Shown piece after piece: positions 1 through 64,000 of a stretch of 64,000 nucleotides of DNA; positions within the stretch are counted from its first letter, which is position 1; each line of letters opens with the position of its first letter. The notes below the pieces were generated by a model that saw only the letters and a list, made by a program, of their open reading frames with translations, was not told where the DNA came from and searched no databases. The stretch is from the NCBI GenBank assembly GCA_030390025.1, contig JASTWF010000034.1, positions 868,001 through 932,000 of the forward strand, read 5' to 3'. The stretch comes from Squalus acanthias (lineage: Eukaryota). Made by a program: the position numbers and the translations under genes.

Positions 1-162
1 TGCCGCTTCTGGTAGCACTCTTGTATTAACATACAAACATAAAAACACAGTAGTTAGTACACCAAATGCAATAAGCCAAAGCACGAATGCAAACAGGTAA
101 GGTAATTGGACATTTACGGGTCGCTTGATCTGTAGGTAAAAGAAACACAAAGAAGCGCCCAT
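1..162 (-). CDS. Putative env-position ORF, N-terminal 54 aa only
   Basis: ATG overlaps the pol stop (TAATG, 164-160). Translates MGASLCFFYLQIKRPVNVQLPYLFAFVLWLIAFGVLTTVFLCLYVNTRVLPEAA, open to the window edge, with a ~23-aa hydrophobic segment. Confidence 0.6.
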   Translation of the reverse strand, partial: MGASLCFFYLQIKRPVNVQLPYLFAFVLWLIAFGVLTTVFLCLYVNTRVLPEAA

Positions 163-3100
163 TAGTTCATCTTTTCTCCATATATTTTTAATTGTGTCCA
201 ATGTTTCCAGACTCCCTTCCCCCTTATGTCCAGACAGGCACAGGTATCACCACTAATTATAATTTCGTAGGGTCCGCTCCATTTTGGGGCGAAGCCTGGC
301 TTGTCAGGCAGGACCTTCAGCATCACTTTGCTGCCCGCTGACGGCACGGAGGGTGTCATGACCCCCTCCTGTGCCTGATCCTGGAGTTCCTGATTGTCTC
401 GTACGGCTTGGCGCATCCCCTTCAGTTGGGTGCTAAGCTCTAAGACATAACGCCGTAGTCTGTCCTTTAAGGGGCCCACATCAGCCCCACCTGTTATGAT
501 GCCTTCTGGTAATTGCATCGCCCTTCCTGTCATTAGTTCATAAGGGGTCAGGCCTGTCGTACGATTCGTGGTGGCTCGTAACTTCATTAGGATAAGGGGT
601 AAAACCTCAACCCATGTTTTCCCAGATTCCTGTATTGCCTTTGCTAAAGCGTTTTTGAGTGTTCGATTCATTCTTTCAACCATTCCCGAGCTCTGGGGGT
701 GGTAAGGGATATGGAACTTCTGTTTGATCCCCATCAGCTGACAAATATTCTTTACTACACTCCCTGTAAAGTGCGTTCCTTGGTCAGAGTCGATTTGCAA
801 GGGCACTCCCCACCGCGGGATTACTTCCTCGGCCAGGATTCTGGCTACCGTTAAGGCCGTGCAATTCCGCGTTGGGAAAGCTTCTACCCACCTTGTGAAC
901 TGGTCAATTATCACAAGGCAGTATATTTTTCCGTGGGACTGGGGAAGTGGTCCCGTAAAATCAATTTGTATGTGCTCCCAAGGACCTCGGGGTCTTGGCT
1001 GGTGGCCCATTCTAATTTTAATAGGCCGGCCAGGATTATGCTGAGCACAAGTGATACATCGCTGACAGTGCCTCGCGATGTCTCTTCCCATCCCCTTCCA
1101 CCACCAATCCTTACTTAATAAGGAGCTCATTGCCTCTCTCCCTGTATGTGAAATACCGTGATGTATCTCTAGCAGAGTCTGTTGTATGCACTCCGGTGCT
1201 ACTACTTTACCTTCTTTTCGCCAGACTCGATCGGATCCTACTCCAGCTCCATTTCTTACCCATGTTTCCTTTTCCGTGTCTGATGCTTCGTCTTGGACTT
1301 CCCAGATCTTTATTTCGTTCTCCGGGCTGTCTACGCTGCCCACCAGTACTTCGTTTATCTCCTCCTGTTCTAGAGCTGCCTGTGCTGCCCAATCAGCCGC
1401 CTGGTTCCCCTGGTGGCTGTCCCAGTCTGGGCTTGTCTTGTCTGGTTCTTTCTGATGGGCCTTAATTTTGATAACTGCCACCTGTTTAGGTCTTTTGCTT
1501 GCTTCTAGCAAGGCCTCTATTCGTCCCTGATGTTTGATGGGGTTACCTCCTGTGGTTATATACCCTCTACGTCCCCATGCTGTCATGTAGTCATGCACTA
1601 CCCCGAAGGCATACCGGCTATCTGTGTATATATTGACTACCTGGTTCTTTGCTTCATTCAATGCTTGAGTCAACGCGACCAACTCTGCTACTTGGGCTGA
1701 TAAGCTACCGTCTAACCGTCCAGATTTAACTACTTCCATCTTACTATTAACTACTGCCCACCCGGTTCGGGGTTGTCCATTAATATATTTACGGGATCCA
1801 TCTACATAGAATGTTTCCTCCACTTCCTCTAGAGGGGTGTCTTTGATAATCTCTTCTCCAATGTCCTCGTCTATTTTTTTACAACTGTGTGGGGCTCCTG
1901 TTCCCAGGATCCCCTCAGCTGGGTTCTCCCCTATGTCTCTGACTATGATGATAGACTCGTTAGGGGGTAATAGAACTGCTTCCCACTTAGCTCTTCTCAT
2001 GTTTGAGACAGATCTTAATTTTCCAGTATTTAGCATTTCCACCAAGGTATGCTTGGTGTGCAAGACTATGTTCCCGGTCATTACTATAGGTTCGCTCACC
2101 TTTACTGCCCATGCTGCGCAGTCCAGTGCCGCTATACATCGCGAGAGTCCGGAGACTACCGGTCCTTCTGCGGTCGAGTAGTATGCCACTGGTCTGCGCT
2201 TATCGCCATGGTCCTGGGTTATCACAGCGGTGTAGAACCCGCCCTCATTGTCACAGTGAATATGGAAAGGTTTGTTCATATCTGGCAGCCCTAGTCCCGG
2301 GGCTGACAGTAACTCCTTCTTCAACTGTCCGTAAGCTTTTTCCTGTTCTGGGCCCCACTCTATGGACTCAAGGGCAGGCCTTCCTCCCTTTACTAACCTT
2401 TGGATAGGCTCAGCTATCTTAGCGAACCCGGGGACGAAGTTCCTGCTGTAGTTAAAAAGTCCTAAGACCTTCCTAACTCCCCTTATTGTCACTGGTCTGG
2501 GCATATCCCAGACTGCAGCCTTCCTATCCGTTGGCATCTCCTTTGTCCCTTGGGAAATGAGATGCCCTAGATACGTGACTTTGAACTTTCCAATCTGGGC
2601 CTTCCTAGGGCTAGCCTTCAGTCCTGCGTCCCTTAATGCTGTCAGTACTATCTTCAGGGCCTTATTATGACCTGGAACTTTGTCCGAGGCTATCAGGAGA
2701 TCGTCAACGTACTGGAGGACCGTGCTCCCTGGTGGGAGCTCTGCACCCTTTAAAATATTACTCATTACCCGATGGAAGATCGCGGGGCTATTATGGAATC
2801 CTTGTGGCAGGCGGGTCCAGGTGTACTGTCTGTCTCCTACTGTGAATGCAAATTTCTCCTGAGACTCTGGATCCAATGGGAGAGCCCAGAATCCGTTGGC
2901 TATGTCCAACACTGTGAATATCTTGTGTTCGGGAGCCAGTCCGTTCAAAATTGTGGACGGGCTGGCGACTATGGGGTGAAGCTTGGGCGTCACTTTATTC
3001 AAGGCCGTATAGTCAATTGTCAGCCTGTAACTCCCATCTGGCTTTTTAACTGGCCACGTAGGGGAATTGGTTGTGCTCGTGGTTTCCCGAAGGACACCTC

Positions 3101-3719
3101 TTTCTACCAATCCCTTTACTATGTCTTCTACAGCTTTCTTTGCTTCTGGTTTAATGGGATATTGTCGGTGGGGTTTGTGTTCGGGTCCTGGGACGACAAT
3201 GGGGTCAATCTGAACCATTCCTGTGTCTAACTTATCTTTTGCCCATACTCCTTGTACCGAGGCACACGTGTCCCCGTACCCATTGGTTTCCACTTGCCAG
3301 TCCCGGCTTACCGCTGTAGCCACTCCCACTTTGGTGGTATTATTGGTCAGACAGTGCATACTAGTTTTATGCCCGTCCAAGTTTGGCCAAGTTATTTTCT
3401 TCTTACCACAATCAATTAATACCTGGTATTCTTTCATTAAGTCATTTCCCATTATTGTTCCCTCATTATTCTTACACACGTAAAATCGCATAGGGATGAA
3501 AAAGTTATCTATTTCTACCAATTGGGTTGTGCTCAGAAAGGCAGGTGTTTTATCACCGCCAATCCCTGTGATGTAGACCTTTCTGTCCGTTATCGGGATG
3601 GGAAGGTTGGTCACGGATACTGAGGCACCGGTGTCCACTAGCATCTCACACGGTCGGCCCCCTACTAGTGCAGACACATACATCCTTCCTTTGTCTCTTT
3701 TTACGGGGGCCGCTGACTG
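162..3719 (-). CDS. pol: Retroviral Pol (protease, RT, tether/degenerate RNase H, RNase H, integrase); frame open from 3719, first ATG at 3683
   Basis: LVDTGA protease; LPQGFHNSP and YVDD in RT; FYVDGS..SAQVAEL..IYTDS..KIKAH RNase H; HHCC, IDFTGP/DSDQG/VERMN integrase core; KWSGPY module. Uninterrupted ORF. Confidence 0.96.
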   Translation of the reverse strand, partial: QSAAPVKRDKGRMYVSALVGGRPCEMLVDTGASVSVTNLPIPITDRKVYITGIGGDKTPAFLSTTQLVEIDNFFIPMRFYVCKNNEGTIMGNDLMKEYQVLIDCGKKKITWPNLDGHKTSMHCLTNNTTKVGVATAVSRDWQVETNGYGDTCASVQGVWAKDKLDTGMVQIDPIVVPGPEHKPHRQYPIKPEAKKAVEDIVKGLVERGVLRETTSTTNSPTWPVKKPDGSYRLTIDYTALNKVTPKLHPIVASPSTILNGLAPEHKIFTVLDIANGFWALPLDPESQEKFAFTVGDRQYTWTRLPQGFHNSPAIFHRVMSNILKGAELPPGSTVLQYVDDLLIASDKVPGHNKALKIVLTALRDAGLKASPRKAQIGKFKVTYLGHLISQGTKEMPTDRKAAVWDMPRPVTIRGVRKVLGLFNYSRNFVPGFAKIAEPIQRLVKGGRPALESIEWGPEQEKAYGQLKKELLSAPGLGLPDMNKPFHIHCDNEGGFYTAVITQDHGDKRRPVAYYSTAEGPVVSGLSRCIAALDCAAWAVKVSEPIVMTGNIVLHTKHTLVEMLNTGKLRSVSNMRRAKWEAVLLPPNESIIIVRDIGENPAEGILGTGAPHSCKKIDEDIGEEIIKDTPLEEVEETFYVDGSRKYINGQPRTGWAVVNSKMEVVKSGRLDGSLSAQVAELVALTQALNEAKNQVVNIYTDSRYAFGVVHDYMTAWGRRGYITTGGNPIKHQGRIEALLEASKRPKQVAVIKIKAHQKEPDKTSPDWDSHQGNQAADWAAQAALEQEEINEVLVGSVDSPENEIKIWEVQDEASDTEKETWVRNGAGVGSDRVWRKEGKVVAPECIQQTLLEIHHGISHTGREAMSSLLSKDWWWKGMGRDIARHCQRCITCAQHNPGRPIKIRMGHQPRPRGPWEHIQIDFTGPLPQSHGKIYCLVIIDQFTRWVEAFPTRNCTALTVARILAEEVIPRWGVPLQIDSDQGTHFTGSVVKNICQLMGIKQKFHIPYHPQSSGMVERMNRTLKNALAKAIQESGKTWVEVLPLILMKLRATTNRTTGLTPYELMTGRAMQLPEGIITGGADVGPLKDRLRRYVLELSTQLKGMRQAVRDNQELQDQAQEGVMTPSVPSAGSKVMLKVLPDKPGFAPKWSGPYEIIISGDTCACLDIRGKGVWKHWTQLKIYGEKMN

Positions 3720-3734
3720 TCACTGTGTCTCTTT

Positions 3735-5054
3735 CTACTGTTGATATTGTCTCTTTTCTTCGGGGGTCATGGTGACGTGGGTCGTCTCAGGTCTGCCATG
3801 TTTACTGAAACAAGTGGCCTCAGTATGGCCCTTCTTATTACAGTAAGTACATGTCTTCTTAGCCATACAATCTCTAATAAAATGTCCAGGCTTCCCGCAA
3901 CCATGACATGCCCCCTTGGGTCCCACTGCCTGTTTTACCGCACTTACACTTTCCTGTTTAACCTTGACCGTACCTTCCTCTTTGGCTTTTAACCCGTCTA
4001 CCCCACAAGCCCACTCTACTAGGTCGTCGTAATTCCTGGTTGTTACTACGCCCATCTTGATGATAGCCTGGTGTGCGGGAGACAAGCCATCTTTAAAGGC
4101 CTGAATGAAAGCGGGGTCAGTTCTTGCCGGCCCTGGTTGGCCTGATGACTCTCCATAAACAATAAACAGCCTTTCTCCATATTCGGAGGCCCCCTCGCCC
4201 TTTTGCTGCTTACAGGACGTTATCTTACTCCAATTAGTTGGGGCCTCTCCTAACACCCGCTGGATTTCTGTTTTAAACAGATTAAAGGGAGCCTGTTGTC
4301 GGTCTATTGTATCTGCCAATGGACATTGTTCAGTCCATCGACCGGTCTTATAATCCGTATTGGCCTGATTGGGGGTGGTCTGCGTGAGGCGCCATCGGTC
4401 GACCGGACATGCTGCCCGGACCAACTGATGAACGTCACGCAGGTGGAGGCTGTGTCCCAGCCAAACCATATCTAGGTTTGCCCAGAACTTGGTGTTGGCA
4501 CTTCGTGTTTGTAAGTTCCCCAGGTCTTTCAAAATCTGTTGTCTTTCTCCCGGGGTAAAAGGCTGAAAATCCGCCCTTGCCCCGGCGGCACCAGGCTGGC
4601 CCCTCATTCTAACGGGGGCCGCGAAATATTCTTCTGTTGTATCCCCAACTGTTTCTTCAGTTGGGGCTGTTGGTCCGGAAAGTCCGTACGGGGGGAGTGG
4701 ATCTGTGTTACACCCCGTCCACCTTCCGGGACACATTCTACTTTGTTCTTGATTTATTCCCTCTAGTATTTCTATCTTCTTTTTTAAATCTGCTATTTCT
4801 CTGTTTTTGGCCTTCTCAGTCTCTCGGACCTTATCTACTTGCTCGATTAGTCCCGCCAATTGGTGTACCAAAAGAACTCCCGTTTTCTTGGTTTTCTCCC
4901 TTTTTTGCTTACGTACCCACTCTCGTTGTGACTCTAATGACTGGCTAACATCCCAGCCATCTTTCTGCATTCTGTCTATCAGCGAACGTCTATCTGTCAT
5001 GTAACTATTAATAAGGGACCCCGGGGGCCCCATCTTAATGTCCTTACCTGACAT
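3735..5054 (-). CDS. gag: Retroviral Gag polyprotein (439 aa)
   Basis: Late-domain-like LPPY and PTAP motifs, MHR-like ITSCKQQKGEGASEYGERL, two zinc knuckles CHGCGKPGHFIRDC and CTYCNKKGHTEATC. Confidence 0.92.
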   Translation of the reverse strand: MSGKDIKMGPPGSLINSYMTDRRSLIDRMQKDGWDVSQSLESQREWVRKQKREKTKKTGVLLVHQLAGLIEQVDKVRETEKAKNREIADLKKKIEILEGINQEQSRMCPGRWTGCNTDPLPPYGLSGPTAPTEETVGDTTEEYFAAPVRMRGQPGAAGARADFQPFTPGERQQILKDLGNLQTRSANTKFWANLDMVWLGHSLHLRDVHQLVRAACPVDRWRLTQTTPNQANTDYKTGRWTEQCPLADTIDRQQAPFNLFKTEIQRVLGEAPTNWSKITSCKQQKGEGASEYGERLFIVYGESSGQPGPARTDPAFIQAFKDGLSPAHQAIIKMGVVTTRNYDDLVEWACGVDGLKAKEEGTVKVKQESVSAVKQAVGPKGACHGCGKPGHFIRDCMAKKTCTYCNKKGHTEATCFSKHGRPETTHVTMTPEEKRQYQQ

Positions 5055-5397
5055 CGCCCGTCCGCTCTCCGATCACACTCTCCAGTAAACACTCACCGCC
5101 TCTCTTCACTCTCCCGTCCTTCTGGACTCGTGAACTCGTTTACCGACGTGTCTAGTTGCCTGGAGTTCCGGATCTCGCAAGCACTGCCCGCAGACTTTAT
5201 CACAGGTTTTACTCTGTACCTTTAACCTACGGCCCAAAAATTTGACAGTGTAATGCAGAATACTCACAACGGTTCCCCCTCTGCCTTCCGAGAATACCCG
5301 GACCAAAAACCCCTATAAAGTGTACTCTCGCAAATCCCCTCAGATTCTTTCGGTTACTTGAGCCCGTTAACACTTGATCAGGGTGTCGGTACTCAGT

Positions 5398-5416
5398 AAC
5401 CCTGCTCGCAGCGCCA
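5398..5416 (-). promoter_or_regulatory. Primer-binding site, tRNA-Ser type
   Basis: Minus strand TGGCGCTGCGAGCAGGGTT. Plus strand AACCCTGCTCGCAGCGCCA resembles the 3' end of vertebrate tRNA-Ser(UGA/CGA) plus CCA (tRNA sequence recalled, not searched). Confidence 0.8.
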
Positions 5417-5418
5417 AT

Positions 5419-5928
5419 TGTTGTAGGGGCTAATCGGAGCCTTAAGCGGACTAACCGTGAAGGAGAGTCGACGCGCTACCCGACTTAGCCCGACTGAGCA
5501 ATAAAACTCAAACACCAATTTACACGGTTAAATGCGGGAGTACACTTTATTCAGAGCGCTCTGGGAGAGAATTGATGCACCCACGTGCAGTCACCGACCT
5601 CTCAAATAAGTCACTCTGGGGCACAGTATTTTATACATCCATCATTGATTACATCGTGCTCACATGAGCATGTGATAGTCATTAGAATCCAATCAATTTT
5701 ATGTATACAATTGTTAAGCATAGTAAATCAATTAACGTCAGGATACAGTTGATGTGATCAGCCTCGTCTATGTGACAGTGTTATCTCGAGCCCTGTATGT
5801 TGCAACGTTGTCTGACAAGGCAGACTGCCAATCCATTGCAGAAAAGTCCTGTGTCAGCGAATTTAAAGTTCATTAACTGGATGAGTTTTTCTTCTCCGAC
5901 ATTTCTTTAATAATTTTCTCCTCCAACA
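5419..5928 (-). repeat. ERV 5' LTR (510 bp)
   Basis: Minus strand starts TGTTGGAG (5928) and ends CTACAACA (5419), 2 nt before the PBS. TATAAAA at 5635-5629 and AATAAA at 5551-5546. CR1 sequence starts abruptly at 5929. Confidence 0.88.
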
Positions 5929-7848
5929 GTCTTAAATAATAGTTTCTAGCATCTTCCCTAAGACAGGTGTTAAGCTAACTGGCCTGTAGTTTCCTGCTTT
6001 CTGTCTCCCTCCCTTTTTGAATAAAGGAGTTACAATCGCTATTTTCTAATCTAATGGAACCTTCCCCGAATCTTGGGAATTTTGGAAAATTAAAACCAAC
6101 GCATCAACTATCTCACTAGCTACTTCTTTTAAGACCCTAGGATGAAGTCCATCAGGACCCGGGGACTTGTCAGCCCGCATCTCCAACAATTTCCTCAGTA
6201 CTACTTCCCTGGTGATTGTAATTTTCTTGACTTCCTCCCTCCCTTCCATTTCCTGATTTACAGCTGTTTCTGGGATGTTACTTGTATCATCTATAGTGAA
6301 GACCGATGCAAAATACCTGTTCAATTCAACTGCCATCTCCTTATTTTCCATTATTAATTCCCCAGACTCACTTTTTATAGGACCAACGCTCCCTTTGTTA
6401 AATATTTTCTTTTTAGAATATCTGTAGAAACTCTTACTATCTGTTTTTATATTTCTAGCTAGCTTTCTCTCGTAATCTAATTTTTCTCTCCTTATTAATC
6501 TTTTAGTAATTCTTTGCTGTTTGTTTATATTCTGTCCAATCTTCTGACCTGCCACCCATCTTTTCACCAATATATGCTTTTTCTTTAAGTTTGATAATAT
6601 CTTTAACTTTTTTAGTTAACCACGGATGGTGGGTCCTCCCCTTGGAATTTTTCTTTCTCTTCGGAATGGATCTATTCTGTGTATTCTGAAATATCCCATT
6701 AAATGTCTGCCACTGCAGCTCTATTGACCTATCGCTTACTCCAGTTTGCCAGTTCACTTTAGCTAGCTCTGCTATCATGCCCTCATAATTGCCCTTATTT
6801 AAGTTAAAAAAAACTAGTCTTGGACCAAATCTTCTCTCCCTCAAACTGAATGTAAAATTCAATCATATTATGATCGCTGCGACCTAGGGGCACCTTCACT
6901 ATGTGGTCATTAATTAATCTTATCTTGTTTCACAATACCAGGTCCACTATAGCCTGCTCTCTGGTTCGCTCCAGAACGTGCTGTTCTAAGAAACTGTCCC
7001 AAAAACATTCTATGAACTCCTCATCTGGGCTACCTTTGCCCATCTGATTTTTCCGTCTATATGTAGATTAAAATCCCCCATGATTATTGCCGTACCTTTC
7101 TGACAAGCTCCCATTATTTCTTCCTTGATACTCCATCCTAACGTGTGGTTACTGTTAGGGGGCCTGTACACCACTTTCACAAGTGACTTCTTGCCTTCAT
7201 CATTTCTCATCTCTACCCAAACCGCTTCTAAATCCTGGTTTCCTGAAATTAAGTCATCCCTCTATTGCGTTAATACCATTATTAATTTACAGAGCCACCT
7301 CTCCACTTTTTCCTGAATATCATGTACCCTTCAATATTCAGGTCCCAATGTTTGTCATCCTGCAGCCATGTCTCTGTAATGGCTATCAGATTGTACTTAT
7401 TTAATTCTATTTGCGCCATCAGTTCATCTGTTTTGTTTCGAATGCTACGTGCATTCAGATACAGAGTCTTTAGTTTTGTCCTTTTATTATTTTTGTAACC
7501 TTTAGCCTTATCTGTTGATTTACTCTTAGATTTGTACTCTCTGTCCCTTCCCGTCACGGTCTGTTTATCATTTCCCATATTAATACCTTTCTCGCTTGTC
7601 TTGTTTCTACACTTTGATTTACCACATCTTCCCAGATTTGATCCCTGGCCCCCAATATTTAGTTGAAAGCCCTCTCTACCGCCCGAGTTATATGACTCGC
7701 CAGAACACTGGTCCCAGCACGGTTCAGGTGAAGACCAACCCAACGGTACAGATCCCAGTTTCCCCAGTACTGGTGCTAGTGCCCCAGGAAGCAAAACCAC
7801 TTTCTCCCATACCAGTCTTTGAGCTACGCATTCATCTCTCTAATTTGA
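5929..7848 (-). mobile_element. CR1 LINE, decayed ORF2 5' half (APE endonuclease to start of RT), interrupted by the ERV
   Basis: YLNARSIRNK, IAITETW, VYRPPN, IMGDFN, KSPGPDGLHPRVLKE across frameshifted ORFs. Confidence 0.92.
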
Positions 7849-10800
7849 TGGAACAGGGTAGAGGGAGCTTTACTCTGTATCTAAACCGTGCTGTATCTGC
7901 CCTGGGAGTGTTTGATGGGTATTTGTAGAGGGAGCTTTACTCTGTACCCAACACGTGCTGTACCTGCCCTGGGATTGTTTGATGGGACAGTGTAGAGGGA
8001 GCTTTATTCTGTACCTAACCCGTGCTGTACCTGCCATGGGGCTGTTTGATGGGACAGTGTAGAGGGAGCTTTACTCTGTATCGAACCCGTGCTGTACCTG
8101 CCCTGGGAGTGTTTGAAGGCTCTTTGTAGAGGGAGCTTTACTCTGTATCCAATCCAGGTTGTATCTTCCTGGGAATATTTGAAGGGACAGTGTAGAGGAA
8201 CCTTTACTTTGCATCAATTCCTGTGCTGTACCTGTCCTGGGAGTGTTCGATAGGTCTTTGTAGAGGGAGTTTTACTCTGTACCTAACCCGTGCACTACCT
8301 GCCCTGCGAGTATTTAATGCTACAGTGATGAGGGAGCTTTACTCTTTCAAAACAGTGCTGTACCTGCCCTGGGAGTGTTTGATGGGACAGTGTAGAGGGA
8401 GCTTTACTCTGTATCTAACCCGTGCTGTACCTGCCATGGGAGTGTTTGATGGGTCAGTGTAGAGGGAGCTTTACTCTGTATCTAACCCGTGCTGTACCTG
8501 CCATGGGGCTGTATGATGGGACAGTGTAGAGGGAGCTTTACTCTGTATCTAACCCGTGCTGTACCTGCCCTGGGAGTGTTTGATGGTCATGATGCGGAGA
8601 TGCCGGTGTTGGACTGGGGTGGACAAAATTGAGAGGTCGCACAACACCAGGTTATAGTCCATCAGTTTTATTTGAAATCACAAGCTTTCGGAGCTTACTA
8701 CTCCTTCGTCGGGTGAAGTAAGCTCCGAAATTTCAAATAAAACTGTTGGACTATAACCTGGTGTTGTGCGACCTCTCAGTGTTTGATGGGACAGTGTAGA
8801 GGGAGCTTTACTCTGTATCTAACCTGTGCTGTACTTGCCCTGGGAATATTTGAAGGGTCTTTGTAGAGGAAGCTTTACTCTGTATCTGACCCGTGCTGTA
8901 CCTGCCCTGGGAGTGTTTGATGGGACAGTGTAGAGGGAGCTTCACTCTGTATCTAACCCGTGCTGTACCTGCCCTGGGAGTGTTTGAAGGCTCTTTGTAG
9001 AGGGAGCTTTACTCTGTATCTAACCCAGCCTGTATCTTCCTGGGAATATTTGAAGGGACAGTGTAGAGGAAGCTTTACTTTGCATCAATACCTGTGCTGT
9101 ACCTGCCCTGGGAGTGTTCGATAGGTCTTTGTAGAGGGGGTTTTACTCTGTACCTAACCCGTGCATTACCTGCCCTGCGAGTATTTAATGCTACAGTGAT
9201 GAGGGAGTTTTACTCTTTCAAAACAGTGCTGTACCTGCCCTGGGAGTGTTTGATGGGACGGTGTAGATGCAGCTTTACTCTGTATCTAACCCCGTGCTGT
9301 ACCTGCCCTTGGAGTGTTTGATGGGACAGTGTAGAGGGAGCTTTGCTCTGTATCTAACCCGTGCTGTAACTGCACTGGGAGTGTTTGATGGGGCAGTGCA
9401 GAGGGAGCTTTACTCTGTATCTAACCCCGTGCTGTACCTGCCATGGGCTGTTTGATGGGACAGTGTAGAGGGAGCTTTACTCTGTGTCTAACCGGTGCTG
9501 TACCTGCCCTGGCAGTTTTTGATAGGACAGTGTAAAGGGAGCTTTACTCTGTACCTAATCCATGCACTGCTTGCCCTGAGAGTGGTTGAGGGGACAGTGT
9601 AGAGGGAGCTTTATTCGGTATCTAACGCGGGCTGTACCTGCCTGAGAAAGTTTGATGCGACAGTGTAGAGGAAGCTTTACTCTGTATCTAACCCGTGCTG
9701 TACCTGCCCTGGTAGTGTTTGATGGGACAGTGTAGAGGGAGTTTTAATCCGTATCTAACCCTTGCTGTACCTGCCCTGCGAGTGTTTGATGGGGCAGTGT
9801 AGAGGGAGCTTTACTCTGCATTTAACCTGTGCTGTACCTGCCCTGCGAGTGTTTGATGCAACAGTGTAGAGGGAGCTTCATTCCATATCTGATCCATGCT
9901 GCACCTGCCCCGGGACTGTTTGTTGGGACAGTGTAGATGGAGCTCTACTCTGTATCTAACCATTGTTCCATCTGCCCTTGGTGTGTTTGATAGCACAATG
10001 TAAAGTGAGCTATACTCTGAATCTCACCCGTGCAGTACCTGGCCTGGGAGTGTTTGATTTGATAGTATACAGGGAGCAAATGTCAGTATCTAACCCCGTG
10101 CTGTACCTGCCCTGGGAATATTTGATGGGACAGTGTAGAGGAAGATTTACTCTGCATCCAACCCCGTTCTGTACCTGCCCTGGGAGTGTTTGATGGGACA
10201 GTGCAAAGGGAGTTTTACTCTGTATCTAACCCGTGCTGTACCTGTCCTGCGAGTGTTTGATGGGACAGTGTAGAGGGAGCTTTACTCTGTATCTAACCCC
10301 GTGCTGAACCTGCCATGGGGCTGTTTGATGGGACAGTTTAGAGGGATCTTTACTCTGTATCTAACCCATGCTGTACCTGCCCGGGGAGTGTTTGATGGGA
10401 CAGTGTAGAGGGAGCTTTACTCTGTATCTAACCTGTGCTGTACCTGCCCTGGGAGTGTTTGATAGGACAGTGTAGAGGGAGCTTTATTCGTTATCTAACG
10501 CGGGCTGCACCTGCCTGAGAAAGTTTGATGGGTCAGTGTAGAGGAAGCTTTACTCTGTATCTTACCTGAGCTGTAGCTGACCTGGGAGTGTTTGATGGGA
10601 AAGTGTAGAGGAAGCTTTACTCTGTACCTAACCCGTGCTGTACCTGCACTGCGAGTGTTCGATTGGGCAGTGTAGAGGGTGCTTTACTCTGCATCTAACC
10701 TGTGCTCTATCTGCCCTGGGGGTGTTTGATGGGACAGTGCAGAGGGAGCTTTACTCTGTATCTAACCCCGTGCATTACCTGCCCTGCGAGTGTTTGATGG

Positions 10801-12595
10801 GGCAGTGTAGAGGGAGCTTTATTCGATATCTAACCATTGCAGTACCTGCCCTGGGAGTGTATGATGGGATTCTGTAGAGCGATCTTTACTCTGCATCTTA
10901 CCTGTGCTGTGCTTGTCCTCGGAGAGTTTGATGGGACGGTGTAGAGGGAGATTTACTCTGTATGTAACCCCGTGCTGTACATGCCCTTGGAGTGTTTGAT
11001 TGGACAGTGTAATGGGAGCTTTACTCTTTACCTAACCCATGCACTACTTGCCCTGCGAGTGTTTGATGGGACAGTGAAGCGGGAGCTTTACTCTGTATCT
11101 TACCTAAGCTGTAGCTGACCTGGGAGTGTTTGATGGCACAGTGCAGAGGGAGCTTTACTCTGTATCTTACCCCGTGCATTACCTGCCCTGCGAGTATTTG
11201 ATGGGGCAGTTAGAGGGAGCTTTATTCTATATCTAACCATTGCAGTACCTGCCCTAGGAGTTTATGATGGGATTCTGCATCTTACCTGTGCTGTACCTGT
11301 CCTGGCAGTGTTTGATGGGACAGTGTAGAGGGAGCTTTACTCTGCATCTAACCCGTGCTGTACCTGCCCTGGGAGTGTTTGATGGGGTAGTTTAGGGGGC
11401 ACTTTATCTGTATCTAACCATTGCCCTGGGACTGCTGAATGGGACAGTGTAGAGGGAGCCCTACTCTATATCTAACCATTGTTGTATCTGCCCTTGGTGT
11501 GTTTGATGGCACAATGTATAGTGAGCTTTACTCTGTATCTAACCCGTGCAGTATCTGGCCTGGGAGTGTTTGTTGGAACTGGATAGAGGGGTCTTTACTC
11601 TGTATCTAACCCGTGCTGTTCCAGAACTGGGAGTGTTTGATGTGATAGCATACAGGGAGCTTTACACAGTATCAAACCCGTGCTGTACCTGCCCTGGGAG
11701 CGTTTGATGGGGCAGTGTAGAAGCAGCTTTACTCTGCATCTTACCCGTGCAGTACCTGGCCTGGGAGTGTTCAATGTCACAGTATACAGGGAGCTATAGT
11801 CAGTATCTAACACGGGCTGTACACGCCTGGGAATATGTAATGTGACAGTGTGGAGGAAGCTTTACTCTGCATCCAACCCAGTGCTGTACCTGCCCTGCGA
11901 GTGTTTGATGGGACAGTGTAGCGGGAGCTTTACTCTGTACCTAACCGATGCACTAACTGCCCTGCGAGTGTTTGATGGGACAGTGCAGTGGGAGCTTTAC
12001 TCTATATCTAACCCGTGCTGTACCTGCCCTGGAAATGTTTGATGGGACAGTGTAGAGGGTATTTAATCTGTATCTAAACCGTACTGTTCCTGCCCTGGGA
12101 GTGTTTGATGGGACAGTGTAGAGGGAACATTATTCTGCATCTAACTAGTGCTGTAGCTGTCTGGGAATCGTTGTTGGCGCAGTGCAGAGAGAGCTTTACT
12201 CTGTATCTTAACCTTGCTGTACCTGCCCTGGGAGTGTTTGATGGGATTTTGTAGAGAGAGCTTTACTCTGTATCTAAACCTTGCTGTACCTGCCCTGGGA
12301 GTGTGTGTTGGGACAGTGTAGAGGAAGCTTTACTCTGTATCTAAACCGTGCTGTACCTGCCCTGGGAGTGTTTGATGGGATTGTGTAGAGGGAGATTTAC
12401 TCTGTATCTAAACCTTGCTGTACGTGCACTGGGAGTGCTTGACAGCCAGTGTATTGTGCGCTTTACTCTATATCGAACCCATGCTGTACCTAACCTGCGA
12501 GTGTTTGATGGGACAGTGCAGAGGGATCTTTACTAAGTATCTAACAAATGCTGTACCTGCCCTGGGACTGTTTGATGGGACAGTGTACTGGGAGC
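7848..12595. repeat. 67-bp satellite array (ctctgtatctaacccgtgctgtacctgccctgggagtgtttgatgggacagtgtagagggagcttta)
   Basis: Direct tandem periodicity of 67 nt (e.g. 8401 vs 8468). Confidence 0.95.
8587..8777 (-). mobile_element. Short Penelope-like remnant (inverted terminal repeat fragments) in the satellite
   Basis: Matches the terminus of the element at 19801-21518; internal inverted repeat; flanked by direct repeat agtgtttgatgg (8575-8586 and 8778-8789). Confidence 0.8.
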
Positions 12596-12922
12596 CTTAT
12601 AACTCTTTATAACGTTAGAATCCTTAATAAACATTTACAAAAGGTGTATAATGGGTTATTAAGGATGATAATGATTTATAAAGGGTCATGTCCCTTTATC
12701 ATATTTTGCATCACTTTGTACCCCGTTCAAATCCCTTTATAATCCTTTGTCAATCATTATAACAATTTATAAGCCTTTGTCGATCATTACCACCCTTTAT
12801 ATTCCTTAACCATTCATCATAACACTTTATATTCTATTATCAAACTTTATATATCATTATAATACTTTATATTCATTTATAATAATTTATAACCCAACAT
12901 AATCCTTTATACCCTTTATAAA
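12596..12922. repeat. AT-rich low-complexity tract (ttataa-like units)
   Basis: Repeated tttata/attata motifs. Confidence 0.7.
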
Positions 12923-12924
12923 GC

Positions 12925-13990
12925 GTCAGGATACAGCGTAGGGATAATGGGTCGGTACTCAAATTGGCAGGATGTGACTCCTGGTGTCCGGCAGGGCTGT
13001 GTTTTGGGGCCTCAGCTATTCACAATATTTATTAATGACTTTAGGTGATGTCATAGAAAGTCATATACTGAAATTTGCCGATGACACAAAGATAGGCAGC
13101 ATTGTAGGCAGTGTAGGTGAAACCATAAAATTACAAAGGGATATTGACAGATTAAGGGAATGGGCAAAACTATGGCAAATGGATTTCAATGTAATCAAAT
13201 GTGAGGTCAATCACTTTGGACCCTAAAAGGATAGAACAGGTTACTTTCTAAATGGTGAAAAGCTAAAAAGAGTGGATGTCCAAAGAGACTTGGGGGGTCC
13301 AGGTGCACAGATCATTAAACTGTCATGGACAGGTACAGAAAATAATCAAAAAGGCTCATGGAAAGCTGGTCTTTATATCTAAAGGACTAGATTACAAGGG
13401 GGTAGAAGTTATTCTGCAGCTATACAAAACCCTGGTTAGACCACACCTGGAGTACTGGGAGCAGTTCTGGGCACCACACCTTAGGAAGGATATATTGGCC
13501 TTGGAGGGAGTGCAGCGCAGGTTTACCAGAATGATACCCAGACTTCAAGGGTTAAGTTACGAGGAGAGATTACACAAATTAGGGTTGTATTCCCTAGAAT
13601 TTAGAAGGTTAAGGGGTGATCTGAGCGAAGTTTTCAGGATATTAAGGGGAACAGATAGAGTAGATAGCGAGAAACTATTTCCATTGGTGGGGATACTAGG
13701 ACTGGAGGCACAGTCTAAGAATTAGAGGCAGTCCTTTCAGGAGTGAAATTAGGAAACACTTCTACACACAAAGTGGGAGAAATTTGGAACTCTCTTCCAC
13801 AAACGGAAGTGGATGCTAGATAAATTGTTAATTTTAAATCGGAGATTTATTGCTTTTTGTTAACCAAAGGTATGAAGGGATATGGGCCAAAGGTGGGTTT
13901 ATGGAGTTAGATCGCAGATCAGTCAATGATCGCAATGAATGGGGCAACAGGCTCGAGGGGCTGAATGGCCGACTCCTCTTCCTATGTTCC
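12925..13990 (+). mobile_element. CR1 LINE 3' fragment (RT C-terminus and 3' UTR)
   Basis: KFADDTK, LVRPHLEY, LEGVQRRFTRMIP; 3' end gaatggccgactcctcttcctatgttcct. Confidence 0.92.
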
Positions 13991-14089
13991 TCAGTGTAGG
14001 ATCCGTTAACTTGTTAGCCCTCCCCAAATGCATTACCTCACACTTCTCCGGATTGAATTCCATTTGTCACAATCTTCCTGCATGTAGCA

Positions 14090-14470
14090 TGAGTTATACA
14101 CAGAGTAAAGCTCCCTTTACACTGCCCAATCGAATAGTCCAAGGGCAGGTACAGCACGGGTTAGATAGAGAGATACAGAGTAAAGCTCCCTTTACACTGC
14201 CCAATCAAATAGTCCAAGGGCAGGTACAGTACGGGTTAGATCGAGAGATACAGAGTAAAGCTCCCTTTACACTGTCCAATCAAACAGTCCAAGGGCAGGT
14301 ACAGTACGGGTTAGATCGAGAGATACAGATTGAAGCTCCCTTTACACTGCCCAATCAAACAGTCCAAGGGCAGGTACAGCACGGGTTAGATAGAGAGATA
14401 CAGACTAAACCTTCCTCTGCCCTGTCCACTCAAACACTCGCAGGGCAGGTACAGCGCGGGTGACATGCAA
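14090..14470. repeat. 71-bp variant of the 67-bp satellite (extra GAGA), reverse orientation
   Basis: Units contain gttagatagagagatacagagtaaagc; paralogous block at ~46520-46970. Confidence 0.8.
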
Positions 14471-14762
14471 AGCTCCCTCTAATACAGCATGTGCAGTGTA
14501 CAGCTCCCTTGACACTACCCAATGAAGCACAACCAGCTCGGGTACAGCATGGGGTGAATACAGAATAAAGATCGCTCTACATGCAAGTGTAAAACACTCC
14601 CGGGTGAGGTACGGGCAAGGTTTATCTCCGAGTTAAGCTCCGCTCAACTTGTCACATCAAAGGCCGAGCCTGATGGCAGATGTTGAACAGCTCCCAGTAT
14701 CTGGTTAGACTCTCACCTCAGCAATATCCTGGACTGATGGGATTCTCAGTAAAGTTTCTTAC

Positions 14763-14931
14763 TTTTCCAATCATTGTTGAAGCTTCCCGTTTTATCCCGT
14801 CTCCGACACTGGGGGTCTCGATCCCACCAGATCTGCTCTGTGAACACAGCGACATTTCTCCTGTCCCAGTCAGTGAGGCGATGATTCGACTTCTCTCTCC
14901 ACCTTCCTGAGATATTGCTCACTCCCAGAGA
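14763..14931 (-). other. Putative exon with start codon (copy 1 of 4): MSLCSQSRSGGIETPSVGDGIKREASTMIGK
   Basis: Acceptor tttttctattgacag, ATG at 14855, donor AAA|gtaaga; upstream donor GG|gtgagt at 15104. Confidence 0.5.
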
Positions 14932-15589
14932 CTGTCAATAGAAAAATGATTCATATTAATCCCAGAATACAGGGGGAGCATTTTTGTGACCATAATTATA
15001 TTCAATGTGATTATTTTTGCAATTAATCAGTGTGTTTGAATTACTAACTTTAATATTGAATAGTTCTTTTCTGTCCATTGCCCTGTTTATTGGGACTAAC
15101 TCACCCCCAGTGTCAGCTGTCACTCCAGCTCCTCCCACACTGACATCCCACTGATGGGCTGTAACCAAGGGCGGGGCCCTGTCTCCAGGTGACATCACAC
15201 AGCAGCAAGGAACGATGTCACAAAGCGGCCGGAGCCCCTCCCACTCGAGGTGTCACAGGGTCACATTGACCAGGCTCTGCTCCTGGTATGCAGTCTCACT
15301 GGGCATGAACACAGGGTGTACAATCAGCCCCGTCTCCGGGAATGAACCGGGATCCTGCCCTACATCTCTCCCGAGTTTTATTTCCATCGGTGTAAAATGG
15401 GTGGCTGATTCACAATCACCCGGTTTGTACTATTGCACCTACTAAACGTCAAACTCTGCCCCAGTGTTTCTTTCCTTCTCTACGTATCTGCTCCCTCACT
15501 GTCTCTGCCTCTCTCTCTCTCTCTCCACAGTGAGGGATCCGTCTGGGGCTGGGATTATACTGTGCGGAAAAGACCAGAATATCAGTCAG

Positions 15590-15848
15590 TCTCTCTTCCC
15601 GCTCCCACATCGTTACCTCTGGTGTCCCCCAAGGATCTCTCCTTGCCTCCCCTCCTATTTCTCATCTACATGTTGCCCCTTGGTGACATCATCCAGAAAC
15701 ACAGTCAGTTTCCACATGTACGCTGACGACACGCAGCTCTACCTCACTACCTCTTCTCTCGACCCCTCCACGGTGTCTAAATTGTCAGACTGCTTGACTG
15801 ACATGAGGAAAAGTTTCGCCAAGTAAATATTGGGAAGACCGAAGCCAT
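15590..15848 (+). mobile_element. L2-type LINE RT fragment
   Basis: PLLFLIYMLPLG, HMYADDTQLY. Confidence 0.8.
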
Positions 15849-16249
15849 TAATCCCAGAATACAGGGGGGGCATTCTTGTGACCAAATTTATATTCAATGT
15901 GATTATTTTTGCAATTAATGAGTGTTTGAATTACTAACTTTATTATATTGTTCTATTCTGTCCATTGCCCTGTTTATTGGGACTAAACTCACCCCCAGTG
16001 TCAGCTGTCACTCCAGCTCCTCCCCCACTGATGGACCGTAACCAGGGGCGGGGCACTGTCTCTAGGTGACATCACACAGCAGCAAGGAACGATGTCACAA
16101 AGCGGCCTGAGCCCCTCCCACTCGAGGTGTCACAGGGTCACATTGACCAGGCTCTGCTCCTGGTGTGCAGTCTCACTGGGCATGAACACAGGGTGTACAA
16201 TCAGCCCCGTCTCCAACCCCGCTCCCTTCATATGATGCGTACTGATCCA

Positions 16250-16698
16250 AAAACACTCAAGAAGCTCGACACCATCCAGGACAAAGCAGCCCGTTTGATT
16301 CACAACCCATCCACATACCTTACACATTCGCTCCCTCCACCACCGGTGTACCGTGGCTGCAGTGTGTACCATCTACAAGATGCACTGCAGCAACTCGCCA
16401 AGACATCTTCGCCAGCACCACCCAAACCCGCAACCTCTTCCACCTAGAAGGACAAGGGCAGCAGACGCATGGGAACACCAGCACCTCCAGGTTCCCCTCC
16501 AAGTCACACACCATCCTGACTTGGAAGTATATCGCCAATCCTTCCTCGTTGCTGGTTGAAAATCCTGGAACTCCCTACCTACCGTCTGCAGCGGTTCAAG
16601 AAGGCAGCTCACCACCACCTTCTCAAGGGCAGGTAGGGATGGGCAGTAAATGCTGGCCTTGCCAGCGACCCTCACATCCCATAAACGAATAATAAAAA
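16250..16698 (+). mobile_element. LINE 3' end (CR1/L2 group) with A-rich tail
   Basis: LDTIQDKAARLI..., YKMHCSNSPR, ends cacatcccataaacgaataataaaaaa; paralogue at 60810-61315. Confidence 0.8.
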
Positions 16699-16699
16699 A

Positions 16700-17220
16700 G
16701 TGCTTCTGCTGCAGTTGCACTGAGGGCCGCGCATGCGCCCTGACCCCGCCCTGTCCAAGATGGCGGCGCGGGGAAAAGTCCCGCCTTCCTTCACCAAGAT
16801 GGCGGCCGGTTGCCGGGGTAACCCGGGTCTGTCGGCGGGGACAAAGCCTTCAGCAAGTTGGCGGACAGTCGCCCCGCGCAGCCGGGCCTGGCGCTGCGGC
16901 GCAAACACGAGGCCCCGCGGGGTCTTATTCGGGGCCTGAGGCCGGGTGTTTGTGAAGCTTCCCAGATCCCGCGGCGCCTGTTCCTCCCCGGCCCCCAGAA
17001 TCTCCTGCCGCTTCTTGAATCGTTTGTTCGCCCATTAGTACAACAGGAAATGCTCTAACGAAGTTATCGACCAGAAACGTTGTCTTTGTTTCTCTCCCCG
17101 CCACGTTCCTGCTGCCGCCATTGCCCCGTCTGCGCATGCTCGGAGCACTACCCGGCCCCGCGCCTGCGCACTGGACTCCTGTAGTCATTGATTGGGCACT
17201 TTCTGCCACGCGGGGGATCG
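16700..17220. promoter_or_regulatory. CpG-island-like promoter element
   Basis: CpG-rich; two YY1-type AAGATGGCGGC (16757, 16796), NRF1-type GCGCATGCGC (16729), GC boxes. Confidence 0.6.
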
Positions 17221-17224
17221 TGGG

Positions 17225-18305
17225 TAAACACACCGCCATTGAATGCCACAAAACAGACACCAGCTTTTCAGACCGGCAAAAGGTGGAAAGTGGTGTTCCA
17301 TAGGGATCGCTGCTAGGACCGCTGCTGTTCACAATTTACATAAACAATTTCGGCTCGAGAATTTGAAGTACAATTTCAAAATTTGTCAATGATACCAAAT
17401 TGGGAGGTACAGTTACTATTGATGAAGACTGTGACATAATGCAAGAAGACATTACTAAACTTGCAGAATGGAAGTGTAAATGGCGAATGAATTTCAATAT
17501 AGATAAGTGTGAGGTGGCGCCTTTTGGTAGGAAGAATAAGGAGGCCAGATACTGCTTTGAAAATAAGAGTATAAATGGGGTAGAGGAGCAATGCGATTTC
17601 GGGGTACAGATACACAGAACACTAAAAGTAGCAATGGAGGTTAATAGGGCCATACAAAAGAAACAAAGCACTGCGGTTCATATCCAGAGGGATCGAATTG
17701 CAAAGCAGGGAGGTTATGTTAAACTTGTACTGACCCTGGGTTAGATCATACTTGGAGTACTGTGAAAAGCTCTGGTCTCCATATTATTACGAGGGGCCCA
17801 ATGGCCTACTCCTGCTCTTATTTCTTATGTTCTTAATATAGAGGCACTGGAGAAGGAGATTTGTAAGGATGATCCTAGAACTGAGAGGATATACTTATCA
17901 GGAAAGGCTGAACAGGCTGGGTCTATTTTCTCTTGAAGAAAGAGAATGCTGATGGATGACCGGATAGAGGTCTTTAAGATTATGAGAAGGTTATAAAGGG
18001 TGGTCGTGGAGAAAATGTTTCCACTTGTGGGAGTCCAAAACTGGAGATCATCAAGAAAAGATAGTCACTAATAAATCAAATGGAGAATTCAGGAGAAATT
18101 CTTCACCCAAAGAGAGGTGAGAATGTGGAACTCGCTACCACAGGGAGTAGTGGAGGCGGATAGTACAGATGCATTTAAGGAGAAGCTCGATAAACACATG
18201 AGGGAGAAAGGAATATAAGGTTATGCTAATAGAATTAGATGAAGAGGGGTGAGAGGAGGCTTGTGTGGGGAATAAACACCGGCACAAACCAATTGGGCAG
18301 AATAG
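17225..18305 (+). mobile_element. Old CR1 LINE 3' fragment
   Basis: SGVP.GS.LGPLLF-like, KCEV..FGRKN remnants; many stops. Confidence 0.85.
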
Positions 18306-18714
18306 GTCAGAGGCAGAGTAAATCTACCCCAACACTGCCCCATCAAACTCTCCGAGGGCAGGCACAACACGACTTAGACACAGTGTAAATCTCCCTCAGC
18401 ACTGTCCCATCAAACAATCCCAGGGCAGTTTCAGCAAAGGTTAGTTACAGAGTAAAGGTCCCTCAACACTGGCCCAACAAACTCTCTCAGGGCAGGTACA
18501 GCACGGGTTAGATACAGAGTAAATCTCCCTCTACACTATCTCATCAAACACTCCCAGGGCAGATGCAGCACGGGTAAGATACAGAGTAAAGCTCCCTCTA
18601 CACTGTCCCGCCATACACTCCCAGGGCAGGAACAGCATGTGTTAGATACAGAGTAAAGCTCCCTCTACACTGTCCCATAAAAGGACCTCAGGGCAGGTTC
18701 AGTCCATGTTTGAA

Positions 18715-19355
18715 ACACAGAAAAATAGGAGCAGGAGTAGGCCATTCGGCCCTTCGAGCCTGCTCCGCCATTCAACACGATCATGGCTGCTCCTCTATCT
18801 CAGTACCAAATTCCCGGTCTCTCCCCATACCCCTTGATGCCTTTTGTGTCTAGAAATCTATCTATCTCCTTCTTAAATATATTCAGTGATTTGGACACCA
18901 CAGCCTCTATGGTAGAGAATTCCACAGGTTCACCACCCTCCGAGTGAAGATATTTCTCCTCATCTCAGTCCTAAATGTCCTACCCCGTATCCTGAGATTG
19001 TGACCCCTCGTTCTAGACACCCCAGCCAGGGGAAACATCCTCCCTGCATCCAGTCTGTCTAGCACTGTCAGAATTTTATACCATTCAATCAGATGCCCAT
19101 TCCTTCTTCTAATCTCTAGTGAATACAGGCCTAGTCGACCCAACCTCTCCTAAAACGTCAGTCCTGTCATCCCAGGAATCAGTCTGGTGAATCTTCGCTG
19201 CACTCCATCTATGGTAAGTATATCCTTTCTTAGGTAAGGAGACCAAAACAGCACACAGTACACCAGGTGTGGTCTCACCAAGGCCCTGTATAACTGTAGT
19301 AAGACATTCTTGCTCCTGTACTAAAATCCTCTTGCAATGAACGCCAACATACCGT
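18715..19355 (-). mobile_element. CR1 LINE 3' fragment
   Basis: LGLYSLEIRR..., RTRGHNLRI, RVVNLWNSLP; 3' UTR near 18720. Confidence 0.9.
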
Positions 19356-19853
19356 TTGATACAGAGTTAAGCTTCCTCTACACTGTTCCATCAAACCTGT
19401 CCAGGACAGGCACAACACGGGTTAGATACAGAGTAAAGTTCCCTCTACACTGTCAAATCAAACACTGCCATGGCAGGTACAGCGTAGGTTAGATACAGAG
19501 TAAAGTTCCCTCTACACTGTCCCATCAAACACTCCCAGTGCAGGTACAGCACGGTTTAGATACAGAGTAAAGCTCCATTTACACTGTCCCATCAAATCGC
19601 TCCCAGGACACGTATAACACGGGTTAGATGCAGAGTAAAGTTCCCTCTTCACTGTCCCATGAAACACTCCCAGGACAGGTTGAGACCATGTTTGATACTG
19701 GTAAAGCTGACGCTAGACTTTCCCCTCAAACTCTCCCAGGACAGGCACAACACGATTTAGCTACAGAGTTAAGCGCCCTCTTCAATGTCCCATCAAACCC
19801 AAAATTGAGAGGTCGCACAACACCAGGTTATAGTCCAACAGTTTTATTTGAAA

Positions 19854-19895
19854 TCACAAGCTTTCGGAGCTATCGATTGCTCCTTCCTCAGGTGA
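19854..19895 (-). ncRNA. Hammerhead ribozyme motif, inverted copy
   Basis: Reverse complement of 21386-21427. Confidence 0.78.
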
Positions 19896-20925
19896 AGTAA
19901 ATTGGATACAGAATCGCCAGAGCATATATAGATGGAAAACAAAGCATGTGTACTTTACAATTGCAGACCAATAAATTAAATCATCCTGACTATCTGCCGA
20001 GGTGTGATAAAGTTAATTAAGTCAGCCAGGAAGGTACCACATCAAACTTCAACATGTCATCGATGACGACAAACACCTCGCTAAGGCCATCCCCACGCCT
20101 CCACTACTTGCCTTCAAACAGCCGCCTAACCTCAGAAGTACCATCGTTCGCAGCAAATTACCCAGCTTTCAGGATAACAGCGACCACGACACCACACAAC
20201 CCTGCCATGGCAAACTCTGCAAGACATGCCAGATCATCAACACAGATACCACCATCACACGTGAGGACACTACCCACCAGGTACATGGTACATACTCATG
20301 TGACTCGGCCAACGTTGTCTACCTCATACGTTGCAGGAAAGAATGCACCGCGGCATGGTACATCGGCGAGACCATGCAGACACTGAGACAACGTATGAAC
20401 GAGCACCGCGCAACAATCGCCAGGCAGGATTGTTACCTCCCAGTCGGGGAACACTTCAGCAGTCAAGGACATTCAGCCTCGGATCTGCGGGTAAGCGTTC
20501 TCCAAGGCAACCTTAGAAACACACGACAACGCAAAATCATCGAGCAGAAACTGATAGCCAAGTTCCGCACTCATGAAGACGGTCTCAATCGGGATCTTGG
20601 GTTTATGTCACGATACATGACGTGATCCGGACTCGAGTCGTCGTTAGCTTGTTCACAGATGTGATTCCCAGTAAAATAGTAAAAATTTTCCCAGTAAAAA
20701 AGTAATTTTTTTTTAAAGCTTTTCGTTTTACATACAGACGGCAGCTTTTGACACGTTAGAACCCCTGCGACTACACCTCATTGTCTCAGTTGTATCTTGC
20801 TATGTCTTTTGATGTGGTACCTTCCTGGCTGACTTAATTAACTTTATCACACCTCGGCAGATAGTCAGGATGATTTAATTTATTGGTCTGCAATTGTAAA
20901 GTACACATGCTTTGTTTTCCATCTA

Positions 20926-21350
20926 CAGGAAACTTTCGTTTATCCGGCACCCAAATATCCGGAATGCTCGCTTAACCGGCAAAAATCATCCTCCGAAAAC
21001 TCCTCTCAAATAACCGGCAATGTTGCCGAGTCGCAGTCAAGTCTCCGCGAACGTCGAGTGCTCCGAAAACTCCTCTCAAATAACCGGCAATGTTGCCGAT
21101 CCCGAGTCCGAGTCCGAGTCCGCGAACGCCGATTTAGTCAGTAGGGGTACTTTTCAAAAGTGCCACTACTCGGCCTCCTGGCGCTGTCGGAAGTCCGAAA
21201 CACTGCAGTAGCAGGAGTTGATTCTCCCGTGCTGCCTGGAGTCTCTTTGTTGAAAATAGCCTCAGTAGATATAACTCTCCGTTATCCGGTACTTTCGATA
21301 AACCGGCACCACGCCGGTCCCGTCGATGCCGGATAAACGAAAGTTTCCTG
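20926..21350. mobile_element. Tc1/mariner (pogo/Tigger-like) MITE, 425 bp
   Basis: Perfect 24-bp TIRs CAGGAAACTTTCGTTTATCCGGCA, TA duplication; absent from the other inverted arm (19921-19940). Confidence 0.9.
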
Positions 21351-21385
21351 TATATATGCTCTGGCGATTCTGTATCCAATTTACT

Positions 21386-21427
21386 TCACCTGAGGAAGGA
21401 GCAATCGATAGCTCCGAAAGCTTGTGA
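21386..21427 (+). ncRNA. Minimal type I hammerhead ribozyme motif
   Basis: TCAC-CTGAGGA-A-GGAGC(aatcgata)GCTCC-GAAA-GC-TT-GTGA: CUGANGA and GAAA cores, stem II, palindromic AAGCTT stem III, TCAC/GTGA stem I. Confidence 0.8.
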
Positions 21428-22254
21428 TTTCAAATAAAACTGTTGGACTATAACCTGGTGTTGTGCGACCTCTCAATTTTGTCCACCCCAGTCCAACACC
21501 GGCATCTCCGCATCATGACCATGAAACCCACCCAGGGCATTTCCACACAGGTTAGAAACAGAGTAAATCTCACTCTACACTGCCTCATGAAACACTCCCA
21601 CAGGAGGTTCAGAATATGTTTGACAGATTAAAGTTCCCTCTACACTGTCCCATTGAACTCTCACAGGGCAGGTACAGCACAGGTTAGATACAGAGTAAAG
21701 TTCATCTCTGCATTGTCCCATCAAACACTCCCCTGGCAGGTTCAGACCACGTTTGATACAGTTTAGAGCTCCCTCTACACTGTCACATCAATCCCGGCCA
21801 GGGCAGGTACAGCACTGGTTAGATACAGCACTGGTTAGATACAGAGTAAATCTCCCTGTACATTGTCCCGTCCAACACTCCCAGGGCAGGTTCAAACAAT
21901 GATTGGTAAAGAGTAAAGCTCTCACTACACTGTCCCATCAAACACTCCCAGGGCAGGTACAGCATGTGTTAGATACAGAGTAAAGCTCCCTCTACAATGT
22001 CCCATCAAACGACCCCAGGGTAGGGACAGCACCGGTTAGATACAGATTAAAGCTCCGTTTACACCATCCCATCAAACTCTCCCAGGGCAGGTAAAGCACA
22101 GGGTAGATACAGAGTGAACCTCCCTCTACAATGTAACATCAAACACTCTCAGGGCAGGTACAGCACGGGTTAGATACAGAGAAAAACTCTCTACACTGTC
22201 CCATCAAAAAATCCCAGGGCAGGTTCAGACAATGTTTGGTAGAGTAAAGCTCTG

Positions 22255-23800
22255 AAATTAATATTTTGCATCTGTGTTCACTGTGGAGAAGGACGATGGA
22301 GGCATAGAAATCAGGCAGGGGGATTGTGATATACTTGAACAAATTAGTACTGAGAGGGAGGAGGTACTAGCGGTTTTAGCGGGCTTAAAAGTGGATAAAT
22401 CCCCAGGCCCTGACGGGGTGTATTCCAGGCTGCTGTGTGAGGCAAGGGAGGAGATTGCAGGGACTCTGACACAAATTTTCAGAACCTCTCTGACCACAGG
22501 GGAGGTGCCAGAGGACTGGAGAACAGCTAATGTAGTACCATTGTTCAAGAAGGGTAGTAGGGATAAACCAGGGAATTACAGGCCAGTGAGCCTCACATCA
22601 GTGATAGGGAAATTATTGGAAAAAATTCTGAGGGACAGAATTAGTCTCCACTTGCAGAGGCAAGGATTAATCAGGGATAGTCAGCATGGCTTTTATCAGG
22701 GGGAGATCATATCTAACCAATTTGATTGAATTTTTTGAGGGGGTGACTAGGTGTGTGGATGACGATAGTGCAGTTGATGTCGTCTACATGCTCTTCAGTA
22801 AGGCTTTTGATAAAGTCCCACATGGGAGAGTGGTCAAGAAGGTAAGAGGCCATGGGATCCAGGGCAATTTGGCACATTGGATTCAAAATTGGCTTAGTGG
22901 CAGGAGGCAGATGGTGATGGTCGAAGGTTGTTTTTGTGACTGGAAGCCTGTGTCCAGTGGTGTACCGCAGGGATCGGTGCTGGGTCCTTTGCTGTTTGTA
23001 GTGTACATTAATGATTTAGATATGAATGTAAGTTCACAAATGACACGAAAATTGGTGGAGTGGTAAATAGCGAGAAGGGAAGCCTCAGACTGCAGGACGA
23101 TATAGGCGGGATGGTTAGATGGGCAGAACAGTGACAAATGGAATTAACCCTGAAAAGTGTGAGGTGACACATTTTGGGAGGACAAACAAGGCAAGGGAAT
23201 ACACAATGAATGGTAGGACCCTAGGAAGGACAGAGGATCAGAGGGACCTTGGCGTGCATGTACATAGATCCCTGAAGGCAGCAGGACAGGCAGATAAGGT
23301 GGTTAAAAAGGCATATTGGATACTTGCCTTCATTAGCCGAGGCATAGAATATAAGAGCAGGGAGGTTTTTGACGCAGCTGCACAAAACGCTAGTTAGGCC
23401 ACAGCTGGAATACTGTGTGCAGTTCTGGTCACCACACTATAGGAGGGATGTGATTGCATTGGAGAGGGTGCAGAGGAAATTCACCACGATGTTACCTGGG
23501 CTGGAGCGTTTCAGCTGTGAAGAGAGACTGGACAGGATGGGGTTGTTTTCCTTAGAGCAGAGAAGGCTGAGGGGGGACCTGATTGAGGTGTACAATATTA
23601 TGAGGGGCATAGCAAGGGTGGATAAAAAGGAAATTCTTCCCTTCGTAGAGGGGTCAATAACCAGGGGGCATAGTTTCAAGGTAAGGGGCAGGAGGTTTAG
23701 AGGGGATTTGAGGCAAAACTTTTTCACCCAGAGGGTGGTTGAAATCTGGAGCTCACTCCCTTAAAGGGTGGTAGAGGCAGGAACGCTCACAACATTCAAA
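22255..23800 (+). mobile_element. CR1 LINE RT fragment
   Basis: [42 protein letters not shown]. Confidence 0.93.
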
Positions 23801-24217
23801 TCACTCCCAGGGCAGGTACAGCACGGGTTAGATACAGATTAAAGCTCCCTCTACAATGTCCCATCAAACCCTCTCAGGGCAGGTGCAGCACGGGTTAGAT
23901 AGAGTAAAGCTCTCTCTACACTGTTGCATCAAACACTCCCACTGCAGGTACAGCACAGGTTAGACACAGAGTAAAGCTCCCTCTACAATGTCCCATCAAA
24001 TGCTCCCAGGTCAAGTACAGCTTCTATTAGATGCAGAGTAAAGCTGCCTCTACACTGTCCCATCAAACACTCGCAGGGCAGGTTCAGACCACGTTTGATA
24101 CAGTGTAAAGCTGCTTCTACACTGTCCCATCAAACACTCCCAGGGCAGGTAAAGCACGGGTTAGATAAAGAGTAAAGCTCCCTCTACACTGTCCCATCAA
24201 ACATTCCAAGGGCAGGT

Positions 24218-24925
24218 AGATCAGTAGTTGGGAAAATGCTGGAATCTATTATAAAGGATGCAATAACTGGGCACTTAGAAACTAATAGTAAGATTGGGCA
24301 GAGTCAACATGGATTTATGAAAGGGAAATCCTGTTTGACAAACATATTGGAGTTCTTTGAGGATGTAACTAGTGGAGTAGACAAAGGGGAACCGGTAGAT
24401 GTGGTGTATCTGGATTTTCATAAGACCTTCGATAAGGTCCCACACAAGAGGTTGGTGAACAAAATGAGGGCACATTGAATTTGGGGTAATATACTATCAT
24501 GGTTTGAGAATTGGTTAACAGACAGAAAACAAAGAGTAGGGAAAAACGGGTCTTTTTCAGAATGGCAGGCTGCGACTAGTGGGGTACCGCAAGGATCGGT
24601 GCTTGGGCCCCAGCTATTCACAATCTATACCAAGGATTTAGATGAGGGGACTAAATGTAACATTTCTAAATTTGCTGATGACACAAAGCTAAGTGGCAGT
24701 GTCAGTTGTGAAGAAGATTTTAAGAGACTTCACGGGGATATCAAAGGGCTCAGTGAGGGGCGTGAACATGGCAGATGGAATATAATGTCGATAAATGTGA
24801 AGTTATCCAGTTTGGTAGACAAAACAGAAAGGCAGAGTATTTCCTAAATGGTGAAAGATTGGGGAACGCAGATGCACAAAGGGACCTGGGTGTCCTTGTA
24901 CATGAGTCATTGAAAGTGAATGTGC
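24218..24925 (+). mobile_element. CR1 LINE internal RT fragment
   Basis: [27 protein letters not shown]. Confidence 0.92.
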
Positions 24926-25939
24926 AGAGTAAAGCTTCCTCTAAACTGTCCCATCAAACTTTCCCAGGGCAGGTTCAGACCACGTTTGATACAGAGTAAT
25001 GCTCCCTCTGCACTGTCCCATCAAACTTTCCCAGGGCAGGTACAGCGGGAGTTAGAAACAGAGCAAAGCTCCCTCTACACTATCCCATCAAACACTCCCA
25101 GGGCAGGTACAGCGCGAGTTAGAAACAGAGCAAAGCTCCCTCTACACTATCCCATCAAACACTTCCAGGACACACTCAGACCATGTGTGATACAGAGCAA
25201 AGCTCCCTTTACACTGTCCCATCAAACCCGTCCAGGACAGGGAGAACACGAGTTAGACAGAGTAAAGCTCCCTCTATACTATCCCATCAAACACTTCCAG
25301 GACACATTCAGACCATGTGTGATACAGAGTAAAGCTCCCTCTAAACTATCCCATCAAACACTCCCAGGGCAGGTACAGCGGGAGTTAGAAACAGAGCAAA
25401 GCTCCGTCTACACTATCCCATCAACACTTCCAGGACACACTCAGACCATGTGTGATACAGAGTAAAGCTCCCTTTACACTGTCCCATCAAACCCGTCCAG
25501 GACAGGGAGAACACGAGTTAGACAGAGTAAAGCTCCCTCTATACTATCCCATCAAACACTTCCAGGACACATTCAGACCATGTGTGATACAGAGTAAAGT
25601 TCCCTTTACACTGTCCCATCAAACCCGTTCAGGACAGGGAGAACACGAGTTAGACAGAGTAAAGCTCCCTCTATACTGTTCAATCAAACAATCCCAGGGC
25701 ATTTGCAGCACGGATTAGATACAGATGAAAGCTGCCTCTACAATGTCCCATCAAATCACTCACAGGACACGTATAATACGGGTTAAATGCAGAGTAAAGC
25801 TGCCTGTATACTGTCCCATCAAACCCTTCCAGGACAGGCACAACAAGAGTTAGATACAGAGTTAAGCTCCCTCTACAGTGTCCCATCAACACTCGCAGGG
25901 CAGGTACAGTACACGTTAGATACAGAGTAAAGCTCCCTC

Positions 25940-26110
25940 ACTAGAAGGACACACACCGCGGGCCACACTCACTGGAAGGAGACACACCGCGGGCCACACT
26001 CACTGGAAGGAGACACACCACGGGACACACTCACTGGAAGGAGGCACACCGCGGGCCACACTCACTGGAAGGAGACACACCGCAGAACACACTCACTGGA
26101 AGGAGACACA
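25940..26110. repeat. 31-bp minisatellite (acactcactggaaggagacacaccgcgggcc)
   Basis: About 5 tandem copies. Confidence 0.85.
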
Positions 26111-26269
26111 CGATGAGAAGGGCGGGGCCCAGGGAGGAGCCCGGGGGCAAGGTCGATGCCCAGGAGTGGCGCAGCGGGGTCGGGAGGACCACACTGCAGC
26201 CTATAAAGCCCAGGCAGAGAGGACCTGCGGGAAGAGGGAGGAGGACAGTAGGAGTGGGTTTGTATGTGT

Positions 26270-29200
26270 GTGCTCGGCCGATGTAGCAGAGCCGGGTCTC
26301 CAATCGTCTTGGATCCCCTTGCCATTGGACCAAGACCTTGCTCTGTCAAGCCTGTGTGGTAGCTGGTGTGCAACGGCCACCCCACGTTAAAAGAATTCAC
26401 GCACAGGCACTTCCACCCTTTTAATGAAGTTCGGGACCTGGAACATCAGGACCCTCATGGACAAGCCCAACAGCGACAGACCGGAACGCCATTGTGCTAT
26501 CGTTGCCCGGGAGCTCAGACGTTTCGACATAGACATCACCGCCCTAAGCGAGACCCAGTGGCCAGAGGAAGGCCAGCTCAAGGAGCAAGGCTGTGGTTAC
26601 ACCTTCTTCTGGAAAGGCAAACCTGAAGAAGAACGCCGCCTCCATGGGGTAGGTGTCGCCATAAAAAATGAGCTAGTTAAACGTCTCAGAGACTCCCCTT
26701 GTGGAATAAACGAACGCCTCATCACTCATGGCTCAACCTAGCCCGGAACCAGTGCGCTACGGTCATCAGTGCATCCGCCCCAACACTGGAAGCCACAGAC
26801 AAGACCAAAGACGAATTCTACTCCAGCCTCGAACAATCCCTGTCCCGAGTCCCAATGGGCGACAAGTTGATCCCCCTTGGCGACTTCAACACCAGAGGTG
26901 GAAAGGACACAGACCTCTGGGGAGGTGTGATCGGCAGAGAGGGGGTAGGGAAAGCCAACTCCAATGGTACCCTCCTCCTGACGAAATGCTAAGAACATGG
27001 CCTTGTCATAACCAACACCTTGTTCCGTCAGAGAGACAAGTACAAGGCTTCATGGCAACACCCTCGCTCCAAGCACTGTTATCTGTTGGACTACGTCATC
27101 GCCCGAGCGAGGGACCGCAAGGACGTCCGCATCACCTGTGCCATGACAGGAGCTGACGACTGCTGGACAGCCCACTGCCTAATCAGCTCTGTCATCTCCA
27201 TCAACGTAGCCCCAAAACAGCGGCGGCAACAGATGCAATGCCGCAGGAAAATCAACGCTGGAGCACTCAAAGACCCTGCTAAGAAAGCCCTATTCAGCCT
27301 GCGCCTCACAACCACCCTGACGACTCCCAGTGATTCAGAGACACAGAGTGTCCACGGCGCCTGGTCTGCACTCAAGGCCTCCATAATCAGCACCTGTGAA
27401 GAGACGCTCGGTCACTCGACCAGGAAAAATCAAGACTGGTTCAACAAGAACGACCAGGAGATCCAGGAGCTAATAAGTCGCAAGGGCAAGGCATTGCTGA
27501 TCTGGAAACAGTAACAGAACTCGAGAGCAAGAAAGCAGCTCTACAGACATTGAAGGCCGAGGTCCAACAAAAAACTCGCGACCTAAGAACAGCTGGTGGG
27601 TGGAGAAAGCACAGGAGATCCAGCAGCTGGCCGACAACCACGACGTGCGTGGATTCTTTTGCGCATTCAAGACCACCTACTGCCCAAGCACCCATGGTCC
27701 TACCCCACTGCGGGCTAAGAATGGAGAGGTACTCATCAAGGACAGAGAGGCAGACAGTGCCCGCTGGAAGGAGCACTTCGAAGATCTCCTTAACCGAAAC
27801 TCTGTCTTCGATGCGAGTGTCCTCAACTCCATCCCGCAGCATGCTACCCGCAACCACCTCAGCACAACCTCAGTCCGGCATGAGGTTGAAAAGGCCATCC
27901 GACAACTGAAGAACAACAAGGCCTCAGGAGCAGAAGAATCCCTGCCGAGGCGCTAAAACATGGTGAAGAAGTACTATTGGTGCGAATACATTAACTCATT
28001 TTTCTTATTTGGAAGGAGGAGAGCATGCCAGGGGATCTCAGAGACGGCGTAATCGTGACCATCTTCAAGAAAGGTGACAAGTCTGATTGTGGTAATTACA
28101 GAGCAGTCTCCCTGCTGTCTGCCACAGGGAAAGTCATCGCAAGAATCCTCCTCAATCGCCTTCTCCCAGTGGCTGAAGAGCTCCACCCAGAGTCGCAATG
28201 CGGATTACGCCCACTAATGGGCACAATGGACAAGATCTTCACCGCGCGTCAACTACAAGAGAAATGCAGGGCACAGCACCAACCGCTGTACATGGTCTTC
28301 TTTGACCTCATAAAGGCCTTCAACACCATCAACCGAGAGGGATTATGGAGTATCCTCCTCAAATTCAGCTGCCCTCAAAAGTTTGTCACCATCCTCCGCC
28401 TGCTTCACGACAACATTCAAGCTGTAATCCTGACAAACAGATCCACCAGAGACCCAATTCACGTATGGACCGGGGTCAAGCAAGGCTGTGTCATCGCAAC
28501 AACGCTCTTCTCGTTCTTCCTGGCTGCAATGCTCCATCTCACCCTCAGTAAGCTGCCCCGCCGGAGTGGAGCTAATCTACAAAACAAATGGGAGACTGTT
28601 CAAACTGCATCGCCTCCAGTCCAGATCCAAGGTCATTCCATCCTCTGTCATCGAATTACAGTATGCAGACGGCGCTTGCATCTGTGCTCACTCAGCAGTC
28701 GAACTCTAAACCATCGTCAACATCTTCACCGAAGCGTACGAGAACATGGGTCTTACACTAAACATCCGTAAGACAAAGGTCCTCCACCAACTCGCCACAA
28801 GTACTGTTCCCCCATTATCAAAACCATGACGAGGCCTTGGACAACATGGACCACTTTCCATATCTCGGGAGCTTACCATCAACAAGGGGAGACGTCGATG
28901 ACAAAGTCCAACACCACCTTCAGTTTGCCAGTGCAGCCTTCGGTCGCCTGAGGAAGAGAATGTTTAAAGACCAGGACCTCAAACCCAGCCCCAAGCTCAT
29001 GGTCTACAGAGCAGTAGTGATACCCAACCTCCCGTATGCTTCAGAGACATGGACCATGTACAGCAGGTACCTCAAAGCACTGGAGGTGTACCACCAATGC
29101 TGCCTCCGCAAGATCCTGCAAATCCATTGGCAGGATAGGCGCACCAACCTCAGCGTTCTCGCTCAGGCCAACATCCCCAGCATCGAAGCTTTGACCACGC

Positions 29201-29656
29201 TCGATCAGCTCCGATGGCCGGGCCACATCGTCCGCATGCCCGATAAGAGACTTCCAAAATTAGCGCTCTACTCGGAGCTCCGGCACGGCAAGAGAGCCCC
29301 AGGTGGGCAGAGGAAACGCTTCAAGGACACTCTCAAAGCCTTCTTGAAAAAGTGCAACATCCCCAGCGACACCTGGGAATCCCCGGCACAAGACCGCACA
29401 AAGTGGAGGAAAAGCATCCGGGAAGGCGCCGAATACTTCGAGTCTCTACGCCGGGAGCAAGCGGAAGGCAAGCGCAAACAGCGTAAGGAGCGCACGTCAA
29501 CCCAAGCACCCCACACACTCGCCCCTTCAACCACCGTCTGCCCCACCTGTGACAGAGACTGTAGGTCCCACATTGGACTCATCAGTCACCTGAGAACTAA
29601 TTTTTAGTGTTGAAGCAAGTCATCCTCGTTTCCGAGGGACTGCCTAAGAAGAAGAC
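26270..29656 (+). mobile_element. Near full-length RTE-clade LINE with decayed ORF (26424-29607)
   Basis: FGTWNIRTL..ALSET, GDFN, LLDY endonuclease; NYRAVSLLS, GVKQGC RT; C-terminal CPTC..H finger; (aag)n tail; several stops and frameshifts. Confidence 0.93.
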
Positions 29657-29795
29657 TCTGTGACTCCATCTGCGATGTCCCGAAGTATAGACCCACTCTG
29701 TGACTCCCTCTGTGGAGTCCCTAAGTACAGACCCACTCTGTGACTCCATCTGTGGAGTCCCTAAGTATAGACCCACTCTGTGACACCCTCTGTGT
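29655..29795. repeat. 40-bp tandem repeat (actctgtgactccatctgtggagtccctaagtatagaccc)
   Basis: 3-4 copies; related copies at 35296-35390. Confidence 0.8.
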
Positions 29796-30285
29796 GAGTG
29801 TGCGATTCATTCTGTTTCTGTCAGTCTCTGGTGCGGTGTATGAGTGTGCGATTCATTCGGTATCTGACAATCTCCGATACTGTGGGATCCCTTGCCTTGT
29901 CAGCCCTTCCGAAACGCATAACCTCACAATTCTCCAGATTGAACTCCATTGCCCCTTTTCTGCACAACTGACCAGTCCAGTGATTTCTTCCTGCATATAT
30001 CATGCGTTATACAAAGACTAAAGCTCCCATTAGACTGCCCAATCAGACAGTCAAAGGGCAGGTAAAGCACGGTTAAGATAGAGAGATGCAAATTAAAGCT
30101 TCCTCTACAATGGAAACCCAAAACACGCTCTGGGCAGGCACGGAATGGGTGGCGTACAGAGTAAAGCTCCCACTAATTTGGTTCAGCCGAGCCTGATGCG
30201 AGATGTTGACCAGCTCCCTGTATCTGGTTAGACTCTCACATTGGAAAAATCCTGGACTGATGGGATTCTCAGTAAAGTTCCTCAC

Positions 30286-30456
30286 CTTTCCAATCATTGT
30301 TGAAGCATCCCTTTTTATCACGTCTCCGACACGGGGGGTCTCGATCCCACCAGATCTGCTCTCTGAACCCAGCGACATTTCTCCAGTCCCAGTGAGTGTG
30401 GCGATGATTCGACTTCTCTCTCTCCACCTTCCTGATATATTGCTCACTCCCAGAGA
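30286..30456 (-). other. Putative start exon copy 2: MSLGSESRSGGIETPRVGDVIKRDASTMIGK
   Basis: Same acceptor, ATG at 30378, donor AAG|gtgagg; upstream donor at 30646. Confidence 0.5.
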
Positions 30457-30821
30457 CTGTCAATAGAAAAATTATTCATATTAATCCCAGATCCAGTACC
30501 TGGAATACATTGGGACTGTTTTTGTGAATATGATTGTATCTAATTTCATTATATTTGCAATTAAAGTGTGTTTGAATTAGTGTACTTACTTTAATATTAA
30601 ATTGTTCCTTTAAGCCCTTTGCCCTATTTATTGGGACTAAACTCACTCCCAGTGTCAGCTGTCACTCCAGCTCCTCCCACACTGACATCCCACTGATGGG
30701 CCGTAACCAGGGGCGGGGCCCTGTTTCCAAGTCACATCACACAGGAGCAGGGAGCCAATCAAAGAGCAGCCTGGAAAAATGTTAAAGCGGCCAAGCCCCT
30801 CCCAATCCCCCCGGGGCAGGT

Positions 30822-33660
30822 ACATAACGAACATACGAATTAGGAGCAGGAGTCGGCCATTCGGTCCCTCAAGCCTGTTCCACCATTCAATAAGATCATG
30901 GCTGATCTGATTACTCCACATTCCCGTCCAACCCCCGGTAACCTTTCACCCCCTTGCTTATCAAGAATCTATCTACGTCCACCTTAAAAATATTCAAAGA
31001 CTCTGCTTCCACCGCCCTCTGAGGAAGAGAGTTCCAAAGACTCACGACCCTCTGAGAAAAAACATTCTCCTCACCTCTGTCTAAAATGGGCGCTCCATTA
31101 TTTTTAAACAATGACCCCTAGTTCTAGATTCTCCCACAAGAGGAAACATCCTCTCCGCATCCACCCTGTCAAGACCCCTCAGGATCTTATAGGTTTCAAT
31201 CAAGTCACCTCTTACTCTTCTAAACTCCAGTGGATACAAGCCTAGCCTGCCCAACCTTTCCTCATCAGACAACCCGCCCATTCCAGGTATTAGTCTAGTA
31301 AACCTTCTCTGAACTGCTTCCAACGCATTTACATCCTTCCTTAAATAAGGAGACCAATACTGTACACAGTACTCCAGATGTGGTCTCACCAATGCCCTCT
31401 ATAACTGAAGCATAAACTCCCTACTTTTGTATTCAATTCCCCTCGCAATAAACGTTAACATTCTATTAGCTGTCCTAATTACTTGCTGTACCTGCATAAT
31501 AACCTTCTGCGATTCATGCACTAGGACACCCAGATCCCTCTGCATCTCAAATATCTGCAATCTCTCACCATTTGGATAATAGGCTTATTTTTTTATTTTT
31601 CCTGCCAAAATGCACAATTTCACATTTTCCCACATTATACTCTATTTGCCAGATCTTTGCCCACTCACTGAACCTTTCTATATCCCTTTGTAGCTTCCTT
31701 ATGTCCTCTTCACAATTTACATTCTTACCTATCTTTGTTTCATCAGCAAATTTAGCAACCATACCTTCGGTCCCTTCATCCAAGTCATTTATATAAATTG
31801 TAAAAAGTTGAGTCCCCAGCACTGATCCCTGTGACACACTACACGTTACATCTTGCCAACCAGAAAATAATACATTTATGACTACTCTCTGTTTCCTGTT
31901 AGCTGGCCAATCTTCTATCCATGCCAATATGTTACCCCCTACACCATGAGCTTTTATTTTCTGAAGTCCATCAGGACCCAGGGACTTGTCATCCCGCAGC
32001 TCCAACAATTTCCTCAGTGCTACTTCCCTTGTGATGTAATTTTCTTGACTTCCTCCCTCCCTTCCATTTGCTGATTTACAGCAATTTCTGGGATGTTACT
32101 TGTAACCTATATAGTGAAGACCGATGCAAAATACCTGTTCAATTCAACTGCCGTCTCATTTTCCATTATTAATTCCCCAGACTCACTTTTTATAGGACCA
32201 ACGCTCACTTTGTTAACTCTTTTCTTCTTAAAATATCTATAGAAACTCTTACTATCTGTTTTTATATTTCTAGCTAGCTTTCTCTCGTACTCTCATTTTT
32301 CTCTCCTTATTAATCTTTTAGTAATTCTTTGCTGTTTGTTTATATTCTGTCCAATCTTCTGACCTGGCAGCCACCTTTGCACAATTATATGCTTTTTCTT
32401 TAAGTTTGATACTATCTTTAACTTTTTTATTTAACCACGGATGGTGGGTCCTCCCCTTGGAATGAATCTTTCTCATTGGAATGGATCTATTCTGTGTATT
32501 CTGAAATATCCCATTAAATGTCTGCCACTGCAGCTCTATTGACCTATCGCTTACTCTAGTTTGCCAGTTCACTTTAGCTAGCTCTGCTTTCATGCCCTCA
32601 TAATTGCCCTTATTTAAGTTTAAAATACTAGTCTTGGACCCAGTCTTCTCTCTCTCAAACTGAATGTAAAATTCAATCATATTCTGATCGCTGCGACCTA
32701 GGGGCACCTTCACTATGTGGTCATTAATTAATCTGATCTTGTTTCACAATACCAGGTCTACTATAGCCTGCTCTCTGGTTGGCTCCAGAACGTGCGGTTC
32801 TAAGAAACTGTCCCAAAAACATTCTATGAACTCCTCATCTAGGCTACCTTTGCCCATCTCATTTTTCCAGTCTATACGTAGCTTAAATTCCCCCATGATT
32901 ATTGCCGTACATTTCTGACAAGCTCCCATTATTTCTTCCTTTATACTCCATCCTAACGTGTGGTTACTGTTAGGGGGCCTGTACACCACTTCCACAAGTG
33001 ACTTCTTGCCTTCATCATTTCTCATCTCTACCCAAACCGCTTCTACATCCTGGTTTCCTGAACTTAAGTCATCCCTCTATTGCGCTAATACCATCAATAG
33101 TTACCAGAGCCACCCCTCCACTTTTTCCTAAATATCATGTACCCTTCAATATTCAGCTCCCAATCTATTTCATCCTGCAGCCATTTCTCTGTAATGGCCA
33201 TCAGATCGTACTTATTTATTTCTATTTGCGCTATCAGTTCATCTCATTTGTTTCGAATGCTACGTGCATTCAGATGCAGAGCCTTGAGTTTTGTCCTTTT
33301 ATTATTTTTGTAACCTCTAGCCTTATCTGTTGATTTACTCTTAGATTTGTGCTCTCTATCCCTTCCCGTCACGGTCTGTTTATCATTTCCCATATTAATA
33401 CCTTTCTCTCTTGCCTTGTCTCTAATGTTTGAATTATCACATCTTCCCAAATTTGATCTCTTGCCCACATTATTTAGTTTAAAGCCCTCTCTACCGCCCT
33501 AGTTATATGACTCGACAGAACACTGGTCTCAGCATGGTTCCGGTGAAGACCATCCCAACGGTACAGATCCCACTTTCCCCAGTACTGGTGCTAGTGTCCC
33601 AGGAAGCGAAACCAATTTCTCCCATACCAGTCTTTGAGCTACGCATACATCACTCTAATT
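30822..33660 (-). mobile_element. CR1 LINE, long decayed copy with internal deletion
   Basis: LNARSIRNK through VRPHLEYC and 3' UTR; paralogous to 36950-40200. Confidence 0.92.
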
Positions 33661-33744
33661 TGACGGAACAGGGTAGAGGGAGCTTTACTCTCTATCGAAC
33701 CTGTGCTATTCCTGCCCTGGGAGAGTTTGATGCGACAGTGTAGC

Positions 33745-34225
33745 CACTGACTCCATCCCTCTCCCTAACATTTGTCTGAGGCTGAACCACACTGTTCACA
33801 ACATTAGTGTCATATTTGACCCTGAAATGAGCTTCCGACCACATATCCACAGCATAACAAAGACCGTCTACTTCCACCTCCGTCTCCGCCCTTGCTTCAT
33901 CTCATCCGCTGCTGAAACCCTCATCCATGCCTTTGTTACCTCTGGACTTGTCTATTCCAACGCACTCCTGGCTGGCCTCCCACATTCCACCCTATGTAAA
34001 CTTGAGGCCATCCAAAACTCGGCTGCCCATGTCCTAACTCGTACCAAGTCCCGTTCACCCATCTCCCCTGTGCTCGCTGACCTACACTGGCTCCCGGTTA
34101 AGCAGCACCTCGATTTCAACATTCTCATCCTTGTTTTCAAATCCCTACATGGCCTCGCCCCTTCCTATCTCTAATCTCCTTCAGCCCTTCGCTAAAGGCG
34201 CTATTTAAATACCAGTTGTTTTTGT
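33745..34225 (+). mobile_element. L2-type LINE 3' fragment
   Basis: LIHAFVTS.L.YSNALL, SPVLADLHWLPV. Confidence 0.88.
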
Positions 34226-34279
34226 TGTACATCTCGGGCTCTATAGAATCATAGAATGGTTACAGAACTAATCTCAATC

Positions 34280-36100
34280 TACTTTCTCCCATCAAACTTC
34301 CCCTGGGCAGGTGCAGCACGGGTTAGATACAGAGTAAAACTCCCTCTACACTGTCCCATCAAACACTCCCAGGGTATATACAGCACGGGTTGGATACAGA
34401 GTAAAACTTCCTCTACACTGTCCCCATTAAACACTCCCGGGGCAGGTACAGCACGGGTTAGATACAGAGTAAAGCTCCCTCTGCACTGTCCCATAAAGCT
34501 TTCCCAGGGCAGGTACAGCACGGGATAGATGCAGAGTAAAGCACAATTTGCACTGTCCCGAAACACTCCCAGGTCATGAACAGCACAGGTAAGAAGCAGA
34601 GTAAAGCTGCCTCTACACTGTCGCATAAAACACTTACCGTTCACGGACAGGGCATGTTAGTTACAGAGTAAAGCTCCCTCTACACGATCCCATCAAACAC
34701 TCCCAGGGCAGGTACAGCACAAGTTAGGTACAAATTAAAAGTCCCTCTACACTGTCCCATCTAAAACTGCCAGTTCATGTTTATCACAGTTTTGCAACAA
34801 AGTAAAGCTCCCTCTACAAAGTCCCATCAAACTCTCCTAGGGCAGGTACAGCACATGGTTAGATACAGAGTAAAGCTCCCTCCATACAATGCCATCAAAC
34901 ACTCCGAGGTCACGTACAGCGCAGGTTAGATACAGAGTAAAGCGCCGTCTGCACTGTCCCATCAAACACTCCCAGGGCAGGTACAGCACGGGTTAGTTAC
35001 AGAGTAAAGTTCCCTCTACACTGTCCAATCAAACAGTCCCAGGGCAGGTTTAGCACATGTTTTATACAGAGTAAAGCTCCCTCTACAATGTTCCATCAAA
35101 TTCCCTCAGGGCAGGTACAGCACGGGTAAGATACAGAGTAAAGCTCCCTCTACACTGTCCCATCAAACACTCCCAGGGCAGATACAGCACGGGTTAGATA
35201 CAGAGTAAATTGTAAAGAGTAAATCAGTCATTGAGAACTCATATTTAGTGTGGAAGCAAGTCATCCTCGTTTCCGAGGGCCTGCCTAAGAAGAAGACTCT
35301 GTGAATCAATCTGTGGAGTCCCTTTAAGTTCAGGGCCACTCTGTGACTCCATCTGTGGAGTCCCTTAAAGTACAGGCCCACTCTGTGTGAGTGTGCGATC
35401 CATTCTGTTTCTGTCAGTCTCTGGTGCGGTGGGATCCGAAAGCTCTCACCAACTACCTTCAGGGCAAGTACAGTGGGTTAAATACAAAGTTCAGCTCCCT
35501 CAACGCTGGCCCACCAAACAGTCCCAGGGCAGGTACAGCACAGGATAGATACAAAGTAAAGCTTCCTCTACACTGTTCCATCAAACACTCCCGGGGCAGG
35601 TACAGCACAGGTTAGATACGGAGTAAAGCTCCCTCTACACTGCCCATCAAACATTTCCAGGGCAGGTACACCACGGGTTAGATACAGAATAAAGCTCCCT
35701 CGACACTGTCCCATCAAACACTCCCAGGGCAGGTACAGCACGGGTTAGATACAGAGTAAAGCTCCCTCGACACTGCCCGATCAAACACTCCCAGGGCAGG
35801 TACAGCACGGGTTAGATACAGAGTAAAGCTCCCTCTACACTGTCCCATCAAACACTCCCGGGGCAGGTACAGCACGGGTTAGATGCAGAGTAAAGCTCCC
35901 TCTGCACTGTCCCATCAAACACTTCCAGGGAAGGTACAGTGGGTTAGATACAAAGTAAAGCTCCCTCTGCACTGCCCCAAACAGTCCCAGGGCAGGTACA
36001 GCACGGGTTAGATACAGAGTAAAGCTCACTCTACACTGCCCCATCAAACATTCCCAGGGCAGGTACAGCACGGATTAGCTACACAATAAAGTTCCCTCCA
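34280..36100. repeat. 67-bp satellite, reverse orientation
   Basis: Same unit; interrupted at ~35210-35440. Confidence 0.92.
35225..35297 (+). mobile_element. RTE 3' terminal fragment
   Basis: Matches 29581-29656 including gcctaagaagaagac. Confidence 0.85.
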
Positions 36101-36416
36101 ATTTGGTTCATCAACACAACCAGCTCTGATATATCATGTGTTCAATGCAGCGTACTGCTCCCTTGACACTACCCAATGAAGCACAACCAGCTCGGGTACA
36201 GCATGGGGTCAATACAGAATAAAGATCACACTACATGTAAGTGTCAAACACTCCCGGGTGAGGTACGGGCAAGGTTTATCTCCGAGTTAAGCTCCGCTCA
36301 ACTTACCACATCAAAGGCCGAGCCTGATGGCAGATGTTGAACAGCTCCCAGTATCTGGTTAGACTCTCACCTCAGCAAAATCCTGGACTGATGGGATTCT
36401 CAGTAAAGTTCCGCAC

Positions 36417-36585
36417 CTTTCCAATCATTGTTGAAGCTTCCTGTTTTATCCCGTCTCCGACTCGGGGGGTCTCGATCCCACCAGATCTGCTCTGTGAAAC
36501 CAGAGACATTTCTCCAGTCCCAGTCAGTGAGGCGATGATTCGACTTCTCTCTCCACCTTCCTGAGATATTGCTCACTCCCAGAGA
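36417..36585 (-). other. Putative start exon copy 3: MSLVSQSRSGGIETPRVGDGIKQEASTMIGK
   Basis: ATG at 36509, donor AAG|gtgcgg; upstream donor at 36770. Confidence 0.48.
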
Positions 36586-36949
36586 CTGTCAACAGTAAAA
36601 TGATTCATATTAATCCCAGATCCAGTACCTGGAATACAGTGGGGCTGTTTTTGTGACTGGGATTGTATCTAATTTCATTATAGTTGTAATTAATGTGTGT
36701 TTGAATTACTTACATTAATATTAAATTGTTCCTTTCTGCCCTTTGCCTTGTTTATTGGGACTAAACTCACTGCCAGTGTCAGCTGTCACTCCAGCTCCTC
36801 CCACACTGACATCCCACTGATGGGCCGTAACCAGGGGCGGGGCCCTGTTTCCAAGTGACATCACACAGGAGCAGGGAGCCAATCAATCATAGAGCAGCCT
36901 GGAAAAATGTTAAAGCGGCCAAGCCCCTCCCAATCCCCCCGGGGCAGGT

Positions 36950-39900
36950 ACATAACGAACATACGAATTAGGAGCAGGAGTCGGCCATTCGGTCCCTCAT
37001 GCCTGTTCCGCCATTCAATAAGATCATGGCTGATCTGATTACTCCACTTTCCTGTCCAACCCCCGATAACCTTTCACCCCCTTGCTTATCAAGAATCTAT
37101 CTACGTCCGCCTTAAAATATTCAAAGAGTTTGCTTCCACCGCCCTCTGAGGAAGAGAGTTCCAAAGACTCACGACCCTCTGAGAAAAAACATTCTCCTCA
37201 TCTCTGTCTAAAATGGGCGCTCCATTATTTTTAAACAGTGACCCCTAGTTCTAGATTCTCCCACAAGAGGAAACATCCTCTCCACATCCACCCTGTCAAG
37301 ACCCCTCAGGATCTTATAGGTTTCAATCAAGTCACCTCTTATTCTTCTAAACTCCAGTGGATACAAGCCTAGCCTGCCCAACCTTTCCTCATAAGATAAC
37401 CCGCCCATTCCAGGTATTAGTCTAGTAAACCTTCTCTGAACTGCTTCCAACGCATTTACATCCTTCCTTAAATAAGGAGACTAATACTGTACTCAGTACT
37501 CCAGATGTGGTCTCACCAATTCCCTCTATAACTGAAGTATAAACTCCCTACTTTTGTATTCAATTCCCCTCGCAATAAACATTAACATTCTATTAGCTTT
37601 CATAATTACTTGCTGTACCTGCATACTAACCTTTTGTGATTCATGCACTAGGACACCCAGAACCCTCTGCATCTCAAAGCTCTGCAATCTCTCACCATTT
37701 GGATAATATGCTTATTTTCTTTTCCTGCCCAAATGCACAATTGCACATTTTCACACATTATACTCTATTTGCCAGATCTTTGCCCACTCACTTAACCTAT
37801 TTATATACCTTTGTAGCCTCCATATGTCCTCTTCACAATTTACTTTCCTACCTATCTTTTTGTCATCAGCAAATTAAGCAACCATACCTTCGGTCCCTTC
37901 ATCCAAGACATTTATATAAATTGTAAAAAGTTGAGGCCCCAGCATTATCCCTCTGGCACACTACACATTACATTTGCTAACCAGAAAATGACCCATTTAT
38001 GCCTACACTCTGTTCCGGTTAGCTTGCCAATTTTCTATCCATGCCAATATGTTACCCCCTACACCATGAGCTTTTATTTTCCGAAATAACCTTTGATGTG
38101 GCACCTTATCAAATGCCTTCTGGAAATCTAAGTACAGTACATCCACCGGTTCCCCTTTATCCACAGCACATGTTACTTCCTCAAAGAACTCCAATAAATT
38201 GGTTAAACATGATTTCCCTTTCACAAAACCATGCTGACTCTGCCTGATTACCTTGAACTTTTACAAGTGCCCTGCTATAACGTCTTTAATAATAGTTTCT
38301 AGCATCTTCCCTAAGACAGGTGTTAAGCTAACTGGCCTGTAGTTTCCTGCTTTCTGTCTCCCTCCCTTTTTGGATAAAGGAGTTACAATCGCTATTTTCT
38401 AATCTAATGGAACCTTCCCCGAATCTAGGGAATTTTGGAAAATTAAAACCAACGCATCAACTGTCTCACTAGCTACTTCTTTTAAGACCCGAGGATGAAG
38501 TCCATCAGGACCCGAGGACTTGTCAACCCGCATCTCCAACAATTTCCTCAGTACTACTTCCCTGGTGATTGTAATTTTCTTGACTTCCCCCCTCCCTTCC
38601 ATTTCCTGATTTACAGCTGTTTCTGGGATGTTACTTGTATCCTCTATAGTGAAGACCGATGCAAAATACCTGTTCAATACAACTGCCATCTTCTTATTTT
38701 CCATTATTAATTCCCCAGTCTCACTTTTTATAGGACCAACGCTCCCTTTGTTAACTCTTTTCTTTTTAGAATATCTATAGAAACTCTTACTATCTGTTTT
38801 TATATTTCTAGCTAGCTTTCTCTCGTACTCTAATTTTTCTCTCCTTATTAATCTTTTATTAATTTTTTGCTGTTTGTTTATATTCTGTCCAATCTTCTGA
38901 CCTGCCACCCATCTTTTCACAATTATATGCTTTTTTTTAAAGTTTGATACTATCTTTAACTGTTTTAGTTAACCACGGATGGTGGGTCCTCCCCTTGGAA
39001 TTTTTCTTTCTCGTTGGAATGGATCTATTCTGTGTATTCTGAAATATCCCATTAAAAGTCTGCCACTGCAGCTCTATTGACCTATCGCTTACTCTAGTTT
39101 GCCAGTTCACTTTAGCTAGCTCTGCTATCATGCCCTCATAATTGCCCTTATTTAAGTTAAAAAAAACTAGTCTTGGACCAACTCTTCTCTCCCTCAAACT
39201 GAATGTAACATTCAATCATATTATGATCGCTGCGACCTAGGGGCACCTTCACTATGTGGTCATTAATTAATCTTATCTTGTTTCACAAGACCAGGTCTAC
39301 TATAGCCTGCTCTCTGGTTGGCTCCAGAACGTGCTGTTTTAAGAAACTGTCCCAAAAACATTCTATGAACTCCTCATCTGGGCTACCTTTGCCCATCTGA
39401 TTTTTCCATCTATATGTAGATTAAAATCCCCCATGATTATTGCCGTACCTTTCTGACAAGCTCCCATTATTTCTTCCTTGATACTCCATCCTAACGTGTA
39501 GCTACTGTTAGGGGGCCTGTACACCACGTCCACAAGTGACTTCTTGCCTTCATCATTTCTCATCTCTACCCAAACCGCTTCTACATCCTGGTTTCCTGAA
39601 CTTAATCAACCCTCTATTGCGCTAACACCATTATTAATTTACAGAGCCACCCCTCCACTTTTTCCTAAATATCATGTACCCTTCAATATTCAGGTCCCAA
39701 TGTTTGTCATCCTGCAGCCATGTCTCTGTAATGGCTATCAGATTGTACTTATTTAATTCTATTTGCGCCATCAGTTCATCTGTTTTGTTTCGAATTCTTC
39801 GTGCATTCAGATACAGAGCCTTTAGTTTTGTCCTTTTATTATTTTTGTAACATTTAGCTTTATCTGTTGATTTACTCTTAGATTTGTACTCTCTATCCCT

Positions 39901-40200
39901 TCCCGTCACGGTCTGTTTATCATTTCCCATATTAATACCTTTCTCCCTTGTCTTGTTTCTACTCTTTGAATTACCACATCTTCCCAGATTTGATCCCTGG
40001 CCCCCAATATTTAGTTGAAAGCCCTCTCTACCGCCCTAGTTATATGACTCGCCAGAACACTGGTCCCAGCACGGTTCAGGTGAAGACCAACCCAACGGTA
40101 CAGATCCCAATTTCCCCAGTACTGGTCCTAGCACCCCAGGAAGCAAAACCAATTTCTCCCATGCCAGTCTTCGAGCTACGCATTCATCTCTCTAATTTGA
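36950..40200 (-). mobile_element. CR1 LINE, decayed ORF2 spanning endonuclease, RT and 3' UTR
   Basis: All ORF2 motifs in order; 38282-40200 is paralogous to 5929-7848. Confidence 0.93.
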
Positions 40201-43200
40201 TGGAACAGGGCAGAGGAAGCTTTACTCTGTATCTAAACCGTGCTGTATCTGCCCTGGGAATGTTTGATGGGTATTTGTAGAGGGAGCTTTACTCTGTATA
40301 TAACCCGTGCTATACCGACCCTGGGAATGTTTGATGGGACAGTGTAGAGCGAGCTTTACTCTGTATCTAACCCGTGCTGTACCTGCCCTGGGAGTGTTTG
40401 ATGGGACAGTACAGAGGGAGTTTCACTCTGTATCTAACGCGTGCTGTACCTGCCCTGGCAGTGTTTGATGGGACATTGTAGAGGGAGCTTTACTCTGTAA
40501 AAAGGGCAGTAGACAGAAGGCTGGTAACTATAGACCGGTTAGCCTAACATCTGTGGTAGGTAAAATTTTGGAGTCCATTATTAAGGAAACAGTAACAGGA
40601 CATTTGGATAATCATAATTTAATAGGACAAAGTCAGCATGGTTTTACGAAGGGGAAGTCATGTTTGACAAATTTGCTGGAGTTCTTTGAGGAAGTAACAT
40701 ATAGAGTGGATAAAGGGGAACCAGTAGACGTAGTGTATTTAGACTTCCAAAAGGCATTTGACAAGGTGCCACACAAAAGATTATTGCTTAAGGTAAAAAA
40801 TCACGGGATTGGGGGTAATATTCTGGCATGGATAGAGGATTGGCTATCTAATAGAAAGCAAACAGTTGGGATAAATGGTTCATTCTCAGACTGGCAATCA
40901 GTAACTAGTGGTGTTCCACAGGGGTCAGTGCTGGGTCCCCAACTCTTTACAATCTATATTAACGATTTGGAGGAAGGGACCAAGTGTAACATATCAAAAT
41001 TTGCAGATGATACTAAGATGGGAGGGAAAGTAGTGAGTGAGAAGGACATAAAAAAACCTGCAAGGGGACATAGACAGGCTAAGTAAGTGGGCAGAGATTT
41101 GGCAGATGGAATACAACACTGGAAAGTGTGAGGTGATGCACTTTGGCAGGAAAAATCCTAGAGCAATTTATTATCTTAATGGCAAGAAACTGGAGAGTAC
41201 TGAAGTGCAAAGGGATCTGGGGGTCCTGGTGCACGAAACTCAAACGGTTAGTATGCAGGTGCAGCAAGTGATTAAGAAGGCAAATGGAATGTTGGCTTTC
41301 ATTGCTAGGGGGATAGAATATAAAAATAGGGAGGTATTGCTTCAGTTGTACAAGGTATTGGTGAGACCGCACCTGGAATACTGCATACAGTTTTGGTGTC
41401 CTTACTTAAGGAAAGACATCCTTGCTGTCGAGGCAGTGCAAAAAAGGTTCACTCGGTTAATCCCGGGGATGATGGGGTGGTCATATGAAGAGAGGTTGTG
41501 TAGATTTGGACTCTACTCATTGGAGTTCAGAAGAATGAGAGGCGTTCTTATTGAAACATATAAGATTGTGAAGGGGTTTGATCGGGTGGATGCGGGGAGG
41601 ATGTTCCCGATGACGGGTGAGACTAGAACTAGGGGACATAGTCTTAGAATAATGGGCTGCTCTTTCAAAACTGAGATGAGGAAAAACTACTTCACTCAGA
41701 GGGTGGTAGGTCCATGGAATATGCTGCCACAAAAAGCTGTAGAAGCTACATCATTAAATACATTTAAAACAGAAATAGACCGTTTCCTGGAAGTAAAGGG
41801 CATTAAGGGTTACGGGGCGCGGGCAGGAATTTGGACATGAGTCTAGGTTCGGATCGGTCATGGCCCTGTGGGTAGTGGAGCGGGCCCAGGGACCGTGTAG
41901 CCTGATTCTGCTCCTATTTCGTGTGTGCAATTCTGTTAGATGCAGGAGATGGTTCTGTGATAGTAGATAGTAGATTGGCGGTTAGGATCAGATCAGCCAT
42001 GATCTTATTGAATGGCGCAGCAGGCTCGATGGGCCGATTGGCCGACTCCTGCTCCTATTTCTTATGTTCTTATGTTCTTATGTATCTAACCCGTGCGATA
42101 CCTGCCCTGGGAGTGTTTGATGGGATAGTGTAGAGGGAGCTTTACTCTGTATCTAAACCGTGCTGTATCTGCCCTGGGAGTGTTTGATGGGTCTTCGTAG
42201 AGGGAGCTTTACTCTGTACCTAACCCGTGCTGTACCTGCCCTGGGAGTGTTTGGTGAGTCTTTGTAGAGAGAGCTTTACTCTGTATCTAACCCGTGCTGT
42301 ACCTGCCCTGGGAGTGTTTGATGGGTCTTTGTAGAGGGAGCTTTACTCTGCACCTAACCCATGCACTACCTGTCCTGCGAGTGTTTAATGCGACAGTGAT
42401 GAGGGAGCTTTACTCTTTCAAAAGTGCTGTACCTGCCCTGGGAGTGTTTGATGGGACCGTGTAGAGGGAGCTTTAATCTGTATCCAACCCGTGCACTACC
42501 TGCCCTTGGAGTTTTTGATGGGACAGTGTAGAGGGAGCTTTACTCTGTATCTAACCCGTGCTGTACCTGCCCTGGGAGTGTTTGATGCGACAGTGTAGAG
42601 GGAGCTTTACTCTGTATCTAACCTGTGCAGTACTTGCCCTGAGAGTGTTTGATGGGACAGTGTAGAGGGACCTTAATTCAATATCTAACACGGGCTGCAC
42701 CTGCCTGTGAAAGTTTGATGGGACAGTGTAGTGGAAGCTTTACTCTGTATCTAACCCGTGCTGTGCCTGCCCTGGGAGTGTTTGATGGGACAGTGTAGAG
42801 GGAGCTTCACTCTGTATCTAACCCGTGCTGCACCTGCCCTGGGAGTGCTTGATGGGACAGTGCAGAGGGAGCTTTACGCTTTATCTAACCCCGTGCACGA
42901 CCTGCCCTGCGAGTGTTTGATGGGGCAGTGTAGAGGGAGCTTTACTCTGTACCTAACCCGTGCACTACCTGCCCTGCGAGTGTTTGACGGGGCAGTGTAG
43001 AGGGAGCTTTACTCTGCATCTAACCTGTGCTGTACCTGCCCTGGGAGTGTTTGATGGGATTGTGTAGAGGGCTCTTTACTCTGTATCTAAACCTTGCTGC
43101 ACCTGCCCTGGGTGTGTTTGATGGGATTGTGTAGAGGGATCTTCACTCTGTATCTGAACCTTGCTGTACGTGCACTGGGAGTGCTTGACGGTCAGTGCAT

Positions 43201-45360
43201 TGTGCGCTTTACTGTATATCTAACCCATGCTGTACCGAACCTGCGAGTGTTTGATGGGACTTTGCAGAGGGAGCTTTACTCTGTACCTAACCCCGTGCAC
43301 TACCTGCCCTGCTGGTGTTTGATGGGGCAGTGCAGAGGGAGCTTTACTCTACATCTAACCGGTGCTGTACCTGCCCTGTGTGTGTTTGATGGGACAGTGC
43401 AGAGGGAGCTTTACTCTGTAGCTAACCCGTGCTGTACCTGCCCTGGGAGTGTTTGATGGGACAGTGTAGAGGGAGCTTTACTCTGTACCTAACACGAGCA
43501 CTACCTGCCCTGCGAGTGTTTGATGGGGCAGTGTAGAGGGAGCTTTACTCTGCATCTAACCTGTGCTGTACCTGTCCTGTGAGTGTTTGATTGGACAGTG
43601 TAGAGGGAGCTTTACTCTGTATCAAACCCGTGCTGTACCTGCCCTGGGAGTGTTTGATGGGACAGTGTAGAGGGAGCTTTACTCTGTATCTAACCCGTGC
43701 TGCACCTGCCCTGGGAGTGTTTGATGGGACAGTGTAGAGGGAGCTTTACTCTGTATCTAACCCCGTGAACAACCTGCCCTGCGAGTGTTTGATGGGGCAG
43801 TGTAGAGGGAGCTTTACTATGTACATAACAGGTGCACTACCAGCCCTGCGAGTGTTTGATGGGGCAGTGTAGAGGGAGCTTTAATCTGTAACTTACCCAT
43901 GCACTAACAGCCCAGCGAGTGTTTTATGGGACAGTGTAGAGGGAGCTTTATTCTATATCTGACCATTGCAGTACCTGCCCTGGGAGTGTATGATGGGATT
44001 CTGTCGAGGGATCTTTACTCTGCAACTTACCTGTGCTGTACCAAAACTGGGAGTGTTTGATGGGACAGTGTAGAGGGAACTTTACTCTGTAACTAACCTG
44101 TGCTGTACCTGCCCTGGGAGTGTTTGATGAAACAGTGCAGAGGGAGCTTCATTCCATACCTAATCCATGGTGCACCTGCCCCGGGACTGTTTGATGGGAC
44201 AGTGTAGAGGGAGCTCTACTCTATATCTAACCATTGTTGTATCTGCCCTTGGTGTGTTTGATGGCACAATGTATAGTGAGCTATACTCTGTATCTAACCC
44301 GTGCAGTACCTGGCCTTGGAGTTTTTGTTGGAACAGGATAGAGGGGTCTTTACTCTGTATCTAACCCGTGCTGCAACTGCCCTGGGAGTGTTTGATGGGA
44401 CAGTGTAGAGGGAGCTTTACTCTGTATCTAACCCGTGCTGTACCTGCACTGGGAGTGTTTAATGGGGCAGTGCAGAGGGAGCTTTACTCTGTATCTAATC
44501 CATGCTGTACCTGCCATGGGGCTGTTTGATGGGACAGTGTAGAGGGAGCTTTACTGTGTTGCTAAACCGTGCTTTACCTGCCCTGGCAGTTTTTGAGAGG
44601 ACAGTGTCGAGGGAGCTTTACTCTGTACCAAACCCATGCACTACCTGCCCTGCGAGGGTTTGCAGGGGCAGTGTGGAGGGAGCTTTACTCTGTACCTAAC
44701 CCGTGCACTACCTGCCCTGCGAGTGTTTGATGGGTCAGTGTAGAGGGAGCATTACTCTGTTTCTAACCTGTGCTGCACCTGCCCTGGGAGTGTATGATGG
44801 GATTCTGTAGAGCGATCTTTACTCTGTATCTAACCCGTGTTGTACCTGCCCTGGGAGTGTTTGATGGGACAGTGTAGAGGGAGCTTTACTCTGTATCTAA
44901 TCCATGCTGCCCCTGCCCCGGGGCTGTTGGATGGGACAGTGTAGAGGGAGCTCTACTCGATATCGAACCATTGTTGTATCTGCCCTTGGTGTGTTTGATG
45001 GCACAATGTATAGTGAGCTATACTCTGTTTCTAACTCGTGCAGTACCTGGCCTGGGAGTGTTTGTTGGAACAGGATAGAGGGGTCTTTACTCTGTATCTA
45101 ACCCGTGCTGGTCCAGACCTGGGAGTGTCTGATGTGATAGTATACAGGGAGCTTTACTCAGTATCTGACCCGTGCTGAACCTGCCATGGGAGTGTTTGAT
45201 GGGGCAGTTTAGAGGGAGCTTTACTCTGTATCTAACCCCTGCTGTACCTGCCCTGGGAGTGTTTGATGGGACAGTGTAGCGGGTGCTTTACTCTATATCT
45301 AACCATTGCTGTACCTGCCCTGGGAGTGTTTGATGGGATTCTGTAGAGGGATCTTTACTC
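40200..45360. repeat. 67-bp satellite array with a CR1 insertion
   Basis: Same unit and orientation as 7848-12595. Confidence 0.95.
40500..42082 (+). mobile_element. 5'-truncated, relatively young CR1 LINE
   Basis: RT ORF nearly intact with a frameshift at the A-run ~41050; (ttcttatg)n tail at 42059-42082. Confidence 0.94.
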
Positions 45361-46412
45361 GTCAGGATACAGCGTAGGGATAATGGGTAGGTACTCAAAT
45401 TGGCAGGATGTGACTCCTGGTGTCTGGCAGGGCTGTATTTTGGGGCCTCAGCTATTCACAATATGTATTAATGACTTAGGTGATGTCATAGAAAGTCATA
45501 TGTCCAAATTTGCCGATGACACAAAGATAAGCAGTGTAGGTGAAAGCATAAAATTACAAAGGGATTTTGACAGATTAAGGGAATGGGCAAAACTATGGCA
45601 AATGGATTTCAATGTAAGCAAATGTGAGGTCAATCACTTTGGACCCTAAAAGGATAGAACAGGTTACTTTCTAAATGGTGAAAAGCTAAAAAGAGTGGAT
45701 GTCCAAAGAGACTTGGGGAGTCCAGATACATAGATCATTAAAATGTCATGGACAGGTACAGAAAATAACCAAAAAGGCTCATGGAATGCTGGTCTTTATA
45801 TCTAAAGGACTAGATTACAAGGGGGTAGAAGTTATTCTGCAGCTATACAAAACCCTGGTTAGACCACACCTGGAGCACTGTGAGCAGTTCTGGGAACCGC
45901 ACCTCAGGAAGGATATATTGAGCCTTGGAGGGAGTGCAGCGCAGGTTTACCAGAATGATACCCAGACTTCAAGGGTTAAGTTACGAGGAGAGATTACACA
46001 AATTAGGGTACTATTCCCTAGAATTTAGAAGGTTAAGGGGTGATCTGAGCGAAGTTTTCAGGATATTAAGGGGAACAGATAGAGTAGATAGCGAGAAACT
46101 ATTTCCATTGGTGGGGATACTAGGACTGGAGGCACAGTCTAAGAATTAGAGGCAGTCCTTTCAGGAGTGAAATTAGGAAAAACTTCGACACACAATGTGG
46201 TGGAAATTTGGAACTCTCTTCCACAAACGGAAGTGGACGCTAGATACATTGTTAATTTTAAATCGGAGATTTATTGCTTTTTGTTAACCAAAGGTATGAA
46301 GGGATATGGGCCAAAGGCGGGTCGATGGAGTTAGATCGCAAATCAGTCAATGATCGCATTGAATGGGGCAACAGGCTCGAGGGGCTGAATGGCCGACTCC
46401 TCTTCCTATGTT
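45361..46412 (+). mobile_element. CR1 3' fragment, paralogue of 12925-13990
   Basis: Same 5' breakpoint gtcaggatacagcg and shared lesions. Confidence 0.92.
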
Positions 46413-47261
46413 CCTCAGTGTAGGATCCGTTGACATGTTAGCCCACCCCAAATGCATTACCTCACACTTCTCCGGATTGAATTCCATTTGTCACAATCTC
46501 CCTGCATGTAGCATGAGATATACACAGAGTAAAGCTCCCTTTACACTGCCCAATCAACATGTCCAAGGGCAGGTATAGCACCGGTTAGATAGAGAGATAC
46601 AGAGTAAAGCTTCCTTTACACTGTCCAATCAAACAGTCCAAGGGCAGGTATAGCACCGGTTAGATAGAGAGATACAGAGTAAAGCTCCCTTTACACTGCC
46701 CAATCAAACAGTCCAAGGGCAGGTACAGCACAGATTAGATAGAGAGATACAGAGTAAAGCTCCCTTTACACTGCACATTCAAATAGTCCAAGGGCAGGTA
46801 CAGCACGGGTTAGAGAGAGAGATACAGAGTAAAGCTCCCGTTACAATGCCCAATCAAACAGTCCAAGGTCACGAACAGCACGGGTTAGATAGAGAGATAC
46901 AGACTAAACCTTCCTCTGCACTGTCCACTCAAACACTCGCAGAGCAGGTACAGCGCGGGTGACATGCAAAGCTCCCTCTAATACAGCATGTGCAGCGTAC
47001 AGCTCCCTTGACACTACCCAATGAAGCACAACCAGCTCGGGTACAGCATGGGATGAATACAGAATAAAGATCTCACTACAGGCAAGTGTCAAACACTCCC
47101 GGGTGAGGTACGGGCAAGGTTTCTCTGCGAGTTAAGCTCCGCTCAACTTGCCGCATCAAAGGCCGAGCCTGATGGCAGATGTTGAACAGCTCCCAGAATC
47201 TGGTTAGACTCTCACCTCAGCAGAATCCTGGACTGATGGGATTCTCAGTAAAGTTCCTCAC

Positions 47262-47432
47262 CTTTCCAATCGTTGTTGAATCTTCCCGTTTTATCCCGTC
47301 TCCGACACTGGGGTTCTCGATCCCACCAGATCTGCTCTGTGAACACAGCGACATTTCTCCAGTCCCAGTCAGTGAGGCGATGATTCGACTTCTCTCTCTC
47401 CACCTTCCTGAGATATTGCTCACTCCCAGAGA
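47262..47432 (-). other. Putative start exon copy 4: MSLCSQSRSGGIENPSVGDGIKREDSTTIGK
   Basis: ATG at 47354, donor AAG|gtgagg; upstream donor GG|gtgagt at 47606. Confidence 0.5.
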
Positions 47433-48089
47433 CTGTCAATAGAAAAATGATTCATATTAATCCCAGAATACAGGGGGAGCATTTTTCTGACCATAATTAT
47501 ATTCAATTTGATTATTTTTGCAATTAATCAAGGTGTTTGAATTACTTACTTTAATATTGAATAGTTCTTTTCTGTCCATTGCCCTGTTTATTGGGACTAA
47601 ACTCACCCCCAGTGTCAGCTGTCACTCCAGCTCCTCCCACACTGACATCCCACTGATCGGCTGTAACCAGGGGCAGGGCCCCGTCTCCAGGTGACATCAC
47701 ACAGCAGCCAGGAACGATGTCACAAAGCGGCCGGAGCCCCTCCCACTCGAGGTGTCACAGGGTCACATTGACCAGGCTCTGCTCCTGGTGTGCAGTCTCA
47801 CTGGGCATGAACACAGGGTTTACAATCAGCCCCGTCTCCGAGAATGAACCGGGATCCTGCCCTACATCTCTCCCGAGTTTTATTTCCATCGGTGTAAAAT
47901 GGGTGGCTGATTCACAATTACCCGGTTTGTACTAAAGCACCTACTAAACGTCAAACTCTACCCCAGTGTTTCTTTCCTTCTCTACGTATCTGCTCCCTCA
48001 CTGTCTCTGCCTCTCTTTCTCTCTCCACAGTGAGGGATGCGTCTGGGGCTGGGATCATACTGTGCGGACAGGATCAGAATATCAGTTAG

Positions 48090-49165
48090 CTTCTCTTCCC
48101 GCTCCCACATCGTAACCTCTTGTTTCCCCCAAGGATCTGTCCTTCGCGCCCTTCTATTTCTCATCTACATGTTGCCCCTTGGTGACATCATCCAGAAACA
48201 CAGTCAGTTTCCACATGTACGCTGACCACACCCAGCTCTACCTCACTACCTCTTCACTCGACCCCTCCACGGTGTCTAAATTGTCAGACTGCTTGACCGA
48301 CATGAGCAAAAGTTTCTCCAAGTAAATATTGGGAAGACCGAAGCCATTGTTTTCGGTCCCTGCCACCAACACCGTTCCCTCGCCACAGACTCAATCCATC
48401 TCCCTAACTTCTGTCTCAGGCTGAACCACACTGTTCGCAACATTGGTGTCATATTTGACCCTGAAATGAGCTTCCGACCACATATCCACAGCATAACAAA
48501 GGCCGTCTACTTCCACCTCCATAACATCGCCCGTCTCCGCCCTTGCCTCCTCTCATCCGCTGCTGAAACCCTCATCCATGCCTTTGTTACTTCTAGACTT
48601 GACTATTCCAACGCACTCCTGGCTGGCCTCCCACATTCCACCCTATGTAAACTTGAGGCCATCCAAACCTCGGCTGCCCGTGTCCTAACTCACACCAAGT
48701 CCCGTTCACCCATTTCCCCTGTGCTCGCTGACCTACACTGGCTCCCGGTTAAGCAGCACCTCGATTTCAAAATTCTCATCCTTGTTTTCAAATCCCTCCA
48801 TGGCCTCGCCCCTTCCTATCTCTAATCTCCTTCAGCCCCACAACCCCCCGAGATATCTGCGCTCCTCTAATTCTGCCCTCTTGAGCATCCATGATTATAA
48901 TCGCTCAACATTTGGTTGCCGTGCCTTCTGTTGCCTAGGCCCTAATTCTGGAATTCCCAGCCGAAACCTCTCCGCCTCGCTACCTCTCTTTCCTCCTTGG
49001 AGACGCTCATTAAAACCTTCCACTTTGACCAAGCTTTTAGTCACCTGTCCTAATTTATCCTTCTTTGGCTCAATGTCAAAATTTTGTCTTAAAATACTCC
49101 TGTGAAGCGCCTTGGGACGTTTTACTACGTTAAAGGTGCTATTTAAATACAAGTTATAGTTGTTG
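48090..49165 (+). mobile_element. L2-type LINE 3' portion
   Basis: PQGSVL..LLFLIYMLPLG, FVTSRLDYSNALL, LHWLPV, 3' UTR. Confidence 0.9.
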
Positions 49166-49179
49166 TACATCTCTGGCTC

Positions 49180-49275
49180 TATAGAATCATAGAATGGATA
49201 CAGGACAGAAGGAGGCCTTACGGCCCGTCGAGCCCGTGCCGGCTCTCTGCAAGAGCACTTCAGCAAGTCCCACTT
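49180..49275 (-). mobile_element. CR1/SINE 3' tail fragment
   Basis: Minus strand ends ggcctccttctgtcctgtatccattctatgattctat. Confidence 0.6.
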
Positions 49276-49659
49276 ATCCAATCCCCTTTTCATATACTCT
49301 ACACCCCTAACTGTAACACTGATATACCCCACACCCCTCACTGTTACACTGATATACCCTACACCCCTCACTGTAACACTGATACACCACAAACCCCTCA
49401 CTGTAACACTGATACACCACAGACCCCTCACTGTAACACTGATATACCCCACACCCCTCACTGTAACACTGATAAACCACAGACCCCTCACTGTAACACT
49501 GATATACCCCACACCCCTCACTGTAACACTGATTTACCCCACACCCCTCACTGTAACACTGATATACTCCACACCCCTCACTGTAACACTGATATACCCC
49601 ACACTCCTCACTGTAACACTGATATACTCCACACCCCTCACTGTAATTCTGATATGCAC

Positions 49660-49853
49660 TGTCGTAAGAATGAGCCTTACGCGTGGTGAACTTAAAGTAA
49701 GCTTTAATCAACTAAAAAGGTGCTACATACAAAAGAGGTCTTACTCTATGCCTCTCCAGGATCCAACTGCTCAGTCCAGTATTTATCCTGGACTAATCAC
49801 AGGAAGTGATGCAATAAAGTTCGAGTCACAGGAAGCTGTATTGTGTTACCACA
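49660..49853 (-). repeat. Gypsy 3' LTR
   Basis: Direct repeat of 53907-54100; preceded on the minus strand by a G-run plus AGAA. Confidence 0.96.
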
Positions 49854-49871
49854 TTCTCCCCCCCCAAAAGA

Positions 49872-52800
49872 TTAGGAGGCCGGGATGCTCCCTCCATTTC
49901 GTAGCCGCCGGACGAGGGAGAGCCGCACCCGTTTGGGTTCTCGTAGCGGTAGAGGGGCCCTAGCCCGTTTACCCGCCGCGGGCCGTGGACCAGAGTCCGA
50001 GTGATCCAGCCCGCTCTGTGAGGGGTCAGGACGATCCTGACTGTGTACTGGTGCCCGAACGGGTGTCGGGCAGGGCTGTGGCAGATCCGTTTCCGAGCGT
50101 ATGGTACGGGGTGGATCGTGGCTGCGCGTGCGAGCCCCGACGGGCTCATAGTCAGTCTGCCCCAGGTCGGCACGCTGGAGTGAGGTACCAGCCGGCGTCA
50201 GATCCAGATCGTGATGAGAGGCACCTGGCGAGCACAGAGATGTGCCTGGTACAATATCATCCCCTGGTGTCCCTCTATGTTTCGGCGGGCAGGGAGCCAG
50301 ATCCCGCAATGACACGGTAGATTCCCGACCGTCAGGATACCGAATATAGGCGTAGGTAGGGTTGACGTCAGTGAGCTCAACCTCATCTACCAGGGGGTCA
50401 TTCTTAGACGCCCGAACATATCTTCGGAGTAGCACTGGTCCCGGTGCAGTCAGCCACGATGGGAGAGATATCCCATAGGATGAGCGACGCTGAAATCGGA
50501 AGAACCGTTCATGAGGCGTCGTATTTGTGGCGGTCGAAAGGAGGGACCATGTGGAGTGTAATGCGTCTGGAAGTACTGCTTCCCATTGCTGGTTGGGTAG
50601 GCCCCGAGATCTCAAAGCCAGACGTACCGCATTCCAGATGATAGCGTTAAAACGCTCGACTTGCCCATTCCCGACCGGATGATAAGGCGTCGTTCTGCTG
50701 GCAGCAATACCCCGTTCCGAGAGATAGGCCTTGAGTTCTCCTGACATAAAAGAAGGGCCCCGATCCGAATGAACATAGGATGCCATGCCACAGAAAGCAA
50801 ATACCTGCTCAAGGCAGCTGATAACCGTGGTCGTCAGCATATTGGGGCAGGGAAAGGCGAACGGAAAACGGGAATACTCATCGACCATGGTCAATAGATA
50901 AGTGTTGCGAGTTGAAGAGGGCAACGGCCCCTTAAAATCGATGCTAAGCCGTTGCATTGGCTGGGTCGCATGTATGAGTATACCACCCGAGGGGCGGAAA
51001 AACTGAGGTTTCAATTCCGCACAGACTCTGCAGTCCGAGCACATCTTCTTTACATCCCCGGTAGAGAATGGGAGATTTCGGGAACGCACGAAGTGTAGCA
51101 TGCGAGTAACGCCCGGATGACACAACCCATCATGGATGTCTACGAGCATAGAGGGTGCCATGGCGGAGCAGAATGCTCGTGTGAGGGTATCCGGAGCCAC
51201 ATTCTCCTTGCCAGGTCGATAGTGGATGGTGTAACCAAAAGAGGCCAATTCCAGCCGCCAAAGCTGGATTTTATTATTTTTAATTTTGGTCCGTTTTCGA
51301 TTATCGAGCATGAAGGCGACCGATCGCTGGTCCGTGATTAAGGTAAAGTGCTGGCGAGCTAGGAGATGAGTCCACTTCCGTACTGCCTCTATGATGGCTG
51401 TAGCTTCTTTCTCGACTGGAGGATAATGTAGCTCAGCCCCTTGAAAAGTCCTGGACAAAAATGCCACCGGACGACCTTCCTGATTCAGAGTGGCCGAGAC
51501 CGCCACCTCCGAGGCATCACACTCAACAACAAAAGGAAGACTCTCATCGATGGAGTGAAGAGCCGCTTTCTCCAACTGTTTTTTCAGGAGGTTAAAGGCT
51601 GCAACAGCCGCTGTGTCTAGTGGGAATGTGCTGGCCTTCAGTAGAGGTTGGATTCGGTCCGAGAAGTTAGGAATCCATTTAGCATAGTATGCAAACAGGC
51701 CGAGGGCCCGGCGCAAGGAGGCCGGATTCTTAGGTGGCGGGAGCTCTTGGAGTGGGCGAAGCCTTTCAGGGTCAGGTTTAATGATGCCATTGCCCACACA
51801 ATAGCCAAGGATGTTGATGGTTGGTTGTGACTCAATGGATTTAGCCGCATTTAATGTCAAATTACGGTGCTGGAGTGCATCCCAAAATCGTTGGAGATTG
51901 GCGTCATGTTCCCGCTGATTGCGACCTGCGACAGTAATATTGTCCAGATAAGGAAACGTATCCTTCAAGTCTTCCTGTTTGACCAGGTCATCCATTGCTC
52001 GCTGGAAGACAGCCACTCCAAAAGTGACCCCAAAGGGGAGGCGACGAAATTGATACAGCCGTCCATTGGCTTCAAAGGCCGTATACTGCTTGTCTGAGAC
52101 CTTCAAGGGTACCTGATGATAGGCACTTTTCAGATCATATGTTGAGAACACCGTGTACTCAGCCAGTTTATTAACCATATCATCGATGCGCGGCAATGGG
52201 TATGCATCCAAGTCCGTATATTGATTGATGGTCTGTGAATAGTCAATGCACAGCCGTTTCTTGTGAGGTTGTAGAGGGTTCTTAACAATAACGACCTGGG
52301 CGCGCCATGGCGACGAACAAGGCTCGATGATATCCTCTGCTAAAAGCCAAGAAATCTCAGCCGCAATAAAAGACTGGTCTTCCTGACTGAAACGTCGTGA
52401 CTTTGTTATAATCGGTTTGCATCGAGGAGGGATACTGGTAAACAGTGAGGGTTCATCCAGTGAAGCTGCTGACAATGCACAGAACGGTAATCGAGGTCGT
52501 ATATTAGAAATAGTGAGTTCAGGTTTGGATCCGCCGAACTCAATGGTGAGCTTCTTATGCTGCTTTTGAAAATCCAGCCCTAAGATAAGATCACTACATA
52601 AGTCCTTGAGCACCGAAAGCCGGGTGGAGGGATACCTGTGACCATTAAGTGTTATTTCAACCATACAAAAGCCAGAAATTCTGGTATTAAGTGATGACTG
52701 AGCCATCGCAATTGCCTGGTCCGATGGGAAAACATGTAGCTTTAACTCTGCAACAATCTGTTCCCTAATGAAACTATCAGTGCTACCTGAGTCAATTAAG

Positions 52801-53828
52801 GCATCTAAAGTATGTCCATTAATTGATGCTTTTGTAGCTGCATGGAATAGGTTCTGAGGACAAGCAGCTGTAATTGGTGTCGTTGCACAAAGAGTGGCTG
52901 AAACTCTAGGTGTGTTTCTTCGAGAGAAAACCCGAGAGGAAGCACGATAGATTTTAGCCGGAACATCTTGATAGGCCCTTACCGGGGCAGTTCGGTAGGA
53001 CTTAGCTTGATAAGCCCTCGTAGAGGCTCTTGATAGGCAAACCTTTGCAAAATGACCCTTTTTGTTGCAATGACTGCAAAACGCATTGCGAGCAGGGCAG
53101 AATTTCCGAGGGTGAAACTCATCACCACAAAAGAAGCATTTCTTAGATTGCCAAGAGGCTGCCACAGTGGGGTCATCATCCTCTTCATCAGTGAAGTCAT
53201 CAGATTGATCGTCAGGAATAAAGTCCTCCCTAATAGAGTTCACCTCTGGCCTCTTAAATTGCCTGACTGTAGTTAAGGCAGCAGACCGAGGTCTGGGCAC
53301 TGTATAAAGGTCTGCATTTCTTTTTGCCAGATCTAGAGAGCAAGCCATGTCATAAGCTCTCTGAAGCTCAAGTGTCTTACTTTCCAGTAGACGCTGGCGT
53401 ATAAATGGGGAGGCAAGCCCGCAGATGAAAGCATCACGGATCATTTCTTCACGGTACAGCTCAGCTGAGGCCGCCTGAAAGTTACAGTCCATACTAAGTC
53501 TGCGAAGCTCTTGGAGGAATTTATCAATGGATTCCTCCGGCCCTTGTTGGGCTGTAGCTAGTAGATGTCTGGCATAGACCTCATTCGGTGTCTTAGTATA
53601 TAGTCTTTTAAGCGTCCGAATTGCCTCCTCGTAACTGCCCCATTCCTCAACATACTGAAATACATTCGGAGTGACACAGTTGATGAGTATCCGCAACTTT
53701 GTGTCATCATCAGCCTTGCAATATTCGAGAAAATTGTCAAACGTGCGATACCAGTGTTTCCACACCTTACCGGCTGCTGGGGTGTTTGGGTCCAAGTCAA
53801 GACGCGATGGTTTAAGGATGTTTTCCAT
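49872..53828 (-). CDS. Gypsy Gag-Pol polyprotein (1318 aa)
   Basis: Two CCHC knuckles, LIDSGS protease, YLDN RT, ECDAS RNase H, HHCC and IDFKGP/HSDRG/QVER integrase; order PR-RT-RH-IN. Confidence 0.96.
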   Translation of the reverse strand: MENILKPSRLDLDPNTPAAGKVWKHWYRTFDNFLEYCKADDDTKLRILINCVTPNVFQYVEEWGSYEEAIRTLKRLYTKTPNEVYARHLLATAQQGPEESIDKFLQELRRLSMDCNFQAASAELYREEMIRDAFICGLASPFIRQRLLESKTLELQRAYDMACSLDLAKRNADLYTVPRPRSAALTTVRQFKRPEVNSIREDFIPDDQSDDFTDEEDDDPTVAASWQSKKCFFCGDEFHPRKFCPARNAFCSHCNKKGHFAKVCLSRASTRAYQAKSYRTAPVRAYQDVPAKIYRASSRVFSRRNTPRVSATLCATTPITAACPQNLFHAATKASINGHTLDALIDSGSTDSFIREQIVAELKLHVFPSDQAIAMAQSSLNTRISGFCMVEITLNGHRYPSTRLSVLKDLCSDLILGLDFQKQHKKLTIEFGGSKPELTISNIRPRLPFCALSAASLDEPSLFTSIPPRCKPIITKSRRFSQEDQSFIAAEISWLLAEDIIEPCSSPWRAQVVIVKNPLQPHKKRLCIDYSQTINQYTDLDAYPLPRIDDMVNKLAEYTVFSTYDLKSAYHQVPLKVSDKQYTAFEANGRLYQFRRLPFGVTFGVAVFQRAMDDLVKQEDLKDTFPYLDNITVAGRNQREHDANLQRFWDALQHRNLTLNAAKSIESQPTINILGYCVGNGIIKPDPERLRPLQELPPPKNPASLRRALGLFAYYAKWIPNFSDRIQPLLKASTFPLDTAAVAAFNLLKKQLEKAALHSIDESLPFVVECDASEVAVSATLNQEGRPVAFLSRTFQGAELHYPPVEKEATAIIEAVRKWTHLLARQHFTLITDQRSVAFMLDNRKRTKIKNNKIQLWRLELASFGYTIHYRPGKENVAPDTLTRAFCSAMAPSMLVDIHDGLCHPGVTRMLHFVRSRNLPFSTGDVKKMCSDCRVCAELKPQFFRPSGGILIHATQPMQRLSIDFKGPLPSSTRNTYLLTMVDEYSRFPFAFPCPNMLTTTVISCLEQVFAFCGMASYVHSDRGPSFMSGELKAYLSERGIAASRTTPYHPVGNGQVERFNAIIWNAVRLALRSRGLPNQQWEAVLPDALHSTWSLLSTATNTTPHERFFRFQRRSSYGISLPSWLTAPGPVLLRRYVRASKNDPLVDEVELTDVNPTYAYIRYPDGRESTVSLRDLAPCPPKHRGTPGDDIVPGTSLCSPGASHHDLDLTPAGTSLQRADLGQTDYEPVGARTRSHDPPRTIRSETDLPQPCPTPVRAPVHSQDRPDPSQSGLDHSDSGPRPAAGKRARAPLPLREPKRVRLSLVRRLRNGGSIPAS

Positions 53829-53906
53829 GATGGGTGATTCCCTGGATCCTTAGTTCCGAGTTCGTCCAAAAAGTTTGAGTGCGAAGTTTTTCAAAGTTGA
53901 TTAAAT

Positions 53907-54100
53907 TGTCGTAAGAATGAGCCTTACGCGTGGTGAACTTAAAGTAAGCTTCAATCAACTAAAAAGGTGCTACATACAAAAGAGGTCTTACTCTATGCCT
54001 CTCCAGGATCCAACTGCTCAGTCCAGTATTTATCCTGGACTAATCACAGGAAGTGATGCAATAAAGTTCGAGTCACAGGAAGCTGTATTGTGTTACCACA
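53907..54100 (-). repeat. Gypsy 5' LTR
   Basis: Direct repeat of 49660-49853. Confidence 0.96.
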
Positions 54101-56293
54101 TGCACCACTCCCCTCACTGTAACACTGACATACCCCACACCCCTCACTGTAACACTGATATACCCCACACCCCTCACTGTAACACTGATATACCCCACAC
54201 CCCTCAGTGTAACACTGATATACCCCACACCCCTCACTGTAAAACTGATACACCCCACACCCCTCACTGTAAAACTGATATACACAACACCCCTCACTGT
54301 AACACTGATATACTCCAAACCATTCACTGTAACACTGATGTACACCACACCACTCACTGTAACACTGATATATCCATATACCCCACACCCCTCAGTATGA
54401 CACTAAAATACCCCACACCCCTCACTGTAACGCACTGATATAAACCACACCCCTCACTGTAACACTGATATAGCCAACACCCCTCACTGTAACACAGATA
54501 TATACAGCACCCCACACTGTAAAACTCATAAACCCCACAACCATCACTGTAACACTGATATACACCACACCCTTCACTGTAACACTGATATAACCCATAC
54601 CCCTCACTGTAACACTGATATTACCCGACACCCCACACTGTAACACTGATATACCCCACACCCTTCACTGTAACACTGAAATATCCCGCACCCCTCACTT
54701 TAACACTGATATACCCCACATCCCTCACTGTAACACTGATGTACCACACAACTCTCACTGTAACACTGATATACCCCACACCCCTCACTGTAACACTGAT
54801 ATACCCCACACCCCTCACTGTAACACTGATATAACCGACACCTCTCACTGTAACACTGATATTACCCGACACCCCACACTGTAACACTGAGATACCCCAA
54901 ACCCTTCACTGTAACACTGATATACCCCACACCCCTCACTGTAACACTGATATACCCCACACACCTCACTGTAACACTGATATACCCCACACCACACACT
55001 GTAACACTGATATACCCCACACCCCTCACTGTAACACTGATATACCCCGCACCCCTCACTTTAACACTGATATACCCCACACCCCTCACTGTAACACTGA
55101 TATACCCCACACCCCTCACTGTAACACTGATATACCCCACACCCTTCACTGTAACACTGAAATATCCCGCACCCCTCACTTTAACACTGATGTACCACAC
55201 AACTCTCACTGTAACGCTGATATACCCCACACCCCTCACTGTAACACTGATATACCCCACACCCCTCACTGTAACACTGATATACCCCACACCCCTCACT
55301 GTAACACTGATATAACCGACACCCCTCACTGTAACACTGATATTACCCGACACCCCACACTGTAACACTGATATACCCCACACCCTTCACTGTAACACTG
55401 ATATACCCCACACCCCTCACTGTAACACTGATATACCCCACATCCCTCACTGTAACACTGATGTACCACACAACTCTCACTTTAACACTGATATACCCCA
55501 CACCCCTCACTGTAACACTGATATACCCCACACCCCTCACTGTAACACTGATATAACCGACACCCCTCACTGTAACACTGATATTACCCGACACCCCACA
55601 CTGTAACACTGAGATACCCCAAACCCTTCACTGTAACACTGATATACACCACACCCCTCACTGTAACACTGATATACCCCACACCCCTCACTGTAACACT
55701 GATATACCCCACACCACACACTGTAACACTGATATACCCCACACCCCTCACTGTAACACTGATATACCCCGCACCCCTCACTTTAACACTGATATACCCC
55801 ACACCCCTCACTGTAACACTGATATACCCCACACCCCTCACTGTAACACTGATATACCCCACACCCTTCACTGTAACACTGAAATATCCCGCACCCCTCA
55901 CTTTAACACTGATGTACCACACAACTCTCACTGTAACGCTGATATACCCCACACCCCTCACTGTAACACTGATATACCCCACACCCCTCACTGTAACACT
56001 GATATACCCCACACCCCTCACTGTAACACTGATATAACCGACACCCCTCACTGTAACACTGATATTACCCGACACCCCACACTGTAACACTGATATACCC
56101 CACACCCTTCACTGTAACACTGATATACCCCACACCCCTCACTGTAACACTGATATACCCCACACCCCACACTGTAACACTGATATACCCCACACCCCAC
56201 ACTGTAACACTGATATACCCCACACCCCTCACTGTAACACTGATATACCCCGCACCCCTCAATTTAACACTCTGATTCACTGGGAAGGCGAGC

Positions 56294-59200
56294 AGTGAGC
56301 TGCTGGTTTAGTGGGCCTGTGAGCTGCTGGTTTAGTGGGTCAGTGAGCTGCTGGTTTAGTGGACCAGTGAGCTGCTGGTTTAGTGGGCCAGTGAGCTGCT
56401 GGTTTAGTGGGCCAGTGAGCTGCTGGTTTAGTGGGCCAGTGAGCTGCTGGTTTAGTGGGCCAGTGAGCTGCTGGTTTAGTGGGCCAGTGAGCTGCTGGTT
56501 GAGTGACCAGTGAGCTGCTGGTTGTGTGGGCCAGTGAGTGCGGGTTTAGTGGGCCAGTGAGCTGCGGGTTTAGTGGGCCAGTGAGCTGCTGGTTTAGTGT
56601 GCCAGTGAGCTGCTGGTTTAGTGGGCCAGTGAGCTGCTGGTTTAGTGGGGTGGTGAGCTGCTGGTTTAGTGGGCCAGTGAGCTGCTGGTGTAGTGGGGTG
56701 GTGAGCTGCTGGTTTAGTGGGCCAGTGTGCTGCTGGTTTAGTGTGCCAGTGAGCTGCTGGTTTAGTGGGCCAGTGAGCTGCCAGTTGAGTGGCCAGTGAG
56801 CTGCTGGTTGTGTGGGCCAGTGAGTGCGTTTTTAGTGGGCCAGTGAGCTGCGGGTTTAGTGGGCCAGTGAGCTGCTGGTTTAGTGTGCCAGTGAGCTGCT
56901 GGTTTAGTGGGCCAGTGAGCTGCTGGTTTAGTGGGGTGGTGAGCTGCTGGTTTAGTGGGCCAGTGAGCTGCTGGTTTAGTGGGGTGGTGAGCTGCTGGTT
57001 TAGTGGGCCAGTGTGCTGCTGGTTTAGTGGGCCAGTGAGCTGCTGGTTTAGTGGGCCAGTGAGCTGCTGGTTTAGTGGGGTGGTGAGCTGCTGGTTTAGT
57101 GGGCCAGTGTGCTGCTGGTTTAGTGGGCCATGAACTGCTGGTTTAGTGGGCCAGTGAGCTGCTGGTTTAGTGGGGTGGTGATCTGCTGGTTTAGTGGGCC
57201 AGTGAGCTGCTGGTTTAGTGGGCCAGTGAGCTGCTTGTTTAGTGGGGAGGTGCGCTGCTGGTTTAGTGGGCCAGTGTTCTGCTGGTTTAGTGGGCCAGTG
57301 AGCTGCTGGTTTAGTGGGCCAGTGAGCTGCTGGTTTAGTGGGCCAGTGAGCTGCTGGTTTAGTCGGCCAGTGAGCTGCTGGTTTGGTGGGCCAGTGAGTG
57401 CGGGTTTAGTGGGCCAGTGAGCAGCGGGTTTAGTGGGCCAGTGAGCTGCTGGTTTAGTGGGGTGGTGAGCTGCTGGTTTAGTGGGCCAGTGAGCTGTTGG
57501 TGTAGTGGGGTGGTGAGCTGCTGGTTTAGTGGGCCAGTGTGCTGCTGGTTTAGTGTGCCAGTGAGCTGCTGGTTTAGTGGGCCAGTGAGCTGCCAGTTGA
57601 GTGGCCAGTGAGCTGCTGGTTGTGTGGGCCAGTGAGTGCGTTTTTAGTGGGCCAGTGAGCTGCGGGTTTAGTGGGCCAGTGAGCTGCTGGTTTAGTGTGC
57701 CAGTGAGCTCCTGGTTTAGTGGGCCAGTGAGCTGCTGGTTTAGTGGGGTGGTGAGCTGCTGGTTTAGTGGGCCAGTGAGCTGCTGGTTTAGTGGGGTGGT
57801 GAGCTGCTGGTTTAGTGGGCCAGTGTGCTGCTGGTTTAGTGGGCCAGTGAGCTGCTGGTTTAGTGGGCCAGTGAGCTGCTGGTTTAGTGGGGTGGTGAGC
57901 TGCTGGTTTAGTGGGCCAGTGTGCTGCTGGTTTAGTGGGCCATGAACTGCTGGTTTAGTGGGCCAGTGAGCTGCTGGTTTAGTGGGGTGGTGATCTGCTG
58001 GTTTAGTGGGCCAGTGAGCTGCTGGTTTAGTGGGCCAGTGAGCTGCTTGTTTAGTGGGGAGGGGCGCTGCTGGTTTAGTGGGCCAGTGTGCTGCTGGTTT
58101 AGTGGGCCAGTGAGCTGCTGGTTTAGTGGGCAGTGAGCTGCTGGTTTAGTGGGCCAGTGAGCTGCTGGTTTAGTGGGCCAGTGAGCTGCTGGTTTGGTGG
58201 GCCAGTGAGTGCGGGTTTAGTGGGCCAGTGAGCAGCGGGTTTAGTGGGCCAGTGAGCTGCTGGTTTAGTGTGCCAGTGAGCTGCTGGTTTAGTGGGCCAG
58301 TGAGCTGCTGGTTTAGTGGGCCAGTGAGCTGCTGGTTTAGTGGGGTGGTGAGCTGCTGGTTTAGTGGGCCAGTGAGATGCTGGTTTAGTGGGCCAGTGAG
58401 CTGCTGGTTTAGTGGGGAGGTGAGCTGCTGGTTTAGTGAGCCAGTGTGCTGCTGGTTTAGTGGGCCAGTGAGCTGCTGGTTTAGTGGGCCAGTGAGCTGC
58501 TGGTTTAGTGGGCTAGTGAGCTGCTGGTTTAGTGGGCCAGTGAGCTGCTGGTTTAGTGGGCCAGTGAGCTGCTGGTTTAGTGGGCCAGTGAGCTGCTTGT
58601 TTAGTGGGGAGGTGAGCTGCTGGTTTAGTGGGCCAGTGAGCTGCTGGTTTAGTGGGCCAGTGAGCTGCTTGTTTAGTGGGGAGGTGAGCTGCTGGTTTAG
58701 TGTGGAGGTGAGCTGCTGGTTTAGTGGGCCAGTGAGCTGCTGGTTTAGTGGTCCAGTGAGCTGCTGGTTTAGTGGGGTGGTGAGCTGCTGGTTTAGTGGG
58801 GCGGTGCGCTGCTGGTTTATTGGGGCGGTGAGCTGCTGGTTTAGTGGGCCAGTGAGCTGCTGGTTTAGTGGGCCAGTGAGCTGCTGGTTTAGTGGGGAGG
58901 TGAGCTGCTGGTTTAGTGAGGAGGTGAGCTGCTGGTTTAGTGGGCCAGTGAGCTGCTGGTTTAGTGGGCCAGTGAGCTGCTGGTTTAGTGGGCCAGTGAG
59001 CTGCGGGTTTAGTGGGGAGGTGAACTGCTGGTTTTGTGGGGAGGTGTGCTGCTGGTTTAGTGGGGAGGTGAGCTGCTGGTTTAGTGGGGAGGTGAGCTGT
59101 TGCTTTAGTGGGCCAGTGAGCTGCTGGTTTAGTGGGGTGGTGAGCTGCTGGTTTAGTGGGGAGGTGAGCTGCTGGTTTAGTGGGCCAGTGAGCTGCTGGT

Positions 59201-59697
59201 TTAGTGGGCCAGTGAGCTGCTGGTTTAGTGGGCCAGTGAGCTGCTGGTTTAGTGGGGAGGTGAGCTGCTGGTTTAGTGGGGAGTGAGCTGCTGGTTTAGT
59301 GGGGCGGTGAGCTGCTGGTTTAGTGGGGCGGTGAGCTGCTGGTTTAGTGGGGCGGTGAGCTGCTGGTTTAGTGGGGAGGTGAGGTGCTGGTTTAGTGGTG
59401 AGGTGAGCTGTTGGTTTAGTGGGGTGGTGAGCTGCTGGTTTAGTGGGGCAGTGAGCTGCTGGTTTAGTGGGGCGGTGAGCTGCTGGTTTAGTGGGGCAGT
59501 GAGCTGCTGGTTTAGTGGGCCAGTGAGCTGCTGGTTTAGTGGGGCGGTGAGCTGCTGGTTTAGTGGGGCGGTGAGCTGCTGGTTTAGTGGGGCGGTGAGC
59601 TGCTGGTTTAGTGGGGAGTGAGCTGCTGGTTTAGTGGGGCGGTGAGCTGCTGGTTTAGTGGGGAGGTGAGCTGCTGGTTTAGTGGGGCGGTGAGCTG
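56294..59697. repeat. 24-bp minisatellite (gtgagctgctggtttagtgggcca)
   Basis: Roughly 140 tandem copies. Confidence 0.96.
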
Positions 59698-60039
59698 TTA
59701 TCATTCGTTTTTCTTGCCCATTAATCTCTGTCAGTTTGTTCTTTACTCTCCCACACAGGTGTGTTAATTACCTGCTGCTGTAACCTTCAAACCCTCACAG
59801 CTTCCAATGTCCTTTACAAAAGGGACTGATTCTCTGGCCACACTCCCCAGCAGTCCTCCAGACACCTTGCTGGTATTAAATTCAATCTTCACACTCACCC
59901 ATGCTTGGCAGCAGATGTGTGTCTATCTGGACTGTGTTTTAACCTAACTTAATCCCATGTTATTCTAGCTTAATATTGAAATAACTCTATATGTCAACCA
60001 GTGTATTCTATTTAATAATCGATACATACCAATACTTAC

Positions 60040-60590
60040 AAGAACTTTTAAAAGGTCTGCTGTCAGAGTGAACCCGCTGGTTTTTCAGCAGGATGGGTGA
60101 CCGACTGAAGCCCTTCCCACGCACGGATCGGGTCAACAGTCTCTCCCCAGTGTGACTGTGCTGATGAATTTGCATCTCAGACGGATAATTGAATCCCTTC
60201 TCACATTCCCCACATTCCCACGGTTTCTCCATGGTCCATCTGTCTCTCCAGGTGGGACGATCGGTTGAAGCCTCGTCCACACACAGAACACGTGTACGGT
60301 TTCTCCCCGCTGTGAATGGTGCGAAGTTTTTTCAGGCTGTGTAACATGGTTACAGCTCTCTCCAGTCAGTGCACTGGAACACTCTCGTTCAAGTGTGAAT
60401 GGGTCTCGATGCTTTCCCAGTCACAATGTTTGAAATCCTTTCCCACACACAAGAACCCGAGAAAGATTTCTCCTTCCGCATTCAAAGGCCGATGATATTC
60501 AGGTCCTGATGAATCGAGTGACTCTGTCAGATCTTGGCGTGATGTTTGGTTTGAGTTTCTTGTCTACAAATCCTCCCCTTCTCATACCCT
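60040..60590 (-). pseudogene. Decayed C2H2 zinc-finger gene exon
   Basis: [47 protein letters not shown] (Cys lost); frameshifts; candidate intron 60589-60742 (donor G|gtaagg). Confidence 0.85.
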
Positions 60591-60809
60591 TTAAAAGGAG
60601 ATTACAAAAGTCATCACTAAGTACAGGACAGAAATTCAGAACAGAGAATTCTCGTTTCTATGGTACAATCTTTCCTCTCGTATTTCCCCCCAAAAGCTGT
60701 AACTTTCTGTCCCACACACTCTCCCTCTCCTGAAATCCTTACCCATTGCACCATATCTTTTCCCCTCTCCCAGTCTCTCCCACCCTCTGCTCTCCAGTTC
60801 TACAGACCC

Positions 60810-61315
60810 TGTGTGCGAGGAGTGTGATGGAATACTCTCCACTTGCCTTGATGAGTACAGCTCCAACAACACTCCAGAAGCTCGACACCATCCAAGACAA
60901 AGCAGCCCGCTTGATTGACAACCCATCCATCACCTTACACCTTCGCTTCCTCCACCACCGGTGTACCGTGGCTGCAGTGTGTACCATCTACAAGATGCAC
61001 TACAGCAACTCGCCAAGACATCTTCGCCAGCACCACCCAAACCCGCAACCTCTTCCACCTAGAAGGACAAGGGCAGCAGATGCATGGGAACCCCACCACC
61101 TCCAGGTTCCCCTCCAAGTCACACACCATCCTGACTTGGAAGTGTATCGCCGATCCTTCATCGTCGCTGGGTCAAAATCCTGGAATTCCCTACCGACGGA
61201 CTGCAGCGGTTCAAGAAGGCAGATCACCACCACCTTCTCAAGGGCAGTTAGGGATGGGCAATAAATGCTGGCCTTGCCAGCGACCCTCACATCCCATAAA
61301 CGAATAATAAAAAAG
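60810..61315 (+). mobile_element. LINE 3' end, paralogue of 16250-16698
   Basis: SVMEYSPLA..LDTIQDKAARLI; same tail and same downstream flank. Confidence 0.85.
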
Positions 61316-61319
61316 TGCT

Positions 61320-61755
61320 TCTGCTGCAGTTGCACTGAGGGCCGCACATGCGCCCTGACCCCCGCCCTGTCCAAGATGGCGGCGCGGGGAAAAGTCCCGC
61401 CTTCCTTCACCAAGATGGCGGCCGGTTGCCGGGGTAACCCGGGCCTGTCGCCGGGGAGAAAGCCTTCAGCAAGTTGGTGGACAGTCGCCCCGCTCACTCG
61501 AGCCGCCGGGCCTGGCGCTGCGGCGCAAACACAAGGCCCCGCGTGTTCTTATTCGGGGCCTGAGGCCTAGGCCAGGTGTTTGTGAAGCTTCCCAGACCCC
61601 GCGCCGCCTGTTCCTCTTCGGCCCTCTGAATCTCCTGCCGGCTCTTGAATCGTTTGTTCGGCCATTAGTACAACAGGAAATGCTCTGACGAAGTTATCGA
61701 CCTGAAACGTTGTCTTCTGTTTCTCTCCCCGCCAAGTTCCTGCTGCCGCCATTGC
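61320..61755. promoter_or_regulatory. CpG-island-like element, paralogue of 16700-17125
   Basis: Two AAGATGGCGGC motifs, GC boxes; lies upstream of the minus-strand zinc-finger relic. Confidence 0.55.
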
Positions 61756-61885
61756 CATACGTCCGGATTTCCGAGCCGTTAGCAGCAGCCAGCGCCAGTC
61801 GTCGTTCGCCATTTTGGATGTCGAGGGAGTAGGCCGGGAAGATGCTGTGCTGAGCCCCAGTGTCGTACAGGAACCGGCGGTCATT
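61755..61885 (-). mobile_element. Gypsy aspartic protease fragment
   Basis: RRFLYDTGAQHSIFP...LAAANGSEIRTYG. Confidence 0.75.
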
Positions 61886-62795
61886 GACCCTGTACCCACA
61901 ATGCCCAGTGTCAGTGACCCTGTACCCACAATGCCCAGTGTCAGTGATCCTGTACCCACAATGCCCAGTGTCAGTGACCTTGTACCCCCAATGCCCAGGG
62001 TCAGTGACCCTGCGTCCACAATACCCAGGGTCAGTGACCCTGTGTCCACAATGCCCAGGGTCAGTGATCCTGTACCCACAATGCCCAGGGTCAGTGACTC
62101 TGTGTCCACAATACCCAAGGTCAGTGACCCTGTGTCCACAATGCCCAGGGTCAGTGACCCTGTGTCCACAATACCCAAGGTCAGTGACCCTGTGTCCACA
62201 ATGCCCAGGGTCAGTGACCCTGTACCCACAATGCCCAAGGTCAGTGACCCTGTACCCACAATGCCCAGGGTCAGTGGCCGTGTACCCACAATGCCCAGGG
62301 TCAGTCACCCTGTACCTACAATGCCTTTGTCAGTGACCTTGTACCCACAATGCCCAGGGTCAGTGAACTTGTACCCACAATGACCAGGTTCAGTGACCCT
62401 GTACCCAAAATGCCCTGGGTCAGTGACTTTGTACCCACAATGCCCAGGGTCAGTGACCCTGTACCCACAATGCACAGGGTCAGTGGTTTTGTACCCACAA
62501 TGCCCAGGGTCAGTGACCCTGTGTCCACAATGCCCAGGGTCAGTGACCCTGTGTCCACAATGCCCAGGGTCAGTGACCCTGTATCCACAATCCCCAGGGA
62601 CAGTGACCCTGTGTCCATAATGCACCGGGTCAGTGAGCCTGTGTCTACAATGCCCCGGGTCAGTGACCCTGTGTCTATACTGCCCAAGGTCAGTGACCCT
62701 GTGTCCACAATGCCCAGGGTCAGTGACTCTGTGTCCACAATGCCCAGGGTCAGAGACCCTGTGTCCACAATGCCCAGGGTCAGTGACCCTGTACC
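61885..62795. repeat. 30-bp minisatellite (tcagtgaccctgtacccacaatgcccaggg)
   Basis: About 30 tandem copies. Confidence 0.95.
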
Positions 62796-64000
62796 TTTTA
62801 GCAGTGTGTTACGGTGAGGGGTGTGGGGTATATCAATGTGTGACATTAAGGGTTTTAACCTTTTAGCAGTGTGTAACAGTGAGGGGTGTGGGGATTATCA
62901 ATGTGTGACATTAAGGGTTTGTTCCTTTTAGCAGTGTATAACTGTGAGGGGTGTGGGGTATATCAATGTGTGATATTTAGGGCTTGTTCCTTTTAGCAGT
63001 GTGTAACAGTGAGGGCTGTGGGGTATATCAATGTGTGACATTCAGGGTGTGTTCCTTTTAGCAGTGTGTAACAGTGAGGGGTGTGGGGTATATCAATGTG
63101 TGACATTAACGGTTTGTTCCTTTTAGCAGTGTGTAACAGTGAGGGGTGTGGGATATATCAATGTGTGACATTAAGGGTTTGATCCTTTTAGCAGTGTGTT
63201 ACAGTGAGGGGTGTGGGGTATATCAATGTGTGACATTAAGGGTTTGTTCCTTTTAGCAGTGTGTAACAGTGAGGGGTGTGGGATATATCAATGTGTGACA
63301 TTAAGGATTTGATCCTTTTAGCAGTGTGTAACAGTGAGGGGTGTGGGATATATCAATGTGTGACATTAAGGGTTTGTTCCTTTTAGCAGTGTGTTACATT
63401 GAGGGGTGTGGGGTATATCAATGTGTGACATTAAGGGTTTGTTCCTTTTAGCAGTGTAACAGTGAGGGGTGTGGGGTATATCAGTGTTACAGTGAGGGGT
63501 GTGGGGTATATCAATGTGTGACATTAAGGGTTTGTTCCTTTTAGCAGTGTGTTACAGTGAGGGGTGCGGGGTATATCAATGTGTGACATTAAGGGTTTGA
63601 TCCTTTTAGCAGTGTGTTACAGTGAGGGGTGTGGGGTATATCAATGTGTGACATTAAGTGTTTGTTCCTTTTAGCAGTGTGTTACAGTGAGGGGTGCGGG
63701 ATATATCAATGTGTGACATTAAGGGTTTGATCCTTTTAGCAGTGTGTAACAGTGAGGGGTGTGGGGTATATCAATGTGTGACATTAAGGGTTTGATCCTT
63801 TTAGCAGTGTGTTACAGTGAGGGGTGTGGGGTATATCAATGTGTGACATTAAGGGTTTGACCTTTTAGCAGTGTGTTACAGTGAGGGGTGTGGGGTATAT
63901 CAATGTGTGACATTAAGGGTTTGATCTTTTAGCAGTGTGTAACAGTGAGGGGTGTGGGGTATATCAATGTGAGACATTAAGGTTTGTTCCTTTTAGCAGT
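62796..64000. repeat. 65-bp minisatellite
   Basis: Period 65 (63184 vs 63249). Confidence 0.93.

Follow-up and report, generated by a model that had tools for sequence, protein, structure and literature searches.

In the elephant shark, copies of endogenous retroviruses (ERVs) have been dated above 50 My (PMC4422223), and the published whale-shark ERV, Rh_ty_ERV4, is known from a partial reconstruction of 6.5 kb that contains ambiguous residues in the portion of its record compared here (Xu et al. 2018, PMC6001957); going by the text order of the labels in S2 Fig of that study, it lies in the Huo block. ERV-SA.a-Ppe joins a Pol related to snakehead retrovirus (SnRV; class III) to a gamma-type Env in an anamniote and is likened to the present locus by description (Chen et al., bioRxiv 10.1101/2021.11.23.469661). 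XtERV-S of Xenopus tropicalis, again likened by description, resembles it in its size of ~8 kb, identical LTRs, Ser primer-binding site (PBS) and TGA junction, and also combines a class I TM with a pol from outside class I, but differs in having an ERV-L-like gag-pol, YIDD and a dUTPase and no knuckle (PMC8278194). SSSV, ZFERV and a frog ERV are reported to have UGA gag-pol junctions (PMC13517186). The epsilon-like ERVs (WDSV/WEHV, Xen-1) are similar in their readthrough junction and class-I-type RNase H, and Xen-1 in its two knuckles. Lokiretroviruses (Wang and Han 2020) share the tether plus RNase H and the gag-pol-env order with LTRs but differ in a PFG RT motif, a foamy-type RNase H and an F-like env; 0 of 6 chondrichthyan genomes screened were positive for them (PMC7947760).

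The window analysed here, 64,000 nt of Squalus acanthias (GCA_030390025.1, contig JASTWF010000034.1, positions 868,001 to 932,000), begins within a provirus that very probably belongs to a young shark ERV present in many copies and bearing a gamma-type env, most likely a new family of the fish lineage reported from the whale shark.

Structure of the provirus

The complete provirus spans 7,964 bp on the minus strand. The initial annotation had described a 510-bp LTR, a tRNA-Ser-type PBS, a Gag with PTAP/LPPY and two zinc knuckles, and an uninterrupted pol with a tether and an RNase H, all of which were confirmed, and had proposed to look for env and a 3' LTR in the adjoining sequence, where both were found just outside the window. 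The 5' LTR (5419–5928; TG..CA ends, TATAA at LTR position 294, AATAAA at 378) and its 3' partner (G000:C2671:865965–866474) are each 510 bp long with 0 differences (100% identity), and the 4-bp target-site duplication at 5929–5932 recurs as the same 4 bases flanking the 3' LTR. The insertion site is a LINE, with RT fragments (RVT_1, E=9e-11) in the 3' flank of the provirus. The PBS (5399–5416) is complementary at 18/18 positions to the 3' end plus CCA of tRNA-Ser(UGA), as encoded by two host genes (L102, L105). A consensus scan predicted a candidate major splice donor in the leader (5091–5099) and a second just within gag (5047), scoring 7/9 and 8/9 and retained in 29/32 and 30/32 sibling copies, respectively. 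The full order LTR-PBS-gag-pro-pol-env-PPT-LTR with a target duplication is the layout of an endogenous member of the Retroviridae. In the proposed cycle, the LTR would drive genomic RNA, host tRNA-Ser(UGA) would prime reverse transcription, and integrase would leave the 4-bp duplications.

The gag frame (3735–5054; 439 aa in this copy) carries LPPY (4686–4697), PTAP (4662–4673) and two CCHC knuckles (3867–3908 and 3810–3851). The pro-pol frame (162–3719) is open over 1,185 codons and contains, by Pfam and motif coordinates, the PR DTG (3624–3635), RT LPQGFHNSP (2784–2810) and YVDD (2700–2711), the tether (~1971–2357; PF17919/PF17917), RNase H (~1371–1817; PF00075) and IN (from ~1196). The in-frame TGA noted earlier is present at 3720–3722, in frame with pol, and is family-wide (29/29 readable siblings of 32); what had been overlooked is an extra stop five codons upstream (3735–3737), absent from all 29, with which gag ends in this copy. 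The window copy is therefore not fully intact and would make a slightly short Gag and little or no Pol. In the family, translation starting at the first ATG would yield Gag, and ribosomes reading through the in-frame UGA would yield Gag-Pol; sister family B has a TGA-CTA junction. An 8-bp G-C helix 7 nt after the stop was considered as a readthrough stem-loop and rejected, since the downstream fold did not outdo shuffled sequences (z=-0.21) and the helix does not recur in the minimum-energy folds of family B.

The env frame (469 aa; G000:C2671:866553–867962) begins 38 nt past the window edge. Its product matches TLV_coat (Pfam, E=1e-16), gave no PF00523 match at E<=1, and has CWVC at position 48, RTRR at 259, an ISD at 321 and CX6CC at 337, so that the features used to define a gamma-type Env in PMC9967133 (CXXC in SU, a furin site, an ISD plus CX6CC, and a membrane anchor) are all present. 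The closest env matches were shark proteins, at 45–47%.

Placement relative to snakehead retrovirus and class I

The careful RT+tether tree (36 rows, 406 columns) was a chosen subset of 75 rows that drops 5 of the 7 Gypsy rows as well as the delta rows; the 75-row set was treed by a quick method, and the trees were built without class II beta/lenti/alpha, SSSV, ZFERV, confirmed ERV-L or Rh_ty_ERV4. The window RT fell in a 7-row shark/teleost clade (100/95), itself inside the Retroviridae (100/98), and not among Gypsy elements, consistent with a tether plus RNase H rather than a single RNase H. An 11-row gamma+epsilon clade (100/100) excluded it, and the AU test rejected its union with the epsilon-like rows (p=3e-6), which bears out the earlier view of a true retrovirus that is not a typical gamma/epsilon ERV; a deep fish lineage and a shark-type genome were likewise supported. 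Judged on this tree, the family lies in a shark/teleost clade between snakehead retrovirus and class I.

How this clade joins its neighbours is less firm. The free tree placed it closer to class I than SnRV, uniting it with class I and with eel and gar rows, at a support (94/94) below the star threshold, and the grouping of the window with SnRV, not recovered in that tree, was not rejected by the AU test (p=0.057). The Gag profile preferred Xen-1 (65 bits) to SnRV (40 bits). In the IN tree, which has no CGIN1 row, the deep nodes were unresolved and the bootstrap unsettled. Because the tree lies nearer class I and the Gag profile favours Xen-1, "SnRV-related" may denote a grade rather than a clade. 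A family at the gamma/epsilon stem, sister to class I, with its gamma-type env inherited and not recombined, would agree with these two results and with the class-I-like RNase H and the env type; given the node support, the unrejected SnRV grouping and the assignment of the whale-shark relative to the Huo block, we regard it as a possible but less probable placement.

Among individual elements, SnRV (row L014, recognised from a length of 10,688 nt together with its TAG-GGC junction and RT text) resembles the window family in an in-frame gag-pol stop, RT motifs and Gag CA/NC homology (E=9e-13), and differs in 31% Pol identity, a TAG junction, one knuckle, another PBS, a 3' accessory ORF and a long env with neither a TLV_coat match nor a match to the TM query; env is not a formal clade criterion, the criterion being RT-based. 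ERV-SA.a-Ppe, whose suffix may stand for the sawfish Pristis pectinata, has the same combination of Pol and Env types in outline. Rh_ty_ERV4 was compared by eye over the first 400 letters of each S2 Data record; in that stretch it has ~92/134 RT residues in common with the window (~69%, hand count), a near-identical protease start, two knuckles and an in-frame TGA-CGG junction, and the two appear, by eye, to belong to the same lineage. The initial annotation had staked its reading on an RT that was not close to an already described ERV, a position that this hand comparison largely removes. It had also taken two knuckles, a Ser PBS and an in-frame TGA junction as unusual; none is diagnostic, because known ERVs (Xen-1, XtERV-S, SSSV, ZFERV and the frog ERV) also carry such features.

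The locus most likely represents a new, well-preserved family of an already known retrovirus lineage, and the picture of retroviral origins is unchanged by it. Compared with the portion of Rh_ty_ERV4 examined, the window family is complete, young and multi-copy; it supplies such members of a poorly sampled branch, whose sequences directly show the primer used, the type of junction and the env, and adds a further case of a gamma-type env on a non-class-I pol.

Copies, age and spread

At least 40 copies were found, and all 40 scored matches were 98–100% identical in RT and 99–100% in the LTR; at least 7 of 32 siblings have all three frames open. The proposal of a young family with recent activity, for which LTR-LTR identity and copy number had been suggested as checks, is supported as to youth by the identical LTRs and the near-identical copies. 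At the rates of sharks, LTR identity does no more than limit the age to below ~13 My. Private env variants were short of replacements (pN/pS 0.47, p=0.0006; 0.55 outside CpG, p=0.01), as were the pol variants that are shared (0.46, p=0.011). In gag and pol, private variants looked neutral (0.98 and 0.99; pooled non-CpG pol 1.01), which weakens the case for reinfection. We propose that the family probably spread in the germline over the past few million years, in part at least through env-dependent reinfection, and that pol-deleted copies were probably carried along in trans.

Near-identical sequence was present in sequencing runs under five organism labels (0.72–0.94 of sampled words), and long contig pieces under four labels were ~99.3–100% identical to a sibling copy. 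In run X10, one contig ended in a loose poly(A) at LTR position 410. A joint of 7628 to 175, seen in all four runs, is what the LTR repeat would produce and is not taken for a DNA circle; a single-protein scan of viral contigs gave no match. If the five-label sequence reflects interspecies transmission, a live shark retrovirus would be indicated, and the open frames of the siblings, the poly(A) end and the deficit of replacements in env would agree with a family that is still infectious or has very recently moved between shark species. We consider this unlikely, because the five labels may stand for a single species or close congeners, the status of the runs as RNA is conjectural, and 0.1% divergence corresponds to ~2.3 My at 2.2e-10 per site per year, which fits vertical inheritance. 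Also unlikely is the combined proposition of a retrovirus circulating now or very recently among several sharks, from a lineage sister to all gamma-/epsilonretroviruses, that gives the best-preserved picture of the class I ancestor (Ser primer, two knuckles, UGA readthrough, gamma-type envelope).

The frame between pol and env and the lokiretrovirus hypothesis

A 57-codon hydrophobic frame (1–162, minus strand), whose ATG overlaps the pol stop, had been listed as a third ORF at 1–246. It is not env, which starts outside the window, and it gave no Pfam match at E<0.1. It overlies the best-scoring predicted splice acceptor of positions 1–5928, a polypyrimidine tract plus AG at 130–154, which ranked top of 526 AG sites there, is kept in 30/32 siblings and lies 167 nt upstream of the env ATG, itself in strong context. 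Env would be expressed from a spliced RNA in which the donor of the leader is joined to the acceptor at 130; contigs from the sequencing runs contained no spliced env joint and gave no evidence for or against splicing. The frame is probably, on these predictions, an env leader and splice-acceptor region rather than a gene. That it encodes a small accessory membrane protein is improbable, although it includes a hydrophobic segment, keeps its length in 20/32 siblings, takes an 87-codon form in 6 older copies, and occupies a position at which sister families have a conserved small membrane ORF. Its first codons are the pyrimidine tract of the acceptor, so that its ATG would be lost in the predicted splice; the young subfamily expanded carrying a frameshifted version; and the first 36 codons hold 5 replacement and 0 silent variants. 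Homology to the sister-family ORF was rejected, the score of 0.5 bits at most lying below shuffles that reached 4.9.

The loki-like lineage proposed in the initial annotation, or any other lineage sister to all retroviruses and first in cartilaginous fish, can be dismissed with near certainty: the dual RNase H layout is present and the NSPxWPVxKPxGxxRL motif is common to the window RT and Loki-type RTs, but that motif also occurs in SnRV, the window RT carries LPQG at the site of PFG in the 5 Loki RTs seen in the supplement and the 3 Loki-motif rows, the Env is of the TLV_coat/CX6CC type and not PF00523 (paramyxo/pneumovirus F), the RNase H query scored <=22 bits pairwise on Loki-motif and foamy rows against 82–106 on class I, and the AU test rejected union with the Loki-motif rows (p=2.4e-7). 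These rows, three proteins picked by motif match to the supplement of Wang and Han 2020, were sister to all other retroviral rows in the RT tree and formed a 100/100 clade in the IN tree, with the window IN outside it.

Structure of the provirus and its reading frames

The element at the window start is a real, complete and young provirus on the minus strand, a new family within a known lineage and not a lokiretrovirus (Loki). Its 510-bp 5' LTR (5419–5928, minus strand), recognized in the initial annotation, has a 100% identical partner in the host assembly (G000:C2671:865965–866474, contig positions), and the LTR pair gives a proviral length of 7,964 bp. A 4-bp target duplication flanks the provirus, and the insertion target was a LINE, whose RT resumes in the 3' flank. 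The PBS (5399–5416, minus strand) is complementary at 18 of 18 positions to host tRNA-Ser(tga) genes plus CCA, confirming the proposed Ser type; ARAGORN typed three of four host tRNA loci as Ser, and two match the PBS exactly. As originally described, gag (start 5054, minus strand) contains LPPY, PTAP and two CCHC knuckles; pol is a single uninterrupted frame of 1,185 codons (minus strand) covering PR, RT, tether, RNase H and IN. The search beyond the window edge recovered both the 3' LTR and, just past the edge, a 469-aa env (TLV_coat, E=1e-16) with CWVC, RTRR, ISD and CX6CC motifs. A CXXC-type motif, furin-type site, ISD and CX6CC form the gamma-type Env signature (PMC9967133), and by its sequence the family's env is conventional gamma-type.

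The earlier description of intact ORFs with an in-frame TGA junction was correct for the TGA (3720–3722) and the open pol, but overlooked an additional in-frame stop at 3735–3737, five codons ahead of the TGA. The junction was readable in 29 of 32 other family copies fetched from the assembly (siblings); Gag closes at the TGA in all 29 and none has the additional stop, and the defect is private to the window copy among them. Judged from its frames, this copy would encode a slightly truncated Gag and probably yield scarcely any Pol, if any at all, and the additional stop may be an assembly error instead of a mutation.

The frame after pol, annotated as a third ORF, is very probably not a gene. 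It comprises 57 codons, and its start overlies the top-scoring splice acceptor among 526 AG sites, the best predicted acceptor for env, 167 nt upstream of the env ATG; the frame is very probably an env leader. In six older copies the frame runs to 87 codons, so the young subfamily spread carrying a frameshifted version.

Phylogenetic placement and known relatives

The snakehead retrovirus (SnRV) reference (L014) was recognized by its 10,688-nt length (PMC12193657), TAG-GGC junction (PMC13517186) and RT text (PMC7947760 supplement), the WDSV reference (L056) by length and the Xen-1 reference (L048) by RT text. Three protein rows (P0321, P0346, P0352) were classed as Loki-type because they have the PFG motif of the Loki RTs in the PMC7947760 supplement. 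In a tree of RT plus tether (36 chosen rows, 406 columns), these Loki-motif rows (99/99) were sister to all retroviruses (100/98), matching their published position. The window was one of seven rows in a clade (100/95) whose other members include a Mustelus-cluster protein (81%) and rows from Heterodontus and Pimephales; this clade grouped with class I (gamma plus epsilon) and eel/gar rows at 94/94, with SnRV next (84/84), and gamma plus epsilon formed a 100/100 clade excluding the window. A quick RT tree of 75 rows agreed broadly.

AU tests did not reject a grouping of this seven-row clade with SnRV (p=0.057). A grouping with epsilon-like rows was rejected (p=3.2e-6), which together with the RT tree upholds the initial view that the element does not fit a typical gamma/epsilon ERV. 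The loki-like identity suggested there was also rejected, by the AU test (p=2.4e-7), by the RNase H query (82–106 bits on class I rows, at most 22 on Loki-motif and foamy rows), by the gamma-type env and by the IN tree, which placed the window outside the Loki-motif clade but lacks resolution at deep nodes.

A Gag profile ranked two metagenome relatives first, followed by Xen-1 (65 bits) and SnRV (40). The TM tree placed the window env among fish/shark gamma-type Envs (82/81, unstarred), and SnRV env gave no match to the TM query. Among named sequences, those closest to Pol and Env are proteins of sharks, and the host genome measures 3.7 Gb, so a shark host is well supported. L049, from a metagenome collection, has a related pol lineage and an env without CX6CC or a Pfam match, indicating that env types vary along this pol grade. 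One outgroup was an uninterrupted 1,325-codon Gypsy-type Gag-Pol with a single RNase H at window 49875–53849 (minus strand).

Whale-shark Rh_ty_ERV4 matches the window family at about 92 of 134 RT residues (hand count), and its visible 5' end likewise has two knuckles, with TGA-CGG as the in-frame junction; its label, by label order only, lies in the block of Clade Huo, between SnRV and the foamy group (PMC6001957). ERV-SA.a-Ppe is reported to pair an SnRV-related Pol with an Env of the gamma type (Chen et al., bioRxiv 10.1101/2021.11.23.469661). XtERV-S also has a Ser PBS and a TGA junction (PMC8278194), and UGA gag-pol junctions are known from SSSV, from ZFERV and from a frog ERV (PMC13517186). 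Xen-1 also has two knuckles. Loki elements were found in none of six chondrichthyan genomes screened (PMC7947760). No description of the exact family was found in the literature searched, Repbase and subscription journals being outside its scope.

Copy number, age and mode of spread

Each probe gave at least 40 near-identical matches in the assembly (LTR, 99–100%; RT, 98–100%; env, about 99–100%), a lower bound on the copy number that had been sought along with LTR–LTR identity. The 13-nt PBS core occurs 362 times, versus 2 for a control; 32 of these are tRNA-type sites, and 7 of 16 inspected sites belong to the family, which, for a sample not drawn at random, suggests very roughly 100–200 copies. 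The 32 siblings, picked from the best matches, diverge 0.08–1.85% from the window copy, and at least 7 have gag, pol and env all open. Among the first 12, target duplications were 4 bp in 10, 5 bp in one and absent in one. Thirteen LTR pairs showed 7 differences over 6,630 sites, about 2.4 My at an assumed 2.2e-10 per site per year (PMC4422223); zero differences per 510-bp LTR in the window copy gives only an upper bound, below about 13 My. Five older copies have larger LTR–LTR divergence (7 substitutions in one, length in four).

Private env variants showed a deficit of replacements (pN/pS 0.47, p=0.0006; outside CpG sites 0.55, p=0.01), as did pol variants shared between copies (0.46, p=0.011). 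Private gag, private pol and pooled non-CpG pol variants, in contrast, were neutral; spread by reinfection is thus likely on these sequence comparisons, short of established.

Siblings L008, L012 and L013 share one protease-to-RNase H deletion and are likely a non-autonomous subfamily mobilised in trans. L008 also has an inserted 268-codon frame (4705–5508, plus strand) whose GIY-YIG match is weak (E=4e-4, short of the cut-off); it may be a Penelope-type fragment within the provirus. L072–L082 show LTR variants of 570 bp in which 60 bp of U3 is duplicated; L079 has this segment in triplicate. The duplication is confined to the 3' LTR in L074, L075 and L082, which normal reverse transcription would not give, pointing to later recombination, repeat contraction or assembly error.

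Sequencing runs, sister families and surroundings

In 20 of 21 listed runs, 0.64–0.94 of the sampled family words were present; these runs come from seven studies and carry five coded organism labels and a fish-gut metagenome label, and one is unlabelled. Four runs covered sibling L002 almost wholly, one of them with a single 7,455-nt contig (9 substitutions, 2 gaps). Runs X10 and X11 contain a 1,758-nt pol deletion joint resembling that of the three deleted siblings, and an X10 contig has a poly(A) end about 27 nt past the LTR AATAAA. Since the RNA status of the runs is guessed and the labels may denote close relatives, this hints only weakly at transcription in the sampled runs. At L002:5570–5907, X10 and X11 reach depths of 1145 and 468, far above the family, from a diverged relative that has the integrase C-terminus in common with it.

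In sister ERV families that use an identical Ser PBS, a single-pass membrane ORF of 76–81 codons is conserved between pol and env (L107:2586–2813, minus strand; also L112, L106, L108). In their own genome all 150 scored matches were 67–100% identical, and 139 were stop-free. A Pfam search gave no match above cut-off, and an ESM Atlas listing, influenza M2 at 0.86, is a lead only; that the product is an accessory protein resembling Vpu or a viroporin is a guess. Sister family B (L107, G000:C1:136.72 Mb; L112, C2:10.38 Mb) is 8.8 kb long with 545-bp LTRs 98.5–99.3% alike, the same PBS and two knuckles, and its TGA-CTA junction is a type II readthrough hexamer as listed in PMC13517186. Compared with the window family, Pol is 63–72% and Env 46% identical, and the family B env is longer at its N-terminus by about 90 aa.

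The window is repeat-rich: large tandem arrays (units of 67, 24, 30, 65 and 75 bp) occupy 7750–12600, 18200–45300 and 49200–63900, some in both orientations.

Follow-up and report, generated by a model that had tools for sequence, protein, structure and literature searches.

The gag and pol genes of an endogenous retrovirus on the minus strand of the window (the whole 64,000-nt stretch of Squalus acanthias DNA analysed here) lie in one frame, and a conserved, covarying RNA structure begins shortly after the stop codon that divides them. Our preferred reading, to which we assign a probability of about 0.72, is that TGA is the gag stop of this family and that Pol would be produced by occasional readthrough, stimulated mainly by a downstream helix (S1), with a CARYYA hexamer helping in the window family. 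Readthrough of an in-frame gag stop is itself textbook knowledge. The double stop seen in the window is ordinary damage and CARYYA is a family-level detail; the downstream structure is the result worth following.

The element is a complete, very young, multicopy provirus (LTR-gag-pol-env-LTR) with a primer-binding site, a polypurine tract and a target duplication of 4 bp, and it was inserted into an older LINE-like reverse transcriptase (RT) remnant (Table 1). Its LTRs end in TG...CA and are identical at 513 of 514 aligned bases. The 3' LTR lies beyond the window start in the fetched locus L031, as does an env frame of 490 codons in which a TLV_coat domain was detected (E 1.3e-16). The pattern complementary to the primer-binding site has 46 exact matches in the genome; three of the four that were fetched were called tRNA-Ser(tga), the fourth being undetermined. 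The gag frame, open over 445 codons (5072-3735), includes two CCHC-type zinc knuckles detected with Pfam at about 3911-3801, and a donor-like site is present downstream of the gag start. Pfam domains in pol comprise protease, RT, tether, RNase H and integrase, and the order PR-RT-tether-RNase H-IN with dual RNase H was confirmed. Forty of 129 candidate places for family copies in the 3.7 Gb host assembly were scored, every one as a 98-100% match.

Table 1. Positions of the provirus features within the window and the evidence for each
Feature	Positions	Strand	Basis
5' LTR (TG...CA)	5419..5928	-	Alignment to the 3' LTR in L031 and flanks
Primer-binding site, complementary to host tRNA-Ser(UGA)	5399..5416	-	Exact genomic matches to the complementary pattern
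gag coding region of the window copy, first ATG at 5054	3738..5054	-	ORF and Pfam
Premature TAG, private to the window copy	3735..3737	-	1/30 loci; absent from contigs of 8/8 runs
Family gag stop TGA, putative readthrough codon	3720..3722	-	30/30 copies; 33/33 loci of own cluster
CARYYA hexamer CAGTCA, family-specific leaky context	3714..3719	-	32/33 loci of own cluster; 1/21 clusters
S1 5' arm, begins 7 nt past the stop	3705..3712	-	Complementarity, covariation, RNAalifold
S1 3' arm, over protease Gly-Gly-Arg codons	3655..3662	-	Complementarity, third-base conservation
S2, clade-wide, encloses the S1 3' arm	3648..3671 (3671-3666 with 3653-3648)	-	Covariation; 4/6 pairs in the window family
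Candidate alternative second helix of the window family, 8 bp, abuts S1	3636..3670 (3670-3663 with 3643-3636)	-	No covariation
Open pol frame of 1185 codons; the protease Asp lies at 3635	162..3719	-	ORF and Pfam
Pyrimidine-rich splice-acceptor-like site just past the pol stop, putative env acceptor	130..150	-	Sequence

The junction reads on the minus strand exactly as the initial annotation gave it, CAG TAG AAA GAG ACA CAG TGA CAG TCA GCG ... AGG ATG. Gag and pol share one frame, which is interrupted by TAG (3737-3735) and, after four sense codons, by TGA (3722-3720); CAGTCA (3719-3714), which fits CARYYA, then opens the pol frame. We compared this arrangement among 30 fetched loci, the window copy included, which are 99-100% identical to one another. 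TAG occurs in just one of them, and the contigs of eight public sequencing runs read otherwise at that codon; therefore, the double stop is a defect of the window copy or an assembly error. The annotation had rightly taken TAG for a lesion, but the proposed CAG>TAG origin does not hold, as the remaining copies carry a sense codon at this position and none of them carries CAG. Fixation of both stops in the family is ruled out by the same counts (TAG 1/30 versus TGA 30/30). The private TAG would shorten Gag by five codons relative to the family stop, in a context without known leakiness, and would thus leave the window provirus unable to make its own Pol. As for the proposal that TGA is the real readthrough codon, its position as the gag stop of the family is plain from all 30 copies; readthrough at this codon we infer from the conserved frame and from its being established for gamma-type, epsilon-type and snakehead retroviruses (PMC1224870 and PMC13517186, excerpts).

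CAGTCA is present in 29 of the 30 copies, but this says little, since the copies are nearly identical. Such copies are unfit for testing conservation, and diverged relatives were therefore sought. A further 98 stretches were picked by hand from hit lists, some covering one place twice, and the resulting 128 loci of this single genome fell into 21 clusters at 85% nucleotide identity. The clusters are 27-78% identical to the window pol over the aligned parts. Six loci (L037, L061, L105, L110, L112 and L125) were out of register or had no junction. Most homologous proteins begin at an internal Met, and the junction is not visible in them. In each of the 21 cluster representatives the protease Asp is preceded, at a distance of 29-32 codons, by an in-frame stop, which is more than chance would provide.

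The codon itself and its neighbors vary. UGA is the stop in eight representatives and UAG-G in 13; UGA is followed by CAG UCA in the window family only, by CGG in two clusters, CUA G in two, AAG in two and AGG in one. CARYYA, put forward by the initial annotation as the signal with the proviso that lack of conservation would speak against it, is thus found in only one of 21 clusters and is not conserved in the clade. Nevertheless, it recurs in the distant relatives L147 and L148 (about 42% identical), which read A-UAG-CAA-UUA, the exact tobamovirus context listed in PMC3542737 (excerpt), and this recurrence suggests that the motif probably helps. How much weight the recurrence carries depends on how it is counted. 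At this base composition, CARYYA is expected by chance at about 1 in 448 sites, and four in-frame matches occur among 1186 pol codons, so the hexamer alone is weaker evidence than the in-frame stop. For two occurrences among 24 lineages the nominal chance is 0.001-0.003, which argues against a match without any role; with the family that prompted the finding left out, one occurrence in 23 lineages has a chance of about 0.05-0.07, which leaves room for one. If the match were accidental, a C after UGA together with the helix would suffice for readthrough. The restriction to one cluster and the near-variants UGA-CAG-GUA (cluster 7) and UGA-CAA-GCA (cluster 2) fit this explanation. On the other hand, the tobamovirus string in L147 is exact, and the other UGA clusters mostly have known leaky contexts (CUAG, CGG). 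Overall, we consider an accidental match rather unlikely and lean towards a contribution of CARYYA to readthrough in the window family. The motif probably belongs to a set of leaky contexts that can replace one another. In one mammalian-cell reporter context, CARYYA after UGA gave about 15% readthrough, about equal to UAG (PMC4132726, excerpt), and the motif has been cited as important in retrotransposon gag-pol readthrough (PMC3441728, excerpt).

What the clade has in common lies downstream. In the window family, an 8-base arm (3712-3705) is fully complementary to 3662-3655 and has a pairing probability of 1.00. Clade-wide, a G+C helix starts 7-8 nt past the stop, and the partner of its first arm, some 45 nt further on, is formed by the Gly-Gly-Arg codons of the protease. 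The distance from the stop to the 5' arm stays at 6-8 nt, and length changes are taken up by the loop of 33-42 nt between the arms. RNAalifold, given the 21 representatives, found S1 unaided and as the sole consensus structure; 92.8% of cells are paired, and three of the nine pairs have changed on both sides. One C-G pair is U-A in clusters 6, 8 and 9, which form a single lineage, and also in L145 and L147; another C-G pair is U-A in L130, which we take to be snakehead retrovirus on the basis of its UAGGGC context and its length. L145, L147 and L130 come from other sources, and all three have S1 in the same register, with eight of nine pairs in L130. No anchor for the junction was obtained in L140. 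The codons that form the 3' arm, and codon 18 as well, are unusually constant at their third bases: conservation is 0.85, 0.95 and 0.89 for codons 20-22 and 0.93 for codon 18, compared with a mean of 0.47 and no value of at least 0.85 at 64 four-fold sites further into pol. Only six of 6144 synonymous recodings yield the eight Watson-Crick pairs of S1. The signal is not uniform. Clusters 1 and 3 have a shorter S1 and L147 has a weak one (six pairs, two of them G-U), and folding of the junction as it stands in the window gives z-scores of modest size (-1.76 over 83 nt and -0.34 over 123 nt). Upstream of the stop we detected no structure (z -0.10), and a search of the junction for Rfam elements returned just four chance matches, far under gathering scores.

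Could the hexamer drive readthrough in the window family by itself, as in tobacco mosaic virus (TMV), with the helix as a leftover? CARYYA is active without structure and with UGA (PMC3542737, PMC13517186 and PMC4132726, excerpts), and the second clade-wide helix, S2, is weak in this family, while L147, where the motif recurs, has a weak S1 as well. Against this, the stop-plus-arm region shows S1 as an intact 8-bp G-C helix in 28 of the 30 copies, single-copy changes aside, with the 5' arm altered in three of the 30 loci; given this near-perfect state and the certain pairing noted above, an autonomous hexamer appears improbable. Moreover, the sister cluster (77% pol identity) has no CARYYA and still keeps a 6-bp core of S1.

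S2 links the codons directly before the S1 3' arm to those directly after it. Its cells are paired in 91.7% of cases, and five of the six pairs have changed on both sides, several of them altering the amino acids encoded by both strands. Taken jointly, S1 and S2 are paired in 92.3% of cells, versus 38-48% with slid partners. We tested 127,120 six-pair helices across the alignment of junction and pol. Three reach 90% pairing with at least two compensated pairs, and these three are two registers of S1 and S2 itself; the compensatory changes stem from few lineages (clusters 6, 8 and 9 count as one), and the shuffle control ignores relatedness. The encoded amino acids fix three pairs of S1 and three of S2. 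S2 is formed to the extent of four of six pairs in the window family and cluster 3 and three of six in cluster 15, and L130 has S1 but not S2. At the level of the clade, covariation supports two helices in crossing order, S2 being weak in the window family.

The arms follow each other as S1a-S2a-S1b-S2b, an order that corresponds to a pseudoknot whose first loop is long and whose linkers are very short. Nested folding of 200 nt gives S1 a pairing probability above 0.5 in only six of 21 representatives, S2 often winning, and because such folding picks one helix or the other, S1 and S2 could be alternative folds. To judge from covariation and arm order, they may form either a long-loop pseudoknot or a two-state switch; a switch, or a constraint at the protein level, may lie behind the conservation.

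Covariation speaks for structure and not for function, and it is conceivable that the helices serve packaging, splicing control or RNA stability, with readthrough governed by the local context only; that S1 and S2 are perhaps alternative folds would suit such a role. We regard this explanation as quite improbable. S1 stands at a fixed 6-8 nt from the stop even as its loop varies from 33 to 42 nt, and its spacing is that of known readthrough stimulators (PMC3542737 and PMC13517186, excerpts). S1 is best viewed as a putative readthrough stimulator. Most ribosomes would halt at UGA and release Gag, and a minority would insert an amino acid and continue, yielding Gag-Pol. Lying 7 nt past the stop, S1 would meet the ribosome at its mRNA entrance and delay termination, in the manner of type II and type III signals, and the local stop context, being exchangeable, would set the level.

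Two other routes to Pol would bypass readthrough: a spliced pol mRNA, such as foamy viruses use, and translation that starts at ATG 3683. An in-frame ATG is indeed present 12 codons past the stop, and the donor-like site after the gag start could in principle feed a spliced message. However, ATG 3683 occurs in only eight of 21 representatives and is missing in the sister cluster. No AG at the junction has a pyrimidine tract like that of the env acceptor (0.21-0.63 versus 0.79), and splicing does not need a frame strictly kept across one stop in 21 clusters. Pol also scores far higher with MLV-type RT (376 bits) than with foamy Pol (209 bits). Contigs of eight of the ten listed public runs contained neither a GT-AG joint into pol nor an env splice, and they neither support nor exclude splicing. 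Judging from these sequence features, splicing or internal initiation is an unlikely source of Pol, and indeed the least probable of the explanations weighed here, leaving readthrough of the family TGA as the favored route.

The initial annotation had contrasted this junction with the stop-plus-structure signal of gammaretroviruses. The contrast is not supported, as the shared feature of the junctions studied here is precisely a conserved, covarying downstream structure. In Moloney MLV, the signal consists of UAG, an 8-nt spacer and a compact H-type pseudoknot. Both systems have one frame, a single stop before protease and structure from about 8 nt downstream. Applied to L134, a gamma-type record, the same script recovers a 7-pair G18-C58 helix, in which a G-run covering the diglycine codons of the protease pairs with a C-run upstream; this helix corresponds to MLV stem 2, termed S2 in PMC13517186 (excerpt). 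Relative to the catalytic Asp, the G-run of MLV stem 2 and the 3' arm of our S1 fall on the same pair of codons, and on these sequence grounds the two helices may be homologous. Unlike in MLV, S1 here follows the spacer directly and spans a loop of 33-42 nt, there is no S1 of the MLV type, the second helix flanks the G-run, and the stop is UGA or UAG in varied contexts.

Among fish and amphibian retroviruses, UGA gag stops are known for salmon swim bladder sarcoma virus (UGAAGA), zebrafish ZFERV (UGACGA) and a cane toad ERV (UGAAGU), and snakehead retrovirus has UAGGGC (PMC13517186, excerpt). The excerpt of this 2026 review mentions neither CARYYA nor a cis-element for these viruses and calls epsilonretroviral cis-elements unclear. 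In a published genome-wide scan, no pseudoknot was found downstream of the gag stop of snakehead retrovirus (PMC3835772, excerpt). A table in PMC3542737 (excerpt) gives an extended stem-loop for epsilonretroviruses, and a stem after the gag stop of a fish retrovirus is thus not unprecedented. In type II signals (alphaviruses and others), UGA-CGG or UGA-CUA is followed by an extended stem-loop about 8 nt on, and the stem distance is the same here. Type II contexts are exact in four of the eight UGA clusters (clusters 1-4), while the window family has UGA-CAG in their place, together with the conserved stem. In contrast to type II, the same stem here also accompanies type I and type III contexts, and there is a second, crossing helix. 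The type I hexamer of TMV (UAG-CAR-YYA) fits the window family and L147/L148, but the window family has UGA and, in addition, a conserved structure, which type I signals can do without.

Gag-pol readthrough, including that at UGA in fish retroviruses, is already known, and what appears new, as far as the literature searched goes, is one structure combined with interchangeable leaky contexts. Neither this structure nor a retroviral CARYYA is described in the main texts of the open-access literature searched, and the excerpts of PMC3159437 and PMC8672886 contain nothing on these junctions. As a tentative generalization, possible though somewhat short of even odds, fish and shark retroviruses near snakehead retrovirus may use an undescribed long-loop readthrough pseudoknot on the protease diglycine G-run, shared with MLV stem 2. 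They would have repeatedly swapped the stop and its neighbors among three leaky classes (CARYYA, CUAG/CGG and UAG-G), with CARYYA arising twice where the structure is partly weakened. The clade offers a natural series in which a single scaffold stays constant while three readthrough classes, usually known from viruses that are not related, replace one another, and it may provide a structural connection with the MLV pseudoknot. The covarying structure is specific, spans about 70 nt and is testable in a standard reporter.

Finally, we considered where the element belongs among retroviruses. In a midpoint-rooted RT tree of 59 rows, from which four clusters with too little RT were omitted and which holds no foamy or loki references, 17 clusters of this genome share a group (98/86) with L145, L147 and five proteins. 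The window-family RT falls outside a 25-row clade (100/98) that holds the gamma-type records, with about 34% identity. L130, the best viral hit, shares S1 and lies outside both main clades of this midpoint-rooted tree. ERVs related to snakehead retrovirus constitute clade Huo of PMC8922424. Compared with the single zinc knuckle of snakehead retrovirus (PMC1224870, excerpt), the element has two, and its primer is tRNA-Ser. A lokiretrovirus is ruled out by an Env that is TLV_coat and not paramyxovirus-fusion-like (criterion from PMC7947760, excerpt), and two Gag knuckles and a junction lacking an acceptor-like site speak against a foamy virus (criteria from PMC1224870, excerpt). As to gammaretroviral features, the TLV_coat Env is present, while the RT grouping and UAG-G with a compact pseudoknot are not. 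Among solved structures, Pol is nearest to MLV-type RT.

Contigs assembled from three of a set of four public sequencing runs bridge a 1758-base gap in the provirus (window 1933-3692). In these contigs, the length of the gap is a multiple of three, its ends are not GT-AG and the joint shows a 6-base overlap. The gap takes out protease, reverse transcriptase and the tether, together with the 3′ arm of S1, the conserved helix downstream of the gag stop, and it leaves RNase H-integrase in frame downstream of that stop. In run X6 the flanks of the gap are covered at far greater depth than the skipped part. The gapped form is probably a successful non-autonomous deletion derivative.

Splice-like sites lie near both ends of the gag-pol region (see the table). 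Between the acceptor-like site and env there are short hydrophobic or Cys-rich frames, and the pattern was identical in all six further copies checked. These frames possibly encode a small accessory peptide.

Features of the provirus and its surroundings
Feature	Position	Strand	Remark
Donor-like site	window 5054-5040	minus	directly 3′ of gag ATG
Acceptor-like site	window 150-20 region	minus	directly 3′ of pol stop
67-bp repeat in long arrays; tandem arrays of 24, 30, 65 and 75 bp	window 7750-46000 and 49000-64000		67-bp repeat in both orientations
Decayed LINE-like endonuclease/RT gene	window 6046-7500 and L031 4906-5939		split by provirus; pieces on either side

Cluster 7 (L074-L077) is a very young, high-copy related family. 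At the Gag end of its members a CCHC knuckle was not seen; this end has a charged stretch rich in Arg, Lys and Asp. The stop context differs among the copies, being UGA-AAG in some and UGA-CAG-GUA in others.

In three more distant retroviral records from outside the clade (L173, L178 and L213), the gag-pol junction likewise reads UGA-CGG or UGA-CUAG, and type II contexts may therefore be widespread among non-mammalian endogenous retroviruses.

The LINE-like remnant interrupted by the provirus is presumably CR1-like.

What the first reader, a model, noticed from the sequence alone, without database searches (positions are those of the whole stretch)
53895..53960. Gypsy element with no tRNA PBS: an 11-nt site complementary to its own LTR suggests self-priming
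Seen: after the 5' LTR the minus strand reads A-TTTAATCAACT (53905-53895), with no TGG. The LTR contains its exact complement AGTTGATTAAA (perfect in the 3' LTR; AGTTGATTGAA, a G-U pair, at 53960-53950 in the 5' LTR). This overlaps the likely ATTAAA poly(A) signal. Known: Tf1/sushi chromoviruses self-prime through an ~11-nt duplex with the transcript 5' end. Inference: this Mag-like, non-chromodomain element may use tRNA-independent priming, or a hairpin that masks the 5' poly(A) signal.
Basis: partly seen in the sequence, partly recalled or inferred. Interest (0 to 1): 0.75.

Follow-up and report, generated by a model that had tools for sequence, protein, structure and literature searches.

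The report
Self-priming Gypsy clade in animals
This young jumping gene and its distant relatives from many animals carry, where a host tRNA would normally dock, 10-18 letters that pair with the element's own terminal repeat and change in step with it, so the whole group likely starts copying itself with a piece of its own RNA.

Summary
Observation confirmed. The site lies in an intact 4,441-nt Gypsy element (194-nt LTRs, 5-bp target duplication, one ORF) of a young family with about 2,000 LTR/primer-site junctions. The site starts 2 nt after the LTR's CA, where TGG starts in tRNA-primed elements, and pairs with an 11-nt LTR arm. The G in this copy is a private mutation. In 34 of 37 assessable related loci (many are sister copies) the pairing persists in the same register with other letters: 10 of 13 pairs show two-sided changes and none a one-sided change. 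This fits a site re-copied from its primer better than a plain hairpin. A second hairpin abuts the predicted cut. The lineage is a separate, strongly supported clade, outside my two chromodomain and my Mag-like references; a sister relation to chromoviruses is not rejected. Best reading: Tf1-like self-priming. Transcription start, cleavage and primer are untested; a 3'-end primer remains open. Host tRNA-Ile pairs with this site but not with most relatives' sites. My searches found no paper on it; this scan noted it repeatedly on other DNA.

The parts
49660..54100 (-). Complete Ty3/gypsy LTR retrotransposon, 4,441 nt
54101..54105 (-). 5-bp target-site duplication, left copy (GTGCA)
49655..49659 (-). 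5-bp target-site duplication, right copy (GTGCA)
53907..54100 (-). 5' LTR, 194 nt, TG...CA
53950..53960 (-). LTR arm, the predicted self-primer; ends in the ATTAAA-type hexamer; G at 53952 is private to this copy
   Evidence: primer role inferred
53937..53949 (-). Short hairpin directly 3' of the arm (predicted cut between 53950 and 53949); an R-C-C/T-T...A-G/A-G-Y helix recurs in relatives
   Evidence: cut site inferred
53910..53928 (-). Predicted U5 hairpin next to the LTR end; not conserved in sequence among relatives
53906..53906 (-). Single unpaired base between LTR end and primer site
   Evidence: A in 23 of 25 rows
53895..53905 (-). Primer-binding site, complementary to the LTR arm, no TGG
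   Evidence: 97 of the first 100 listed junctions identical
49872..53849 (-). Single open frame (1,325 codons, first ATG at 53828): Gag with two Cys-His knuckles, protease, RT, RNase H, integrase; no chromodomain, no envelope
51939..51950 (-). RT active-site motif YLDN (Asn in place of the second Asp of YxDD)
49854..49865 (-). Polypurine tract abutting the 3' LTR
49660..49853 (-). 3' LTR, 194 nt
49703..49713 (-). 3' copy of the arm, perfect complement of the primer site

Best explanation
The 11 nt after the 5' LTR pair with an arm in the element's own LTR, and that arm, likely the first 11 nt of the RNA, is predicted to be cut off and to prime minus-strand DNA synthesis in place of a tRNA, as in Tf1. 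SHOWN: complementarity, fixed register (site starts at LTR+2; arm ends ...AAA before a short hairpin), two-sided change across families, no TGG site, recent massive copying, intact RNase H residues. INFERRED: (1) a TATA-less start at or near the A at 53960 (TTAGT, initiator-like); (2) fold-back of the arm onto the site, stacked on the small hairpin; (3) a cut just 3' of the arm, probably by the element's RNase H as in Tf1; (4) RT extends the freed 3' end over the single spacer base and U5, then jumps to the 3' R; (5) plus-strand synthesis copies the primer and so rewrites the site, which would keep the pair purely Watson-Crick. The arm often doubles as the poly(A) hexamer, so the duplex may also hide the 5' signal as a side effect.
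For: Family: 2,036 junction matches, 97 of the first 100 with the identical site; full-length copies with distinct target duplications and near-identical LTRs in 19 of 20 fetched, so it replicates without a TGG site. Relatives: duplex in 34 of 37 loci with sequence upstream of gag, including the most basal row L119 with an unrelated 15-bp sequence. In 18 chosen rows, 194 of 198 cells are Watson-Crick, against a mean of 8.4 of 11 for swapped partners; 0 of 100,000 permutations reach this. On a plain MAFFT alignment of 12 rows, 10 of 13 pairs change on both sides (23 cells), 0 on one side only; 0 of 500 shuffles; slid registers pair 20-46%. G-U pairs: 1 of 195 paired cells in this helix against 12 of 79 in the adjacent hairpin. 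Position equals that of TGG in tRNA-primed controls (gap 1-3 nt, 1 nt in 5 of 10), whose own LTR complement is only 3-7 bp. Pairing in this family stops sharply at the A at 53960 (T-T at the next position). RNase H acidic residues are invariant in 67 of 67 aligned proteins. Tf1 mechanism as summarised in PMC7175516 (passages) and bioRxiv 10.1101/2022.12.06.519325 (passages).
Against: No start site, cut or primer was observed: the one raw RNA run gave 0 reads and the others are contigs. No TATA box about 30 nt upstream in this or most related LTRs. In most relatives pairing runs past the conserved AG, to -13 in 15 of 18 and -16 in 11 of 18 rows, and to -19 in L053, so an 11-nt primer is not general; either starts vary or the 3' copy is used. 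The Tf1 three-duplex 'pretzel' is not seen in the folds. Rows were chosen because they show the duplex, and related rows are not independent. L122 (degraded) shows only 7 bp, and L071 and L072 show none.
Confidence: 0.62

Rival explanations
1. Self-priming, but by the 3' copy of the arm (from the same RNA or its dimer partner), cut free of the downstream hairpin and poly(A) tail.
For: Both LTRs carry the arm. Pairing often extends 2-8 nt upstream of the conserved AG, which the 3' copy offers whatever the start site. No TATA or start-site evidence ties the arm to the 5' end.
Against: A primer that is the end of a long RNA has no natural stop for plus-strand copying, whereas pairing ends sharply at 10-18 bp; in this family a T-T mismatch at position 12 persists. 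The 5' arm is only 23-67 nt away in most rows and folds locally. My variant checks did not separate the models: all arm or site variants read looked post-insertional.
Confidence: 0.23
2. The duplex only hides the poly(A) signal in the 5' LTR (or regulates translation), and priming uses something else.
For: The arm ends in AATAAA or ATTAAA in 15 of 25 rows; the duplex is specific to the 5' end of the RNA.
Against: It offers no primer for an actively copying family. It would not need a fixed LTR+2 register or exclusion of G-U pairs. Ten of 25 rows lack a canonical hexamer there yet keep the duplex.
Confidence: 0.08
3. A host tRNA fragment (5' piece of tRNA-Ile(AAU) ending in the D-loop) or another small RNA primes.
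For: The D-loop of a tRNA-Ile(AAU) gene in this genome pairs with the site over 11 nt with two G-U pairs, -9.6 against -9.8 kcal/mol for the arm; it is comparable for 8 of 20 sites. Half-tRNA primers exist in plant copia lineages (PMC6317226, passages).
Against: For 12 of 20 sites it is weaker than -6.5 while the own arm pairs fully or nearly so. Sites follow their own arms, including at the two wobble positions. Only three tRNA genes (Ile, Lys, Cys) were tested, not the full set. No Rfam family matches the region.
Confidence: 0.05

Closest known systems
Tf1/Tf2 (Schizosaccharomyces pombe), Tj1, Tosmo and the Tf1/sushi group of chromoviruses
   Same: Ty3/gypsy order; no tRNA site; sequence just after the 5' LTR complementary to about 11 nt in the LTR. 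In Tf1 the first 11 bases anneal and RNase H cuts between bases 11 and 12 (PMC7175516, PMC4600332, bioRxiv 10.1101/2022.12.06.519325; passages).
   Different: No chromodomain or Tf2-type SH3 hit; two-knuckle Gag; own clade with a long stem; local hairpin instead of the three-duplex pretzel; arm often carries the poly(A) hexamer; duplex 10-18 bp; RT motif mostly YxDN.
Tcn1 (plant/fungal chromoviruses) and TAR copia lineage
   Same: Self-priming predicted from LTR complementarity alone, by a similar criterion (10 bp or more, 0-5 nt after the LTR; PMC6317226, passages). TAR shows that the trait can occur outside Tf1/sushi.
   Different: Plant lineages; Tcn1 is chromoviral and TAR is copia.
Mag lineage (A/B/C clades, SURL); represented here by unnamed tRNA-Ser/Leu-primed elements that I label Mag-like from recall
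   Same: Weak Gag similarity; K02A2.6-like clusters are among the Atlas look-alikes; short LTRs and a single ORF.
   Different: RT only about 28-30% identical; separate clade; Mag-like controls have TGG tRNA sites.
Cigr-1 (Ciona) or one of the MolGy/LGF clades
   Same: Small separate Gypsy clades of marine invertebrates (PMC6238403, PMC8220671; passages). Cigr-1's size and echinoderm-like Gag are recalled, not checked. Homologues occur in an ascidian, corals, crustaceans and a nematode.
   Different: No reference sequence was available, so identity is untested; the passages seen say nothing on priming.

Membership tests
Ty3/gypsy LTR retrotransposon | Two LTRs (TG..CA), target duplication, PPT, gag-PR-RT-RH-IN order | tested here: met
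Tf1/sushi chromoviruses | Primer site complementary to own LTR, no tRNA site | tested here: met
Tf1/sushi chromoviruses | [quoted passage not shown] | tested here: inconclusive
   no start-site data; no TATA; indirect hint from the sharp end of pairing
Tf1/sushi chromoviruses | Chromodomain at the integrase C-terminus | tested here: not met
   no PF00385 or PF24626 hit at E<=0.01
Tf1/sushi chromoviruses | Pol groups within chromoviruses | tested here: not met
   the two chromodomain references pair without it (99/96, 97/97); own clade 100/100. Only two unnamed references; a sister relation is not rejected (p-AU 0.135 and 0.082)
Tf1/sushi chromoviruses | Three-duplex pretzel structure | tested here: inconclusive
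   not seen in energy folds of 18 leaders, which give a multiloop with local hairpins; the folding does not model pseudoknots
Tf1/sushi chromoviruses | RNase H cut frees the primer | not testable with these tools
   catalytic residues conserved; activity unknown
Mag lineage | Pol groups within Mag | tested here: not met
   outside the Mag-like group (99/95, 99/98); sister to it in the best trees only at 81/51 and 66/36; references unnamed
Mag lineage | tRNA primer site (TGG) | tested here: not met
Mag lineage | Gag with two Cys-His knuckles (recalled feature) | tested here: met
Cigr-1 / MolGy clades | RT-RNase H groups with the named references | not testable with these tools
   no reference sequences; motif searches in held supplements found none

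The most novel reading that the evidence does not exclude
A widespread animal Gypsy clade evolved tRNA-free self-priming independently of Tf1/sushi. It uses the strand that carries its poly(A) signal as the primer, cut at a conserved two-helix junction, and replicates with an RT whose catalytic YxDD is mostly YxDN.
Probability: 0.5. Interest if true: 0.75.

Novelty: new variant of a known kind. Interest (0 to 1): 0.62.

Why it matters
Self-priming is shown experimentally for fission-yeast Tf1 and inferred mainly for its chromoviral relatives. A separate animal clade with the same logic but another RNA architecture would mean either a repeated origin of tRNA independence or a much older, wider trait. 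It gives a young, high-copy vertebrate-genome family in which start site and primer can be read from native RNA. Such elements would escape silencing by tRNA 3' fragments that target primer sites (inference; PMC7472051 seen as search listing only), and LTR finders that demand a tRNA site would under-call them. The natural YxDN motif is also notable: the same change in Ty1 cuts polymerisation 223-fold and abolishes transposition unless RNase H suppressors arise (PMC2148107, abstract).

Tried and rejected
Start-site mapping from public RNA: raw run X16 gave 0 reads, and seven contig runs cannot show ends. Viral-contig scan with the clade alignment: nothing. First degenerate chromovirus pattern: 0 hits; the second gave 4 loci, 3 retroelements, 2 with chromodomain-like ends. 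Sushi-type references in the own genome: DUF4939 none, SH3_Tf2-1 weak only. A hotspot at LTR position 149, suggested by three 5'-only G copies, was rejected: the 10 variants fall in 5', 3' and solo LTRs and comprise three bases. A compensated primer-site variant for that position: 0 found. Two site variants checked have unchanged 5' arms and no 3' LTR in the fetched stretch. L164 was mislabelled by its site in the tree (its RT groups with tRNA-Trp elements) and was dropped from later trees. L102, L122, L124 were too short for the tree. The careful search did not finish, so that tree is the quick one. The self-complement score of L179/L180 is not informative because their LTRs are cut at contig ends. 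Primary Tf1 papers and one review (PMC109269, PMC230564, PMC1563812, PMC6388632) were not held. Ten literature searches found no description of self-priming in this clade. The library lacks most subscription papers and Repbase/GyDB entries, and three supplement files (two scanned PDFs, two files beyond the fetch limit in part) were not searched, so prior description cannot be excluded.

Full report
THE ELEMENT. The site belongs to a complete LTR retrotransposon on the minus strand, 54100-49660. It has two 194-nt LTRs that differ at one base, a 5-bp target duplication (GTGCA) and a polypurine tract abutting the 3' LTR. One open frame of 1,325 codons encodes Gag with two Cys-His knuckles, protease, RT, RNase H and integrase; Pfam shows no chromodomain. 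It sits in a 30-bp tandem array. The family is young and large: 2,036 matches to the LTR-end/site junction pattern, 150 scored Gag segments 100% identical, many in full-length frames, and 19 of 20 fetched copies with both LTRs and their own target duplications.

THE OBSERVATION. After the LTR's CA comes one A and then TTTAATCAACT (53905-53895). Its complement lies 43 nt before the LTR end: perfect in the 3' LTR, with one A-to-G change in the 5' LTR. Chance expectation is about 1e-4 per LTR; the fold of this copy alone is not significant (z -1.75). The G is private: 27 of 30 5' LTRs have A, 10 LTRs genome-wide have another base, and in the 7 such elements with both LTRs read only one LTR is changed. 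The site itself is identical in 97 of the first 100 junctions listed; two have one substitution and one is not a 5' junction.

RELATIVES. A profile of 67 homologues retrieved 66 metagenome loci and 11 loci from genome bins that carry host DNA. Forty of these 77 lacked the 5' end or were not examined. Of 37 with sequence upstream of gag, 34 show the duplex; L122 is degraded (7 bp), and L071 and L072 show none and no recognisable LTR. Many of the 34 are sister copies. In 18 rows chosen to cover the variants (14 different arms), 194 of 198 cells are Watson-Crick, swapped partners average 8.4 of 11, and no permutation in 100,000 reaches the observed sum. On an ordinary alignment of 12 rows, 10 of 13 pairs change on both sides (23 cells) and none on one side only; slid registers fall to 20-46% paired. 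The register is fixed: the site starts at LTR+2 and the arm ends in ...AAA, followed at once by a short hairpin. The upstream end varies, giving 10-18 bp in undamaged rows. The most basal row, L119, has a 15-bp duplex of unrelated sequence. Control elements of other lineages have TGG sites 1-3 nt after the LTR and only 3-7 bp of self-complement. These rows are related, so the shuffle counts are not probabilities, but the two-sided changes recur on separate branches of the tree.

WHY PRIMING RATHER THAN A HAIRPIN. Three points, all inferences. First, a family that copies itself needs a minus-strand primer, and this is the only candidate at the position where tRNA sites lie. Second, the helix avoids G-U pairs (1 of 195 paired cells) while the adjacent hairpin has them (12 of 79, biased by the search rules). 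That is expected if the site is rewritten each cycle by copying the primer (established for tRNA-primed elements; my knowledge). Third, the canonical poly(A) hexamer ends the arm in only 15 of 25 rows, so masking can be a bonus but not the cause.

THE tRNA TEST. A tRNA-Ile(AAU) gene of this genome has a D-loop that pairs with the site over 11 nt with two wobbles, -9.6 kcal/mol against -9.8 for the arm. For this element alone that rival would stand. Across 20 sites it is comparable for 8 and weak for 12, while the own arm pairs in nearly all, and sites follow their arms at the wobble positions. Only three tRNA genes were tested.

WHICH COPY PRIMES. [quoted passage not shown] Here an A at -11 is present in 16 of 18 rows and G at -10 in 17, initiator-like, and in this family pairing stops exactly there. 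Against this, pairing reaches -13 in 15 of 18 rows, there is no TATA box, and no RNA ends could be mapped.

PLACEMENT. RT-RNase H (and integrase) trees put the window element and all duplex-bearing rows in one clade with a long stem, 100/100 (one search is a quick tree of 66 rows). It lies outside the pair of chromodomain-bearing references, the Mag-like tRNA-Ser/Leu group, the tRNA-Trp group and the integrase-first group. Those labels are mine, from domain order and primer site, with names recalled. The sister group is unresolved: Mag-like at 81/51 and 66/36, and a forced grouping with chromoviruses is not rejected (p-AU 0.135, 0.082). Independent origin is therefore likely but not shown. Gag alone resembles the Mag-like elements weakly. 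Named homologues come from a prawn, a copepod, a nematode, corals, a sea anemone and an ascidian. The clade may equal Cigr-1 or a MolGy clade (recalled; PMC6238403 passages); this was not testable. The RT motif is YxDN in 52 of 67 aligned proteins. In Ty1 this change cripples transposition (PMC2148107, abstract), yet this family is evidently active.

LITERATURE AND EARLIER NOTES. Passages read list self-priming for Tf1/sushi, Tcn1 and the plant copia lineage TAR. Ten searches found no account for this clade; most subscription papers and repeat databases are outside the library. This scan's own notes report the same feature many times, in this and other genomes (63 findings by words; 186 notes in this genome fit the looser look-up). 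They are unchecked AI notes, were read after my covariation tests, and are not counted as support.

VERDICT. Real, clade-wide and strongly covarying. Self-priming in some form about 0.85; the Tf1-like 5' version 0.62. It works like Tf1 but fails the chromovirus membership tests that could be run. New variant of a known kind; interest 0.62.

Noticed in passing
window 51939-51950 (-): RT active site reads YLDN; YxDN in 52 of 67 aligned homologues, YxDD in the rest. The equivalent Ty1 mutant loses transposition.
   Followed up: partly
window 162-5927 (-): Retrovirus-like element: gag frame 3735-5072 and pol frame 162-3719 separated by a stop, pol with two RNase H-type domains, TGG primer site at about 5416; it interrupts a LINE-like sequence upstream. 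Used only as a tree outgroup.
   Followed up: no
window 49292-49655 and 54105-56271: The element sits inside a 30-bp tandem array; the window holds several other arrays (24, 65, 67, 75 bp periods).
   Followed up: no
window 53959-53960, 53935-54058 (contigs of runs X1, X5, X11): A related LTR variant has one extra base at the upstream end of the arm, which would give a 12-bp duplex.
   Followed up: partly
L033:4476-4740 and L047:4483-4747 (as oriented): Two copies have a short duplicated or rearranged piece in front of the 3' LTR.
   Followed up: no
L206:1453-1526: The arm plus two bases resembles the D-loop of tRNA-Ile(AAU) at 11 of 13 positions; possibly chance, possibly a trace of a captured primer. 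The basal row L119 does not share it.
   Followed up: partly
L120-L126, L182-L201 (G001-G004): Several bacterial genome bins hold many animal-type LTR retrotransposons, which points to host DNA in the bins.
   Followed up: no
L053:4919-5003: Both LTR arms share one change that the site lacks, while pairing extends to -19 and into the start codon region; a possible intermediate in arm-to-site conversion.
   Followed up: partly
window 53960 onward, run X5 record 16: One low-depth contig continues into U3 with several A-to-G differences on the + strand; editing or a diverged copy.
   Followed up: no
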